This document shows positions 1-60,682 of a stretch of 60,682 nucleotides of DNA, one piece after another (the stretch's first letter is position 1; the number at the start of each line of letters is the position of its first letter). Both the position numbers and the translations under genes were made by a program. The stretch covers positions 1 through 60,682 of the forward strand of contig JAYRMT010000001.1 in the NCBI GenBank assembly GCA_041912575.1. Direction: 5' to 3'. This DNA comes from Fluviicoccus sp. (lineage in GTDB: Bacteria; Pseudomonadota; Gammaproteobacteria; Pseudomonadales; Moraxellaceae). The notes below the pieces were generated by a model. The model was not told the DNA's origin. It worked only from the letters and a program-made list of their open reading frames with translations, and made no database searches.

Positions 1-1
1 T

Positions 2-199
2 TCGCCGGAAGCGCAGGAAATTGCCGCCAAGAACTACTACCGTCCCATTGATCCGACGGTGGCCGCCAAGTACGCCAAGCAGTTCGCTCCGGTCAAACTT
101 TTCAGTATCAAGGACTTCGGCGGCTGGAGCGCGGCTCAGGACGCGCATTTCGCCGACGGCGGCATTTTCGACCAGATCTACACCCCGGGCGTGAAATAA
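2..199 (+). CDS. sbp: Sulfate ABC transporter substrate-binding protein, 3' end (partial)
   Basis: My translation of frame 2: SPEAQEIAAKNYYRP...FGGWSAAQDAHFADGGIFDQIYTPGVK*, the typical Sbp/CysP C-terminus; lies upstream of cysTWA. Confidence 0.9.
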   Translation, partial: SPEAQEIAAKNYYRPIDPTVAAKYAKQFAPVKLFSIKDFGGWSAAQDAHFADGGIFDQIYTPGVK

Positions 200-222
200 G
201 GCCGGTACGCGGGAGATTCGTC

Positions 223-774
223 ATGAGTCGGTTATTGATGGTTCCCGGTCTTCGCGGCAGCGAGCCGGAGCACTGGCAGTCTTGGTGGGAGCGTCTGGAT
301 CCGTCGATCCGCCGCGTCGAGCAGGCGGACTGGCATCTTGGCGAACTTTCCCGCTGGTCATCCGCCGTCATTCACGCAATCGATGAGTCGCCGGAACCGG
401 TCTGGCTGATTGCGCACAGCTTCGGCTGTCTTGCCAGTGTCGAAGCCGCGCGTCAGCGCCCGGACCGCATTGCCGGACTCTTCCTGGTCGCGCCGGCGGA
501 CCCTGCCCGCTTTGCGATTGCCGATGAATGCCTGAACTTTTCATTGCCGGCGCCGTCCATGGTGATCGGCAGCACCACCGACCCGTACCTGAACATCGTC
601 CGGGCATGGGACTGGTCAAAACGCTGGGGCAGCCAGTTTGTGAACCTGGGGCCGGTGGGACACATCAACGTGGCTTCCGGCCATGGGCCCTGGCCGCGCG
701 GCAAATGGCTGTTTGACCATTTCCGTTCCCAATTCGAGACAGTTACGCCGTTTGCCTGGCGACTTTCCGCTTGA
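223..774 (+). CDS. RBBP9/YdeN family alpha/beta hydrolase
   Basis: VPGLRGS..HWQ, AHSFGC nucleophile elbow, GHIN...G.GPW C-terminal motif. Confidence 0.88.
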   Translation: MSRLLMVPGLRGSEPEHWQSWWERLDPSIRRVEQADWHLGELSRWSSAVIHAIDESPEPVWLIAHSFGCLASVEAARQRPDRIAGLFLVAPADPARFAIADECLNFSLPAPSMVIGSTTDPYLNIVRAWDWSKRWGSQFVNLGPVGHINVASGHGPWPRGKWLFDHFRSQFETVTPFAWRLSA

Positions 775-880
775 TATTTCCCCTGGGAATAAGCAAGCAA
801 CCATTCGTTATTTTGATGGCTATAGACGGCTACTTAGAATGCCGCATCCCACGATCCGATTCTCCGGGAGAATCCGCCTC

Positions 881-1702
881 ATGAAACACCGCGTCCTGCC
901 GGGCTTTCCGCTGGCGCTGGGTTACACGCTCGTGTACCTCACCCTGATTGTGCTGATTCCGCTGAGTGCGGTTTTCCTGAAGACCGCCACCATGGATATG
1001 GACCATCTGTGGGCCACGATCACCGCACCCCGTGTTGTCGCAACCTACAAGCTGACGTTCGGCGCTTCGCTGCTGGCCGCCTTCATCAACACGGTGTTCG
1101 GTTTGATTCTGGCGTGGATCCTGGTGCGATACGAGTTCCCGGGGAAAAAGCTGGTCGACTCCCTGATCGACCTGCCCTTCGCCCTGCCCACGGCGGTGGC
1201 CGGTATCGCCCTCACCGCGATCTATGCGCCCAACGGGTGGATTGGCGAATATCTGGCCCCGTACGGCATCCAGATCGCTTTCAAGCCTGCAGGCGTTCTC
1301 GTGGCGTTGATCTTCATCGGCTTGCCCTTTGTCGTGCGTACCGTGCAACCGGTGCTGGCCGATATCGACAGCGAGCTGGAAGAAGCCGCCGCCAGCCTGG
1401 GCGCCAACCGCTGGCAGACGTTTCGCCGGGTGTTGCTGCCGATCATTTCGCCCGCGTTGCTGACCGGATTCGCGCTCGCCTTCGCCCGCGCCGTCGGCGA
1501 ATACGGATCGGTGATCTTCATTGCCGGAAATATTCCCATGGTGTCGGAAATCACCCCGCTGATGATCATCACCAAACTGGAGCAGTACGACTACGCCGGC
1601 GCCACCGCGATTGCCGCCGTCATGCTGGTGGTGTCGTTCATCCTGCTGTTTGTCATCAACTCGCTGCAAGCCTGGATGAACCGGCTGAAGGAGGCTGTGT
1701 AA
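881..1702 (+). CDS. cysT: Sulfate ABC transporter permease CysT
   Basis: [21 protein letters not shown] (EAA loop), [11 protein letters not shown]; ATG at 881 after GGGAG. Confidence 0.95.
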
Positions 1703-2583
1703 TGGCCGGCGCTATCGGAGCAAGCTATCAGGGCGGTCGTCAGGCCGTCCGCCCCGCCACCCGGGAACCCGCCTGGGTCCGCTATACGCTGATTATCGTC
1801 GGGCTGGCATTCTTTGCCATATTCCTGCTGATGCCGCTGCTGACCGTGTTTGTCGAGGCGCTGCGCAAGGGTGTTGACGTTTATCTGGCGGCGCTGGTGG
1901 AACCGGATGCCTTGTCCGCCATCAAGCTGACCCTGCTGATCGCCGCGATCGCGGTGCCGTTCAACCTGGTCTTCGGTGTCATGGCGGCCTGGGCGATCGC
2001 CAAGTTCGAGTTCCGCGGCAAGAGCCTGCTGATCACCCTGATCGACCTGCCCTTCTCCGTCTCGCCAGTCGTCGCGGGCCTGATTTACGTCCTCGTTTTC
2101 GGCGCGCAAGGCTGGTTCGGGGACTGGCTGTTCGATCACGATATCTCGATCATCTTTGCCGTGCCGGGCATCGTCCTGGCGACCATTTTCGTGACCTTCC
2201 CCTTCGTGGCGCGCGAACTGATTCCGCTGATGGAAGCCCAGGGCAAGGAAGAGGAGGAAGCTGCGATCGTGCTGGGCGCGTCGGGCCTCAAGACCTTCTG
2301 GCATGTCACGCTGCCGAACATCAAATGGGGCCTGCTGTACGGCGTGGTGCTGTGCAACGCGCGCGCCATGGGCGAGTTCGGCGCAGTGTCCGTGGTCTCC
2401 GGCCACATACGCGGCGAAACCAACACCATGCCGCTGCACGTCGAGATCCTTTACAACGAATACAACTTTACGGCGGCGTTCGCGGTGGCCTCGCTGCTGG
2501 CCCTGCTGGCGCTGCTGACCATGGTGCTCAAAGCCGTGGTGGAATGGCAAAGCGGCAAACTGGCCTTCAAGCCGGATGAATGA
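1702..2583 (+). CDS. cysW: Sulfate ABC transporter permease CysW
   Basis: [33 protein letters not shown]; TAATG overlap with cysT. Confidence 0.95.
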
Positions 2584-2609
2584 CACTCCGATTCCCTGAG
2601 AGAAACACC

Positions 2610-3671
2610 ATGAGCATCCAGGTCAAGAACATCAACAAGCGTTTCGGCGGTTTTGTCGCGCTGGACAACATCAGTCTGGATTTCAACTCCGGCGAACTGG
2701 TGGCGCTGCTCGGTCCGTCCGGCTGCGGCAAGACCACCCTGCTCCGCATCATCGCCGGTCTGGAAAGTCCGGACAGCGGCGAAGTGTTCCTGGACGGCGA
2801 CAACGCCTCGCAGGCGCATGTGCGCGAGCGTCAGGTCGGGTTTGTGTTCCAGCACTATGCGCTGTTCCGGCACATGACGGTGTACGACAACGTCGCTTTC
2901 GGCCTGCGCATGAAGCCGCGCAAGCAACGCCCGTCGGAATCGGACATTCGCAAGAAAGTGATGGATCTGCTGAAGCTGGTGCAGCTGGACTGGTTGTCCG
3001 ACCGCTATCCCTCGCAATTGTCGGGCGGCCAGCGCCAGCGTATCGCCCTCGCCCGCGCGCTGGCGGTCGAGCCGCGCGTGCTCCTGCTCGACGAACCGTT
3101 CGGCGCGCTGGACGCCAAGGTGCGCAAGGAGCTTCGCCGCTGGTTGCGCCAGTTGCACGACGAACTGCACATCACCAGCATTTTCGTGACTCACGACCAG
3201 GAAGAAGCGCTGGAAGTCGCCGATCGCGTCGTGCTGATGAACAAGGGCAAAGTCGAACAGATCGGCTCTCCGGACCAGGTGTACGACCATCCGGAAACGC
3301 CGTTTGTGTACGGCTTCCTGGGCGCGGTGAACCTCTTCCACGGCAGGATCCACGGCGACAGCCTCCACACCGGCGAACTGGCGCTGCCGGTCGGCGAGCA
3401 TGGTCTGGTGCAAGGCGCGGAGGTCACCGGTTTCGTGCGGCCGCATGATCTTGAAATCGTGGTGGGCGACAGTGTTTCCGGCGGCATCCCCGCCACCGTC
3501 ACCCGCATCCTGGCGTTCGGCGCGAGCGTACGCGCGGAACTCACCGGCGCGGACCAGCGGCACTTCGAGGTGGAATTGACCCGCAACGACTTGCAGCGGC
3601 TCAATGTCCACTCGGGGCAGCAGGTTTTCCTGAAGCCGTCACGGGTCCGGATTTTCGAGAAGGCGTCATGA
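2610..3671 (+). CDS. cysA: Sulfate ABC transporter ATP-binding protein CysA
   Basis: Walker [29 protein letters not shown]-terminal TOBE-like region. Confidence 0.95.
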
Positions 3672-3738
3672 TCGCAACCTGAGCGGAGCACGGAATGGGC
3701 TATGATCCTCGACACCGTTTACTGGAGTTACACCGATC

Positions 3739-4317
3739 ATGAAAACCATTCGTCCCGCAGCCGTCGCTGCGACATTATTGCTGACTGCGAGTGCAACCGG
3801 CGCCCAGGCCGGCGACCTCTATGGCGGCATGGATTACATGCGCATGACTTACGAGGAGAACGGGATTTCCGAGTCGGTCAATCCCGACGGCGTGCAATTC
3901 CGTTTGGGCAGCTTTATTGATCCGGCCATCGCCCTTGAGGGCCGGGTCGGCCTGGGCCTCGGCGAAACCTCGTTCAGACCGATGCCAGTTTCAGTGCCCG
4001 GCGGGACGGTGATGGTGTCCCCCTCCATCAAGATCGACAGCTTTTTCAGCGGCTACATCCGACCGGAGCTCCCGCTGGGCGAGGCTTTCCATATCTACGG
4101 ACTGGCCGGATTCACGGCCATCCAGACCACCGGCAAGGGATCGGTGGGCGGCTTCAGCGCCACCGCCACGGAGTCCGGCACGGAGTTCTCCTACGGCGCG
4201 GGCGCGACCTTCAAGATCGACAAGACGGTCTGGATCCAGGCGGAATACCAGAGCCTGGTCGACAACGGCGATGTCACGCTCAACAGCCTGAACGTCGGCG
4301 TCAACGTCCGCTTCTGA
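3739..4317 (+). CDS. Outer-membrane beta-barrel protein (OmpA-like 8-stranded porin family)
   Basis: Signal peptide ending AQA, alternating amphipathic strands, C-terminal Phe (VNVRF). Confidence 0.8.
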   Translation: MKTIRPAAVAATLLLTASATGAQAGDLYGGMDYMRMTYEENGISESVNPDGVQFRLGSFIDPAIALEGRVGLGLGETSFRPMPVSVPGGTVMVSPSIKIDSFFSGYIRPELPLGEAFHIYGLAGFTAIQTTGKGSVGGFSATATESGTEFSYGAGATFKIDKTVWIQAEYQSLVDNGDVTLNSLNVGVNVRF

Positions 4318-4326
4318 TCGGGCGGC

Positions 4327-4351
4327 TCCGGCGCGGAAAATCCGCGCCGGA
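4327..4351 (+). terminator. Hairpin after the OMP gene (possible terminator)
   Basis: TCCGGCGCGGA-AAA-TCCGCGCCGGA inverted repeat; no immediate U-tract. Confidence 0.45.
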
Positions 4352-4527
4352 CGGCAGCGGTATTTTCTTGCTGAAAGACGACTATATCGCCAGCCGTATA
4401 ACACTTCCTACACTTTTCAGCCCTTTTCGGCTAACATTCCGCCACCGAATTTCTCCGCATTGCCGCCGGCTGCCAAGCCTTGCCGGACAATCGCCGGAAC
4501 CACCCCAGCCGATACGAGGACATCACC

Positions 4528-7143
4528 GTGCTTGAAGCCTATCGCCAACATGTCGCCGAACGCGCCGCCCAGGGCGTTCCCCCGAAGCCGCTCGATGAAA
4601 AGCAAACCGCCGATCTGGTTGCGTTGCTGAAGAACCCGCCCAAGGGCGAAGAGGCCTTCCTGGTCGACCTGCTGGAAAACCGCGTTCCTGCCGGTGTGGA
4701 CCCCGCCGCCTACGTGAAGGCCGCCTTCCTGGCCGCCGTCGCCAAGGGCGAAGCGACCTCCCCGCTGGTGAGCGCAAAGCGCGCCGTGTACCTGCTGGGC
4801 ACCATGCTGGGCGGTTACAACGTCGAACCGCTGGTTTCCCTGCTGGACAACGCCGAACTGGCCGCCGACGCCGCCACCGCGCTGAAGTCCACCCTGCTGA
4901 TGTTCGATTCCTTCCATGACGTGGAAGAAAAGGCCAAGGCCGGCAACGCCTACGCCAAGGCCGTGCTGCAATCCTGGGCCGATGCCGAATGGTTCACCAA
5001 CCGTCCGGAAGTCCCGACCGAAATCAAGCTGACCGTGTTCAAGGTCACCGGCGAGACCAACACCGACGACCTGTCCCCCGCCCAGGATGCCTGGAGCCGC
5101 CCGGACATCCCGCTGCACGCCAACGCCATGCTGAAGAACGTACGTGACGGCATCAACCCCGAAGAGCCCACCGTCAAGGGCCCGATCAAGCAGATCGAAG
5201 CCATCAAGGCCAAGGGCAACCTGGTCGCCTACGTCGGCGACGTGGTCGGCACCGGCTCCAGCCGCAAGTCCGCCACCAACTCCGTGCTGTGGTTCTTCGG
5301 CAACGACATCCCGCACATCCCGAACAAGCGTGACGGCGGCGTCTGCATCGGCTCCAAGATTGCCCCGATCTTCTTCAACACCATGGAAGACGCCGGCGCG
5401 CTGCCGATCGAACTGGACGTGTCGCAGATGAACATGGGCGACGAAATCGTCCTGAAGATCGACCACGCCACCGCTCTGGTCACCGCCTTCAAGAACGGCG
5501 CTGAAATCGCCAAGGCCCCGCTGAAGACCCCCGTGCTGCTGGACGAAGTCCGCGCCGGCGGCCGCATCAACCTGATCATCGGCCGTTCGCTGACCTCCAA
5601 GGCCCGCGAATCGCTGGGCCTGCCCGCCTCCACCCTGTTCCGCCTGCCGCAGCAGCCCGCCGACACCGGCAAGGGCTACACCCAGGCCCAGAAGATGGTC
5701 GGTCGCGCCTGCGGCCTGCCGGAAGGCAAGGGCATCCGTCCGGGCACCTACTGCGAACCGAAGATGACCACCGTCGGTTCCCAGGACACCACCGGCCCGA
5801 TGACCCGCGACGAACTGAAGGATCTGGCCTGCCTCGGCTTCTCCGCCGGTCTGGTCATGCAGTCCTTCTGCCACACCGCCGCCTACCCGAAGCCGGTGGA
5901 CGTGCAGACCCACCACACCCTGCCGGACTTCATCATGAACCGCGGCGGCGTGGCCCTGCGTCCGGGCGACGGCATCATCCACTCCTGGCTGAACCGCATG
6001 CTGCTGCCGGACACCGTCGGCACCGGCGGCGACTCGCACACCCGTTTCCCGATCGGCATTTCCTTCCCGGCCGGTTCCGGCCTGGTGGCCTTTGCCGCCG
6101 CCACCGGCGTGATGCCGCTGGACATGCCGGAATCGGTGCTGGTCCGCTTCAAGGGCAAGATGCAGCCCGGCATCACCCTGCGTGACCTCGTGCATGCCAT
6201 CCCCTACGCCGCCATCCAGCGTGGCGAGCTGACCATCGAGAAGAAGGGCAAGAAGAACGTCTTCAACGGCCGCATCCTCGAAATCGAAGGTCTGGAAGAC
6301 CTGACCGTGGAACAGGCTTTCGAGCTGTCCGACGCCTCCGCCGAGCGTTCCGCCGCCGGTTGCTCCATCACCCTGAGCGAAGCCTCGGTGAAGGAATACC
6401 TGACCTCCAACATCACCATGCTGAAGTGGATGATCTCGGAAGGTTACGGCGACGCCCGCACCATCGCCCGCCGTATCGAAGCGATGGAAGCCTGGCTGGC
6501 CAACCCGAGCCTGCTGCGCGCCGACAAGGACGCCGAATACGCCGCCGTGTACGAGATCGACCTGAACGAAATCAAGGAACCGATCCTGTGCTGCCCGAAC
6601 GATCCGGACGATGCCAAGCCCCTGTCGCAAGTGGCCGGCGCCAAGATCGACGAAGTGTTCATCGGCTCCTGCATGACCAACATCGGCCACTTCCGTGCCG
6701 CCGGCAAGCTGCTGGAGAAGGTGGAAGGCGGTTCGCTGAGCACCCGCCTGTGGCTGGCTCCGCCCACCAAGATGGACCAGCACCAGCTGATGGACGAAGG
6801 CTACTACAACATTTACGGCCGCGCCGGTGCGCGTACGGAAATGCCGGGCTGCTCGCTGTGCATGGGCAACCAGGCCCGTGTGGCGCCGAACACCACTTGC
6901 GTGTCGACCTCTACGCGTAACTTCCCGAACCGTCTGGGTCAGGGTTCCAACGTGTACCTGGCGTCCGCCGAGCTGGCTTCCGTGGCCGCCGTGCTGGGCA
7001 AGCTGCCGACCGTGGAGGAGTACATGCAGTACGCCGCCAAGATCAACAGCATGTCCGGCGACATCTACCGCTACCTGAACTTTGACCGCATGAGCGAGTA
7101 CACCGCCAAGGCGGACAAGATCAATGTGGCGCAGTTGACCTGA
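4528..7143 (+). CDS. acnB: Aconitate hydratase B
   Basis: GTG start after GAGG RBS; [34 protein letters not shown] Fe-S motifs. Confidence 0.98.
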
Positions 7144-7168
7144 TTCTGTCGGGTTGATTGAGGAAAAT

Positions 7169-7199
7169 GGCCCCCGCAATTGCGGGGGCTGTTTTTTTT
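7169..7199 (+). terminator. Rho-independent terminator of acnB
   Basis: GCCCCCGC-AATT-GCGGGGGC followed by TGTTTTTTTT. Confidence 0.9.
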
Positions 7200-7262
7200 G
7201 GGGGGGTGACGGAAGGATGTCAGGGGTGTCTTGGGGGGGGCGACGGATTGTGACCGGGGAAC

Positions 7263-7676
7263 TTAGGCGGAGCCCGAACCTTGCGAGCCTGTGACGGATG
7301 GATGGGCGAGCGACTTCAGCTGGTTCACGGCGGCGTAAAGGATTGGCAGCGCTGCGTATACCAGCATGGGGGCCAGCCAGGCGTCCCAGAACAACGCGCT
7401 GGTGATGGCCAGGCCGAAAACCAATCCGACGAAGACCAGTGCGGTGACGCATTGCATGAGTTCTGTTCCCTTGCGGATAAGGGCCAGACCGGTGGAAAGC
7501 GCGATGACCAGCGACCAGCCGATGAAGGGGTTGCTGACAAGCCGCCAGGGGGTTGTCTTTGGCTTCCAGTCGATGATGAGGCCGAGGCCGGGCATGACGA
7601 GTACGGCGGTCAGGAGTATGACGGCGGCGAGCAGGCTGGCGGAGCCGAGGTGATTGAGGTGTTTTATGGAGGGCAT
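7263..7676 (-). CDS. Hypothetical membrane protein (about 4 TM segments)
   Basis: ORF from MPSIKHL with four hydrophobic segments; no family recognised. Confidence 0.7.
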   Translation of the reverse strand: MPSIKHLNHLGSASLLAAVILLTAVLVMPGLGLIIDWKPKTTPWRLVSNPFIGWSLVIALSTGLALIRKGTELMQCVTALVFVGLVFGLAITSALFWDAWLAPMLVYAALPILYAAVNQLKSLAHPSVTGSQGSGSA

Positions 7677-7702
7677 GGTCGGAGGTTCGAGGGAGTGAGG
7701 GG

Positions 7703-7766
7703 GTGAAAGCTTGAGATCAGGCCGCGGCCAGTCAGGGGCGGTCGACCCTGCTGCGAATTGTTGGGC
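7703..7766 (-). mobile_element. Degenerate integron attC site
   Basis: Minus strand GCCCAAC-AATTC-GCAGCAGG...CCCTGACTGGCCGCGG-CCTGATC-TCAAGC-TTTCAC: RYYYAAC R'' box just after the DUF4145 stop, imperfect palindrome, R' box decayed. Confidence 0.65.
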
Positions 7767-7779
7767 TCCAGCGGGACCG

Positions 7780-8475
7780 TTACTTTCCTCGCCGCTCGTT
7801 CCGCCTAGCCTCTGCAATGCGGAGACGCTCTGGTTCGGTGTATAGCCGCTCTAGCAACGCCATGGTGAAATCCAGAAGATCTTCTGCGTCCTCCTTTGTG
7901 AGCGTTCCAGCGTGGGCACCATCGTTTCCGTCTTCTTTTATGCAAGATGACAGGCCCTTTAACTCCTTGGGGAGATAGCCATTTTCGATGAGCCACGGAA
8001 GCCTCAAGCCGAGATCGCGACGAACCTTGGCGTTCAGCCCCTGAACCTCTTCGTTTGGCAATAGTGCACGGGTTGAAAGGTCTACGCAGAGACGAAACAT
8101 TGTTCCCGAAGCGTTGTGACACGCAACCGACAGGCAAACGGCTGCTTCTTGGAATACCGCAGATATGTCCGCAGGGACATGCGCTGGTGACTCCACTGAC
8201 ACCCGATCTCTGACACTGATGAATCTCTCGACTTTCACATAGTTATTGAGCGATCCCTCCACTTTCAGAAGACCAACTTTTTGCACATACCTATAGTCAG
8301 AACTTGATGACTCACTAAGAAGGAATATGGATGCTTTGGAACAGTGACGGCAGACAGAGAAAGCCTCATACCAATGCTGCCATTCATACCTGACCCCAAC
8401 GACTATTGCTGACAGAACTTCAAACGTGATGTGCTTTGCACCGCATCGCGGGCAGTCTGCGACCAACTCTGCCAT
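7780..8475 (-). CDS. DUF4145 (HEPN-clan) protein with N-terminal Zn-ribbon; putative gene cassette
   Basis: CPRC...CRHC; VPADISAVFQEAAVC...ASGTMFRLCVD...GNDGAH...DAEDLLDFT; lower GC than flanks. Confidence 0.8.
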   Translation of the reverse strand: MAELVADCPRCGAKHITFEVLSAIVVGVRYEWQHWYEAFSVCRHCSKASIFLLSESSSSDYRYVQKVGLLKVEGSLNNYVKVERFISVRDRVSVESPAHVPADISAVFQEAAVCLSVACHNASGTMFRLCVDLSTRALLPNEEVQGLNAKVRRDLGLRLPWLIENGYLPKELKGLSSCIKEDGNDGAHAGTLTKEDAEDLLDFTMALLERLYTEPERLRIAEARRNERRGK

Positions 8476-8514
8476 TCGAGTTCCCTCATGAATTATTGAA
8501 AAATTTTCTTATGC

Positions 8515-8563
8515 GCACAACGTTTGAGTTCCGGCAGCGGCCGCGTGCAGCGAGTTGTTATGT
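8515..8563 (-). mobile_element. Shortened integron attC site
   Basis: Minus strand ACATAAC-AACTC-GCTGCAC-GCGGCCGCTGCC-GGAACTCAAAC-GTTGTGC, starting 6 nt after the upstream stop; 49 bp, so an internal deletion is likely. Confidence 0.7.
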
Positions 8564-8569
8564 GACTTT

Positions 8570-9316
8570 CTACATAAAGACGTTAGAGATTAACCAGTTC
8601 TTATACACTTGATGATTGGCGACCTTCAGGCCTAGCTTTTCGGCACCGAGACAAGCCCTCTCAATGGCGAAGTACGCTTCATCAAAGACGTTGATTTTAA
8701 GATGTTCTTCATCACGGCCATCGTGATGCTTTAGTCGATTCCTTGCGTCATTCCACTCATTAAAAGCATCTCTTTGGGTTCTATCGCCTGCATAAGACAG
8801 CCCAGTGATCTCTCTTACGTGCTCTATATGGCTCCACGTATCTTCTGCTGGTGGCGTCTGACCTTGTTGCTTGAGTAGGCCGGAGAAAATTCCGTCTGCC
8901 GCGCCCGCCAAAGTCACCGCCGATATTCGGCTTCCATTAATAAACAAATCGATGGCATCTTGGAGTTGGGTAAGTGCGATATCTGCCTTACTTAACAGCA
9001 CATCATCTTCATAGCCAAGCGTTGGTGGCGGTGACTTTTCCGATTTATCTGGAACCGCGAACGTCAGATCTACGGAAATATCCACCCAATCAAAACATTC
9101 ACGAAAGTCTCCGACAATCTCCACGTCCTTTCTTCTCTTTGACTCATCGCCGAATGCTAGTCCATCTCCTTCCGGGTATTGGCTTGCGTAGTAGCCACGG
9201 CTCCTAATTTTCTCTATGGCTAGTCGCAACCGACTTGAGACCTTCTCGGCCTCGCCTTTATTCCATAGCAAGTTGCCGTAGAAGTTCCCCCTTGGCGGTT
9301 TCAGTATTGCTTTCAT
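8570..9316 (-). CDS. Hypothetical protein with a C-terminal Rx4H (HEPN-like) motif; putative gene cassette
   Basis: Low-GC ORF; start chosen at MKAILK after AAGGAG; SAVTLAGAA...ARNRLKH. Confidence 0.72.
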   Translation of the reverse strand: MKAILKPPRGNFYGNLLWNKGEAEKVSSRLRLAIEKIRSRGYYASQYPEGDGLAFGDESKRRKDVEIVGDFRECFDWVDISVDLTFAVPDKSEKSPPPTLGYEDDVLLSKADIALTQLQDAIDLFINGSRISAVTLAGAADGIFSGLLKQQGQTPPAEDTWSHIEHVREITGLSYAGDRTQRDAFNEWNDARNRLKHHDGRDEEHLKINVFDEAYFAIERACLGAEKLGLKVANHQVYKNWLISNVFM

Positions 9317-9535
9317 GGGATGCCACAACTCCTTCTCAGTCCTATAATTTGGCGACACAGTTCGCCTCACACGTTGTCTGACCAGAAATAAATATATAAT
9401 ATCTTTTATAAACAATTCATTACAATGATCTCAGCCTTGTTATGCGACCTAAATCCGCGTGCTGCTCTCCCCAGCAAAATAGAGCCAAGCCCCCTTCCCG
9501 TCAACCCAAACCACTAGACCGCCCGCACATCCCAA

Positions 9536-9730
9536 TCACTTCCCCTCCTGCAAAAACGGCAAAGCCGCCTGCAAAAACGCCTCCGGCGCATCCACCTGCG
9601 CAAAGTGCGACGCACGCTCCAGCCAAACAAACCGCGCATCCGGAATCAGCATCGCCAACTGCTCCCCAACCCCCGGAGGCACCATCTTGTCCTGCCGCGC
9701 ATACATCCGCGCCTCCGGAATCCCCGGACT
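9536..9730 (-). pseudogene. C-terminal remnant of an alpha/beta hydrolase
   Basis: YARQDKMVPPGVGEQLAMLIPDARFVWLERASHFAQVDAPEAF carries the acid and His region, but no N-terminal domain or nucleophile lies upstream. Confidence 0.6.
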
Positions 9731-9806
9731 ATGATTCACCAACCGGCTCAGCGCCGTGGGCTCCTGCAACGCCAGCCGTATCTCCAGGCATCCCTGCCCA
9801 ATGCCT

Positions 9807-10373
9807 TCAATTCGGCGACAACTTCCGCACCATCCACGACTGGAACCGCTGCCAGGACGACGCATCACTGGCCTTGCAGCGCGGATCGGTCTTCTGCAAC
9901 GCCGTAATCACGCTATGCGGAATCGGCAGCTTTTCACAGCCATGATTCTCCTCGCAAATCATGTCCCACTCGGGCTTCGCCGCCACATGACATACGAAAC
10001 AGTTCTTCTTGAAGCGGTTGTTCACATCCGCAAATCCGCGCTTGCGGATCTTCGACCCGTTCTGATCCACGTCCAGCTCGAAAAATTCCCAGTCCTTGGT
10101 CACCGGATTAAAGCCCGTCTCCCGCTTCACCATCACCTCCGTCGGCACCAGCTGCACCACCGAACCAGGCGGATACACGCCGCCGGTGGGTGAATTGGCG
10201 ACTTTCAGGGTGTCCTCGATATTCCCGGTCAGGTTATCCACAAAGAAACCGCGCACCGGCTTCATGTCCTGCAGGCAGTGAAAGGATTTCTCGGTAATTT
10301 CCATCTCCGCGCTGACCGGCAAGGCGCACAGGGCCAACAAGGCGGGAACGGCAAAACGGGCGACAACATGCAT
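9807..10373 (-). CDS. Exported monoheme c-type cytochrome, cytochrome P460/c'-beta-like
   Basis: Signal peptide; YPPGSVV...VMVKR...DWEFF...CFVCH heme motif placed towards the C-terminus. Confidence 0.6.
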   Translation of the reverse strand: MHVVARFAVPALLALCALPVSAEMEITEKSFHCLQDMKPVRGFFVDNLTGNIEDTLKVANSPTGGVYPPGSVVQLVPTEVMVKRETGFNPVTKDWEFFELDVDQNGSKIRKRGFADVNNRFKKNCFVCHVAAKPEWDMICEENHGCEKLPIPHSVITALQKTDPRCKASDASSWQRFQSWMVRKLSPN

Positions 10374-10465
10374 GGCGAAACTCGACTCAGGATAGGACCT
10401 GACTTGGAGTGTAGACCATGCGACTTGTTACAGGGGGTGAACAAACCCGGTTGGAAAAGCGGCGT

Positions 10466-11398
10466 TTAACGTCCCGGAGACACGACGCCGTGAGCCAGCC
10501 AGCGCCCGCCGCGCGTCAGGGCCTCGTTGGCTTCGGGAATCAGTGGCGCCAGCATGCCCCACGCGTGCCACATGCCCTGCCACACTTCCAGATGGAAAGG
10601 CACGCCATGCGTGCGGAACCGGTACTCCAGCGTCCGGCTGTCGTCCAGGAAGATTTCCTCGCTACCGACCTGCGCATACACCGGCGGCAGCCCCGACGGG
10701 TCCGCGTGCACCGGCGACATCAGCGGATCGGTCGGATCGCCTCCTCCCCGGTAATGGCGCGCAAACACCCGCTCCAGCCACTTGCGGCGACCGGGATGAC
10801 GTCCCAGGAAGGCATCGTAATGCCCGGGGTCGTGATAACTGCGTCCGGACAAGCCGACATCCAGCCAGGGCGAATGCAGGAAGACCCGTTCCGGCAAGGG
10901 CTCGCCATGATTGCGCAGCAGCTGGCACAACGCCAGCGACATGCCTGCGCCGGCCGATTCTCCGGCCAGCAGCAGGCCGGACACCGGATGACGTTCCTGC
11001 AAGGCCCGCCAGACCGCGTGCATGTCCTTCAGACCGGCCGGATAGGGATGCTTCGGGGCCAGCCGGTAGGAAGGAATGTAGACCCGCGCGAAGCCGCCCG
11101 CTTGCATCAGCCGCGCCGCCAGCGTCCGGTGAGTCCATGGCGAGCCGACGTTGTAGCCGCCGCCATGCAGGTAGACCACGCTGCGGTCATCGCCGCCCAC
11201 CATCCGCTGGTTGTGCACGACCAGCACGCGCCGACCAGCGATACGCTCGGTTTTCAGGGAGCAGCCGGACGGCAAGGGCTGCAACGCGGTCAGCGCCGGT
11301 TCCACCAGCGCGACGTGGGAGGGATGGCGCATCAGCCGCAATACGGGTTGCTGGGTGCGCAGGAATTGCCGGAACAGGCGGGCGGGAAGACTGATCAT
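10466..11398 (-). CDS. HSL-family esterase/lipase
   Basis: YLHGGGY, YRLAP, GESAG, SPWLD, GMWHAW. Confidence 0.9.
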   Translation of the reverse strand: MISLPARLFRQFLRTQQPVLRLMRHPSHVALVEPALTALQPLPSGCSLKTERIAGRRVLVVHNQRMVGGDDRSVVYLHGGGYNVGSPWTHRTLAARLMQAGGFARVYIPSYRLAPKHPYPAGLKDMHAVWRALQERHPVSGLLLAGESAGAGMSLALCQLLRNHGEPLPERVFLHSPWLDVGLSGRSYHDPGHYDAFLGRHPGRRKWLERVFARHYRGGGDPTDPLMSPVHADPSGLPPVYAQVGSEEIFLDDSRTLEYRFRTHGVPFHLEVWQGMWHAWGMLAPLIPEANEALTRGGRWLAHGVVSPGR

Positions 11399-11482
11399 GT
11401 CGCCATCATGGCAAAGAAAGCGCCGGGTGGCGAGGCGCGAATGCTGCCAGCCGCCATGCAGATACTGCCAACTCCTGCCGTT

Positions 11483-12481
11483 TTACCCCTGTGACAGATA
11501 CTCCGAGGGCGGAACGCCGAACCAGCGCTTGAAAGCGCGCCGAAAGGCGGTGGCTTCCTGGTAACCCAGCGAGACGGCGACCGAATCGACGGTATGTCCG
11601 GGGGCGCGCAGCAGTTCAATCGCCTGTCGCGCCAGTTCACGGTCCAGCAGGTCCTGATAGGACGTCTGCTCTGCCTTGAGATGGCGCATCAACGTACGCG
11701 GGGAGACGTGGAAATGATCGGCCACTTCGGCCAACGCCCACAACTTGCCGGGATGCTGTTGCAGCAGGTGCAGGATGCGGGCGCTCCAGTTCTCGCCGCG
11801 ATCGGCCTTCATCGCCTGCTCCAGTTGCTCGCATTGCGCCACGGCTTGCCGGTACAACGGCAGGTCGCGGAACGGATTGGGCTGGGTCAGCAGCGATAGC
11901 GGGATGGATACCCGCGTCTCATCGGACTGGAAGTGACAGGGACTGTGCAGGAAGCGGCCATACTCCCCGGCATGTGCCGGGGCGGGACCGGCGAAATGGT
12001 ACTGCGCCTCGCGCAATTTGCGGCCGATGATCAGCTCGATGCCGCGCTGGATGGTCACCACCATGGCCTCGGTGAGCATGCGCGCCAGCAACACGTTTCC
12101 GGTCTGGATGTCGAGGCACAGTTCCAGGCTGTCCGCCGTGAACCGGCGCCGCATGGCTACCAGCGGTACGCGCAACGCATGATAGCGTTCCAGCGCCTCC
12201 CAGGCGTCACCCAGGGTCGGACTGCACGCCAGCAACTGTCCCAAGGGCCCGTGCGCCGCCACGGAAAGGCGGCTGCTCACTTCCAGCGCGAAGGTCGGAC
12301 GGCCGGATAAGGAGATGGCATTGCACAGGATCGTCGCCTGCTCGTCGGCGCTGATCGCCTGGTCCAGCGCCAGCAGATCCGCCGGACCGAGTCGCGTGCC
12401 CGCCAGCAACGCGCGCTGGCCGGCCTCGTCCAGCCGCAATTCGCGGGCGATCAGGCGGGAATAGGTGACGGGATAATGCAT
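11483..12481 (-). CDS. AraC family transcriptional regulator (OruR-like)
   Basis: HGPLG N-terminal motif; C-terminal HTH with SPRTLMRHL and LGYQEATAFRRAFKRWFGVPP. Confidence 0.92.
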   Translation of the reverse strand: MHYPVTYSRLIARELRLDEAGQRALLAGTRLGPADLLALDQAISADEQATILCNAISLSGRPTFALEVSSRLSVAAHGPLGQLLACSPTLGDAWEALERYHALRVPLVAMRRRFTADSLELCLDIQTGNVLLARMLTEAMVVTIQRGIELIIGRKLREAQYHFAGPAPAHAGEYGRFLHSPCHFQSDETRVSIPLSLLTQPNPFRDLPLYRQAVAQCEQLEQAMKADRGENWSARILHLLQQHPGKLWALAEVADHFHVSPRTLMRHLKAEQTSYQDLLDRELARQAIELLRAPGHTVDSVAVSLGYQEATAFRRAFKRWFGVPPSEYLSQG

Positions 12482-12540
12482 GGGTCCGGGCCCTTCGCGA
12501 CGGGGGATCAGGTCCCGAGACTACGCGCTAATGCCGGGCT

Positions 12541-12583
12541 TGTCACTTTCTGCATGGGTAATGACATCTGTCACCCTTTCGCA
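12541..12583. promoter_or_regulatory. Candidate AraC-family operator repeats
   Basis: TGTCACTTTCTGCA and TGTCACCCTTTCGCA imperfect direct repeats in the divergent intergenic region. Confidence 0.35.
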
Positions 12584-12636
12584 CCTGCCGGATTTCACGC
12601 ATGATCGGTACGATTCCCCCACCCCGAGATCCGGTC

Positions 12637-13515
12637 ATGACCGCCAGCATCCCCGTTCGCTTCGTTACCGAACACACTGCCACCATCAGCGCCATGCTGC
12701 TGGGCGGCGCGCGCTCCGTACTGCCCTTCGTCAGGAAGCACCAGTCCGGCGTTACGGTCAGCCGTCGCCTGGCCTCGCCCTCTGCCCCGCTGGTGGAGGC
12801 GTTCAATCTCTGGTCGGGCGTGACCCGGCCGGACGGCTACCTGCCGCCGCCGCTGCTGGTCAGCCAGACCGCGCTGGCCGTGGTGTCGGAACTGACGGCG
12901 AAATGCCCTTACCCGCTGCTCGGCGTGCTCAATCAGGGGCTGCGTCTGGTCATCCGCCAGCCGCTGCCGATCGGCGAGCCGCTGACGGTGTCCGGCGAAC
13001 TGGTGGACGCTTCGGACGACGGCTATCGCGCGCGCATCCACTCCCATGTGGTGGTCGGTTCGGCCAGCCAGCCGGACGCGCTGCACATCGACGCCTATGC
13101 CGCCGTGGTGTTGAAGAAGCGCCCTGACGAAGGCAAGGAAAAGCGCACCGAACCCGCCTGGGAAACGCTGGCGCACTGGCAGGCCGGACCGGACGAAGGC
13201 GTGAAGTTCTTTCTGCTCACCGGCGACTTCAACCCGATCCACACCCTGCCCGCCGTGGCCCGCCGCACCCGTTTCAAGGGCTGCATCATGCATGGCTACG
13301 GCGCGTTCTCGCAGATTTACGCCGCCATCCAGAACAGCGGCGTGACGATCACGGAAATCGAGACCCGATTCGTGAAACCGCTGCCGTTGCCGAGCCCGGA
13401 CCTGTTGATCCAGACCGCGCCCGCCAATGCGGACGGCAGCGTCCCGTTCCGTCTGACCGACGTGCAGGGCAACCTGTACCAGGTCGGCAGCTACCTGCCG
13501 GTGGAGGCCCTGTGA
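12637..13515 (+). CDS. MaoC-like (double hot-dog) acyl dehydratase
   Basis: LTGDFNPIH hydratase motif, IMHG, RFVKPL. Confidence 0.85.
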   Translation: MTASIPVRFVTEHTATISAMLLGGARSVLPFVRKHQSGVTVSRRLASPSAPLVEAFNLWSGVTRPDGYLPPPLLVSQTALAVVSELTAKCPYPLLGVLNQGLRLVIRQPLPIGEPLTVSGELVDASDDGYRARIHSHVVVGSASQPDALHIDAYAAVVLKKRPDEGKEKRTEPAWETLAHWQAGPDEGVKFFLLTGDFNPIHTLPAVARRTRFKGCIMHGYGAFSQIYAAIQNSGVTITEIETRFVKPLPLPSPDLLIQTAPANADGSVPFRLTDVQGNLYQVGSYLPVEAL

Positions 13516-14822
13516 TGAGCGCGATTCCCTTCGAGAACCAGCCCGTCTTCGTCGAGGGCGTGCGCACACCCTTCCTGGACAGCGCCGGGGCCTATTCCCC
13601 GTTGATGAGTTATGAACTGGGCGCGCGCGCCATCGCCGCGCTGATGGATCGCGCGCATGTCGATCCGCACCATCTGGGCCTGGTGGTGATGGGCACCGTG
13701 CTGCACGAGATCAACACCACCAACGTGGCGCGCGAGTGCATGCTCGCCGCCGGTCTTCCGAGCACCATTCCGGCCTACACGGTGGCGATGGCGGGCATTT
13801 CCCCGAGCGTGGGCGTGGCGAACCTGTGCGACATGATCAGCCTGGGCCGCATTGAGATGGGCATTGCAGGCGGTACTGAGAACTTCTCCGACGTGCCGGT
13901 TCGCCTGTCGCAGAACGTACGCCGCAGCCTGATGAAGATCCGCCAGAGCCGTTCGACCCAGGACCGCCTGAAAGTGCTGGGCTCGCTGCGGCCGCGCGAC
14001 CTGATGCTGGATGTGCCGACCAGCTCCGATTTCACCACCAAGCTGACCATGGGCGAGGCCTGCGAGGCCATGGTGCGCAAGTTCGGCATGACCCGTGAGG
14101 CCAGCGACGCCTACGCGGCGGAAAGCCATGCGCGCGCCATCGCCGCCACGGCGGCAGGCGTCTACGCAGAACAGATTGCGCCGGTGTTTGTGGATGGCGT
14201 GAACGTCACCGAGGACAACACCGCGCGCGCTGACGCGACGGTGGATACGTTGGGCAGGCTGAAGCCGGTGTTCGACCGCGAGCACGGCGTGATTACCGCC
14301 GGGAACAGTTCGCGCTTCTCCGACGGCGCGGGCGCGTTGCTGCTGGCCAGCCGGTCGGCCGCCGAAAAGGCCGGGCTGCATGCCCGCGCGGTGATCCGCG
14401 ATTACCAGTTCGCCGGGGTGGAAAGCCTGGAAACGGAAATGCTGCTGGGTCCGGCGATGACGATTCCGCGCCTGCTGCAGCGCAATGGTCTGGGCTTTGA
14501 CGATATCGACGTCTGGGAAATCCACGAAGCCTTCGCCACGCAGATCCTGATCAATCGCCAGTGCCTGGCCTCGCGCGAGTTCGTGACGCAACGCTTCGGT
14601 GCGGAATTCCCGCACGGCGACATTCCGCTCGACAAACTGAATATCTGGGGCGGATCGCTGTCGATGGGCAATCCTTTTGCCGCCACCGGGGTGCGCCTGT
14701 TCCAGACCGCCGTGCAGCGCCTGCGCCAGACCGGCAAGCGCCATGCGGTGATCTCGACCTGCGCGGGCGGCGGACTGGGCGCGGCCTTCCTGCTGGAAAA
14801 CGCGCACCCGCATACCCACTGA
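13515..14822 (+). CDS. Thiolase-family protein (FadI/TFE-beta-like) with a non-canonical active site
   Basis: GVRTPF, NVARE, TAGNSS..SDGA, IHEAFA, CAGGG; but TVAMAGIS and GNPF replace MACIS and GHPF. Confidence 0.88.
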   Translation: MSAIPFENQPVFVEGVRTPFLDSAGAYSPLMSYELGARAIAALMDRAHVDPHHLGLVVMGTVLHEINTTNVARECMLAAGLPSTIPAYTVAMAGISPSVGVANLCDMISLGRIEMGIAGGTENFSDVPVRLSQNVRRSLMKIRQSRSTQDRLKVLGSLRPRDLMLDVPTSSDFTTKLTMGEACEAMVRKFGMTREASDAYAAESHARAIAATAAGVYAEQIAPVFVDGVNVTEDNTARADATVDTLGRLKPVFDREHGVITAGNSSRFSDGAGALLLASRSAAEKAGLHARAVIRDYQFAGVESLETEMLLGPAMTIPRLLQRNGLGFDDIDVWEIHEAFATQILINRQCLASREFVTQRFGAEFPHGDIPLDKLNIWGGSLSMGNPFAATGVRLFQTAVQRLRQTGKRHAVISTCAGGGLGAAFLLENAHPHTH

Positions 14823-14829
14823 GTGACAT

Positions 14830-14861
14830 GTGTTCCGGGCGGAGCGCTCCGCCCGGAACAC
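14830..14861. repeat. Perfect 32-bp palindrome between convergent genes
   Basis: GTGTTCCGGGCGGAGC|GCTCCGCCCGGAACAC. Confidence 0.8.
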
Positions 14862-14868
14862 CGGACGC

Positions 14869-16527
14869 TTATTGCAGGGTGAAGGCGATGCCAGAGGCGC
14901 TGCCGTTGCGGAGATCCGCCCGGGCGGTCAGCCACTGGGTATGCACCCGCATCGGATGCGCCGAGCTCCAGGCCCGGACAAACAGGCTGTACACCGCGCC
15001 CGGCCTCGGCGTCGACGTACTGCCGCCCGGGATGTTGCTGACCGTGAACGCACCGCCGGTGCCTCCGGCCTGCGCCAGCACGCTGTCGAGCGGCATCGTA
15101 CTGATCACGGCGCCGCGCCGGGTCACCACCACATAGCCCTTGTCATAGGTCCCGGCCGTCTGGGTGATCGTGCCGGAGATACTGTCACCGGTCGCGCCGG
15201 CCACCGGGGTCAGCGCCGGGAAGGTCACCATGGTCGTCGCTCCCACCATCGGAGTCACGGTCGTGGTCGCGGCGGTCGCGGTGAACCAGGGTGCGCGCGC
15301 CAGCGCCTGGAACGAGCCCGCGCCCTCCTGCGGATCGGTTTCCGTCAGGCTCACATCGCCGCCCGGCGTGAAGTTACCGTATTGCAGCTTGCCCGACGAC
15401 AGTTCGAGATCATTGGTGAAATTGCCGGTGTAGGGGTTGGCATTGCGGAAGCGCACCTCATAAGGCACTTCCGGCCCGGACACGACCGGCAGGGTCTGGT
15501 AGAAATCCACCCACCCGCCGGTGGGCACCAGGCCGCCCGTGGCCAGATTCGCCGCGTACTCTGTCGAAGCCTTGACCGGCAAGGGGTTCAGGGTCAGCAC
15601 GGTGGCGTTGTGGGTCGCATCCGACCCCTGGGTCACGGTCACGCCCTTGATGATGGTGGTCTCGATGTTGCGGCCGCGCACCACTACGTCCACGGTGTCG
15701 CTCGTCGAGGACACGGGCACCGGGAACAAGGTGAAACTGCCGTCGGGCCGCACGCCGGTTTCCCGCACGACTTCGTGGCGCGTACCGTCCGCATCCAGCT
15801 TTTCCGCCTTGATCACCAGATTGTAGCCACCCGCCGCCGTCAGCGACGCGGTGTCGATCCGCCCGTTGATGGCGCCGACATGATCCAGATCGAAGTAATG
15901 GAGATTCGGCTTCAAGGTGAAGGCCGGCGAACCGCCGTGCAGGAACTTCACGACATCGTTCTTGAGGTTGAAATCGAAAATCAGTCGCAGGGTCTTGCCC
16001 GCCGCCACATCGAAGCTGCCGCCCACGGCGATGCCGTCGCCCGGGGTCGGAATCTCCAGCGGCATGCTGATGCCGGTGCCGCCGAGGGTGAAGTCCACCT
16101 GATCGTTGTAATTCAGCGAGTGCGCCGCGGCGGAAGCGGTCAGGGCGTCATTCGAATCCGCCAGCACCAGACGGATCTGCTGGTAATGGCCCACCGGCAG
16201 CGCGATCTGGTTCAGGAAGTTGGCGATCTGGCCGGAGTTGAGCGTCGTGAGGTCCACCGTCATCGGTGTCGCCAGCGGATACTTCAACCAGCCCGCCTCA
16301 TCCGGTCCGGCGGCATCGCTGGTATGGAAACGGATTTCCTTGATCGTCACCCAGACGTGATCAAAATCGGGGGTCGGCGCATCGGTCACGCCCACCTGGA
16401 CCGTGCCCGTCGCGGCAGCGGCCGTATCGGAACTGCCGCCTCCGCCGCCGCAGGCGGACAACAGGGACAGACTGAGCAGGGTGAGCGTGAATCCGGCCGC
16501 GCGAAGCGCGTGGGGTGCATGGCGCAT
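14869..16527 (-). CDS. DUF4382-domain lipoprotein
   Basis: Lipobox LSAC-GGGG; VTDAP...HVWVTIKEIR...LPVGHYQQIRLVL...FDFN...FTLKP. Confidence 0.8.
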   Translation of the reverse strand: MRHAPHALRAAGFTLTLLSLSLLSACGGGGGSSDTAAAATGTVQVGVTDAPTPDFDHVWVTIKEIRFHTSDAAGPDEAGWLKYPLATPMTVDLTTLNSGQIANFLNQIALPVGHYQQIRLVLADSNDALTASAAAHSLNYNDQVDFTLGGTGISMPLEIPTPGDGIAVGGSFDVAAGKTLRLIFDFNLKNDVVKFLHGGSPAFTLKPNLHYFDLDHVGAINGRIDTASLTAAGGYNLVIKAEKLDADGTRHEVVRETGVRPDGSFTLFPVPVSSTSDTVDVVVRGRNIETTIIKGVTVTQGSDATHNATVLTLNPLPVKASTEYAANLATGGLVPTGGWVDFYQTLPVVSGPEVPYEVRFRNANPYTGNFTNDLELSSGKLQYGNFTPGGDVSLTETDPQEGAGSFQALARAPWFTATAATTTVTPMVGATTMVTFPALTPVAGATGDSISGTITQTAGTYDKGYVVVTRRGAVISTMPLDSVLAQAGGTGGAFTVSNIPGGSTSTPRPGAVYSLFVRAWSSAHPMRVHTQWLTARADLRNGSASGIAFTLQ

Positions 16528-16738
16528 GGTGCAATCCTCTTGGCATGTTTGAATGGGGCGCATCGCCCCGCCGCCGCCGGACTTCCGGTCGGGATACGGT
16601 ATAAACGCCCGAGCCTCTCCGTGGACGACACCGGCTATGTAACGAAATGTAGCCGAGGCGATTCCTGTCCGGCTGCCCTTTCCCTCCCGGCCTGCTAGAC
16701 TGCCGCCAACCCAGCACGGCAAGGGATGGAAATCCGTC

Positions 16739-17404
16739 ATGATTACCCTGCACCACCTCAACAACTCCCGTTCGCAGCGCATCCTCTGGCTGCTGGAAGA
16801 ACTGGGTGTCCCTTACGAAATCCGTCACTACCAGCGTGACCGCAAAACGCAACTCGCGCCGCCGGAACTGAAAAAAGTGCATCCGCTCGGCAAGTCGCCG
16901 GTGATTACCGACGACGGCGTCACCGTGGCCGAGTCCGGGGCAATCATCGAATACCTGGTGCGCAAGTACGGGACGCAATTCCGCCCGGCCGAGGACAGCC
17001 CGGCCTTCCCGGATTACACCTACTGGATGCACTTCGCCGAAGGGTCGCTGATGCCGCCGCTGGTGATGAAGCTGGTTTTCGACAAGGTGCGCGAAGCGCC
17101 GGTCCCCTTTTTCATCAAGCCGGTGACCAAGGGTATTGCCGACAAGGTCATGTCGTCCTTTGTCGGGCCGAACATCCGCGGCAACCTGGATTTCATCGAG
17201 GCGCATCTGGCGAAGCATCCGTGGTTTGCCGGGGATGCGCTGAGCGGCGCGGACTTCCAGCTGAGCTTCCCGCTGGAAGCCGCGATGGCCGGGCGCGCCG
17301 CGGGCGGAAATTACCCGGCCATCAAGGCCTGGGTGAAGAAAGTGCAGGAACGTCCGGCCTACAAGCGCGGCCTCAAGGCGGGCGGACCGTATGACTACGC
17401 CTGA
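16739..17404 (+). CDS. Glutathione S-transferase
   Basis: [32 protein letters not shown]. Confidence 0.93.
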
Positions 17405-17693
17405 TTCCTCCCCGGTGCGCCCTTCCGCCGACCCCCTTCAGGGATTGACGCTGGAGGCCCTGCTCACGCGGTTGGTCACGCTGTACGGCTGGCCGGAAAT
17501 GGCGCGCTTCGTGAAGATCCGCTGTTTCAGCCAGGACCCGAGTATCAAGTCCAGCCTCACCTTCCTGCGCCGCACGCCGTGGGCGCGCGCGGAGGTCGAA
17601 GCGCTCTACCGGCGCTTCGGCCATGAGGACTGGCTGGCTCATGAGCGCGAGCGCGCCGAAACCGGCAAGCCTGACGATACGACTTCGCGCTGA
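17391..17693 (+). CDS. VF530/DUF2132 family putative DNA-binding protein
   Basis: [15 protein letters not shown]...[26 protein letters not shown]. Confidence 0.85.
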
Positions 17694-18010
17694 TTTCTTT
17701 TCAAAACAGCCGCTTACTCACCGCGCACTCACGGCAATTTGATTTTCAACGCCACATTTCCGTCGCCAATCTTCAAGCCCGCCCTATCCCCCTGCCCTAC
17801 AATGGCCTTGCACCCGAGCGTGCCTCCTCGTTTTTGATTCTCCTTAGGATTTTCCCCCATGGACGGGTTGCGACAAGCCCGTCCGCGCACCGGTCATCGG
17901 TCGAAAGGCCGGATTGTCCTGCACCCCAGGGTTGCCCCTTTTGCCGCAACGTCTAGGCTGAAGGGAACTGATTGTTCCGAACCCCACATTGATCCGATAC
18001 AGGTGAGTCC

Positions 18011-18778
18011 ATGCGCCGTTTGCCCGCCTTTGCCTTTTCGGCCCTGATGCTGCTGGCCCGCGCCCAGGCCGACCAGGCCGAAACCCTTGCCCAGGAAGCC
18101 GACAAGCGTCTGCACGGCTTCGGCGACGCCACCGCCGCCCTGCGCATGACGCTGGTCAGTCCTTCGGGCCAGACCGCCGAGCGGGCATTGCACGTCCAGA
18201 ACCTGGAACTGGGCGCCGAAGGCGACCGCAGCCTGATGGTTTTCGACACCCCGCGCGATGTCGCCGGAACGGCGCTGCTGACCCACACCAAACCCGGCGC
18301 GGACGACCTGCAATGGCTGTACCTGCCCGCGATCAGCCGGGTCAAACAGATTGCCGCCGGTAACAAGTCCGGGCCGTTCATGGGCTCGGAGTTCGCGTTT
18401 GAAGACATCGTGACGCCCTACTGGCAGAAATACGGCTACCGCTTCGTCCGCGATGAAAAATGCGAAGCGCTGACCTGCGCCGTCATCGAACGGACGCCCA
18501 AGGATCCCGCCTCCGGCTACACCCGCCAGCTGGTGTGGATCGACCGGCAGGATTACCTGATCCGCCGCATCGACTACTACGACCGCAAGAACGAACTGCT
18601 CAAGACCTATACCGCGACCGGTTTCCAGAAAATCAGCGGCAACTGGCGGCCGTCGTCGATGCTGATGGTCAACCAGCAGAACCGGAAACAGACCCGGCTG
18701 GACTGGTCGGACTACCGGTTCAAGACCGGTCTGGGCAAGGATGACTTCACCGAAAACGCACTGAAGCGGGCCCGCTGA
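18011..18778 (+). CDS. Outer-membrane lipoprotein-sorting (LolA-like) periplasmic protein
   Basis: Signal peptide; FDTPRDVAGTALL, QWLYLPA..RVKQI, FMGSEFAFED, IDYYD. Confidence 0.88.
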   Translation: MRRLPAFAFSALMLLARAQADQAETLAQEADKRLHGFGDATAALRMTLVSPSGQTAERALHVQNLELGAEGDRSLMVFDTPRDVAGTALLTHTKPGADDLQWLYLPAISRVKQIAAGNKSGPFMGSEFAFEDIVTPYWQKYGYRFVRDEKCEALTCAVIERTPKDPASGYTRQLVWIDRQDYLIRRIDYYDRKNELLKTYTATGFQKISGNWRPSSMLMVNQQNRKQTRLDWSDYRFKTGLGKDDFTENALKRAR

Positions 18779-20034
18779 TGAAGCGGCGGATTTGCATCAG
18801 CCTGCTGAGCCTGACCGTTCCGGTGTGCGCTCTCGCCGCACCCGATGTCAAGGCCGAAGCCGGTCTCGAGCTGACCGGCTACAGCCAATCGGGCGCGCAA
18901 GGGCAAACGCGGATGGATGCTTCGCTGCGCCTGCTCGGCCAGGCGGACTGGGCCTGGAACGGCCGTCAGGACCGTTTCACCCTGAAACCGTTCTACCGTG
19001 CCGATCGGCAGGATGACGAGCGCACCCACAGCGACCTGCGCGAAGCGGTGTGGACGCATGCTGCCGGAGAGTGGCAGCAACGTGCCGGCATCGGCCAGGT
19101 GTTCTGGGGCGTCACTGAAGGCGCGCATCTGGTCGATATCGTCAACCAGACCGACACACTGGAAAACCCCGAAGGCGACGCCCGGCTCGGGCAGCCGCTG
19201 GTGAACGCCGCCTGGGAACGGGACAGCCATCTGGTCGATGTCTTCGTGCTGCCGGGCTTCCGGACGCGGCCCTACGCCGGGTTTGACGGCCGCCTGCGCC
19301 TGCCGTGGGTGGTGGATACCGATCATCCCGCCTATGAATCCGGACGCGGCCGCCGCCATGTCGATATCGCCGCCCGCTACCAGTTCAGCCGTGACGGCGT
19401 GCGCCTGGGCCTGAGCGCCTTCCGGGGCACCTCCCGTGAGCCGGAACTGCGGCCCATGGTCGATTTCACGCAGTTCGGCCCCGGCGGCTTCGCACCGGGT
19501 TATCAGCCGGTGCTTCAACCCTACTACCCGCTGACCCGCCAGATAGGTCTGGACGCGCAGATCACGCGCGGCGACTGGCTGTGGAAGCTGGAAGCCATCG
19601 ACCGTGACGGCTTCGGCCCGGGTCGCTATCAGGCCGCCAACGCCGGTTTTGAATACACGCAGGTCGGCGTGTTCGGCAGCCGTTTTGATCTCGGCTGGTT
19701 AGGCGAGGGGCTGTACGACAGTCGTGACACGAAGGCAACGACCCCGTTCGCCCGCGACATCCTGCTCGGCTGGCGGCTGGCCTTCAACGATGCCGCCTCC
19801 AGCGATTTGCTGCTGGTGATCGTCCGCGATACCCGGCATCCCGAAAGCTACACGCGGCTCAAGGGCTCCACCCGGCTCAACGACCGCCTGCGGCTGTCAC
19901 TGGAGAGCCGCCTGATCCGCAGCCGTGACCCGCAGTCCGCTTTCGACCTGCTTGCCGGCGCGGACACCGATTACCCCCTGCGCAGTTTCGCCGACGACAG
20001 CCATGTCCGCGCGGAACTGACCTGGTACTACTAA
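18778..20034 (+). CDS. Putative outer-membrane beta-barrel channel
   Basis: Signal peptide; DLREA..., GIGQVFWGVTE..HLVDIVNQ; C-terminal aromatic LTWYY; sits between LolA-like and MMPL genes. Confidence 0.75.
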   Translation: MKRRICISLLSLTVPVCALAAPDVKAEAGLELTGYSQSGAQGQTRMDASLRLLGQADWAWNGRQDRFTLKPFYRADRQDDERTHSDLREAVWTHAAGEWQQRAGIGQVFWGVTEGAHLVDIVNQTDTLENPEGDARLGQPLVNAAWERDSHLVDVFVLPGFRTRPYAGFDGRLRLPWVVDTDHPAYESGRGRRHVDIAARYQFSRDGVRLGLSAFRGTSREPELRPMVDFTQFGPGGFAPGYQPVLQPYYPLTRQIGLDAQITRGDWLWKLEAIDRDGFGPGRYQAANAGFEYTQVGVFGSRFDLGWLGEGLYDSRDTKATTPFARDILLGWRLAFNDAASSDLLLVIVRDTRHPESYTRLKGSTRLNDRLRLSLESRLIRSRDPQSAFDLLAGADTDYPLRSFADDSHVRAELTWYY

Positions 20035-20046
20035 GGAAACCCGTTC

Positions 20047-22386
20047 ATGTCGTCATCCGGCCCCGAATCCCGCACCGACCGCTTCTGGCGGCAACTGGCC
20101 GCGTGGATCGTCGACCATCCCTGGACCAGCATCCTGGGTTCGCTGTTGCTGACACTGGTGGTCAGCGCAGGCAGCGCCGGGTTCATCTATTCGATGGACC
20201 ACCGGGTCTTCTTCGGCCCGGACAATCCCCAGCTCAAGGCCTTCGAGAAGCTGCAGGAAGACTATACCCGCACCGACACCGTGCTGATCGGGCTGGAACC
20301 GCCGCAAGGGCAGGTCTTCACGGCCGGGTTTCTCGGCACGGTCCGCGAACTCACGGAACAAGCCTGGCAGGTCCCGCATGCCCAGCGTGTGGAATCGTTG
20401 ACCAACTTCCAGCATGTTGAAGTCGACGGCGACAACATCGCCACCCGCGATCTGGTGCCCGCCGGACAATCGCTGGATCCCGCCGCGCTGGCGCGCATCC
20501 GCGACATTGCCGTGCACGAGCCTTTCCTGGTCGATTCGCTGGTCAACGCCGAAGGCACGGTCGCCGGGGTGCGCATCACCCTGAACATGCCGGGCAAGAA
20601 TCCCAAGGTGGAAATTCCGGAAGTCGTCGACAAGGTGCGCACGATCACCGCCGCGTTGGTCAAGGAACATCCCGGTTTGAAAGTCCATCTGGCCGGGCAA
20701 CCGATCGCCAACAAGGCCTATCCGGAAGAATCGCAGGCCGACGGTGTGCGCGTCTGGCCGTGGTTCCTGCTGACCATGATGGGCATGCTGACCGTGCTGT
20801 TCCGCAGCGTGAAAGCCATGATCATCACCGTGGTCGCCTGCCTGCTGGCGGTGTTCGGCGGCGCGGGCGCGGTGGGCTTCTTCCGTTTCGTGATCAATGA
20901 CGGCGTCATTGTCGCCCCGGTGATGATCCTGTCGATGGCCTTCGCGGACGGCATCCACGTGGTCGTCAACTGGATCCAGAACGTCAACAACGGCCAGGAC
21001 AAGCGTACGGCCATGGCGAACAGCCTCGCCGTCAACATGGGACCGATGACCGTCACCTCGGTGATGACCGCCGTCGGCTTCCTGACCCTGCTGTTCAACG
21101 ACTCGCCGCCCTTCCAGGTCATGGGCCTGATCGTCTCCGCCGGGGTGGTGTTCGCGCTGATCCTGACCTTCTTCTTCACCGCGCCGCTACTGGCCGTGCT
21201 GCCGGGCGAACCGCCACGCAAGATCTCGCCGCTAATGCGCGAGGACTCCCCGGCCGTGGCCCGTTTCGCTGATTTCCTGATCGCGCACCGTGTGCCGGTG
21301 CTGGTGACCTGCCTGATCGCTACCGGCGCGCTCAGCCTGTTCAGCCTGCGCAACCAGATCAACGACGACATCGTGAAGTACTACACGCCGCAGGCGCAGT
21401 TCCGGCAGGACATGGAGTTCGTCAACAACCACCTGACCGGCATCGCGGAGGTCAATTATTCGTTGCCCGCCGGCGGCCCGGACAACATCGTCGATCCTGC
21501 CTACCTGAAAAAAGTCGACCAGTTCAGCGCCTGGCTGAAAACCCAGCCCGATGTGCGTCAGGTCAACTCGCTGGCCGACATCATCAAGCGTATCAACCAG
21601 GTCATGCACGGCAACGACCCGGCCTGGTACCGCATCCCGGACTCCCGCGAAGAGATCGCGCAGTACCTGCTGCAATACGAGCTGTCGCTGCCCAACGGCG
21701 CCGACCTGAATTACCTGATCCGTTTCGACCGCTCGGAGAGTCGCGTGCGGGTCTCGGTCGGCACCTCCAGCGGCCAGAAGATCATCGCCGTGGACAATGC
21801 CGCGCAAGGCTGGCTGAAGGCCAACGCCCCGGCCGCCATGCAGGTGCAGGGCAGTTCCCTGAACCTGATGTTCGCCAACATCGGCGCGCGCTCGATCAAC
21901 GGCATGTTCGGCGGCATGCTCGGCTCGCTGGTCGCGGAATCGTTGTTCGTGATGCTGGTGTTCCGCGCCTTTCGCCTTGGTCTGGCCAGCTTCCTCGGCA
22001 ACCTGATTCCGATCGGCGCGGCCTTTGGCGCGTGGGGCATCATCAACGGCAATATCGATGTCGGCCTCACCGTGGTGCTCGGCATCTCGTTCAGCGTGGT
22101 GGTGGACGACACCATCCACTTCATCGCCAAGTACGAACGCGCGCGATCCGTGGAAGGCAAGAGTCCGGAAGACGCGGTGCGCTACGCCTTCAGCCATGTG
22201 GGTTTCGCGCTGTTCTCGACCACGGCGGTGCTGGGTACCGGCTATGCCTGGCTGGCCAACTCGGCCATCCAGCTGACGGTGAACACGGCGATCGTGACCT
22301 GCACGACGATCCTGATCGCGCTGCTGATCGATGTGTTTTTGCTGCCGTGTCTGTTTTTGGTGATGGATCGGCGGAAGGTTGCGTGA
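20047..22386 (+). CDS. MMPL family (RND superfamily) lipid transporter
   Basis: Two-repeat 12-TM layout; ADGIH and VDDTIHF motifs; TAVGFLTL. Confidence 0.92.
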   Translation: MSSSGPESRTDRFWRQLAAWIVDHPWTSILGSLLLTLVVSAGSAGFIYSMDHRVFFGPDNPQLKAFEKLQEDYTRTDTVLIGLEPPQGQVFTAGFLGTVRELTEQAWQVPHAQRVESLTNFQHVEVDGDNIATRDLVPAGQSLDPAALARIRDIAVHEPFLVDSLVNAEGTVAGVRITLNMPGKNPKVEIPEVVDKVRTITAALVKEHPGLKVHLAGQPIANKAYPEESQADGVRVWPWFLLTMMGMLTVLFRSVKAMIITVVACLLAVFGGAGAVGFFRFVINDGVIVAPVMILSMAFADGIHVVVNWIQNVNNGQDKRTAMANSLAVNMGPMTVTSVMTAVGFLTLLFNDSPPFQVMGLIVSAGVVFALILTFFFTAPLLAVLPGEPPRKISPLMREDSPAVARFADFLIAHRVPVLVTCLIATGALSLFSLRNQINDDIVKYYTPQAQFRQDMEFVNNHLTGIAEVNYSLPAGGPDNIVDPAYLKKVDQFSAWLKTQPDVRQVNSLADIIKRINQVMHGNDPAWYRIPDSREEIAQYLLQYELSLPNGADLNYLIRFDRSESRVRVSVGTSSGQKIIAVDNAAQGWLKANAPAAMQVQGSSLNLMFANIGARSINGMFGGMLGSLVAESLFVMLVFRAFRLGLASFLGNLIPIGAAFGAWGIINGNIDVGLTVVLGISFSVVVDDTIHFIAKYERARSVEGKSPEDAVRYAFSHVGFALFSTTAVLGTGYAWLANSAIQLTVNTAIVTCTTILIALLIDVFLLPCLFLVMDRRKVA

Positions 22387-22396
22387 TGAGGCAGGG

Positions 22397-22466
22397 TGTA
22401 GGGTGGGTCAAGACCCACCGGCTGCCTCCGATCAACGGATGATGGTGGGTCTTGACCCACCCTACA
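22397..22466. repeat. REP doublet (REPIN-like)
   Basis: TGTAGGGTGGGTCAAGACCCACC ... GGTGGGTCTTGACCCACCCTACA: GTAG-footed palindromes in inverted orientation. Confidence 0.85.
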
Positions 22467-22503
22467 AACTACAAACCAACGAATTGATTAATGAGATCTT
22501 GAT

Positions 22504-23460
22504 ATGACCGAATCCACGCTCACCCTCGCCTCCCCCTGGCCCGCCCGCTTCATGGCCTGGGTGCACCAGCGTTTCGCGCTGCCGAACGCGCTGCTGTTCT
22601 TCATCCTGTACCTGACGGTCGCCGTGGTGGCGCGCGCCGGTCAGGAAGGCGCGGTGGCGCTGGGTCTGGCGGATGTCGTGGGTTGCCTGGTCACCTGGTC
22701 CTTCTTCCTGTTGCTGCGTGTCTTCGACGAGCACAAGGATTATGCACTGGACTGCAAGAACCACCCGCAGCGCGTACTGCAAAGCGGCCTGATCACGCTG
22801 GATCACCTGAAGATCGTCGGCGGCGTAGCGCTGGTCCTGCAGGTGGCCTATTCGCTGGCGCGCGACGGCGGTGTCGGCGCGACCTCCATTGCATGGATCG
22901 CGATGTTCGTCTGGACCTGCCTGATGGGCAAGGAGTTCTTCGTCGAGGCATGGCTGAACCGCCACCTGACGTGGTACGCCGTGTCCCACATGCTGGTGAT
23001 GCCGCTGGTGGTCTGGTGGCTGGCCAATCTGGCCGTGCCCGGCGTGGCGCTGAGCCTGCCGCTGGAGGCGCTGATGCTGCTCGCCTTTGTCAGCGGCTTC
23101 TGTTTCGAGATCACCCGCAAGACCAAGGGGCCGGAAGAAGAGCGCGACACCATCGACTCCTATTCGAAGATCTTCGGCACGCAAGGCTCGGCCTTGGTCG
23201 TTACCGGTCTGGTCACGGCCATGGTGGCCAACCAGGTCTGGCTGATCACCCTGCTGACGACCGCGTTTCCGGTCTGGGCGGGCGTGATCCTGGCGCTGTT
23301 CTGGGCCTTGGGCCTGAACCAGCTGGCGAGCTTCATCAAGACGCCGACGGCCAAAGGCCGAGAAAAGAACGAGGCGGCGGTGGCCCTGACCATGCTGGCC
23401 GGTTACGCCGTGGTGATTGCCGTGGTCCTGTTGGCGCATGGCGTCGCGTTTGCAGCCTGA
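22504..23460 (+). CDS. UbiA prenyltransferase-superfamily membrane protein
   Basis: Multi-TM; RVFDEHKDYALD...PQRVLQSG first Asp-rich motif; EITRK...EERDTIDSYS second motif. Confidence 0.75.
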   Translation: MTESTLTLASPWPARFMAWVHQRFALPNALLFFILYLTVAVVARAGQEGAVALGLADVVGCLVTWSFFLLLRVFDEHKDYALDCKNHPQRVLQSGLITLDHLKIVGGVALVLQVAYSLARDGGVGATSIAWIAMFVWTCLMGKEFFVEAWLNRHLTWYAVSHMLVMPLVVWWLANLAVPGVALSLPLEALMLLAFVSGFCFEITRKTKGPEEERDTIDSYSKIFGTQGSALVVTGLVTAMVANQVWLITLLTTAFPVWAGVILALFWALGLNQLASFIKTPTAKGREKNEAAVALTMLAGYAVVIAVVLLAHGVAFAA

Positions 23461-23472
23461 GGAGAAACTGTC

Positions 23473-26223
23473 ATGCTCCCGATCCGTCCTTACGCCTTCA
23501 CGCCGCATTACCTGTTCGGCGAAGAGCATCAGGCTGTCTGCCGTTTCTCGCTGGATGGCATGGACTTCGTCACCGATCCGGTCGATGTCTCGCTGAACCA
23601 CCTGACGGTGTCCGCCGACAGTTCGACGCCGCTGCCGCCGGTGGGCACCCGCCTGCCGAAAATCGAAGTCGAGATTCTCGGCCGGACCTACGTGCTGCCC
23701 TGCCTGTACGTGAAGGCGCTGCGCGAGGAAATGTGGACGCCGACCGAACTCGACCTGTCACTGGGCGACTGCGAGGATTCCGCCGCCGTGCTGTGGGAGA
23801 TCAGTTACGCGCTGCGCAACCAGCCCGCGCTGGACGGCGATACCGAGTACACCGACCACACCCTGCCGAAAATCCCGGCGCGCGGCCTCTACACCGAGGA
23901 AGCCCGTCAGGCGCGGCTGGACTTCGTGCGCGAGGAAACCGGCGCGGCGCTGACCGAGGTCTCGCAGATCCGTCTGGACCCGCGCAAGCTGGTCAGCAAC
24001 ATCGAGGCGCTGATCGGGTCGGTGGAAGTGCCGGTGGGCATTGCCGGACCGCTGCACATCAAGGGCACGCACGCGGGCGGGCTGTTCTACGCGCCGCTGG
24101 CGACCTCGGAAGGCGCGCTGGTGGCCTCGGCCTCGCGCGGCGCCACGGCGCTGTCGCGCTCCGGCGGCGTGCGCACCCGCGTGCTCGGCCAGCGCATGAT
24201 GCGCGTACCGGTATTCGTTTTTGAATCCATGAGTAACGCGCTGTTCTTCGCGGAATGGATCAAGGACAACTACCGTAATCTTGCCGACGAAGTGCAAAAG
24301 TACTCCAACTACGCTTCGCTGGAGGAAGTACAGCCCTACGTGCTCGGCCGCGCGGTGCATGTGCACTTCATCTACGAAACCGGCGACGCCGCCGGCCAGA
24401 ACATGACCACCACCTGCACCTGGCAGGCCTGCCAGTGGATCCTCAAGGGCATCAAGCGCTTCTCCGGATTGCGCATCGAGAACTTCCTGATCGAAGCCAA
24501 CCTCTCCAACGACAAGAAGGTCACCTACCAGACCTTCCTCAAGGGGCGCGGCGTGCGCGTGGTGGCGGAAGCGGTGCTGACCAGGGAAACCTGCGAGAAG
24601 ATCCTCAAGATCCAACCCAAGCAGATGGTCGCCGCCTACCACTACATTGTCTCAGGCTCCATCGCGGGCGGGATGATCGGCATCAACATCAACGTCGCCA
24701 ACATCATCGCCGCCATGTTCACCGCGCTCGGCCAGGACATCGCCTGCGTGCACGAATCCTCACTCGCCCAGCTGCATATGGAACTGACCGACGACGACGA
24801 TGTCTATTGCACGATGATGCTGCCCTCGCTGGTCATCGGCACCGTCGGCGGCGGCACCAACCTGCCGCAGCAGCGCGAATGCCTGGAAATGATCGGCTGC
24901 GCCGGTCCCGGCAAGGCGCACAAGCTGGCGGAAGTCATCGCCGCTTTCTGTCTGGCGCTTGATATTTCTACGCTGTCTGCCGTGGCCTCCGACCAGTTCG
25001 CCCGCGCCCATGAAAAGCTGGGCCGCAACCGGCCGGTCAACTACCTCAAGCTGGGCGACCTCGATCCGGACCTGTTCAACGAGGCGCTGCACCGCGCGGG
25101 TCACGCGCTGACCGTACGCGAGCTGACCCCGCTGAGCCGGGGCACCACCGGCTCCAGCATCATCACCGAACTGACTTCGCACAAGATCAACAAGCTGGTC
25201 GGCCATTTCCCCTACCGCATGCACACCGATCGCGGCGACATCGACGTCATGATCAAGGTGAAGCCGCTGGATTCGGAAGTCATCCTGATGGTCAACAGCA
25301 TGGCCGCGATGTGCAGCCCGCGTCTGGCGCAGGAGTTCAACCACTTCCGCGACCAGCTCGGCTTCAAGGGCTGCCACGTGCGTGAACTGGCGGTGATGAG
25401 CCAGACCGACCCGCGTTTCGTCCGCCATGCGCCGACCGTGTACGGCGTGGTGCGCGACGACGAGCGCGAGGCCTACGTGATCATCCAGGAAAAGCTGCAA
25501 GGCCTGGTGCACATGGACTCCGCCGACAACACCTCGGGCTGGACGCGTGAGCATCTGGAAGCGGCGATCAAGGGTATCGCCGAAGTCCATGCCATCTGGC
25601 TGGGCCGCGAGGACGAACTGCAGCAGCAGCCATGGATGGTCGGCTATCCCACCGCAGCCAACATGGCCGAGAAACTGCGCCTGTGGGAGCTACTGGGCGT
25701 CCATTCGCGCGAAGAGTTCCCGGAATGGTTCTCCGAGCAGGACCTGTCCAACTACCGCGATATCGTGCACAGCATCAGCGAATGGTGGGGGTTGATCGAA
25801 CAGATGCCGCGCACGCTGATCCACAATGACTTCAATCCGCGCAACATCGCCTTCCGCCACGAGGCGGACGGCTCGCTGCGCCTGTGCGCCTACGACTGGG
25901 AAATGGCGACGATGCACCTGCCGCAGCATGACCTGGTCGAGCTGCTCGGCTTCACCATGTACGACCCGATCGATCCCGCCGAGGTCGAGTCCTACATCGA
26001 GCTGCACCGCGTCGAACTGGAACGCCACAGCGGCATGACGCTGGACCCGGTGATGTGGAAGCGCGGCTACGTGCTGGCGCTGATGGACCTGCTGGTCAAC
26101 CGCCTGCCGATGTACATGATGGCGCACACCTTCCGCCACTACGAGTTCATGGAGCGCGTCTACCGCGCCTTCCGCGCGCTGCTGGATATCGAACAGGTCG
26201 GTCAGCCGGGAGTGAAGCCATGA
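23473..26223 (+). CDS. Class I HMG-CoA reductase-like domain fused to a C-terminal APH/choline-kinase-like phosphotransferase
   Basis: PLATSEGALVAS, TGDAAGQNM, NLSNDKK, GQDIA, GTVGGGT, AHEKLGR; then LIHNDFNPRN...YDWE. Confidence 0.9.
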   Translation: MLPIRPYAFTPHYLFGEEHQAVCRFSLDGMDFVTDPVDVSLNHLTVSADSSTPLPPVGTRLPKIEVEILGRTYVLPCLYVKALREEMWTPTELDLSLGDCEDSAAVLWEISYALRNQPALDGDTEYTDHTLPKIPARGLYTEEARQARLDFVREETGAALTEVSQIRLDPRKLVSNIEALIGSVEVPVGIAGPLHIKGTHAGGLFYAPLATSEGALVASASRGATALSRSGGVRTRVLGQRMMRVPVFVFESMSNALFFAEWIKDNYRNLADEVQKYSNYASLEEVQPYVLGRAVHVHFIYETGDAAGQNMTTTCTWQACQWILKGIKRFSGLRIENFLIEANLSNDKKVTYQTFLKGRGVRVVAEAVLTRETCEKILKIQPKQMVAAYHYIVSGSIAGGMIGININVANIIAAMFTALGQDIACVHESSLAQLHMELTDDDDVYCTMMLPSLVIGTVGGGTNLPQQRECLEMIGCAGPGKAHKLAEVIAAFCLALDISTLSAVASDQFARAHEKLGRNRPVNYLKLGDLDPDLFNEALHRAGHALTVRELTPLSRGTTGSSIITELTSHKINKLVGHFPYRMHTDRGDIDVMIKVKPLDSEVILMVNSMAAMCSPRLAQEFNHFRDQLGFKGCHVRELAVMSQTDPRFVRHAPTVYGVVRDDEREAYVIIQEKLQGLVHMDSADNTSGWTREHLEAAIKGIAEVHAIWLGREDELQQQPWMVGYPTAANMAEKLRLWELLGVHSREEFPEWFSEQDLSNYRDIVHSISEWWGLIEQMPRTLIHNDFNPRNIAFRHEADGSLRLCAYDWEMATMHLPQHDLVELLGFTMYDPIDPAEVESYIELHRVELERHSGMTLDPVMWKRGYVLALMDLLVNRLPMYMMAHTFRHYEFMERVYRAFRALLDIEQVGQPGVKP

Positions 26224-28925
26224 GCCGCACGCTGTACCGGCAGGAAGACGCGCTGTTCCTCGATCCGGCGCTGCTTGGCGGCAAGGCTGCCAACCTGGCC
26301 TGGCTGACCCGCGAAGGGCTGCCGGTGCCGCGCTGGTCGGTGGTCACCACGGAGGCTTTTACGACGCTGTTGCGGGAAAACGGCTTGTCGGAGCTGGTGC
26401 AAACCGAACTGGCGGCGCTGGGCGTGAACCCCGACCCGGCCGCTGTCGAACCGGTGGCCGAACGCCTGCGCGCCCGCGTGCTCGCGGCGCGCCTGCCGGA
26501 CGGCCTGATGGCCGAACTGCGCGACTGGCTGGCCGGGCAGGAAGACGGCTTTTTCGCCGTCCGGTCCTCGGTGCTCGGGGAAGACGCCGAGGGCGCCTCG
26601 TTCGCCGGGCAGATGGACAGCTACCTGTTCCAGCGCGGCCTCGACGCCATCGCCGACAGCCTGAAGCAGGTCGCCGCCTCCGCCTTCAACACCCGCGCGC
26701 TGCAATACCGGCTGGCCAAGGGCATCGCGCTGGACGACATCCGCGCCGCCGTGATCCTGCAGGAAATGGTCGAGGGCGAGGTGTCGGGCGTGATGTTCAC
26801 CGCGCATCCGCTCACCGGCAGCCGTCGCCACGCGCTGATCTCCGCCGCCTGGGGCGTGGGGGAAGGGATCGTCGCCGGCATCTGCAACACCGATGAATTC
26901 ACCGTGCCGCTGTTCGACAACGCCCTGACCGTGCAGCTCGCCGACAAGGACGAAGCCGTGGTCTTCGACCGCGATGCCGGGCGCGGCACGCGGGAAGTCG
27001 CCGTGTCGGAAGCGCAGCGGCATATCCCCTGCCTGACGGACACGCAGGCGCTGGCGCTGCGCGACCTCGGCCTGAAGATCGCGACGCTGCAACGCTTCCC
27101 GCAGGACATCGAATGGACGCTGCGCGACGGCAAGCCTTACATCCTGCAAACCCGGCCGGTCACGCGCCTTCCTGATCCGGAGCAACCACCCGGCCGCCGC
27201 ATCGTCTTCGACAACTCCAACATCCAGGAGTCCTACTGCGGCGTCACCACCCCGCTGACCTTCAGCTTCGCCAACCGCGCCTACGCCACCGTCTACGAAC
27301 AGACCATGCGCGTGCTCGGCGTCAGCGAGAAGCGCATCGCCGACCACCGCGACATGCTCGACAACATGCTCGGGCTGGTGCACGGCCGTGTGTACTACAA
27401 CATCAACAACTGGTATCGCGGCCTGCTGCTGCTGCCCGCCTTCAAGACCAACAAGGCGGACATGGAACGCATGATGGGCCTCACCGATCCGGTCGATCTG
27501 GTGCAGGACCGCGAACTGACAACCGGCGAGAAACTGCTTCGCCTGCCTCAGGTGCTGCGCGCACTGTTCAACCTGCTGCGCGGCTTCCGGCGCATGGCCA
27601 TGCTGGTTGCCGCCTTCCGCGCACTTTTCGAGGAAGCTTACCGCAGCATCGACCGCAAGCACCTGCATACGCGCACGCCCGGCGAGCTGATTGACGAAGC
27701 TCGCCGCCTCGACCGCGACCTGCTGCAACGCTGGACCACGCCCATCCTCAACGACTTCTACGTGATGATGATGAACGGCAAGGTCCACCGCACGCTGGTG
27801 CAGGCGGGCTTTGACGAGCCGTCGGTGCTGCAGAACAACCTGCTTTCCGGCGAGGACGACATCGAAAGTACCGAGCCGACCAAGATGCTGCTGCGCATGT
27901 GCGCCTTCATCCGCGCGCGTCCCGCCTTGCGCGCGCTGGTGGAACAGGGCGACAACGCCACCCTGCTCGACCGCGTGCAGATTGCCGATCCGGCCTTCCA
28001 CGCCCAATGTCTGGATTACATCGAACGCTACGGCGACCGCACCATCGGCGAACTCAAGCTGGAATCGGTCACCCTGCGTCAGGACACCGCCTTCCTGTTC
28101 GCCGTGCTGAAGAACTACCTGACCCGCGACGACCTGACTCCGGAAACGCTGGCCGCCAAGGAAGCGCAGTTCCGTGACTCCGCCGAACACGAAGCCTTCA
28201 CCGCCATCCGCGACAAGCTTGGCGCGCGGGTCCTGGCGACCTTCAGGAAGAATCTCGCCAAACTGCGCGACGCCATCCGCAACCGCGAGAACATGCGCCT
28301 TGCCCGCACGCGGGTCTTCGGGCTGTACCGCGATCTCTACCTCGAAATCGGCCGCCAGTTCGCCTTCAGCGGCTGGCTGGACGACCCGCGCGACATTTTC
28401 TGGCTGACCGTGGACGAGCTCTACGCCTTGCAGGACGGGCGCGCCGCGCAGGTCAGCCTCAAGCCGCTGGTGGCCGGACGCAAGGCCGAGTTCGCCGAAT
28501 ACGAGAAACACGACCTGCCTCACCATTTTCACACCCGGGGCATGGTTTACTACCAGAACCGTTACGAGTACCCCTTTGCCGAACCGGAAGCGCCGAGCGG
28601 CAACGAACTCAAGGGCACCGGCTGCTATCCCGGCGTGGTCGAGGAGAAGGTTCGGCTGATCTTCTCGCCCGACGACGAACTGTCGCTGAACGGCCAGATC
28701 CTCTGCACCGTGCGCACCGATCCGGGCTGGGCGCCGCTGTTCCCCACCGCCGGCGGCATCCTGGTCGAACGCGGCTCCACGCTGTCGCATTCCGCCGTGG
28801 TGGCGCGGGAGCTGGGCATCCCGGCGATTGTCGGCGTGCCGGGCATCACGAAGCTGCTGCGGGATGGCGAGAAAGTGCGGATGGACGGGGCGAAGGGAAC
28901 GGTGGTGCGTCTCGAACAGGAATGA
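26220..28925 (+). CDS. PEP-synthase/rifamycin-phosphotransferase-type dikinase (ATP-grasp, central substrate domain, C-terminal phospho-His swivel)
   Basis: LGGKAANL, AVRSS..GED..ASFAGQ, QDIEW, ILQTRPVT; TDPGWAPLF...LSHSAVVARELGIP; ATGA overlap with the previous gene. Confidence 0.9.
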   Translation: MSRTLYRQEDALFLDPALLGGKAANLAWLTREGLPVPRWSVVTTEAFTTLLRENGLSELVQTELAALGVNPDPAAVEPVAERLRARVLAARLPDGLMAELRDWLAGQEDGFFAVRSSVLGEDAEGASFAGQMDSYLFQRGLDAIADSLKQVAASAFNTRALQYRLAKGIALDDIRAAVILQEMVEGEVSGVMFTAHPLTGSRRHALISAAWGVGEGIVAGICNTDEFTVPLFDNALTVQLADKDEAVVFDRDAGRGTREVAVSEAQRHIPCLTDTQALALRDLGLKIATLQRFPQDIEWTLRDGKPYILQTRPVTRLPDPEQPPGRRIVFDNSNIQESYCGVTTPLTFSFANRAYATVYEQTMRVLGVSEKRIADHRDMLDNMLGLVHGRVYYNINNWYRGLLLLPAFKTNKADMERMMGLTDPVDLVQDRELTTGEKLLRLPQVLRALFNLLRGFRRMAMLVAAFRALFEEAYRSIDRKHLHTRTPGELIDEARRLDRDLLQRWTTPILNDFYVMMMNGKVHRTLVQAGFDEPSVLQNNLLSGEDDIESTEPTKMLLRMCAFIRARPALRALVEQGDNATLLDRVQIADPAFHAQCLDYIERYGDRTIGELKLESVTLRQDTAFLFAVLKNYLTRDDLTPETLAAKEAQFRDSAEHEAFTAIRDKLGARVLATFRKNLAKLRDAIRNRENMRLARTRVFGLYRDLYLEIGRQFAFSGWLDDPRDIFWLTVDELYALQDGRAAQVSLKPLVAGRKAEFAEYEKHDLPHHFHTRGMVYYQNRYEYPFAEPEAPSGNELKGTGCYPGVVEEKVRLIFSPDDELSLNGQILCTVRTDPGWAPLFPTAGGILVERGSTLSHSAVVARELGIPAIVGVPGITKLLRDGEKVRMDGAKGTVVRLEQE

Positions 28926-28926
28926 T

Positions 28927-29068
28927 GTAGGGGCGCACTGCGTGCGCCCTCTCGAAACGAACATGCCCCTGTAGGTCGGGCTTCAGCCCGACAAAGTCCT
29001 CCGATCACAGGGTGTTGTCGGGCTCAAGCCCGACCTACAGCAAAAGGGCGCACGCCGTGCGCCCCTAC
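28927..29068. repeat. Nested REP doublets
   Basis: Outer GTAGGGGCGCACTGCGTGCGCCCT...AGGGCGCACGCCGTGCGCCCCTAC encloses inner GTAGGTCGGGCTTCAGCCCGACA...TGTCGGGCTCAAGCCCGACCTAC (28971-29038). Confidence 0.85.
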
Positions 29069-29072
29069 GGTG

Positions 29073-30194
29073 ATGACGATGAACATGCTGACCTGCGGTC
29101 CATGGCCCCCCGGCTCCCCCCTCCCGGACGCCTTCCTCGCCCTGCCCGCCCGCATCTACCGGGACGATCCCTTCTGGCTCGGCGAAGATCCGCAGGACCT
29201 CACCCGCCAGTTCAGCCCCGCCAACCCGTGGTTCGCCCAGGGTAAAGCCTGGATCGGCGTCATCCCCGGACAGGCGCGGCTGGCGGGCTTCCGCGTGCCG
29301 GGCCAGGTCATCGACGGCGAGGAAGCCGCTTTTTTCGGTTTCTGGGACAGCATCGACGACGACGCACCCAACGACGCCCTGTTCGCCGCCCTCAAAGACT
29401 GGGCGCGTGCGTCCGGCGCCACCCGCCTCTACGGCCCGATCAACTTCACCACCTTCGGCGCCAACCGCCTGCGGCTGGATGCCTTCGAACACGGCGCGTT
29501 TCCCGGCGAGCCCTGGAATCCGCCGTACTATCCCGCCCTGCTGGCGCGGCAGGGTTTCGACATCCGGTACAAGTACCTGTCCACCTTCGCCAAGGTTGCG
29601 GACATCCTGCCCGATGTGCAGCGCGATTACCTGCGCGTCCGCCCCAAGCTCGAACAGGCGGTCCGCTTTTCTGAAATGACGCCGGAATTCTGGCTGGAGA
29701 ACCTCGACGAGCTCTACGGCTTTGTCCATCAGGTGTTCGGCGCCAATTTCGCCTACACGCCGATCACCCTGGAGACGTTCCGGCAGGTCTGCGGCGCGTC
29801 CTTCGCGCGAAAATTCTGCCCGAAAACCTCCATCCTGGCCCGCGCGCACGACGGGCGTATTGCCGGGTTTTTCCTCGTCTATCCGGACTACGCACCGCTG
29901 CTACGGCAGGCGAATCCGTCACGGGTGGATGCCGGAGCCGTCAACTGGGCGGAGCACTTCCCGCAACTGCCCGCGCCCCGGCTGGCGCTGGCCAAGACCG
30001 GCGGCGTGCATCCCGATTTCCGCGCGATCGGTCTTTTTACCGCCATGGGCTGCGAACTGACCTTGCGCGCCGACGGGATTTATGACGAGATAGCGGGCAC
30101 GCTGGTGCGCGAGGACAACGCCTCGCTCCATTTCGCGGCCCGCCACGGCCAGGCCCGACAGCACCACTATGCTCTTTATGGAAGCCCGCTATGA
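29073..30194 (+). CDS. YghO/bacterial ceramide synthase-like double-GNAT acyltransferase
   Basis: LPARIYRDDPFW, NPWF, AFFGFWDSIDD, LYGPINFTT, PWNPPYY, GVHPDFRAIGL; start could be 29073, 29079 or 29085. Confidence 0.7.
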   Translation: MTMNMLTCGPWPPGSPLPDAFLALPARIYRDDPFWLGEDPQDLTRQFSPANPWFAQGKAWIGVIPGQARLAGFRVPGQVIDGEEAAFFGFWDSIDDDAPNDALFAALKDWARASGATRLYGPINFTTFGANRLRLDAFEHGAFPGEPWNPPYYPALLARQGFDIRYKYLSTFAKVADILPDVQRDYLRVRPKLEQAVRFSEMTPEFWLENLDELYGFVHQVFGANFAYTPITLETFRQVCGASFARKFCPKTSILARAHDGRIAGFFLVYPDYAPLLRQANPSRVDAGAVNWAEHFPQLPAPRLALAKTGGVHPDFRAIGLFTAMGCELTLRADGIYDEIAGTLVREDNASLHFAARHGQARQHHYALYGSPL

Positions 30195-31810
30195 CCGGAA
30201 TCAACCTCATCCGCCCCATCCTTGACGCCTGCCGCGACCATCCGGAGCGCATGGCCCTGCGCATCCCGCAGATGGAAGGGCAACGGTGCGCCGGCGAACA
30301 GGTGATGACCTACGGCGACCTCGGCGTGGAAGTCGGCCGCCTGCAACGCGCCTTGCAGGCCATGGGCCTCAAGCAGGGCGACCGCGTACTGATCCTGTCT
30401 CGGGTCCGCAGCGAGATCTACACCCTGATGATCGCCCTGCTCGGTCTGGGCATGGTGCCCGTCCTGATCGACCGCGGCATGAGTCCCGACCGCATCCGCC
30501 AGTCCATCCGTCTCAGCAAGGCGCGCGCGGCCATCGGCGAGGCGCGCATCCTGCGCCTGTGGTGGCTGTTTCCGCCCCTGTGGTTCATCAAGCGCCTGGC
30601 CATCGACGACCGCCTGATCGGCGTGGACGACCTGCGCACCTGGAAACCCGATCATGCCGATCCGCAAGCCGTCGATCTGGACGAACACGCGCACGGCCTG
30701 ATCACCTTTACCTCCGGCAGCACCGGCCAGCCTAAGGGCGCGGACCGCACGCACGCCAGCCTGATCGCGCAGCACGACGCCATCCGCGAGCACTGGCGCG
30801 ACATCCCCGACGACATCGACAGCCCCTGTTTTCCTGTCATGGTGCTGCACAACCTCTGCTGCGGCATTACGACCGTCCTGCCTCGCGTGGACCTCGCCGC
30901 GCCGGGCCAGGTGGATGCCGCGCAAGTGCTGGGCCAGATCGGTCAGGACGGGATCACCCGCGTGTCCGGCGCTCCCGCCTACATGCGGCGGCTGGTCAAC
31001 CACGCCATCGAGCAGAAACTGGAATTGCCGCATGTCCGCGCCGTGGCCATCGGCGGCTCGACGCTGTTCGCCGACCTGATCGAGAAACTGCCCGCTGTCT
31101 TTCCGCACGCGGATTTCAGTCTGGTGTACGGCTCGACCGAGGCCGAACCGGTGGCGGTGATCGGCCTGAGCGAATTGCGCGCCGACGGCGACCTGCATCC
31201 CGGCCATCTGGTCGGCCTGCCGGTGCCGGACGTGCAGATCGCGGTGGTGTCGCCGGACGCCATGGTGTGCGACGAAATCACCGTGCTCGCCGCCCGGCTG
31301 CCCTTCTTCCAGGTCGGTGAAATCCTCGTCGCCGGGCCGCATGTGCTGAAAGGCTATGTCGACAACCCCGAAGCGACGCGCGAAAACAAGATTCCCCGCC
31401 ACGACGGCGAAGTCTGGCACCGCACCGGCGACGCCGGCTTCCTCGACGAGAGAGGCCGCCTGTGGCTGGTCGGTCGCATGAAGGACGTGCTGCAACTGGG
31501 CGAAGTGCGCCTGTGGCCCTATCCGCTGGAAAAAGCGCTGGACGCCCTGCCCGGCGTGCGCCGCAGCGCCGCGATCCTCTGGCAGAAACAGTTGCTGCTG
31601 GTGATCGAAGGCGACCTGCTGCCCTCCGAAGACGCGGTGCGCCGTCTGCTGATCGACCATCAGGTGACCGCCGCGCAGTGGGCGCTGATCCCGCTGATGC
31701 CGGTGGACGGCCGCCACAACAGCAAGATCGACCGGCCCGCCCTGCGCAACCTGCTGCAAGCCGACCGCTTGAAGCCGCAGGCGCTGACCATCGCGGCCAA
31801 CGGCATCTGA
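30191..31810 (+). CDS. AMP-binding (ANL) enzyme, OleC-like
   Basis: TFTSGSTGQPKG, YGSTEAEP, WHRTGDAG, PVDGRHNSKIDR. Confidence 0.88.
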   Translation: MTGINLIRPILDACRDHPERMALRIPQMEGQRCAGEQVMTYGDLGVEVGRLQRALQAMGLKQGDRVLILSRVRSEIYTLMIALLGLGMVPVLIDRGMSPDRIRQSIRLSKARAAIGEARILRLWWLFPPLWFIKRLAIDDRLIGVDDLRTWKPDHADPQAVDLDEHAHGLITFTSGSTGQPKGADRTHASLIAQHDAIREHWRDIPDDIDSPCFPVMVLHNLCCGITTVLPRVDLAAPGQVDAAQVLGQIGQDGITRVSGAPAYMRRLVNHAIEQKLELPHVRAVAIGGSTLFADLIEKLPAVFPHADFSLVYGSTEAEPVAVIGLSELRADGDLHPGHLVGLPVPDVQIAVVSPDAMVCDEITVLAARLPFFQVGEILVAGPHVLKGYVDNPEATRENKIPRHDGEVWHRTGDAGFLDERGRLWLVGRMKDVLQLGEVRLWPYPLEKALDALPGVRRSAAILWQKQLLLVIEGDLLPSEDAVRRLLIDHQVTAAQWALIPLMPVDGRHNSKIDRPALRNLLQADRLKPQALTIAANGI

Positions 31811-31811
31811 T

Positions 31812-32438
31812 ATGAGCGACTCCCGTTTCATCATCCGGCTTAATCCGGTGGACTGCCTGACGCTCAGCGGCGTGTTCACCAGCGGCGTGGCGATGATCCT
31901 CGGCCTGCAGGGCTATGCCTATCTGGCGACGGCGATCCTGTTCGTGGCGATGCTCGGCGACGCGCTGGACGGCATGCTGGCGCGCAAGTACCGGCTGGAG
32001 CGCCCTTTCGGCCGCTACCTCGACGGGTTCATGGATGTGCTGATCTATCTGGTCGCCCCCTCCCTGATCCTGATGGCGCATGGCTTCAACGGCCTTTGGG
32101 CGCTGTTCCTGCTGGGGATGGTGATGTGCGGTTGCATCCGGCTGTCGGTGTTCAACGACATCGGCAATATCCAGGAAAGCAACGGGCTGGCTTATCTGGG
32201 CATGCCGGTGTTCTGGAGCGTGTTCCTGCTGGCGGGCTATCTGCTGCTGGAACCGGCGTTGCCGGTGCTGGCCGGTCGCGGGTTACTGGCGGTGGTGCTG
32301 GTCGCGTTCAGTACGGCAATGCTGTTGCGGCGGCCGTTCTTCAAGTTCAAGAAGTTGTGGCAGATACTGGGGCTGACCATCGGGGGCGCGCTGCTGTTTA
32401 CGGTGCTGCATTTTGTGCGGGGGCCGGGGCATGTTTGA
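31812..32438 (+). CDS. CDP-alcohol phosphatidyltransferase
   Basis: DALDGMLAR...FGRYLDGFMD signature (DxxDGxxAR...GxxLDxxxD). Confidence 0.92.
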   Translation: MSDSRFIIRLNPVDCLTLSGVFTSGVAMILGLQGYAYLATAILFVAMLGDALDGMLARKYRLERPFGRYLDGFMDVLIYLVAPSLILMAHGFNGLWALFLLGMVMCGCIRLSVFNDIGNIQESNGLAYLGMPVFWSVFLLAGYLLLEPALPVLAGRGLLAVVLVAFSTAMLLRRPFFKFKKLWQILGLTIGGALLFTVLHFVRGPGHV

Positions 32439-32970
32439 GGCGTTGTGGCAGGCCTGGTATCTGCAATTGCCGGTGATTGTGGGGGGCGTGCTGCACATGG
32501 TGGTGGTGACGCGCAATCTGGCGCCGTCACTGGCGGTGCCGGTGTGGCGGGCGGCGTTCGGGGCGAACAAGACCTGGCGCGGGATGCTGGCGGTGCCTTT
32601 GCTGACGCTATTGGGGGCGTTGGTGTGGTTGCCGTTCGAGGCGGTGCTGGCGGATGCGTCGCCGTTGGCGGGGCATTCGTTGGGACTGGCGGCGTTTGCG
32701 GCGGGTGTGGGGTATGTGCTGGCGGAGTTGCCGAATTCGTTTCTGAAGCGGCGGTTGGGGATTGCGCCGGGAGAGTCGCCGGACAAGGCTAAGTGGTTGT
32801 TTGTGTTGTTGGATCAGCTGGATTCGGGGGTTGGGGTGGCGGTGGCGTATGGGGTGGTGCTGGGGGCTCCTCTGCCGGTTTTGGGGATGTTTGTGGTGAG
32901 TTTTCCGGTGACGGCGTTGGTTGTGAAAAGATTACTTTTTTGGGCGAGGTTGAAGAAATCGGCGGTTTGA
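32431..32970 (+). CDS. CDP-archaeol synthase (CarS/DUF46)-like cytidylyltransferase
   Basis: FGANKTWRG, ELPNSFLKRRLGIAPG, LDQLDS. Confidence 0.82.
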   Translation: MFEALWQAWYLQLPVIVGGVLHMVVVTRNLAPSLAVPVWRAAFGANKTWRGMLAVPLLTLLGALVWLPFEAVLADASPLAGHSLGLAAFAAGVGYVLAELPNSFLKRRLGIAPGESPDKAKWLFVLLDQLDSGVGVAVAYGVVLGAPLPVLGMFVVSFPVTALVVKRLLFWARLKKSAV

Positions 32971-33028
32971 GGGATAAGTCGGACACACCGAGCACGGCTC
33001 GCATGCCCGACCAATCCCGCCATTGTGT

Positions 33029-33850
33029 CTAGAAGAGACCGAAGCGTTTCTTGATCTGACCGTTCTTTTTCATTTCCTTCAGGCGCTCCTCGGCATCTTC
33101 ATCCCCCTGCTTGGCCGCCTTCCGGTAATAATCCGCCGCCTTCTCGAAATCCTGAGTGACGCCCTTGCCGTCCTGAAAACACTTGCCCGCGTAATACTGG
33201 CCATAGGAGCTCTCCTGCTCCGCCGATTTCAGATACCACTGGCAAGCCTTCACCGGATCCTCCGGGAGCTTCTCGCCCTTGCGGTATGTGTCGCCCAGAT
33301 TGTTCATCGCGAGCAAATAGTTTTTCTCGGCAGCCTTTTCCAGCCAGCTGATCGCCTTGGTGATGTCAGGGGCCACGCCGGTGCCGTTCAGATAGGTGAA
33401 CCCCAGGTTGTTCATCGCCCAAGCCTCGCCGGCTTCGGCATACTTCGTGTAGTAGGTTACCTTCTGCGGGCACGAGAGTTTCCGGAACTGGGCGAATATT
33501 TTTTCATACTGGTCATCAAAGAGCCGGGCATTATCAGGGAACCGATCACGCCATCCGCCTTTATTGTAAGGGTCCATGGTCATCATGGACTTATAGGCCA
33601 GCTCACACATCCGGCCAGTCTCACCGCGGTTCTGCGCTTCCGCTGCATCCAGCATCAACTTGGCCGCTTCCTGGGTGGATCGGCCCGCGCAGGTGATCTC
33701 GTCCCAGTCCGCGTCAGATTGATTGAAACCCTGGTAGTTGAACGCGGTTGACTTGCCGGCAGCACCGAGGTTGCATGATGCAGCATGCACCGTGGTTCCG
33801 GCTACGCACATTGCCACGGCTGCCAGCCCCTGGATCATTCGCTTTTTCAT
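33029..33850 (-). CDS. Exported Sel1-repeat protein
   Basis: Signal peptide; AMNNLG..Y.NG.GV..D..KA..W..KAA repeats (three). Confidence 0.88.
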   Translation of the reverse strand: MKKRMIQGLAAVAMCVAGTTVHAASCNLGAAGKSTAFNYQGFNQSDADWDEITCAGRSTQEAAKLMLDAAEAQNRGETGRMCELAYKSMMTMDPYNKGGWRDRFPDNARLFDDQYEKIFAQFRKLSCPQKVTYYTKYAEAGEAWAMNNLGFTYLNGTGVAPDITKAISWLEKAAEKNYLLAMNNLGDTYRKGEKLPEDPVKACQWYLKSAEQESSYGQYYAGKCFQDGKGVTQDFEKAADYYRKAAKQGDEDAEERLKEMKKNGQIKKRFGLF

Positions 33851-33881
33851 GGTCTTCTCCTTCTCACTCCTAATTTTTTCG

Positions 33882-35123
33882 TCATTCCCAGGAAATCCCG
33901 GCCTTGCGCAGCGCCTCGCGCGCATCGGGATAGCCCCCCCGGGCAGCCGCGATCAGATGCGAATTGATATCCTGATCGCTGTAGGTCCTGTCCGGCCGGA
34001 GTTCGTACGTCACCGCCAGATAGAAATGCGCCTGGGCGGCAAAGCCCGCCTCCTCAAGCAGGCCGGTCAGAACCGTCTCGATCATATCCCAGGGTTTCTG
34101 TTCCGCCATCAGCCATTCCCGCGCCAGCACCATCCGCCCGGTCGGGTCTTTATCGCCCATCCGGCGAGCCGCTTCAAGCCAGCGGATCGATTCATCGTGG
34201 CGAAAGGTCTGGTGGGCGACGATTCCGGCATTACGCTTGCAGTCCGCCTTGCCCTCGCCGGATGCACAGGCAAGGACATACGGCCAGGCGCGTTCCCATT
34301 CCCCCCGGTTGGCCAAGGCGATTCCGGCATCCCCGGCCGCTTCGTGGAAGCCCAGATCATAGGCGCGGGGACAATATTCCGCACCGACAGAACCATCCTT
34401 TTGCTCTAGCGCGACGATGCAGACCACGTAGGCCGCCATCGCGTTGCCATGGGCGGCTGCCTGCTTGCCGTACAGGGACATCCGCCCGTAATCCCTCAGA
34501 TCCACGGCGGAGAGCATCGCCTGATGATCCGCGCCCGCAACCCCGGCCTTCATGGCTTGTTCGAACCAGGCCAACGCCGCCGCGGGATGGCCCAGTCGCT
34601 GTTCCGCCAGCCCTGCATTGAAGGCGGCGGAACCATCACCCGCAACAGCCGCCCTGGAAAGTATCTGCAGAGCCTGCTCAACCGTGGAGTCCAGCCCATA
34701 CGCATGATTCAGCATGGCGGCGCCCAACTCCGCCATGGCGGCGACATCGCCTGAGGATGCCAGATCACGAAGCAGGCGGATCTTCGAGGCATCCTGCAAC
34801 GCCATATACCGGCGCAATTGGTCCTGCGGATCCGGCCTTGCAACAGGCGTCTGCTCCTTCGAAGCCGCGTAGCCTCCCGAGGGGGTCGAAAAGTCCCAGT
34901 GCGTCTTGTTCACGAATTTCAGGCTGTCCTGGATAGCGCGCGTGCTGGCTTTCTCGGCCTCCATGTAACGCTGGAAAGCCTGAGCGGCATGTACGTTGCC
35001 TGTCTCGGCGAACGCCAGGGAGGGGATATACAGTGATGAAGCAATAATGATCGGCAAGAGAGCCCGTCGGCATGCGGCCGATTGCTGTACGCCAGATATC
35101 CATCGTGTCCTGAACGGATTCAT
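33882..35123 (-). CDS. Exported Sel1/TPR-like helical repeat protein
   Basis: GDVAAMAELG, AAFNAG, A..WFEQA, GNAMAAY degenerate repeats; start uncertain. Confidence 0.65.
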   Translation of the reverse strand: MNPFRTRWISGVQQSAACRRALLPIIIASSLYIPSLAFAETGNVHAAQAFQRYMEAEKASTRAIQDSLKFVNKTHWDFSTPSGGYAASKEQTPVARPDPQDQLRRYMALQDASKIRLLRDLASSGDVAAMAELGAAMLNHAYGLDSTVEQALQILSRAAVAGDGSAAFNAGLAEQRLGHPAAALAWFEQAMKAGVAGADHQAMLSAVDLRDYGRMSLYGKQAAAHGNAMAAYVVCIVALEQKDGSVGAEYCPRAYDLGFHEAAGDAGIALANRGEWERAWPYVLACASGEGKADCKRNAGIVAHQTFRHDESIRWLEAARRMGDKDPTGRMVLAREWLMAEQKPWDMIETVLTGLLEEAGFAAQAHFYLAVTYELRPDRTYSDQDINSHLIAAARGGYPDAREALRKAGISWE

Positions 35124-35142
35124 CCCGGTTGCCTCCCCGCCA

Positions 35143-35925
35143 TCAATGCCGATGCCGCTTCACCCGATCCGGCAGCACCCCATCCACACGATCCCGAATC
35201 GAACTCCGCAACGCCCTGAACCTCTCCATCCGCACCTCAATCCTCGCCTTCAACACCGGCTTCAACGCCTCCAGCTTCTCATCCAGCGCCGGCGGATGGT
35301 CAAAGAAAGGCGGCCGCAACGCCAACAACCGCGGATGATCCCGCAACGCCGCAAACCCAGTCTTCTCCGGCAGCACATGCACCTCCGCGCCGCCCGCCTC
35401 CAGCACTGTCTCCCCCTCGTTCACATGATCGTAGGTCCCCGCCGGCAACTCCGCCGTCGCCTCCTCCTCGCCCACCACCAGCGGCTCATGATCCGTCCCG
35501 CGAATCCCGATACTCGCCGTCGGCGTCTGGATACGGTACTTCTCCGGATGCAGCTTGCCGATCCAGCCGCTCACCGCCCGGAACGACCCTTTGAGCAGGT
35601 TCACCACGCTCTCGCCGTTGCCATCCTCCGGCGCGCGGTAATGCGTCAGCGTCAGGCGGGAATTGGCGCGCACCGCCAGGTAGGCGTCATCCGCCATGCG
35701 CAGGTGCACCTGACCGTTCGCCCCGGTCACCACCGTATCCCCCTCCGCCACCGGACCGTTCACGATCGCCGGACGCGTCTGGCCCCCGGCCGACACCACG
35801 TTGGCCGGACCGTCCACCAGCGTCACGGTTCCGACGGCGCTGTCCGCCCAGGCCCAAGCGCCCGGCAACATCAGGCCAGCCAGTATCCCGCCAAGAATTA
35901 CCGATTTTCTCAGCTGCATATCCAT
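35143..35925 (-). CDS. FecR-domain exported protein
   Basis: Signal peptide; GDTVVTG..G...L...D, LLKGSFR, IQTPTASIGIRGT. Confidence 0.85.
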   Translation of the reverse strand: MDMQLRKSVILGGILAGLMLPGAWAWADSAVGTVTLVDGPANVVSAGGQTRPAIVNGPVAEGDTVVTGANGQVHLRMADDAYLAVRANSRLTLTHYRAPEDGNGESVVNLLKGSFRAVSGWIGKLHPEKYRIQTPTASIGIRGTDHEPLVVGEEEATAELPAGTYDHVNEGETVLEAGGAEVHVLPEKTGFAALRDHPRLLALRPPFFDHPPALDEKLEALKPVLKARIEVRMERFRALRSSIRDRVDGVLPDRVKRHRH

Positions 35926-36001
35926 ATCCTCCCCTCGAAAAACAGGCCCGGTGTTTCCCGGCCGTGTTCGGCAAAGCATTATTAGCCCCGGCAAAGCCCG
36001 C

Positions 36002-36289
36002 TCACTTGTGCGCGGGAACCGCATGCAGCTGTACGCCAAGCGCCCGCATCAGCTTCAACACCGTGTCGTAACGCGGCTTGGCCCCCGGGGTTAAAGCCTT
36101 GTACAGACTTTCACGCCCCAGCCCGGTTTCCCTCGCCAGCTGCGCCATGCCTCTGGCCTTCGCCACATCGCCAACCGCGACCAGGAAGACATCGGGATTT
36201 TCGTCTTCCAGCGCGGCATTCAGGTATTCCGCGATAACCTCTTCATTTTCCAGATAATCAGCGGCGTCGAACGGGGCAATCTTTTTCAT
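36002..36289 (-). CDS. Addiction-module antidote (HI1420 family, HTH)
   Basis: FDAADYL...YLNAALE...DVAKARGM..LARETGL.RESLYKAL...P.YDTV. Confidence 0.92.
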   Translation of the reverse strand: MKKIAPFDAADYLENEEVIAEYLNAALEDENPDVFLVAVGDVAKARGMAQLARETGLGRESLYKALTPGAKPRYDTVLKLMRALGVQLHAVPAHK

Positions 36290-36292
36290 GGC

Positions 36293-36589
36293 TTAACTCT
36301 CCAGACTCTTGAGCAAGGCTTTCGCCTGTCGGATGTCGCGGGGCTGGGTTGACTTGTCTCCGCCGCACAACAGCAGATAGATCACATCACCCCGACGGCA
36401 GTAGTACAGCCGGTAACCCGGCCCGACATGGATTCGCATCTCGGAGATGCCATCGCCGACAGGTTCGCAATCACCGAAATTTCCCTGCTCTGCGGAGCGG
36501 ATGCGGGCAATAATGCGAGCCTTGGCAATAGGGTCTCGCAAAGCTCTCAACCACGCATCAAATTCGGTTGTACGAAGAAATTGATTCAT
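36293..36589 (-). CDS. Type II TA toxin, RelE/ParE family (HI1419-like killer protein)
   Basis: GNFGDCEPVGDGISEMRIHVGPGYRLYY...LLCGGDKSTQ..DI. Confidence 0.92.
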   Translation of the reverse strand: MNQFLRTTEFDAWLRALRDPIAKARIIARIRSAEQGNFGDCEPVGDGISEMRIHVGPGYRLYYCRRGDVIYLLLCGGDKSTQPRDIRQAKALLKSLES

Positions 36590-36599
36590 CTTTGAAAAT

Positions 36600-36615
36600 G
36601 TATCCGAAAGGATAC
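36600..36615. promoter_or_regulatory. Probable TA autoregulatory operator
   Basis: GTATCC-GAAA-GGATAC inverted repeat 10 nt upstream of the toxin start. Confidence 0.6.
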
Positions 36616-36643
36616 GCGTCGTCCAGTCAGGTTTCGTTCCATG

Positions 36644-36665
36644 AAAAACGGGGCCGAAGCCCCGT
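36644..36665 (-). terminator. Rho-independent terminator of fadD
   Basis: Minus strand ACGGGGC-TTCG-GCCCCGT-TTTT. Confidence 0.8.
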
Positions 36666-36674
36666 CTGTTTTCC

Positions 36675-38336
36675 TCAACCGTTGTCCCGCAGCTCCCGCC
36701 GCAGGATCTTGCCCACCGGCGACTTCGGCAACTCCGTCTTGAACACGATGGTCTTCGGCACCTTGTACCCGGTCAGGTTGTTCTTGAGGTGGATCATCAG
36801 CTCCTCCTCGCTCAGCGACTCGTCCTTGCGCACAACGAACAGCCGCACCGACTCGCCCGACTTGGTATCCGGCACACCGACCGCCGCGCATTCCAGCACG
36901 CCCGCGTGCTGCACGGCCACTTCCTCGATCTCGTTCGGATACACGTTGAAGCCGGACACCAGGATCATGTCTTTCTTGCGGTCAACGATGCGGATATAAC
37001 CGTCAGCCTGCACCACGGCCACGTCGCCGGTCTTCAGCCAGCCGTCCACCGTCACGGTGTCGGCGGTGGCTTCCGGACGCTGCCAGTAGCCCTTCATCAC
37101 CTGCGGACCGCGTGCCCACAGCTCGCCCGCCTCGCCCAACGGCAGGTCCTCGCCCGCGTCATTGACGATGCGGATCTCGGTGTTGGGCACCGGCACGCCG
37201 ATAGTGCCGATCTGGATCGCCGAGGGCGGGTTGATGGTGATCACCGGCGAGGATTCGGTCATGCCGTAGCCTTCGCACACCTTGCAGCCGGTCAGCTTTT
37301 CCCAGTCGTTGGCGACGGCGGTCTGCATCGCCATGCCGCCCGCGATGGTGACTTTCAGGCGCTTGAAGTCGAGGGCGCGGAACTCGGCGTTGTTCATCAG
37401 GGCCACAAACAAGGTGTTGAGACCCATCATCGCGGTGAACGGATACTTTTTGAGTTCGGCGACAAAGGCCGGAATGTCGCGCGGGTTGGTCACCAGCACG
37501 GTGTGCATGCCCAGCACCATGCCGATGCAGGACACGCCGAAGGCGAAGATGTGGTACAGCGGCAGCGGGCAGATCATCGTTTCGCGGCCCGGCGTCAGCG
37601 CCGTGCTCAGGAAGGCGTGGGTCTGCATCATGTTCGAGGTGATCGAGCGGTGCGTCAGCATGGCGCCCTTGGAAACGCCGGTGGTGCCGCCGGTGTATTG
37701 CAGGCAGGCGATCTCGTCAGCTTGCGGGGTGTGTTCCTTCAGGCGGTGCGGGCTCATGCGCAGCAGGCGCGTGAACGGGATGGCGTCCGGCAGGTTGTAG
37801 TCCGGCACCATCTTCTTGACGTAGCGCACCACGTTGTTGACCAGCAGGCGCTTCAGCGGCGGCATCATGTCGCCGATTTCGGTCATGATCAGGTAACGGA
37901 TGCCGGTCTGCGGCAGCACTTCCTCCACCATGTGGCCGAAGTTGGCCAGCGCCACCAGCGCCTTGCAGCCGGCGTCCTTGAACTGGTGCTGCATCTCGCG
38001 CGCGGTGTAGAGCGGGTTGGTGTTCACCACCACCAGCCCGGCGCGCAGGATGCCGAACACCACGACCGGATATTGCAGCAGGTTGGGCATCTGCACCGCG
38101 ACGCGGTCGCCGGGGACCAGGTCGGTGCAGTTCTGGAACCAGGCCGCCACGGCAGCGCTGTACTTGTCGACCTCGGCGAATGTCAGCGTGCGGCCCATGT
38201 TGGAAAAGGCGGGCTTGTTCGCGTATTTCCGGCAGGCATCCTTGAACAGGTGCAACACCGTGGGATACACCTCGGCGTTGATTTCGCGGGCGATGCCCTC
38301 GGGATACTTGTCGTGCCAGAAGTCTTTGGAATCCAT
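36675..38336 (-). CDS. fadD: Long-chain fatty acid-CoA ligase
   Basis: LQYTGGTTGVSKGAMLTH, EGYGMTESSP, DRKKDMILVSGFNVYPNE, GKILRR. Confidence 0.92.
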   Translation of the reverse strand: MDSKDFWHDKYPEGIAREINAEVYPTVLHLFKDACRKYANKPAFSNMGRTLTFAEVDKYSAAVAAWFQNCTDLVPGDRVAVQMPNLLQYPVVVFGILRAGLVVVNTNPLYTAREMQHQFKDAGCKALVALANFGHMVEEVLPQTGIRYLIMTEIGDMMPPLKRLLVNNVVRYVKKMVPDYNLPDAIPFTRLLRMSPHRLKEHTPQADEIACLQYTGGTTGVSKGAMLTHRSITSNMMQTHAFLSTALTPGRETMICPLPLYHIFAFGVSCIGMVLGMHTVLVTNPRDIPAFVAELKKYPFTAMMGLNTLFVALMNNAEFRALDFKRLKVTIAGGMAMQTAVANDWEKLTGCKVCEGYGMTESSPVITINPPSAIQIGTIGVPVPNTEIRIVNDAGEDLPLGEAGELWARGPQVMKGYWQRPEATADTVTVDGWLKTGDVAVVQADGYIRIVDRKKDMILVSGFNVYPNEIEEVAVQHAGVLECAAVGVPDTKSGESVRLFVVRKDESLSEEELMIHLKNNLTGYKVPKTIVFKTELPKSPVGKILRRELRDNG

Positions 38337-38353
38337 GCGTGATCTCCGAATGT

Positions 38354-40126
38354 CTAGTGCTGGTCCAGAATCCATTGCTCCGCCCGTTCGCGGGCGGCCC
38401 CGTCCCCGAGCGCGAGGCTGCAGGAATCAAAAGCGGCGGCCTTCAGGCGGACATCGAACGTCATCAGTTCGTCGCGCCGGAAAGCGTGGATGCAAAGGGT
38501 AGCATCCACGGCATAGGAGGCAATCGTTTTTTCCAGCGCGGACGACACTTTCAGACCATCTACGGCGATGATCGCGTCCCCGGCGGACAATCCGGCGGCT
38601 TCCGCCGCGCCGCCGCGCACCACCTGCTGGATCAGGAACGCCCCGTCCGACATCTGGCCGCGAATGCCGAGACTCGCCGCCGGACGTTCGCCGCCCGGCT
38701 CAGCACGTAGCGTGATCCGCACCCCGGCCTGTTCCAGCAGCGGTTTCAGCGGCAGTTCGGCGGTGCCGTACAGCCAGTCCGCCCATTTCCCCTCAAACGC
38801 GCCGGGCGCAAGCTCTTCGGCAATCTTCTGCACGCTGTCCGGTTCCACGCCGCGCCCCGTCCGGCCGTGTTCGCGCCACAGCCGCCGCATCAGCGTGTCC
38901 AGTGACGCCTGTCCTCCGGTCGCGTCGCGCAGGGTCAGGTCGATGCACAGCGCCACCAGCGATCCCTTCACGTAGTAGCTGACCACGCTGTTCGGCGTGT
39001 TCTCGTCCGGCTTGTAGTACTTGGTCCAGGCGTCGAAGCTAGAGTCCGTCACCGACTGCACGTACCGTCCGGGATTCTTCAGGTAGCGGGTGATCGTCTG
39101 GGCCAGCGTGTCGAGATATTCTTGCGGCGTCAGCACGCCCGCGCGCGCCAGCATCAGGTCGTCATAATAGGAAGTAAATCCCTCGAACACCCAGAGCAGC
39201 CGGGTGTAGTTCTCCTGCTCCCAGTCGGGCGGACACAGTTCCGCCGGGCGGATGCGTTTCACCAGCCAGGCGTGAAAGTACTCGTGACTGCACAGCCCGA
39301 GGAAGGCCTTGTACTTATCCGGCAGCGGATTGACGGACATTCCGGCCAGCGGCAGGTCGTCGCGGGAACACAGCAGGCTGGTGCTGTTGCGGTGCTCCAG
39401 CCCGCCATAGCCGTTGCCGACCGCCATCACCTGGAACAGGTAGTCCGTGAACGGCGCGGCATCCTGCCAGAAACCGATAATGGTCGAGCAGATGCGCGTC
39501 AGGTCGGCGGCCAGCCGCTCGCGGTCCGCCCGATGACGCCCGGTAATCGCCACGCGATGCGGCACTTCACATGCCTGAAAGCGGATATCCGTGAACAGGC
39601 CCATTTCAACCGGGTGATCGAGCAGCGTCTCGTAATCGGCGGCGCGATAGATGCCGAAACCGTTGCCGTCCACCTGCTGCGGTTCCAGTCCGGTCGCCAC
39701 CCGCCAGTCCTCGCTGCCCAGCGGCGGCATCAGCTCCAGGGTGACGGGCTCGGACTCCTGTCCGGCAACGCCCAGCAACAGGCAGGGCGGATTGAAATAG
39801 CCGTGGGTCTGGTCCAGATGGGAGCCGCGCACCGACAGGTCCCAGGCGTAGACGTCGTATTCGATCAGCAGCTCGCCATTCGTCGGGGCGACGAACCACC
39901 GGTTCTTTGCGATTTTCTTGACATCTAATAACAATCCTTGCGGGTTGCGCGCGCTTACACTCACAATATGCCGCGCGAAATCGCGGATCATGTAGCTGCC
40001 GAGAATCCAGTTCGGCAGCCAGAGCGTCTGTCCCCCGGGGTCCGGATGGGCAATACGCAGGGAAACAGTGAAGAAGTGACTGGCCGGATGCCGGGCCGAG
40101 ACCGTGTAATGGCGGTTTGCACGCAT
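38354..40126 (-). CDS. M61 family metallopeptidase with C-terminal PDZ domain
   Basis: W..GSYMIRDFAR, GGLEH, HEYFHAW, WVFEGFTSYY, PDZ-like tail. Confidence 0.92.
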   Translation of the reverse strand: MRANRHYTVSARHPASHFFTVSLRIAHPDPGGQTLWLPNWILGSYMIRDFARHIVSVSARNPQGLLLDVKKIAKNRWFVAPTNGELLIEYDVYAWDLSVRGSHLDQTHGYFNPPCLLLGVAGQESEPVTLELMPPLGSEDWRVATGLEPQQVDGNGFGIYRAADYETLLDHPVEMGLFTDIRFQACEVPHRVAITGRHRADRERLAADLTRICSTIIGFWQDAAPFTDYLFQVMAVGNGYGGLEHRNSTSLLCSRDDLPLAGMSVNPLPDKYKAFLGLCSHEYFHAWLVKRIRPAELCPPDWEQENYTRLLWVFEGFTSYYDDLMLARAGVLTPQEYLDTLAQTITRYLKNPGRYVQSVTDSSFDAWTKYYKPDENTPNSVVSYYVKGSLVALCIDLTLRDATGGQASLDTLMRRLWREHGRTGRGVEPDSVQKIAEELAPGAFEGKWADWLYGTAELPLKPLLEQAGVRITLRAEPGGERPAASLGIRGQMSDGAFLIQQVVRGGAAEAAGLSAGDAIIAVDGLKVSSALEKTIASYAVDATLCIHAFRRDELMTFDVRLKAAAFDSCSLALGDGAARERAEQWILDQH

Positions 40127-40159
40127 GACGGTTATCCACGAAGCGACACCGAGAGACTA

Positions 40160-41107
40160 ATGAAAAACCCCCACTTAAGCAAAGAGTCCACCCTGATCTA
40201 CCTCCCCTCGCCCGACGGTCACCGCATTCCCCTGCGGCACTGGCCCGTGGCGTCACCCCGCGCGGTCATCCACTGCGTGCACGGCATGGCGGAGCACAGC
40301 GGCAACTATGCGGACCTGGCGGAGTTCTTCAACCGGCACGGCTTCTCGGTGGTCGCGCACGACCATCGCTGCCACGGCCTCTCGGTGCAGAAGGAAGAAG
40401 ACCTTGGCGCGACCGACAGCGTCGAGAACTGGCCCGGCCTGCTGCCGGACATGCTGCTGATCAACAACTGGCTGCGCGCCACCTATACCGGCCTGCCGGT
40501 GATCGTCATCGGTCACAGCATGGGCTCCTTCGTAAGCCAGTGGTTCGCCCAGCATTACCCGGACCGGGTGAACGTGCTGGCACTGGCCGGTTCCGATTAC
40601 CTTCCGCCGTGGTTCACGCGAATTTCCAGCCGTGTCGCTTGCCTGGAATGCTGGCGCGGCGGACGCAACGGGCGCAGCGATGTCATCCACGGTCTCGGCT
40701 TCGGCAAATTCAACCAGGCCTTCCATCCGGCGCGCACCGAATTCGACTGGCTGAGCCGCGACGAAGCCTTCGTGGATCGCTATGTCGCCGATCCGCTGTG
40801 CGGCTTCCGCATGGCCAACGGCTACTGGATGGACATGCTCCGGACCCTGGCGGAAATCTACACGCCGTCCAATGTCGCCCGCCTCTCGCCCGGCCTGCCG
40901 GTCTACGTGGTGGCCGGCGACCGCGACCCGGTCGGCCACATGGGCAAGGGCGTCAAGCGTCTGGCCCGCCTGCTGGAGAAGCGCGGTCACGCCAAGGTCA
41001 CCCTGGCGCTGTATCCCGGCGCTCGCCATGACATCCTGCACGAAACCAATGCCGACGAAGTGCGCGGCAAGCTGCTCGACTGGATCAACACCCACCTTCC
41101 CGCCTGA
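40160..41107 (+). CDS. Alpha/beta hydrolase, lysophospholipase-like
   Basis: HGMAEH, DHRCHG, GHSMGS, DWLSRD...DPLCGF, ARHDIL. Confidence 0.88.
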   Translation: MKNPHLSKESTLIYLPSPDGHRIPLRHWPVASPRAVIHCVHGMAEHSGNYADLAEFFNRHGFSVVAHDHRCHGLSVQKEEDLGATDSVENWPGLLPDMLLINNWLRATYTGLPVIVIGHSMGSFVSQWFAQHYPDRVNVLALAGSDYLPPWFTRISSRVACLECWRGGRNGRSDVIHGLGFGKFNQAFHPARTEFDWLSRDEAFVDRYVADPLCGFRMANGYWMDMLRTLAEIYTPSNVARLSPGLPVYVVAGDRDPVGHMGKGVKRLARLLEKRGHAKVTLALYPGARHDILHETNADEVRGKLLDWINTHLPA

Positions 41108-41353
41108 TCCTGGGTCTTCACGCGACCTATGCATGCAAAATGCACAGGTCGCGCGCTCCCGCTTGCGTGCCTCCTTTCCGATCCGTAGAATCCGCGCCGT
41201 TTTGTTCCCGGCGCCCGGCCACAAGCCCGGACGCTCCCTGACGCCTTACCCTAGGCGTATCGCTGCACCCTAACGATAACTCCGACAATCCAGAGTGATG
41301 CCAACAGCGCATGGCAGTGCGTTGCTGTGATCATTTTGACTTTCGGAAACATC

Positions 41354-42637
41354 ATGCGTAATCCACACCGTATCGTGATTGTCGGCGGCGGCGCCGGCGG
41401 ACTGGAACTGGCAACGCAACTGGGCCATCGTTTCGGCAAAAAAGGCAAAGCCAAAGTCATCCTGGTGGACGCCCAGCTGACCCACATCTGGAAGCCCCTG
41501 CTGCACGAAGTCGCGGCCGGAACGCTTAACTCCTACGAGGATGAGCTGAATTACTTCGCGCACGGCTCGCGCCATCACTTCGAGTTCCAGCTGGGCCGCA
41601 TGACCGGTCTCGACCGCGACAGCCGCCGCATCCGGCTCGCACCGCTTCAGGACGAACAGGGTCAGGAGATCGCGCCCGGACGCGATCTCGCCTATGACAC
41701 GCTGGTGATGGCCATCGGCTCCACCGCCAATGATTTCGGCACTCCCGGCGCGCGCGAACACTGCATTTTCCTGGACTCGCGCCCGCAGGCCGACCGCTTC
41801 CAGCAACAGTTCCTGAACATGTATCTGCAAGCACATGCCCTGGGCAGCAACGACACGATGCCGCCCGGCCTGAACATCGCCATCATCGGCGCGGGCGCGA
41901 CCGGCGTCGAATTGGCGGCGGAACTGCATCACGCGGCGCACGAGTTCGAACGCTACGGGCTCGACGACATCCCGCCGCAGCACCTGATCGAAGCCGCGGA
42001 TCGCATCCTGCCGGTGCTGTCGCCCAAGACCTCCGCCGCAGCGCAGCGACAACTGGAGCAACTGGGCGTGCAGGTGCTGACCTCCACGCGAGTCAAGGCC
42101 ATCCATGCCGACGGCGTGGAATGCGAAGGCGACCGGCTGGTGCCGGCCAGCCTGCGTGTCTGGGCCGCCGGGATCAAGGCGCCGGAGTTTCTGGACGGTC
42201 TGGGGCTTGAGACCAACCGGATACACCAGCTGGTGGTGCGCCAGACGCTTCAGGTCACCCGCGACGACCACATTTTTGCGATGGGCGATTGCGCCAGTTG
42301 CACCCTGCCCGGCTCGGAAAGGCCGGTGCCTCCGCGCGCGCAAGTGGCGCACCAGCAAGCGGTTTTCCTGGTCAAGGCGCTCCGCGCCCGTCTGGAAGGA
42401 CGCCCACTGCCCGCGTTCGCGTTCAGCGACATGGGATCGCTGGTTTCGCTCAGCGCCTCCGGCTCCGTGGGACATATCGCGGGGAACATCAATGTACAGG
42501 GACGACTGGCCCGGCTGATGTACGTGACCCTGTACCGCCTGCACCAGAAGGCGCTGCACGGCTTGCTCAAAGCGGCGGTGATCTTTTTCAAGGACCAGTT
42601 GAGCCGTACATCGGGACCGACGCTCAAGCTCCATTGA
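41354..42637 (+). CDS. ndh: Type II NADH dehydrogenase
   Basis: GGGAGGLEL, WKPLLHEVAAG, GAGATGVELAAE, VWAAG, PPRAQVAHQQA. Confidence 0.9.
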   Translation: MRNPHRIVIVGGGAGGLELATQLGHRFGKKGKAKVILVDAQLTHIWKPLLHEVAAGTLNSYEDELNYFAHGSRHHFEFQLGRMTGLDRDSRRIRLAPLQDEQGQEIAPGRDLAYDTLVMAIGSTANDFGTPGAREHCIFLDSRPQADRFQQQFLNMYLQAHALGSNDTMPPGLNIAIIGAGATGVELAAELHHAAHEFERYGLDDIPPQHLIEAADRILPVLSPKTSAAAQRQLEQLGVQVLTSTRVKAIHADGVECEGDRLVPASLRVWAAGIKAPEFLDGLGLETNRIHQLVVRQTLQVTRDDHIFAMGDCASCTLPGSERPVPPRAQVAHQQAVFLVKALRARLEGRPLPAFAFSDMGSLVSLSASGSVGHIAGNINVQGRLARLMYVTLYRLHQKALHGLLKAAVIFFKDQLSRTSGPTLKLH

Positions 42638-42734
42638 GCATACCGACATTCAACGAAACAGCCGCGCAAGGCCTGCCGGGATCGGTTATGATTCCGGCTT
42701 TCATCAACCGGCCCCCGGGCCTTCAAGGTACATC

Positions 42735-43217
42735 ATGCAAATTGCCAACAACAGCGTGGTCGCTATTGCCTACACCCTGACCGATAACGACGGACAGGTC
42801 ATTGACACTTCCGCCGGTGGCGAGCCGCTGGTTTATCTCCATGGCGCGCAAAACATCATTCCCGGTCTGGAAAAGGCCCTGGTCGGCAAAGTTGTCGGCG
42901 ACAAGCTGACCGTCAAGGTCGAACCGGGCGAAGGCTACGGCGAATACAATCCGCAACTGGTGCAAGTGGTGCCCAAGCACCTGTTCGCCGGTGTGGAGCA
43001 AGTGGAAGTCGGCATGCAGTTCCATGCCCAGACCGATCACGGCATGCAGGTCGTGACCATCGCCGCCGTGGAAGGCGACGACATCACCGTGGACGGCAAC
43101 CACCCGCTCGCCGGCGTGCCGCTGAACTTCGACGTCGAAGTCATGTCCATCCGCACCGCCAGCCAGGAAGAACTGGATCATGGCCACGTGCATGGCGCGG
43201 GCGGCCATCACCACTGA
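42735..43217 (+). CDS. slyD: FKBP-type peptidyl-prolyl isomerase SlyD
   Basis: YLHG..NIIPGLE, VDGNHPLAG, His-rich tail HGHVHGAGGHHH. Confidence 0.95.
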   Translation: MQIANNSVVAIAYTLTDNDGQVIDTSAGGEPLVYLHGAQNIIPGLEKALVGKVVGDKLTVKVEPGEGYGEYNPQLVQVVPKHLFAGVEQVEVGMQFHAQTDHGMQVVTIAAVEGDDITVDGNHPLAGVPLNFDVEVMSIRTASQEELDHGHVHGAGGHHH

Positions 43218-43238
43218 TGCGCCGGCCTCGGCCAAAGC

Positions 43239-43267
43239 AAAAAGGGCGATCAGATGATCGCCCTTTC
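43239..43267. terminator. Bidirectional terminator between slyD and ompW
   Basis: AAAAAGGGCGATCA-GA-TGATCGCCCTTT. Confidence 0.8.
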
Positions 43268-43284
43268 TGTTTCCGTGGAAGCGA

Positions 43285-43929
43285 TCAGTAGTGATAGACC
43301 GCGCTCACGCCCAGCACCAGCGGATCGACTTCCAGAGCGCCGATCTTGGAGCCGTTCAGCTTCAGGTCGCTCTTGATCTTGATGTAGCGCAGGTCCGCCG
43401 CGACACCCCACTGGCTGCCCGCAGGACGGTACTCCGCACCGATCAGCACGGCGGGACCGAAGCTGTCAGAGGCCGACAAAGCGTTACCGGCAATCGGACC
43501 AACAGCTGTCTCGCCCCAAGTCTTGGTGTAGTTCAGACCGACGCCGACATACGGCAGGAAGCCTTCCTTGCCGGCCATACGGTATTTCACGGTCACCGTC
43601 GGGGGCAGATGCTTGAACTCGCCGATCTTGATGCCGTTGGTCTTCACATCGTGACTGAACGGCAGGGCCAGCAGGACTTCGGTGGACAGCGTGTCGCTGA
43701 TCAGATACTCAATCGAAGGCGTCAGGTTATATTCCTTGCTGACTTCGATGCTGGGATTCGTGACGCCAAGCGTGGCCACGGTCGCCTTCAGATCGGAGTC
43801 CCCGTTCTGGCTTTTCGGCTTCACATAGCTGGCGCCGAGTTTCACAACCCAAGGAGACTCACCGGCGCTGGCCAGCATCGGCAGACCGGCAATCAGGGCG
43901 GCAGCGGTAACGAGGGACAAGGTACGCAT
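43285..43929 (-). CDS. ompW: OmpW family outer-membrane protein
   Basis: Signal peptide; LALPFSHD, KHLPPT, PYVGVGLNYT, VDPLV. Confidence 0.9.
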   Translation of the reverse strand: MRTLSLVTAAALIAGLPMLASAGESPWVVKLGASYVKPKSQNGDSDLKATVATLGVTNPSIEVSKEYNLTPSIEYLISDTLSTEVLLALPFSHDVKTNGIKIGEFKHLPPTVTVKYRMAGKEGFLPYVGVGLNYTKTWGETAVGPIAGNALSASDSFGPAVLIGAEYRPAGSQWGVAADLRYIKIKSDLKLNGSKIGALEVDPLVLGVSAVYHY

Positions 43930-44037
43930 AGAGTTTCTCCAATTTCCTGAAAATTCTGTAACTACAGTTACGAATGTACATACCTTGTTTCGATTTTTCC
44001 ACAATTTTTATAGGCCTATAGTTTGAATGGTTATTTA

Positions 44038-44051
44038 TTGATCAATATCAA
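44038..44051. promoter_or_regulatory. FNR/ANR box upstream of ompW
   Basis: Perfect TTGAT-CAAT-ATCAA consensus; TATAAA on the minus strand at 44012-44007. Confidence 0.8.
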
Positions 44052-44088
44052 GATGCCGTGAAATCACGTGCCAAATGAAAACAAAGGC

Positions 44089-45099
44089 TTAGACGAGATC
44101 GGGTTCGATTTCCAGCATGACTCCGAAGCGGGCCAACACATCCGCGCGAATGGCTTGCGCCAGCCCGAGGATGTCGTCACTGTCCGCATCGCCGGGATTG
44201 ACCAGCACCAGCGCCTGATCGCGATGCACGGCCGCGCGGCCGAGGGACCTGCCTTTCCAGCCGCACTGATCAATCAGCCAGCCTGCCGCCAGCTTGACGC
44301 GCTCGCCCTGTTCATAGAAGGGGGCACCGGGATGAATAACCTGAAGGGCCGCCAGGGTTTCACGGCTGACCACCGGATTCTTGAAGAAGCTGCCGGCGTT
44401 GCCGATCACTGCCGGGTCCGGCAATTTGGACCGCCGGATCGCCATGACCGCGCGGGCCACGTCGCGGGGTCCCGGATTCGTCACCCCGGAGGCTTCCAGG
44501 GTTCGCCGGATGTCCCCGTAGCCAAGACGAGGGGCGGCCTTTCGCGACAGGCGGAACCGGACCGCGACAATGACCCAGCGGTCGCGCTCCCCCTGCTTGA
44601 AGACACTGTCCCGATAGCCGAAGCGGCATTCCTCGAGGCTGAACTCGCGGAGTTCGCCGGTCTGCCGCGCCATGGCGGTCAAGGACACCATGATATCCTT
44701 GATTTCGACGCCGTAGGCGCCGATGTTCTGCACAGGCGCCGCACCCACGGTGCCGGGAATCAGTGACAGGTTTTCGAGGCCGTACCAGCCGCGGGCCAGG
44801 CAGCTCTGGACAAAACCATGCCAGTTTTCACCTGCCGCCGCCTCGACGACGACGGCATCGCCCTGCTCCTCGACCACGCGGATGCCGCGCAGGTCGGGAC
44901 GGATGACCAGGCCCGCGAAATCCCCGCGCAGGATGATGTTGCTGCCGCCGCCCAGGACCAGCACCGGAAGATTCCGTGCCGTAACGCTGGTCAGGTAATA
45001 ACGCAGTTCCTCCCGTGAGGCCGCCATCGCAAGATAATGTGCCTTTCCGGGCAGACGCAGGGTGTTGAGATGACGCAGGGGGGCATTTTCGCGGAACAT
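44089..45099 (-). CDS. murB: UDP-N-acetylmuramate dehydrogenase
   Basis: LGGGSN, LENLSLIPGTVGAAPVQNIGAYG, FGYRDS, GNAGSFFKNP. Confidence 0.96.
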   Translation of the reverse strand: MFRENAPLRHLNTLRLPGKAHYLAMAASREELRYYLTSVTARNLPVLVLGGGSNIILRGDFAGLVIRPDLRGIRVVEEQGDAVVVEAAAGENWHGFVQSCLARGWYGLENLSLIPGTVGAAPVQNIGAYGVEIKDIMVSLTAMARQTGELREFSLEECRFGYRDSVFKQGERDRWVIVAVRFRLSRKAAPRLGYGDIRRTLEASGVTNPGPRDVARAVMAIRRSKLPDPAVIGNAGSFFKNPVVSRETLAALQVIHPGAPFYEQGERVKLAAGWLIDQCGWKGRSLGRAAVHRDQALVLVNPGDADSDDILGLAQAIRADVLARFGVMLEIEPDLV

Positions 45100-45108
45100 G
45101 TTGTCAAC

Positions 45109-45615
45109 CTAGCAGCCGCAGTGGGTAAGCCCTTTTTCTTCCAGCAGCTTCCTCAGCAGATTGGCGGCGGCAATCTCGGCCAAGTCCAGCACATGTTCGA
45201 AATCCTGATCCTCGCCTCCGTAGGGATCGGGAACCTCCTGCCCTTCCTTGCCCGGATAATAATCAAGGAAATACTGCAGCTTGGCCTTGGGGTTACGACT
45301 GAAACTCCGCGCCTTCTCCATCTCCCTCATGTTCTTGCGGTCCATGACCAGCACATAGTCGAAGCGTTCGAAATCCAGCGGTGAGATGAAGCGTGCGCGC
45401 AGCTTGGAGAGGTCGTAACCGCGGGCCTTGGCGAACCTCTGGGCGCGACGCTCGGGAGGTTCGCCCACGTAATAGGCGGCGGTGCCTGCGGAATCGATCT
45501 TGAACAGATCCTGCCAGCCGGACTTTTCCACCATTGTCCTGAAAACGCCTTCCGCCGTCGGCGACCGGCAAATGTTGCCCAGACAGACAAACAGGACCGC
45601 AATCTTTTCACTCAT
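45109..45615 (-). CDS. Low-molecular-weight protein tyrosine phosphatase
   Basis: CLGNICRS P-loop, DSAGT, VPDPY. Confidence 0.93.
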
Positions 45616-46390
45616 CAGGGGTACCTTTTTCGAACAGGCCACGGACACGATCCAGATCCGCCTGCGTGTCCACGCCGGGCGGCAAGTTGGCCGCCGCGAT
45701 ATCCACATGAATCCCGGCGCCGTTGGCGAGTGCGCGGAGTTGCTCGAGCGCCTCCAGCTGTTCGAGGATGGCGGGAGGCCATTCGACATAACGGTGGAGG
45801 AAGCCGACGCGATACGCATAGATTCCCAGATGCCGCAGATAGACATCGTTCACGGCGGGCAGTGCCCCGAGGCCGCTCTGGAAGGCGTCGCGCGCCCACG
45901 GAATGGGCGCGCGACTGAAGTAGAGGGCCCTGTTGCGGCAGTCGCGCACCAGCTTGACGATATTCGGATTCGCCAGTTGCGCAACGTCGTGCAGCGGTTC
46001 GGCCAGCGTGGCAATCGCGGCGTCCGGAGCGGCGGCAAGATTGGCGGCCACCTGATCAATCACGGCGGCCGGAATCAGGGGTTCGTCGCCCTGAACGTTA
46101 ACGACGATCTCGTCATCCCCCCAGCCTTTCAAGCGGGCAACTTCCTGCAAGCGGTCCGTCCCCGACGGATGATCCGGCGAGGTCATCACCCACGGGGCGC
46201 CCGCCTGCTCGGCGGCCTGCGCGATCCGCTCGTCATCGGTGGCGATCAGCACACTGGCGGCGCCGCTGTGCACGGCGCGCTCATAGACGCGGATCACCAT
46301 CGGCTTGCCGGCGATATCCAGCAAGGGCTTGCCCGGCAGGCGGCTGGAGCCGAAGCGCGCGGGGATGACGACATGGAACGGCGGGATCAT
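45608..46390 (-). CDS. kdsB: 3-deoxy-manno-octulosonate cytidylyltransferase
   Basis: [34 protein letters not shown]. Confidence 0.96.
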
Positions 46391-46401
46391 CGACTGTCTC
46401 C

Positions 46402-46587
46402 TCAAGCCAGCTTTTCATCGAGCGACAGGGTACGCGCCTCGTTCTCCAGCATGACCGGGATTCCGTCACGGATCGGGAAGGCCAGGCTGTCGGCGCGACA
46501 GACGAGCTCCTGGCGCGCGGCGTCGTAATGCAGCGGCCCCTTGCACAGGGGGCAAACGAGAATGGCCAGCAGTTTCTTATCCAGCAT
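46402..46587 (-). CDS. ycaR: Trm112 family protein
   Basis: [10 protein letters not shown]...[14 protein letters not shown], between lpxK and kdsB. Confidence 0.92.
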
Positions 46588-47596
46588 GATCGCGTGACTC
46601 CAGCAAAGGCGCGAGGCGCTCGCGCAGGAAATTTTCGAAATCCGGCCCGAGTTCGGCCGTCACCGGCAGCACCCAGGCATCCAGATCGGTAAAGCGGCTG
46701 CACTTGACCGCATCCTTGGCAGTCATCACCAGTGGCGCGCCGGTCAAGACCAGTTCTTCGCGCCGGAAATCATGATGATCCGGAAAGGGATGCGGAATGA
46801 CCTTGAACCCCAAGGACTCCAGCGTCCGGAAAAACCGGTCGGGATTGCCGATGCCCGCCACGGCGTGCACGGTATCGCCCGGCAGGGGCGCCGGACCGCT
46901 CTGCTCATGAAGCGGCGTCAGCGCGTCGGGAACCAGCCCCATGACAAACACCGGTGCGCTGGTCCGGGTTCGCCATAACGCGGCCTGCGCTTCGACCCCG
47001 TTGATGATGACCGCATCGACCGTCCCGAGGCGACCGGCGGATTCACGCAACGGACCTTGCGGCAGCAGGCGGCCGTTGCCGAGCCCGCGCGCCCCGTCGA
47101 TCACCACCAGTTCCAGGTCGCGCGCCAGCGCCAGATGCTGGAGCCCGTCATCGCAGACCACCGTATCCCCCAGCCCCTGCGCCAGAGCCCAGGCCGCTCC
47201 GCGTCCGCGACGGGGGTCCACCACCACCGGCGCGCCGGTCTGGCGGCAAAGCATCAGCGGTTCATCGCCCGTCACATCGGGCATGCTGTCCGGGCCGACC
47301 AGCAAGGGGTAATGTCCCGCATGTCCGCCGTAACCGCGGCTGATGACCACCGGCCTGCGGCCCAACCGGCGCAACTGGTTGACAATCGCGCCGGTCAGCG
47401 GCGTCTTGCCGGCGCCGCCCGCCGTGATGTTGCCGATCACGATCACCGGTGCGGCCGCGCGGTAAACGCGCAGGATCCCCGACCGGTACAGCCACCGCCG
47501 GACCCGTGCGACAAAACCATACAGCCAAGCCAGCGGGGCCAGCCCGTACAGCCGGCTGCCCGGTCGATACCAGGCCTCGACCAGGCCCCGGCTCAT
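46577..47596 (-). CDS. lpxK: Tetraacyldisaccharide 4'-kinase
   Basis: [37 protein letters not shown]. Confidence 0.95.
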
Positions 47597-49341
47597 CCGT
47601 CTTCCCCGACCACATCCTCGAACTGGCGGCTGTGCAACTGGGCGTAGAGACCGCCCTTCGCCAGGAGGTCGGCGTGCGTGCCGGTCTCGACAATGCGGCC
47701 CTTTTCCATGACAACAATCAGGTCGGCGCGCTCGATGGTGGACAGGCGGTGGGCGATCACCAACGTCGTACGGTCTTTCATCACCCCTTCCAGGGCTGCC
47801 TGGATGTAGTACTCCGACTCGTTGTCGAGGGCGCTGGTCGCTTCGTCAAGAATCAGGATCGGCGCATCCTTGAGCAACGCGCGCGCGATGGCGATGCGCT
47901 GGCGCTGACCGCCGGACAATTGCGTGCCGTCCTGACCGATGCGGGTACGGTATCCCTCGGGCAGCTTCTCGATGAACTCGTGCGCGTAGGCCGCGCGCGC
48001 CCCCGCCGCGATCTCGCTTTCCGGTCGATCGCCGAGCGCACCGTAGGCGATATTCGCCGCAATGGTGGTATCAAACAACGCCACTTTCTGGCTGACCGTG
48101 GAAATCTGCCGCCGCAGGCAAGCAAGACTGAAATCCTCGACCGGGTGACCGTCGATCAGCACCGTGCCGGCCGGCGCGTCATAGAACCGCGGCAACAGAT
48201 TGACCAGCGTGCTTTTGCCGGAGCCGGAACGCCCCACCAGCGCCACGGTCTGTCCGGGCAGTACGTGCAGGTTGATGTCGCGCAGCACCGGCTCGCCTTC
48301 ATCATAGGCAAAGCTGAGGTGACGGATTTCGATTTCACCGCGCACGCGACCGGCATCCAGACGCCCTTCATCGCGCTCGCCGGGGGTATCCAGCAGATCA
48401 AACACCGACTGGGCGGCCGATATGCCGCGCTGGATCTTTTCGTTGACATCGGTCAGGGAGCGCATGGGCTTGGAAAGCAAGCCCGCCGCTGTGATGTAGG
48501 CGACAAAGGTACCGGCGGAGACATCGCCCAGGATGCCCGGTTGCAGCGCCATCCAGACCACGCCGCTCATCGCGATTGCCATCAGCAGCTGCACCAGCGG
48601 CGTGTTCAGCGACGAGGTCACCACCATCTTCATGCTCTGGCGCAGGTTCTCTTCGGAGGCCGTATCAAAGCGCTTGCGCTCGAAGTCCTCACCGCCGTAG
48701 CTCTTCACCACCTGGAAGGCGTTGATCGTTTCGTTGGTGATATGGCTGACATCGCCCATGGAGTTCTGGATGCGGTGCGACAGCTTGCGGAAACGCTGGC
48801 TGGCCTTGCGCACCAGCACGCCGACAAACGGCCCGATCAGCAGCAGCGACAGCGACAGCCGCCAGTTGGTCCAGAACAGGTAACCCAGAAGCCCGATGAC
48901 CACGGAGCCTTCGCGCACGAGTGTTTTCAGCGCCTCGGTGGCGGCGCCGGTCACCTGCTCGACGTCGTAGACCAGCTTGGCGCTGAGATGACCGGAGGAG
49001 TGAATCTGGAAATAACGGGTCGGCAGGGTCAGCAGCTTGTCGAAAAGCTGCTTGCGCATCACGTAAACCACATTGCGCGCGACCATGGACAGGAAATAGT
49101 TGCCCATGAAGGTGCCGACGCCGCGGAACAGGAAGATCAGCACGATCAGCACGGGAAACAGGTTTTTTGCCGACTGATCCTTGTTCTGGATCGCGTTGAT
49201 GACGAATTTGACCAGTTGCGCGCCCGCCCATTCGGTCTGCGCATTGATGATGAAACCGAGGATGCCGAGCAGGAAAGCGCCCCACATCGCCTTGCTGTAG
49301 CCCAGCAGGCGCACATACACCTGGAAACCGGAAGCAGGCAT
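47593..49341 (-). CDS. msbA: Lipid A flippase MsbA
   Basis: ABC TMD plus NBD ([24 protein letters not shown]); adjacent to lpxK. Confidence 0.95.
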   Translation of the reverse strand: MPASGFQVYVRLLGYSKAMWGAFLLGILGFIINAQTEWAGAQLVKFVINAIQNKDQSAKNLFPVLIVLIFLFRGVGTFMGNYFLSMVARNVVYVMRKQLFDKLLTLPTRYFQIHSSGHLSAKLVYDVEQVTGAATEALKTLVREGSVVIGLLGYLFWTNWRLSLSLLLIGPFVGVLVRKASQRFRKLSHRIQNSMGDVSHITNETINAFQVVKSYGGEDFERKRFDTASEENLRQSMKMVVTSSLNTPLVQLLMAIAMSGVVWMALQPGILGDVSAGTFVAYITAAGLLSKPMRSLTDVNEKIQRGISAAQSVFDLLDTPGERDEGRLDAGRVRGEIEIRHLSFAYDEGEPVLRDINLHVLPGQTVALVGRSGSGKSTLVNLLPRFYDAPAGTVLIDGHPVEDFSLACLRRQISTVSQKVALFDTTIAANIAYGALGDRPESEIAAGARAAYAHEFIEKLPEGYRTRIGQDGTQLSGGQRQRIAIARALLKDAPILILDEATSALDNESEYYIQAALEGVMKDRTTLVIAHRLSTIERADLIVVMEKGRIVETGTHADLLAKGGLYAQLHSRQFEDVVGEDG

Positions 49342-49766
49342 CAGGGCGTCTCGCCGGACATGCGCGTGCCGATGCTGAGATTGACGAAGCCCATCTGACC
49401 GGCAATATCCATTACGGTGACGACGGACTGGTGCGACGCCTTGCCGTCGGCCTCAATCACGAAGGGCATGTCGCGCCGACCGCCGCTCGCTTTTTCGATC
49501 GCGCTTTGCAGCACTTGCGGCTGCCGGGCGGGTACCGTCTGGCCGTTGACCGTGTATTCGCCGCTCTGGCTGACGCCGATTTCAACCGATTGTGCGCGAT
49601 TGGTCTTCGCGGCCTCGCCCTTGGCTTCGGGCAGCACGATCTGCAACTTGCCCGCCTTGTTGAACGTGGTGGTCAGCATCAGGAAAATGATCAGGAACAG
49701 CAGGCAGTCAATCAACGGCGTCAGATTGATTTCGAGGGCGTCCTGTTGCGGGCGACGGAACTTCAT
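49341..49766 (-). CDS. exbD: ExbD/TolR family protein
   Basis: INLTPLIDCLLFLIIF, IEADG...VVTVMD. Confidence 0.88.
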   Translation of the reverse strand: MKFRRPQQDALEINLTPLIDCLLFLIIFLMLTTTFNKAGKLQIVLPEAKGEAAKTNRAQSVEIGVSQSGEYTVNGQTVPARQPQVLQSAIEKASGGRRDMPFVIEADGKASHQSVVTVMDIAGQMGFVNLSIGTRMSGETP

Positions 49767-50395
49767 GACGCTGCCGCCTGGAAATCGACTTCGCGGTCGC
49801 CGTGGACGATATCCACCAGCTTGATCGCCTGCTGCTCCATCTCGATGGACATCCCGGCAATATGGCGGATGAAGAAGCGGTGCATGACCATGGCCGGAAT
49901 CGCAACGAACAGACCGCCGGCCGTGGTCACCAGCGCCTTGGAAATACCGGTCGCCAGCAAGGTGGGATCACTCATGCCGCCGGTGTTGATCGCCATGAAG
50001 GCCTCGATGATGCCGACCACCGTCCCGAGCAGGCCGAGCAGCGGGGAAATGGTGGCAATGGTGCCCAGCAAGGACAGGTAGCGTTCCATTTCATGGATGA
50101 CCAGGGTCGCAGCCTCCTCGATGCTTTCCTTCATCATCTCGCGACCATGGCGCGAGTTCAGCAGCCCGGCAGCCAGGATCTGCCCGAGCGGGGACCCCTC
50201 CTTCAGGCGTCTCAGACGCTCGGCGTCGAGCTGCTTGTTGCGGATCATTGTCCAGACTTCCGCCAGCAGATTGGGCGGACTGACCCGGCTGCTACGCAGG
50301 GCCCAGGCGCGTTCGAAACAGATCGCCAGCGAGGCGATCGAGGCCAGAATGATCGGCGCCATCAGCCAGCCGCCGGCCTTGACTAATTCCCACAC
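49763..50395 (-). CDS. exbB: MotA/TolQ/ExbB proton channel protein
   Basis: SPLLGLLGTVVG, GISKALVTTAGGL. Confidence 0.88.
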   Translation of the reverse strand: MWELVKAGGWLMAPIILASIASLAICFERAWALRSSRVSPPNLLAEVWTMIRNKQLDAERLRRLKEGSPLGQILAAGLLNSRHGREMMKESIEEAATLVIHEMERYLSLLGTIATISPLLGLLGTVVGIIEAFMAINTGGMSDPTLLATGISKALVTTAGGLFVAIPAMVMHRFFIRHIAGMSIEMEQQAIKLVDIVHGDREVDFQAAAS

Positions 50396-50448
50396 GCTTG
50401 ATTCCTCGACACCCCAGGGAAAACGCCGGTTACTTTACCCATTCGGCG

Positions 50449-52713
50449 TCAATTCCGCCAGTAATGACGGATATCGCGCGCGCCCGTTGTCCGGATTTCG
50501 CCGTCCGGGGCGAAGTCATACTGCAGGGTGCCGCGATCCACCGTACTATCGACCGGAATTCCCAGCCGCAGCAAGCGTTGCAGCACCACGGGCGATGGAT
50601 GGCCGAAACGGTTGCGGTAGCCCGCCGAAACAATGGCCCGCTCCGGCCCGACGCCGCGCAGGAAGGCTTCGCTTGAGGACGTCTTGCTGCCGTGATGCCC
50701 GAGGATCAGCACCCTGGCCTTCAAGTCCGCACCGGAGTCCAGCAACGCCTGCTCCGCCGGCTGTTCAATATCCCCCGTCAACAACGCGCTCCATCCCGGG
50801 CCGCGCACCCTGAGCACACAGGAACGGTTGTTTTCATCCAGCCCGTCCACAGTGTCCCCGGGGGAAAGATAGGTAAAATCAACCCTGTCCCATTGCCAGT
50901 GGTCGCCTGCCCGGCAGAAGCCGGCCGACGAATCCGCCGGATAGGCGTACAGCATCGGCCAGGCGCTGTATTCCCCGCGCGCCACCGGCAGGCTGTTGAT
51001 CACCGCTTGCGCGCCGCCGCTGTGATCGCTGTCATTGTGACTGATCACCAGACGGTCCAGACGATCGTGTCCGGCCTGCCGCAGCCAGGGGACAATCGTC
51101 CGTGCGCCGGTGTAATCCGTCGGCCCCGTATCGAAGAGCAGTACATGATGGCGAGTTTCCAGCACGACCGCCAATCCTTGCCCGACATCCAGCACTGCCA
51201 TGCGCATGCCGCCTGTTGCAGGTGCTTGTGCGGGAGACAGCAAAGGCAAGAGCCAGAGCAATGCCACCCAGCGGGGGACAAGGACCGGCGGGGCCACGGC
51301 CGAGAGCGCGGCAAGGGCCAGCAAGGCGATTCCCCGGGGCCCCGGCGCGACATGGAGCATGACGCCCTGCCAGGCGGTCAACCGGTCCAGCAGATTGACC
51401 AGCATGTCCACCATGGAACCGGCCCAGAACCAGCAGGCCATGCCCGCCGTTTCGCTCAGATTCCCCAGCGCCAGTCCCGCCAGATCCAGCGGAACAACCG
51501 CGAAACTGATGACCGGGATCGCCAGCGCGTTGGTCAGCGGCGTCATCAGGCTCAGCTGCCCGAAGCTCCAGAGCGTCAGCGGGGTCAAGGTCAGGAACAG
51601 ATAGAACTGCGCATGCAGGAAAGCGCGCCAGGGCTCCCGCAATTGCTCACGTGCGGCGTGCAACGTCAGCAGCCCCACGGCGACGAACGACAACCAGAAA
51701 GCGGTTTCGTGCACCGCAAGCGGATCGACCAGCAGCACCAGCCCGGCGGATCGGACCAACAAGTCCCAGGGCGTCGCTTGGCGCTTCAGCATCGTGGTCA
51801 GGGCGCACAAACCCACCATGGCCAGCGTGCGCACGGTCGGCAGGGACAGGCCGGAAAGCAGTCCGTAAGCGGTGGCCGCAATCAGCACAATGCCCCAGCG
51901 CAGTCTCGGCCAGGGGGCCGTGCGGAAAACCCCGGGACGTCGACGCAGCAACCTTTCCGCCAGCAATGACAGCATCATCGCGAACAGCAGCACGTGCACG
52001 CCCGAGATGGCCATCAGGTGGCTGATACCGGCGCGGACAAATATATCGCGGTCCTGCGGCGAGACTGCATCGCGGTCACCCGTCAGCAAGGCCAGCGCGA
52101 TGCCCGCACGAGGATTGTCGGCGATCAGCGGCGCAAAGCGATGCCGGATCTGTAACCGCCAGCTGTCCGCCGACCAGCCTCCGTTCTCGACGAGATGCGC
52201 CTCGCGCACCATGCCGATGGCGGTGACGCCCTCGCCCGCCAGCCACTCCTCACCGTCAAAAGCGCCGTCGGAGACGGTCCCGCGCGGCTGCTTCAGGCGC
52301 AGCCGGAAGGACCAGCGATCCCCGGGCCAGTATTCCTGACAGGGCGCGTTCAGGTCCCAGCGTTGCCGCGACGGCGACAGTCCCAACGTTGCGAGCGTAT
52401 CCTCGGGGCGTACCCGCAACCGGCAGCGGCCATGCCCGGCAGCTTCCGGCAGTCCCTCGACCCGGGCTGTCACTTCATAATGACGTCCTTCCAGCCGTTC
52501 CGGCACGCGGGCGTCCAGCCACAAGCCCGCGCGCCAGACGGCCCAGAAGCAACCGGCGAAGAAAAACACCGGCACTCGCCATGCGGGCCAGCGCCAGGAC
52601 AACATCGCACTACAGGCCAGTGCCGCCAGCGGCCAGGAGACCGGCGGCAATTCGGGCAGGAACAGCAGCAGGCAAATACCCGCAATGAGGGCAAGCCAGG
52701 AGAGGGAGCGCAT
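50449..52713 (-). CDS. comEC: DNA uptake competence channel ComEC/Rec2
   Basis: HLMAISGVH, DVGQG, SHNDSDHSGG, LTGDIE, HHGSKTSS, NRFGHP; start uncertain. Confidence 0.93.
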   Translation of the reverse strand: MRSLSWLALIAGICLLLFLPELPPVSWPLAALACSAMLSWRWPAWRVPVFFFAGCFWAVWRAGLWLDARVPERLEGRHYEVTARVEGLPEAAGHGRCRLRVRPEDTLATLGLSPSRQRWDLNAPCQEYWPGDRWSFRLRLKQPRGTVSDGAFDGEEWLAGEGVTAIGMVREAHLVENGGWSADSWRLQIRHRFAPLIADNPRAGIALALLTGDRDAVSPQDRDIFVRAGISHLMAISGVHVLLFAMMLSLLAERLLRRRPGVFRTAPWPRLRWGIVLIAATAYGLLSGLSLPTVRTLAMVGLCALTTMLKRQATPWDLLVRSAGLVLLVDPLAVHETAFWLSFVAVGLLTLHAAREQLREPWRAFLHAQFYLFLTLTPLTLWSFGQLSLMTPLTNALAIPVISFAVVPLDLAGLALGNLSETAGMACWFWAGSMVDMLVNLLDRLTAWQGVMLHVAPGPRGIALLALAALSAVAPPVLVPRWVALLWLLPLLSPAQAPATGGMRMAVLDVGQGLAVVLETRHHVLLFDTGPTDYTGARTIVPWLRQAGHDRLDRLVISHNDSDHSGGAQAVINSLPVARGEYSAWPMLYAYPADSSAGFCRAGDHWQWDRVDFTYLSPGDTVDGLDENNRSCVLRVRGPGWSALLTGDIEQPAEQALLDSGADLKARVLILGHHGSKTSSSEAFLRGVGPERAIVSAGYRNRFGHPSPVVLQRLLRLGIPVDSTVDRGTLQYDFAPDGEIRTTGARDIRHYWRN

Positions 52714-52846
52714 GACAGACATCCGTGTCGGCAACCGCGAGGGCGGCGAAGACTACCGAAGTCAGCGGACCTCGCCAAGCGCCGGGTTGCCATACCCACA
52801 TAAATACTGAACAATTGAAGGCTGTCCCGCTTTTTCCCAGTCCGGC

Positions 52847-53431
52847 ATGCCGAAACACCTGATAAGAAAATACCTGCCCGACCCGGAGAAAATCGCATCC
52901 CTTCCGGGGCTGGGGCCGTTGCGACACCGTCTGGAGGACCCCAACCTCTGGCACCTGAACCGCCGCTCCGCGAGCGGCGCCGTGTTCTGGGGCCTCTGGT
53001 TCGCCTTCCTGCCGATGCCGTTCCATACCGTGCCGGCCGTGATCGTGGCGATCATGTTGCGCCTGAACCTCCCGCTCTGCGTTCTCATGGTCTGGTTCAA
53101 CAACCCGTTCACGCTGCTGCCGATCCTCTGGCTGTCCTATCACCTGGGCGCACTGCTGGTGCCGCAGTGGGCGATGCACCCGCCGCCGCATCTGGTGGAT
53201 TTCGCCCGTCTGGTCGAATCCTGGTTCCATCATGGCCCTCCGGACAAGCATCCCATCCGGCTCGCGCGCCTGCTGGAGCCGGTGCTGCTCGGCATGATGG
53301 TGAACGGCTTCATCTTCGGCGCTGTCGGAGCCATGTCGTTGAATCTGCTCTGGCGCCAGCATGTCCGGCGCGCGTGGACACGACGCCGCAAGGCCCGTAA
53401 ACCCCGGGACGCCGCCACGGACGTCCGATGA
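52847..53431 (+). CDS. DUF2062 membrane protein
   Basis: LWHLNRRS..GA..WGL, LRLNLP...VWFNNPFT; divergent from comEC. Confidence 0.85.
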   Translation: MPKHLIRKYLPDPEKIASLPGLGPLRHRLEDPNLWHLNRRSASGAVFWGLWFAFLPMPFHTVPAVIVAIMLRLNLPLCVLMVWFNNPFTLLPILWLSYHLGALLVPQWAMHPPPHLVDFARLVESWFHHGPPDKHPIRLARLLEPVLLGMMVNGFIFGAVGAMSLNLLWRQHVRRAWTRRRKARKPRDAATDVR

Positions 53432-54252
53432 CTCCGTCCGATCTTCTTTTTGCGACCATGACCCATCCCGCTCTCTCCGAACTGCAACGCCTTGCCGCCT
53501 CCGAAGAACTGCTCATCCTCTGGGCCGGCGAGTGCGGAGCCCGCGCGCGAGGCTATCCGTCCTCCGACAGCCCGGACAAGGTGCGCTTTATCTATGCACA
53601 AGCGCCCGCGCGTTACCTTCGGGTGTTCGAAGGGCGTGAAACCGTGGGGGCGGACGCAGCGTCCGGTATCGACCTGCTCGGGTGGGATGTGCGCAAGGTG
53701 ATCGCGCAACTGCGCAAGGGGCATCACGAGCTGCGGGAATGGCTCTCCACGGACAGCGTGCTCCTGATGCATGAACAGGCGGCGCCCATGCTGCTGTCGC
53801 TGGCCGACCGCGCCTTCCTGCCGCGTCCGCTCGGCCACCACTATCTGTCTTGCGCGCGCCAGGACGTCCGGCGCCAGGTGTTCGGCGGCGACATCCGCCT
53901 GCGCACCCTGCTGGAAACGGTGCGAGGCCTGTTGGCCACGCAGTGGATGATCGAACGCGGCGGACCGCCGCCGCTGTCCCTGCGCCCCCTGCTGGCCGCC
54001 TGCCTGCCCGACGGGCATGTCCGCGACATCGTGGATGACCTGGTCGCCCTCAAGGCCGAATCCCCGGACAACGAGATCATCCCGCCGCAGGAGGACCTCC
54101 ACGAGTACCTGCTGCATCTCTTCGGTGCGCTGGAACAACGTCTGCCCGCGCCCGCCGCGCCGTTGCCCCCGGAAGACTGCGACCGCGCCTTTCATGACAT
54201 CCTCGCGGCGGTGTGGCCCGGCCTGCACCTGCCCGATACCCTCCCGGCCTGA
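53428..54252 (+). CDS. YcgL/RlaP-type Pol-beta nucleotidyltransferase homolog with a degenerate active site
   Basis: ECGARARGYPSSDSPDKVRFIY, IDLLGWDVRK, EWLS, HHYLS.AR. Confidence 0.75.
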   Translation: MTPSDLLFATMTHPALSELQRLAASEELLILWAGECGARARGYPSSDSPDKVRFIYAQAPARYLRVFEGRETVGADAASGIDLLGWDVRKVIAQLRKGHHELREWLSTDSVLLMHEQAAPMLLSLADRAFLPRPLGHHYLSCARQDVRRQVFGGDIRLRTLLETVRGLLATQWMIERGGPPPLSLRPLLAACLPDGHVRDIVDDLVALKAESPDNEIIPPQEDLHEYLLHLFGALEQRLPAPAAPLPPEDCDRAFHDILAAVWPGLHLPDTLPA

Positions 54253-54267
54253 CCCAAGGAACCATTC

Positions 54268-55455
54268 ATGTCCCGCAATCCCGATATGCCGCTGCCCTGG
54301 CTGGGCGGACTGACCGCCGCCGAATTCCTGCGCGATTACTGGCAGAAAAAACCGTTGCTGGTGCGCAACGCCCTGCCCGACCTGCCCGCGCTGGTCGACC
54401 GCGATGACCTGTTCGAACTGGCCCAGGAGGACGGCATCGAAGCGCGCCTGATCCTGGAAAAGGACGGCAAGTCGCCCTGGGAGCTGCGCAAGGGACCGTT
54501 CAAGGCGAAAGCACTGAAAACCTTGCCGAAGACACACTGGACCCTGCTGGTGCAAGCCGTCGACCATTACTTGCCCGAACTGGCCGCATTCTGGGAGCGC
54601 TTCGATTTCATCCCGTGTTGGCGCACCGACGACATCATGATTTCCTGCGCGCCCGAAGGCGGATCGGTCGGACCGCACTACGACATGTACGATGTCTTTC
54701 TCGTCCAAGGTCAGGGAACCCGCCGCTGGCAGCTGGGCGAGGTCTGCAACGCGGACTCGCCAAGACTGTCCGGCACGCCGCTGCGCATCCTTGCCGATAT
54801 GCCGGTTACCTTTGACGAAGTCGTCGGTCCCGGCGACCTCCTCTATGTGCCGCCGGGGCTGGCGCATTTCGGCGTCGCGCGAGAGGACTGCCTGACCTTT
54901 TCCTTCGGCTTCCGAGCACCGGTGCTGAGCCACGTTCTGGAACGACTTGTGGATGACGCGCTGGAGGCGGTCGGCACGGACCGCCTGTATGCCGACCCGG
55001 AGCTTGTCACGCAGGCGCACAGCGGCTGGATCAACCCCGCGCACATGAGCGAACTGCGCCGTCAGGTGCTCTCGCTACTGGATCGGCCAGGCGCGCTGGA
55101 CCGCTTGCTCGCCCCTTATCTCAGCGAGCCGAAATACGACGACTACGAACCGGTTGGCGAGGAACTGTCGGAAGATGAACTGATGGAAGCCTTGGCCGAC
55201 GGCGCCTCGCTCTGCCGGGACCCGGCGTCGCGCATGCTCTATACCGGTCGCCCGGGTTTCGCGGACGCCCTGGCGATCAACGGCGAATGGATTTCGCCGC
55301 TGCCGGACGGCGCGTTCGTCGCCCTGCTGGTCGATGAACGGCAACCGGCGCCGGAACGCTTGCAGCCCTGGCTGGAGTCGCCGGATAATCGGGCGTGGCT
55401 CCTGGAACAGATCGCGGCCGGTTACTGGCTGCTGCTGGGGAATGACGATGAATGA
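54268..55455 (+). CDS. roxA: JmjC/cupin ribosomal protein uL16 hydroxylase
   Basis: FLRDYWQKKPLL, WTLLVQAVD, WRTDDIMIS...GGSVGPHYDMYDVFL, LYVPPGLAH. Confidence 0.88.
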   Translation: MSRNPDMPLPWLGGLTAAEFLRDYWQKKPLLVRNALPDLPALVDRDDLFELAQEDGIEARLILEKDGKSPWELRKGPFKAKALKTLPKTHWTLLVQAVDHYLPELAAFWERFDFIPCWRTDDIMISCAPEGGSVGPHYDMYDVFLVQGQGTRRWQLGEVCNADSPRLSGTPLRILADMPVTFDEVVGPGDLLYVPPGLAHFGVAREDCLTFSFGFRAPVLSHVLERLVDDALEAVGTDRLYADPELVTQAHSGWINPAHMSELRRQVLSLLDRPGALDRLLAPYLSEPKYDDYEPVGEELSEDELMEALADGASLCRDPASRMLYTGRPGFADALAINGEWISPLPDGAFVALLVDERQPAPERLQPWLESPDNRAWLLEQIAAGYWLLLGNDDE

Positions 55456-56215
55456 CAACAACAAGACACCCGCGCCCGGCGCTTCCCTCTTCGCGGGCGT
55501 GAACGAGCGGCTGGCCGGACAAGCCTCCGGAGAGGCGGTCAAGGCACCGGCGCCGGTGCCCCCGGAGGCGCCCGCTGCCTCTGCCGGGGCGGAGGACCTT
55601 TCCGCCCCGATCCCGTTCAGTACCGAGGGACTGCCCGGCAACCTCAGCGTTGTCGCCACGCCGGAACGGCCGAATGACGTTCCGGAGCGCGTTGCACCGG
55701 AAACACCGGATATCGAAGCCTTCACCCTGGGAGAATCCGAGGCCATCCAGCAACTGGCCGGCCTGGAAACCCTGCGGCAAGCCGCACTGGGCATCCTGGC
55801 GCAAGCCCAGCGCGAAGTGCTGATCACCAGCATCGACCTCGAAATGCCACGCTACGACAATGACGCCTTCATCGACCAGCTTTCCCTGTTCGCCCGTTCG
55901 AGCCGTCATACCGTGACGCGCATCCTGATCGGCACGCCGCAGCTGGCGGTTCGCGAAAGCCACCGCCTGGTCGGTCTTGCACGCCGCCTGTCGAGCCTGA
56001 TCGAAGTGCGCCAGATCCACGAAAACGATCTGGACGAACTGGAGTCCTGGATCATCGCTGACAGCGTCGGCGTCCTGCGCTGCACCAGTCGCCAACCGTG
56101 GCTGGGCGTGCTCAATCCCAAGGCGATTCCGCACGGCCAGCATTACCGGGAGCAGTTTTACGAGTGGTGGATGCGTGCGGGAGAAGTACCGGATTTCCGC
56201 GAAATCCGCATCTGA
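55448..56215 (+). CDS. Conserved hypothetical protein with a Pro/Ala-rich N-terminus
   Basis: Overlaps the roxA stop; QAQREVLITSIDLE..YD...HRLVGLARRLSS C-terminal domain. Confidence 0.7.
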   Translation: MNDNNKTPAPGASLFAGVNERLAGQASGEAVKAPAPVPPEAPAASAGAEDLSAPIPFSTEGLPGNLSVVATPERPNDVPERVAPETPDIEAFTLGESEAIQQLAGLETLRQAALGILAQAQREVLITSIDLEMPRYDNDAFIDQLSLFARSSRHTVTRILIGTPQLAVRESHRLVGLARRLSSLIEVRQIHENDLDELESWIIADSVGVLRCTSRQPWLGVLNPKAIPHGQHYREQFYEWWMRAGEVPDFREIRI

Positions 56216-56237
56216 GCGGGATGGCCGCCCGTCATGA

Positions 56238-56263
56238 AAAACGGCGACTCAGGTCGCCGTTTT
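56238..56263. terminator. Bidirectional terminator overlapping the alkR stop
   Basis: AAAACGGCGAC-TCAG-GTCGCCGTTTT. Confidence 0.75.
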
Positions 56264-57169
56264 CTGTTTGCGGTACTGGCTCGGCGACATGCCGAACTGC
56301 CGCCGGAACGCCTGGCTGAAGGCCGTCTCCGAGTTATAGCCCACCCGCTCGCTGATGCGGTTGATGCTGAGATCCTGCTGCCCCAGGTGCCAGGCGGCAA
56401 TGCGCAAGCGGTGTTCTGTCAGGTAACTGAGCGGCGGCATGCCGATGATGTCCGAAAAGCGCTCGTGGAAGGCCGAGCGGGACAAGCAGGCCAGGCCGGC
56501 CAGCTCCGCCACCGTCCACGGCCGCGCGGGATCGGCATGGATGGCGCTGAGCGCGGGCGAGAGGTAGGGATCGCGAACGGCGCTTAGCCAGTTGTCCCCT
56601 TCCGTCGGCAACTGTTCTACATAATCCCGCACGCATTCAATCAGGAACATCCCGATCAGCCGGTTCAAGAGCGTATCGCGTCCCGGTCGGTATCGCTCGG
56701 CCTCAAGGGCAAGGAAATTCAGGCCGATCTTCAGCCATTCCGGGCCGCTGCCGTCCAGTCCCTGACGGATCACCATGCACGGCGGCAGCGAGGACAGCAG
56801 CGGACGCGCCACGTCGGAATCCAGCAGGCAACGCACGCTCAGGATCAGGTTGCGCGGCTGGCCGTCTCCGACCGTGACCGGATCGTTGCGGTGACCCTTG
56901 AAGTCCCCTGTCAGCCAGTGCGGCTCCCCCTCCGGTGTGTCCGGATGACTGACATGATGTTCCATGCCCGAGGGCATGAACGCGATATCGCCGGTTTCCA
57001 GGCGGTGCTCGCCGTGCCCGGGCAGCCGGATGCGGACCGGGCCATTGAGTACGATATGGAAGGCCGGACTGCCCTGGAGCGCGCAGCGCCACCCGCCGAG
57101 CCCGTTGAGGTAAAGGTACTCGGCGCCGCTGAGGTGGATGTCGTCAAGGATGTGGCTCAGGGCGTCCAT
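56249..57169 (-). CDS. alkR: AraC family regulator with cupin sensor, AlkR-like
   Basis: MDALSHILDDIHL, WTVAELA...LSRSAF, GYNSETAFSQAFRR; divergent from the alkane monooxygenase. Confidence 0.8.
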   Translation of the reverse strand: MDALSHILDDIHLSGAEYLYLNGLGGWRCALQGSPAFHIVLNGPVRIRLPGHGEHRLETGDIAFMPSGMEHHVSHPDTPEGEPHWLTGDFKGHRNDPVTVGDGQPRNLILSVRCLLDSDVARPLLSSLPPCMVIRQGLDGSGPEWLKIGLNFLALEAERYRPGRDTLLNRLIGMFLIECVRDYVEQLPTEGDNWLSAVRDPYLSPALSAIHADPARPWTVAELAGLACLSRSAFHERFSDIIGMPPLSYLTEHRLRIAAWHLGQQDLSINRISERVGYNSETAFSQAFRRQFGMSPSQYRKQKTAT

Positions 57170-57385
57170 TGGGGGTGGGATCTTGTCATGTTGTCAGGCC
57201 GTCAGACCCGGAATCCTGCCAGCAATATCCGGATGGCGCAATTCCGGCTCGCTGATTCACCCCAAACCGTGACATTGTTCAATGGCGGATTTACACGAAG
57301 GTTTCGCGGATTCCCGCAACTGGTCCAAGGTCTTTACCGGGCGCAATATGCTCATACGGTAAATGAACACGACACAGGTAATCCC

Positions 57386-58642
57386 ATGAACGCGAAGACC
57401 CCGGACGAACTCCTCCAGCAGGCCAGCCGCCAAGACGGCAAGTCGAAGTGGAAAGACCCGAAGCGTTACAAGTGGCTGCTCAGCCCCGCCCTGCCGGTGG
57501 TGGGCATCGCCGCCATGGCCGCATACGCCATTGCGCCCAAGAAGCTGCGCGCCCTGGCCTGGACAGGTCCGGCGCTGGTGCACGGCGTCATTCCCGCCCT
57601 GGACCGCTGGATCGGCGAAGACGAGAGCAATCCGCCGGATGAGGCGATCCGGGAAATGGAAAAGGACCCCTACTACAACCTGATCACCAAGGCCTTCATT
57701 CCGTCGCAGTACATCATGACGATGTTCGGCTGCTACCTGGCCACCCGCAAGAACGTCCCGATGATGGACCGTATCGGCCTCACCATGTCGGTGGGCGCCC
57801 TGAACGGCATCGCCATCGTCACCGGGCACGAACTGGGACACAAACATGAGCGCCACAACCGTGTCGGCGCGATGCTGGCCCTGGCTCCGACCTTCTACAC
57901 CCACTTCGCCGTGGAACACAATTTCGGCCACCACAAGCGCGTGTCCACCCCGGAAGATCCCGCCTCCAGCCGCATGGGCGAAAGCTTCTGGAAGTTCCTG
58001 CCGCGCACCGTGATCGGCGGTTTCAAGTCGGCCGTGGAAATCGAGAAGGCGCGCCTGGAACGCAAGAGCAAGAGCTTCTGGAGCCTGGAAAACGAACTGC
58101 TGCAAGGCTGGGCGATCACTGCCGGCTTCGTGGCCGCCAATGTCGTCGTGAGCGGCCCGCGCGCCATCCCCTTCCTGGTCGCCCAGGGCGCGTACGGCGC
58201 CAGCCTGCTGGAAGTGGTGAATTACATCGAGCACTACGGCCTGTTGCGCCGCAAGGACGAGAACGGCAAGTACGAGCGGACGATGCCGGAGCACAGCTGG
58301 AACAGCAACTACGTGGTGACCAACCTGGTGCTCTACCAACTGCAGCGTCACAGCGACCATCATGCGTTCCCGACCCGCAGCTTCCAGTCGCTGCGTCACT
58401 TTGAAGGCACGCCGCAGCTGCCGGGCGGCTACGCCTCGATGCTGCTGCCCGCCTACATTCCGTCCTGGTGGTTCTCGCTGATGGATCCGAAAGTGGTTGA
58501 GCATTACAAGGGCGACCTGAGCCGCATCAACTTCGATCCGGAACGCCGTGACGAACTGGTCGCCAAGTACAGCAAACTGGCGATCAGCGAGCAGGCTGCC
58601 GCGGAGCTCACTGCCAATGCCGAGGAGAAGGCTGCCGCCTGA
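57386..58642 (+). CDS. alkB: Alkane 1-monooxygenase (AlkB/AlkM)
   Basis: His boxes HELGH, EHNFGHH, NYIEHYG, LQRHSDHHA. Confidence 0.95.
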   Translation: MNAKTPDELLQQASRQDGKSKWKDPKRYKWLLSPALPVVGIAAMAAYAIAPKKLRALAWTGPALVHGVIPALDRWIGEDESNPPDEAIREMEKDPYYNLITKAFIPSQYIMTMFGCYLATRKNVPMMDRIGLTMSVGALNGIAIVTGHELGHKHERHNRVGAMLALAPTFYTHFAVEHNFGHHKRVSTPEDPASSRMGESFWKFLPRTVIGGFKSAVEIEKARLERKSKSFWSLENELLQGWAITAGFVAANVVVSGPRAIPFLVAQGAYGASLLEVVNYIEHYGLLRRKDENGKYERTMPEHSWNSNYVVTNLVLYQLQRHSDHHAFPTRSFQSLRHFEGTPQLPGGYASMLLPAYIPSWWFSLMDPKVVEHYKGDLSRINFDPERRDELVAKYSKLAISEQAAAELTANAEEKAAA

Positions 58643-58661
58643 CCCGGTCGCCCCCTACAGG

Positions 58662-58690
58662 AAGCCCCGCCAGCCCGGCGGGGCTTTTTT
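58662..58690 (+). terminator. Rho-independent terminator of alkB
   Basis: AAGCCCCGCC-AGCCC-GGCGGGGCTT-TTTT. Confidence 0.88.
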
Positions 58691-58743
58691 GCTTTCGGGC
58701 GGACGGTGTGCTATCACGTTTTCTTTGATCCCCGACGAATGCC

Positions 58744-59232
58744 ATGGCCGTCATCGAAAGCAAGCAGCATATCTACGCCCCTGTCGCCGATATCCACCGG
58801 GTCGCCCTGGACCTTGCCAGACACGCCGCCTGGGACCCGCTCGCGGCGGAAATTCACCCCTGCTCCCCCGATGTTGTTCCAAGTGCCGGGCAATCCTGCG
58901 ATGTCCTCCTCCGCAACGGCTGGCGTTTCCGTTTCGAGTTCGTTCAGATCACGGAAAAGTCCACCGCCATCAAGTTGACGGCCGGCCCCGCGTTTTTCTC
59001 CCGGCTGGCCGCGAGCTGGTTGTTCGAACCGCGGGCCGGCTATGCCTTTGCGCGTTGCAAGCTGGTTTTCTCACTGAAATTCTGGGCCTTGCCCTGGCTC
59101 GTCGAACCGCTGGCGGGCTGGTGGCTGAAAAAACGCCTCGATGCGCAGATGACAGCCCTCAAGCAGGTATGCGAAACCGGCCGCGCGGCGCCGGTCGGCA
59201 TTTTCAATCCGCCCGGTTGCGGCGGCCATTAA
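58744..59232 (+). CDS. SRPBCC/polyketide cyclase-like protein
   Basis: I.APV......D......WDP, AGPAFF..LAASW.F, C-terminal helix ..LK..CE. Confidence 0.75.
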   Translation: MAVIESKQHIYAPVADIHRVALDLARHAAWDPLAAEIHPCSPDVVPSAGQSCDVLLRNGWRFRFEFVQITEKSTAIKLTAGPAFFSRLAASWLFEPRAGYAFARCKLVFSLKFWALPWLVEPLAGWWLKKRLDAQMTALKQVCETGRAAPVGIFNPPGCGGH

Positions 59233-59256
59233 CCGAATCGCGAAAGGAGTCGGATC

Positions 59257-59859
59257 ATGAGCATTTCCCCGCAGGACATCCTGTTTTTCTGGTTCGGCCC
59301 CTCCGGAGACGCCGTCGCCATGGCCAACCGCCAGTCCGCGTTGTGGTGGTCCAAGGACGAGCGCATTGACGCCGACATGCGCGAGCGCTTCGAGACCACC
59401 GTCCGTACTGCGGCTGACGGGCATCTGGATCACTGGCTCTCGACGGCGGAAGGCCGACTTGCGCTGATCCTGCTGGCGGACCAGTTCCCGCGCAACATCT
59501 GGCGCGACACACCGGCGGCGTTCAGCCTGGACCCGATGGCGCGCAAGCTGTGCAAGGAAGGGATCACGAACGGTGATGACCGCGCGCTGTCACCGCTGCA
59601 ACGGGTCTTTTTCTACCTGCCGCTGGAGCATTCGGAAGACGTCGCGGACCAGGCGCTCAGCGTGCGCAAGTTCCGCGAACTGGCCTCGGAGGTGGAGCCC
59701 GCGCTGATGAAGACCTTCGCCTTTTTTCTGACCTACGCCAATCGCCATGAAAGCGTGATCGCGCGGTTCGGGCGCTTTCCCCACCGGAACGCGATTCTCG
59801 GACGGGACAGCACGCCGGAAGAGCTCGCGTACCTGGCGGAGCCGGGATCGGGATTCTGA
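59257..59859 (+). CDS. DUF924 family protein
   Basis: FWFG, LADQFPRNIWR, FFYLPLEHSE, RFGRFPHRN.ILGRDST. Confidence 0.92.
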   Translation: MSISPQDILFFWFGPSGDAVAMANRQSALWWSKDERIDADMRERFETTVRTAADGHLDHWLSTAEGRLALILLADQFPRNIWRDTPAAFSLDPMARKLCKEGITNGDDRALSPLQRVFFYLPLEHSEDVADQALSVRKFRELASEVEPALMKTFAFFLTYANRHESVIARFGRFPHRNAILGRDSTPEELAYLAEPGSGF

Positions 59860-59908
59860 CCGGCGGCCCATGCGCTATACTTGTCAGTAGCCCCCAAGGA
59901 AGATTTTC

Positions 59909-60682
59909 ATGCGCGCCTTACTTCCTCTCCTGCTGACCTTGGCCCTCACGGCGTGCGGCGGCGGGTCCACGACCTCATCAACATCCGCTCCGCCGCCCTC
60001 CACTGACACGCCTCTGGTCGCCACGGTGAAAAGCGCGTCGATGACCGCAATGATTCACGACGATGTGATCTCGGCGGACGCCTACTATGTGCCGGGCATC
60101 ACGGTGGGGGCGATTGGCGCGGGGGTCGATCTCGGCATCCCTGAATTGCCGAACCTCTCAGCCGCCGAACGCGCCGGCGGCTTCGCGCTCATCACCGCCG
60201 CGAAGACCGGAGCCGATATCCAGGACCTGAATGTCAGCCGCGTCATCCTTGTGAAGGACTCGATCAGCACCGAACTCGCGCCGGGGAGTTTCCGTCTGGT
60301 TCCTGTCAACAACACCAAGAACCAGATGGGCCTCCTGCTCCCGGACGGACTGGATGCTACGTACCTCGCCATCGCCTTCCTGGATTCCGCCAGGCAGACC
60401 GTCTGGCTGGGGGTTCATCTGCATCCAGGCAACCCGGGCTATCGCACCTACAGTCAGGGTCAATTCACCGGAGAAAGTACGGAGGCGCGCTACCAGCCGG
60501 TCCTGCGTTACCAACATGATGCCGGTGGCGCGGCATCCGCTCTTGCGACCCTGTTGCGCAAGGCCGGGGCGAATGTCAGCGAAACGGATGCCATCAACGG
60601 CATGATGACTTACGGCGAAACCGACAAGATCCTGGCGCGGAAGGGGTTTTCCCTGCTGGACATGAAGCTGTACCTGACAGCG
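59909..60682 (+). CDS. Lipoprotein with a C39 peptidase-like domain (partial; runs off the window and is absent from the ORF track)
   Basis: My translation: MRALLPLLLTLALTACGGG lipobox after AAGGA, open to the end; ALATLL...VSE...GM...GFSLLDMK. Confidence 0.78.
   Translation, partial: MRALLPLLLTLALTACGGGSTTSSTSAPPPSTDTPLVATVKSASMTAMIHDDVISADAYYVPGITVGAIGAGVDLGIPELPNLSAAERAGGFALITAAKTGADIQDLNVSRVILVKDSISTELAPGSFRLVPVNNTKNQMGLLLPDGLDATYLAIAFLDSARQTVWLGVHLHPGNPGYRTYSQGQFTGESTEARYQPVLRYQHDAGGAASALATLLRKAGANVSETDAINGMMTYGETDKILARKGFSLLDMKLYLTA

What the first reader, a model, noticed from the sequence alone, without database searches (positions are those of the whole stretch)
18011..32970. Ten-gene operon for an apparently undescribed exported (phospho)lipid
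Seen: ten co-directional genes with overlapping or very short junctions, except for two REP-filled gaps: LolA-like, OM barrel, MMPL, UbiA-like, HMGR-kinase fusion, RPH-type dikinase, YghO/bCerS-like GNAT, OleC-like ligase, CDP-alcohol transferase and CarS-like. Known family chemistries: acyl activation, thioester reduction, two phosphorylations, prenyl transfer, acyl transfer, CDP activation, head-group transfer, and lipid transport. No HMG-CoA synthase, GHMP kinase, PKS, NRPS or serine palmitoyltransferase is in the window. Inference: a self-contained route to an unusual phospholipid, perhaps on a mevalonate-like or other non-glycerol backbone, delivered to the outer membrane or exterior. I know of no characterised pathway with this gene set.
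Basis: partly seen in the sequence, partly recalled or inferred. Interest (0 to 1): 0.92.

Follow-up and report, generated by a model that had tools for sequence, protein, structure and literature searches.

The report
Glycerol-free phospho-amino-acid lipid operon
Ten tightly packed genes, conserved in many unrelated bacteria and described in no paper I found, likely turn fatty acids into phosphorylated fatty alcohols and then into an unknown amino-acid-headed envelope lipid that may lack glycerol, which would be a new lipid class.

Summary
In detail: ten co-directional intact genes, short or overlapping junctions, two REP-filled gaps. The seven enzyme genes recur at 33 of 45 well-flanked related loci, all ten at 19 of 45; the transport trio is accessory. 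The 'mevalonate-like' idea fails. The reductase has the FcrA (fatty acyl-CoA reductase) pocket in all 117 copies, and 5 of 5 host genomes use Dxr and lack HMG-CoA synthase and mevalonate kinase. Natural gene swaps suggest the chemistry. The fused kinase alternates with a prenol-kinase-like gene, CarS plus PssA-like with BtaA-like DUF3419, and the YghO/bCerS-type GNAT with a formyltransferase; each pair co-occurs at 0 of 183 loci. One lineage lost UbiA, dikinase and ligase together but kept four genes under purifying selection. Best model (0.45): acyl-CoA to alkanol, alkyl phosphate, CDP-alkanol, alkyl-phosphoserine, then N-acylation, with an optional UbiA/dikinase/ligase module adding a second O-linked chain. 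Main rival: an ether glycerophospholipid (0.25). No product, activity or co-transcription is shown. This scan noted the gene set before in other genomes.

The parts
18011..18778 (+). LolA-like periplasmic lipid carrier (255 aa, signal-peptide-like N-terminus, no lipobox Cys); accessory
   Evidence: PF17131 E 4e-60; N-terminus read from the sequence
18778..20034 (+). Outer-membrane beta-barrel (418 aa); accessory
   Evidence: No Pfam hit; AlphaFold barrel, pLDDT 82; Foldseek hits are porins, AlgE and Wzi, E about 1e-9
20047..22386 (+). MMPL/HAE3-type RND lipid transporter (779 aa)
   Evidence: PF03176 5e-17; TIGR00921 1e-28, below cut-off
22397..22466 (.). REP-like inverted repeat pair
   Evidence: 23-nt arms, 100% complementary; copies on 2 other contigs
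22504..23460 (+). UbiA-fold membrane transferase with a rewired second motif (invariant R72, D75, D79, K206; H162 and R205 in 139 of 140)
   Evidence: PRK05951 above cut-off; nearest solved sequences are DGGGP synthase 4e-6 and chlorophyll synthase 3e-3; conservation
23473..26223 (+). FcrA-type fatty acyl-CoA reductase (res. about 145-518) fused to an APH/choline-kinase-type kinase (about 555-910), with a variable N-terminal domain (about 1-118)
   Evidence: Pfam; catalytic E213, K348, D422, H513 kept; E341, H390/Y391 and F509 replace the HMG-binding residues; kinase motifs HNDFNPRN and DWE conserved
26220..28925 (+). RPH/PigC-architecture phospho-His dikinase (901 aa; His857; R689-E690)
   Evidence: PRK06241.2-4 above cut-off; RPH 352 bits and PigC 309 bits, both below cut-off; full-length alignment to RPH 5fbs; motifs conserved in 29 aligned copies
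28927..29068 (.). Nested REP-like inverted repeats
   Evidence: 24-nt and 26-nt arms, 96% complementary; more than 20 other contigs
29070..30194 (+). Tandem-GNAT acyltransferase of the YghO/bCerS family
   Evidence: yghO lies beside spt, ACP and an acyl-AMP ligase in E. coli
30191..31810 (+). ANL-family acyl-adenylate ligase (PRK09274, distantly OleC-like)
   Evidence: PRK09274 above cut-off; OleC models 224 and 179 bits against cut-offs 900 and 850; fused to the UbiA-like protein in P0366
31812..32438 (+). CDP-alcohol phosphotransferase, closest to serine-type enzymes (PssA, archaetidylserine synthase)
   Evidence: Complete D-x2-DG-x2-AR...G-x3-D-x3-D motif; PssA 64 and ArtS 60 bits against PgsA 35 and PIP synthase 25, all below cut-off
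32431..32970 (+). CarS-like cytidylyltransferase (179 aa); fused to the CDP-alcohol transferase at 35 loci
   Evidence: PF01864 2e-4, PRK04032 2e-8; KTWRG, S-x2-KR-x2-G and DQ-x-D motifs conserved; fusion count

Best explanation
The operon likely builds a glycerol-free envelope phospholipid in which a fatty alcohol is joined through phosphate to serine, whose amine is probably acylated, and which probably carries a second O-linked chain. Inferred steps: (1) the FcrA-type domain reduces a long-chain acyl-CoA to the alcohol with NADPH. (2) The fused kinase makes the alkyl phosphate. (3) The CarS-like enzyme makes CDP-alkanol and the PssA-like enzyme transfers it to serine; in other lineages DUF3419 would reach the one-carbon homologue, alkyl-phospho-homoserine, directly from SAM. 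(4) The YghO/bCerS-type GNAT N-acylates the amino acid (chain length unknown). (5) The separable ligase + dikinase + UbiA module adds a second chain, most simply by raising alkyl-P to alkyl-PP and O-alkylating a hydroxyl or carboxylate, as phytol kinase, VTE6 and chlorophyll synthase do in plants. (6) MMPL, the LolA-like carrier and the barrel move the product to or through the outer membrane. Shown here: genes, motifs, folds, conservation and swaps. No reaction is shown.
For: FcrA signature: acidic residue at human S684 in 117 of 117 copies, Phe at L862 in 114 of 117 (3 gaps), no Lys at the pocket-lysine position in 117 of 117, catalytic residues kept. These are the diagnostics of PMC11948995, where Pb-FcrA reduces acyl-CoA of C14 or longer and not HMG-CoA. 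No mevalonate partners, Dxr present. Kinase swap: APH kinase only at 124 loci, prenol-kinase-like only at 6, both at 0 of 183; the latter has the invariant R-K-x-x-H clamp described for a prenol kinase in PMC10849223. Head-group swap: CDP-transferase/CarS only at 80, DUF3419 only at 27, both at 0. A kinase is kept in both types, which fits a phosphate acceptor in both; SAM aminocarboxypropyl transfer onto a phosphate has precedent in MccD (PMC10491745). GNAT is replaced by a formyltransferase at 4 loci, never both, and is missing at L104, which fits optional amine tailoring. A four-gene form (reductase-kinase, GNAT, CDP-transferase~CarS) forms one clade, with dN/dS 0.15-0.27 for L030 vs L031. 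No UbiA-like match was found in those 5 genomes and only dikinases of 42-45% or less over short pieces, 37% or less over long ones, so CarS probably acts on the kinase product itself. Housekeeping CdsA and PssA exist apart in 5 of 5 genomes. A ligase~UbiA fusion exists.
Against: No product or activity is known. Serine as head group rests on scores far below cut-off (64 vs 107). BtaA's known acceptor is the hydroxyl of diacylglycerol (recalled), and MccD is not homologous to BtaA. The swaps follow clades on the tree, so they are about 2-3 independent events, not 183; many loci are truncated or near-duplicates. The prenol-kinase label has motif support only: Pfam, NCBIfam and PDB sequence searches gave no such hit. 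A saturated alkyl-PP is a poor UbiA donor (established chemistry), so step 5 needs an SN2 route or an allylic chain, and this locus has no desaturase. The minimal form arose once, in MAGs of untold completeness; L071's reductase is frameshifted, and one genome holds an unresolved 36% ligase match. Three Myxococcota loci (L117, L119, L121) carry UbiA, dikinase, DUF3419 and MMPL without a reductase-kinase nearby, and G211 (95% complete) has no HMGR-family match at all, so the UbiA-dikinase pair can act on a substrate not made by this reductase.
Confidence: 0.45

Rival explanations
1. An ether glycerophospholipid made by an archaeal-style route with straight chains: alkanol, alkyl-P, alkyl-PP, UbiA etherifies glycerol phosphate, the GNAT adds the second chain, then CarS and the PssA-like enzyme add serine (DUF3419 versions would give ether betaine-type lipids).
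For: The UbiA-like protein's best solved relative is DGGGP synthase (E 4e-6). CarS plus a serine transferase is the archaetidylserine layout. PMC11948995 proposes that some FcrA feed ether lipids. BtaA's known acceptor is a glycerolipid hydroxyl (recalled).
Against: The four-gene form without UbiA and dikinase stays under selection and could not make an ether this way. The GNAT is optional or swapped for a formyltransferase, unlike a backbone acyltransferase. No GGGPS-, PlsC- or AGPS-type gene recurs in the loci (clustering; a PlsC-type gene lies near L065).
Confidence: 0.25
2. A ceramide-mimic or diol backbone: the reductase acts on a hydroxy- or N-acylamino-acyl-CoA (made by the GNAT and the ligase) to give a diol or N-acyl amino alcohol, which is phosphorylated and given a head group.
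For: HMG-CoA is itself a 3-hydroxyacyl-CoA. The GNAT belongs to the family found in the E. coli sphingolipid cluster, and bCerS acylates a long-chain base (PMC11087976). Desaturase or P450 genes join some loci.
Against: The pocket residues equal those of plain acyl-CoA reductase FcrA. The ligase is lost in the four-gene form and the GNAT at L104. There is no Spt in the locus, and the genome's best matches are partial, 33-39% (genome 80% complete).
Confidence: 0.17
3. The UbiA-like enzyme uses an ordinary prenyl diphosphate from the MEP pathway (or acts as an acyltransferase fed by the ligase) to decorate the lipid, and the dikinase adds a terminal phosphate as RPH does; the product is a secreted amphiphile rather than a bulk membrane lipid.
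For: Motif 1 (D75-E76-x-K-D79-x3-D83) and R90 are intact. Dxr is present. The RPH catalytic Arg-Glu and His align. A ligase~UbiA fusion and a nearly invariant His162 fit acyl transfer. Exporter-type genes (MMPL, ABC-2/HlyD, FtsX/MacB) flank many loci.
Against: Motif 2 has Lys where chlorophyll synthase has Asp, in 140 of 140. UbiA and the dikinase are lost together, which implies they act in series.
Confidence: 0.1
4. A mevalonate or isoprenoid-precursor pathway.
For: Class I HMGR fold with the catalytic residues, fused to a kinase.
Against: HMG-binding residues are replaced in all 117 copies. HMG-CoA synthase and mevalonate kinase reach cut-off in 0 of 5 genomes, Dxr in 5 of 5.
Confidence: 0.02

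Closest known systems
FcrA, the HMGR-derived fatty acyl-CoA reductase (PMC11948995)
   Same: Class I HMGR fold, catalytic E/K/D/H, the three FcrA pocket substitutions, host without a mevalonate pathway
   Different: Fused to a kinase and set among phosphate-activation and head-group genes, not a wax synthase. The host has WS/DGATs and a second stand-alone FcrA-like gene elsewhere. The parts of the paper I read do not describe this cluster.
Archaeal archaetidylserine route (GGGPS, DGGGPS, CarS, serine transferase)
   Same: UbiA-fold O-alkylating relative, CarS-like and serine-type CDP-alcohol transferase
   Different: No GGGPS gene in the loci; chains come from acyl-CoA; UbiA motif 2 is rewired; UbiA is dispensable in one lineage
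Bacterial sphingolipid synthesis (Spt, bCerS/YghO, CerR)
   Same: YghO-family tandem GNAT plus an acyl-adenylate ligase and envelope transport genes
   Different: No Spt, ACP or CerR in the cluster; only 22-23% identity to YghO
Plant phytol salvage (VTE5, VTE6, chlorophyll synthase); functions recalled, reviews seen as search listings only
   Same: Logic of alcohol to phosphate to diphosphate to UbiA-family O-alkylation; a prenol-kinase-like gene occurs in type-B clusters; weak similarity to chlorophyll synthase
   Different: Donor would be non-isoprenoid; second phosphorylation by a phospho-His dikinase; acceptor unknown
Betaine lipid synthesis (BtaA/BtaB)
   Same: DUF3419 is present in sister clusters
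   Different: Absent from this locus, where CarS plus CDP-transferase stands instead; no BtaB-like partner seen
Rifampin phosphotransferase and PigC/RedH
   Same: ATP-grasp, substrate and His-swivel domain order; catalytic His and Arg-Glu
   Different: Own family (PRK06241.2-4), far below the RPH and PigC cut-offs; biosynthetic context

Membership tests
Class I HMG-CoA reductase / mevalonate pathway | Catalytic E559, K691, D767, H866 | tested here: met
   117, 117, 117 and 114 of 117
Class I HMG-CoA reductase / mevalonate pathway | HMG-binding Ser684, pocket Lys (printed as Lys795 in PMC11948995; I mapped it to the Lys of human NKNLVG), Leu862 | tested here: not met
   E/D in 117 of 117; Lys in 0 of 117; Phe in 114 of 117
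Class I HMG-CoA reductase / mevalonate pathway | HMG-CoA synthase and mevalonate kinase in the genome | tested here: not met
   0 of 5 genomes over cut-off for each; 2 of the 5 are 97-99% complete
FcrA | Three pocket substitutions plus kept catalytic residues | tested here: met
FcrA | Falls in the FcrA clade with Pb-FcrA | not tested
   No reference FcrA sequence was obtained; the paper's supplement could not be read; my tree holds cluster copies only
FcrA | NADPH-dependent reduction of long-chain acyl-CoA | not testable with these tools
   Needs an enzyme assay
FcrA | N-terminal Lad domain (in some members) | not tested
   The N-terminal domain is variable and undetected in several copies; its fold was not modelled
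Archaeal ether phospholipid route | GGGP synthase | tested here: inconclusive
   None in the window locus and none among recurring neighbours; genome not searched
Archaeal ether phospholipid route | UbiA-type synthase with both Asp-rich motifs | tested here: not met
   Motif 1 kept; motif 2 reads E202-x-x-R205-K206 (136, 139 and 140 of 140)
Archaeal ether phospholipid route | CarS and serine-type CDP-alcohol transferase | tested here: inconclusive
   Motifs intact, scores far below family cut-offs
Bacterial sphingolipid pathway | bCerS/YghO-type acyltransferase | tested here: met
   hhalign 98.6%, 345 columns; YghO = bCerS is inferred from gene context and recall
Bacterial sphingolipid pathway | Serine palmitoyltransferase and CerR with it | tested here: not met
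   None in the cluster; genome hits are partial, 33-39% and 26-29% (genome 80% complete)
Betaine lipid (BtaA/BtaB) | DUF3419/BtaA in the locus | tested here: not met
   No DUF3419 among the ten genes; never with CDP-transferase/CarS at 183 loci
Olefin (OleABCD) synthesis | OleC above cut-off with OleA, OleB and OleD | tested here: not met
   224 vs 900 bits; no OleA or OleD; an alpha/beta-hydrolase joins the ligase only in formyltransferase loci
Rifampin phosphotransferase | Domain order and catalytic His, Arg-Glu | tested here: met
Rifampin phosphotransferase | Score above the RPH family cut-off | tested here: not met
   352 vs 999 bits

The most novel reading that the evidence does not exclude
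A third backbone design for bacterial envelope phospholipids, with neither glycerol nor a sphingoid base. The lipid is an alkyl-phospho-(homo)serine that two unrelated enzyme sets reach convergently (CDP route or SAM route). Its second chain is put on by a UbiA-fold enzyme re-tooled to transfer a non-isoprenoid alkyl group from an alkyl diphosphate made by a phospho-histidine dikinase.
Probability: 0.3. Interest if true: 0.93.

Novelty: categorically new. Interest (0 to 1): 0.78.

Why it matters
Known membrane phospholipids are built on glycerol or a sphingoid base, with rare diol exceptions (recalled). This gene set was found in 10 of 400 sampled Gammaproteobacteria and 11 of 151 genomes of a myxobacterial phylum, counts that include the centre genomes, and also in Bacillota, Alphaproteobacteria and Spirochaetota loci. 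Its UbiA-like family alone spans 798 clusters at 50% identity (E at most 1e-30). It offers a testable answer to what the many FcrA genes not tied to wax synthase do, a question raised in PMC11948995. It predicts new chemistry for four families (UbiA, RPH-type dikinases, DUF3419, CarS). Cultured carriers exist (Fluviicoccus keumensis, Thalassolituus, Atopomonas, HdN1), and the natural four-gene form gives a small set to express.

Tried and rejected
Literature: ten searches. Six aimed at the cluster or its product found no paper describing it. The one hit (PMC12419801; three passages read) concerns other neighbourhoods. The library lacks most subscription papers, and MIBiG/antiSMASH were not available, so absence from print is not proven. 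The original bCerS paper was not held. The FcrA supplement could not be read and may show kinase-fused FcrA or this neighbourhood. Expression: three RNA runs held only 5-7% of the words. Laid contigs were short (about 140-340 nt exact pieces, depth 2-5), also covered the upstream GST gene, and none of the listed RNA pieces bridged a junction (table cut), so they show neither operon transcription nor habitat. Promoter and terminator scans were at chance level. PDB sequence searches gave nothing for the GNAT profile or the prenol-kinase-like proteins and only a weak APH match for the kinase (E 0.04). The Atlas look-up of the prenol-kinase-like protein did not complete. No complex prediction was run. 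Rejected: chance cluster; recent foreign island (GC 0.63-0.67 and GC3 like the host, host REPs inside, present in 5 of 5 congeners); rifampin resistance gene, olefin, sphingolipid and mevalonate pathways (membership table); wax-ester role (separate paralogue and WS/DGATs). The direction of the MMPL/LolA/barrel trio is unresolved; substrate import is not excluded.


Full report
1. Observation. The ten ORFs are present, intact and co-directional from 18011 to 32970, with gaps of -1, 12, 117, 12, -4, 144, -4, 1 and -8 nt. The two larger gaps hold inverted-repeat pairs that recur in the genome. Eight family labels are confirmed by Pfam/NCBIfam. The other two were confirmed by folding: a tandem GNAT related over its full length to E. 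coli YghO and a porin-like barrel. The closest named relatives are Fluviicoccus (82% for the reductase-kinase). Base composition matches the host, and all 5 congeners searched carry the fused gene, one as a partial match.

2. Conservation. Of the 80 loci kept (87 found), 45 have at least 6.5 kb upstream and 9.5 kb downstream of the reductase core; the other 35 were dropped for short flanks. Of the 45, 33 hold all seven enzyme genes, 29 also an MMPL, and 19 all ten. The UbiA-like profile matched 10 of 400 scored Gammaproteobacteria and 11 of 151 genomes of L074's myxobacterial phylum (centre genomes included). Sister clusters lie in Brevibacillus and Roseinatronobacter and in Spirochaetota. The enzyme core is therefore old and widespread; the LolA-like and barrel genes are mostly confined to one branch, with LolA-like genes also beside some myxobacterial loci.

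3. The reductase is FcrA-type. An earlier scan note pointed to FcrA; I checked it. [quoted passage not shown] All three are present here and across 117 cluster copies: E/D for Ser684 in 117, Phe for Leu862 in 114 (3 gaps), and no Lys in either column that can align to the pocket lysine. In five host genomes HMG-CoA synthase and mevalonate kinase never reach cut-off while Dxr always does. A second, stand-alone FcrA-like gene and several WS/DGATs exist elsewhere in the host, so the fused copy is free for another job. The same five genomes also have normal CdsA and PssA, so the cluster's CarS-like and PssA-like genes probably handle a lipid phosphate that the housekeeping enzymes do not.

4. Natural swaps. 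Component HMMs over 183 loci give three layouts. Type A (this window): reductase~APH kinase with CDP-transferase and CarS. Type B: stand-alone reductase, a prenol-kinase-like membrane protein, and DUF3419. Type C (myxobacteria-like): reductase~kinase with DUF3419. APH kinase and prenol-kinase-like never co-occur (124, 6, 0); nor do CDP-transferase/CarS and DUF3419 (80, 27, 0); nor GNAT and formyltransferase (106, 4, 0). The loci are kin, partly truncated, partly duplicates, and were chosen with my own queries; on the tree the types are clades. These are therefore a few evolutionary events, not a statistical test. Their logic still informs. A swap with a protein bearing the R-K-x-x-H clamp of prenol kinases (passages of PMC10849223 read) fits phosphorylation of a long-chain alcohol. 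A formyltransferase in the GNAT's role fits an amine acceptor. Keeping a kinase whichever head-group enzyme is used is explained most simply if both end in alkyl-phosphate-amino acid: serine through CDP, or homoserine from SAM, as MccD does on a phosphate (PMC10491745, one passage read).

5. A separable module. L029 (truncated), L030, L031, L053 and L071 keep reductase-kinase, GNAT and CDP-transferase~CarS but lack three non-adjacent genes: UbiA, dikinase and ligase. Their genomes gave no UbiA-like match with the window query (0 of 5) and only distant dikinases. Ligase matches were 26-36% in 3 of the 4 tested, against 44% in the full-cluster control. The four with full reductase cores form one clade inside type A, and L030 vs L031 shows dN/dS of 0.15-0.27; L071's reductase is frameshifted. 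A ligase~UbiA fusion exists (P0366). So the three genes form an add-on, and the four-gene core must itself make something: alkyl-P to CDP-alkanol to phospho-amino acid to N-acyl derivative needs no glycerol. Against this, three myxobacterial loci have UbiA, dikinase, DUF3419 and MMPL with no reductase-kinase nearby, and G211 has no HMGR-family gene.

6. The UbiA step is the weakest. Its nearest solved relatives are the O-alkylating members, DGGGP synthase and chlorophyll synthase. Motif 1 is intact. Motif 2 is rewired to E-x-x-R-K, and His162 is present in 139 of 140 diverse copies. The dikinase keeps RPH's phospho-His and Arg-Glu. I read this as alkyl-P to alkyl-PP followed by O-alkyl transfer, perhaps SN2 with His as base, because saturated alkyl diphosphates do not ionise as prenyl donors do (established chemistry). 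Prenylation from the MEP pool, or acyl transfer, remain possible.

7. Transport. MMPL, LolA-like and barrel genes point to trafficking across the envelope. Other loci have a divergent MMPL, or ABC-2/HlyD or FtsX/MacB genes, in their place. Direction is untested. RNA contigs were too sparse to show transcription of the operon.

8. Comparison and novelty. The locus fails defining tests for the mevalonate, sphingolipid, olefin, betaine-lipid and RPH systems, and differs from the archaeal route in UbiA motif 2 and in chain source. It works like a hybrid of FcrA, phytol salvage and archaetidylserine synthesis. Six targeted searches found no description, within a library that lacks most subscription papers. 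For bCerS I read passages of PMC11087976; the functions of BtaA, VTE5/VTE6, ChlG, OleC and the RPH residues are recalled. This scan had flagged the gene set in at least ten earlier notes on other genomes; these are leads, not support. They gave me the FcrA lead, and they had already suggested a fatty-alcohol lipid with an amino-acid head, mostly as ether-linked. What I tested afresh here is the mutual exclusion of the three gene pairs, the selected four-gene form, and from them the glycerol-free phospho-amino-acid model.

9. Verdict. A real, conserved and apparently undescribed lipid pathway that starts from a fatty alcohol and its phosphate (about 0.8 likely for that start). The product is most likely a glycerol-free N-acyl alkyl-phosphoserine with an optional second chain (0.45); an ether glycerophospholipid is next (0.25). 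Interest 0.78.

Noticed in passing
G000:C84:1-678 (L081): Second, stand-alone HMGR/FcrA-like gene (43% to the cluster copy, cut by the contig end). Such genes occur in many family relatives, and in G001 and G004 one lies 7-11 kb from a WS/DGAT; probably the wax-ester reductase.
   Followed up: partly
window 7780-9945: Low-GC stretch (0.51-0.54 vs 0.64) with a DUF4145 gene and ORFs without a Pfam match; possible small foreign insert.
   Followed up: no
window 33029-36039: Convergent Sel1-repeat, TPR-like and FecR-domain genes right after the operon; not seen as recurring neighbours of related loci.
   Followed up: no
window 14869-16782: DUF4382 lipoprotein-like gene upstream on the minus strand.
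   Followed up: no
window 4417-7452 and 57257-58504: Long minus-strand ORFs (1011 and 415 aa) with no Pfam match at 1e-6; coding frame not verified.
   Followed up: no
L013, L014, L020, L021, L023, L024, L033, L044: A fatty-acid-desaturase gene is inserted just before the UbiA-like gene; it could supply an unsaturated chain.
   Followed up: partly
L079:12407-18948 and L133: Variant with a ligase~CarS fusion and no GNAT, followed by a P450 and, in L079, a PapA/condensation-type acyltransferase before the CDP-transferase.
   Followed up: partly
L029-L031, L053, L057, L059, L061, L071, L079: Full, formyltransferase and four-gene versions sit at the same chromosomal site, downstream of one conserved gene resembling asparaginyl-tRNA synthetase (label recalled): a natural series for comparison.
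   Followed up: partly
L117, L119, L121: Myxobacterial four-gene set UbiA-like, dikinase, DUF3419, MMPL without reductase, GNAT or ligase nearby; an HMGR-family gene lies elsewhere in those genomes.
   Followed up: partly
L093:5319-13103 (E. coli FDN-24): yghO, labelled a putative transcription regulator in K-12, is a tandem-GNAT homologue lying beside spt, ACP, an oxidoreductase, an acyl-AMP ligase and lptFG paralogues.
   Followed up: yes
L091:22799-23752: The Brevibacillus type-B cluster is followed by an ETX/MTX2-family gene and probable transposase remnants; no link to the pathway seen.
   Followed up: no
G031:C1:324093-325472 (genome of L032): A WS/DGAT lies about 11 kb past the cluster's CDP-transferase in HdN1.
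   Followed up: no
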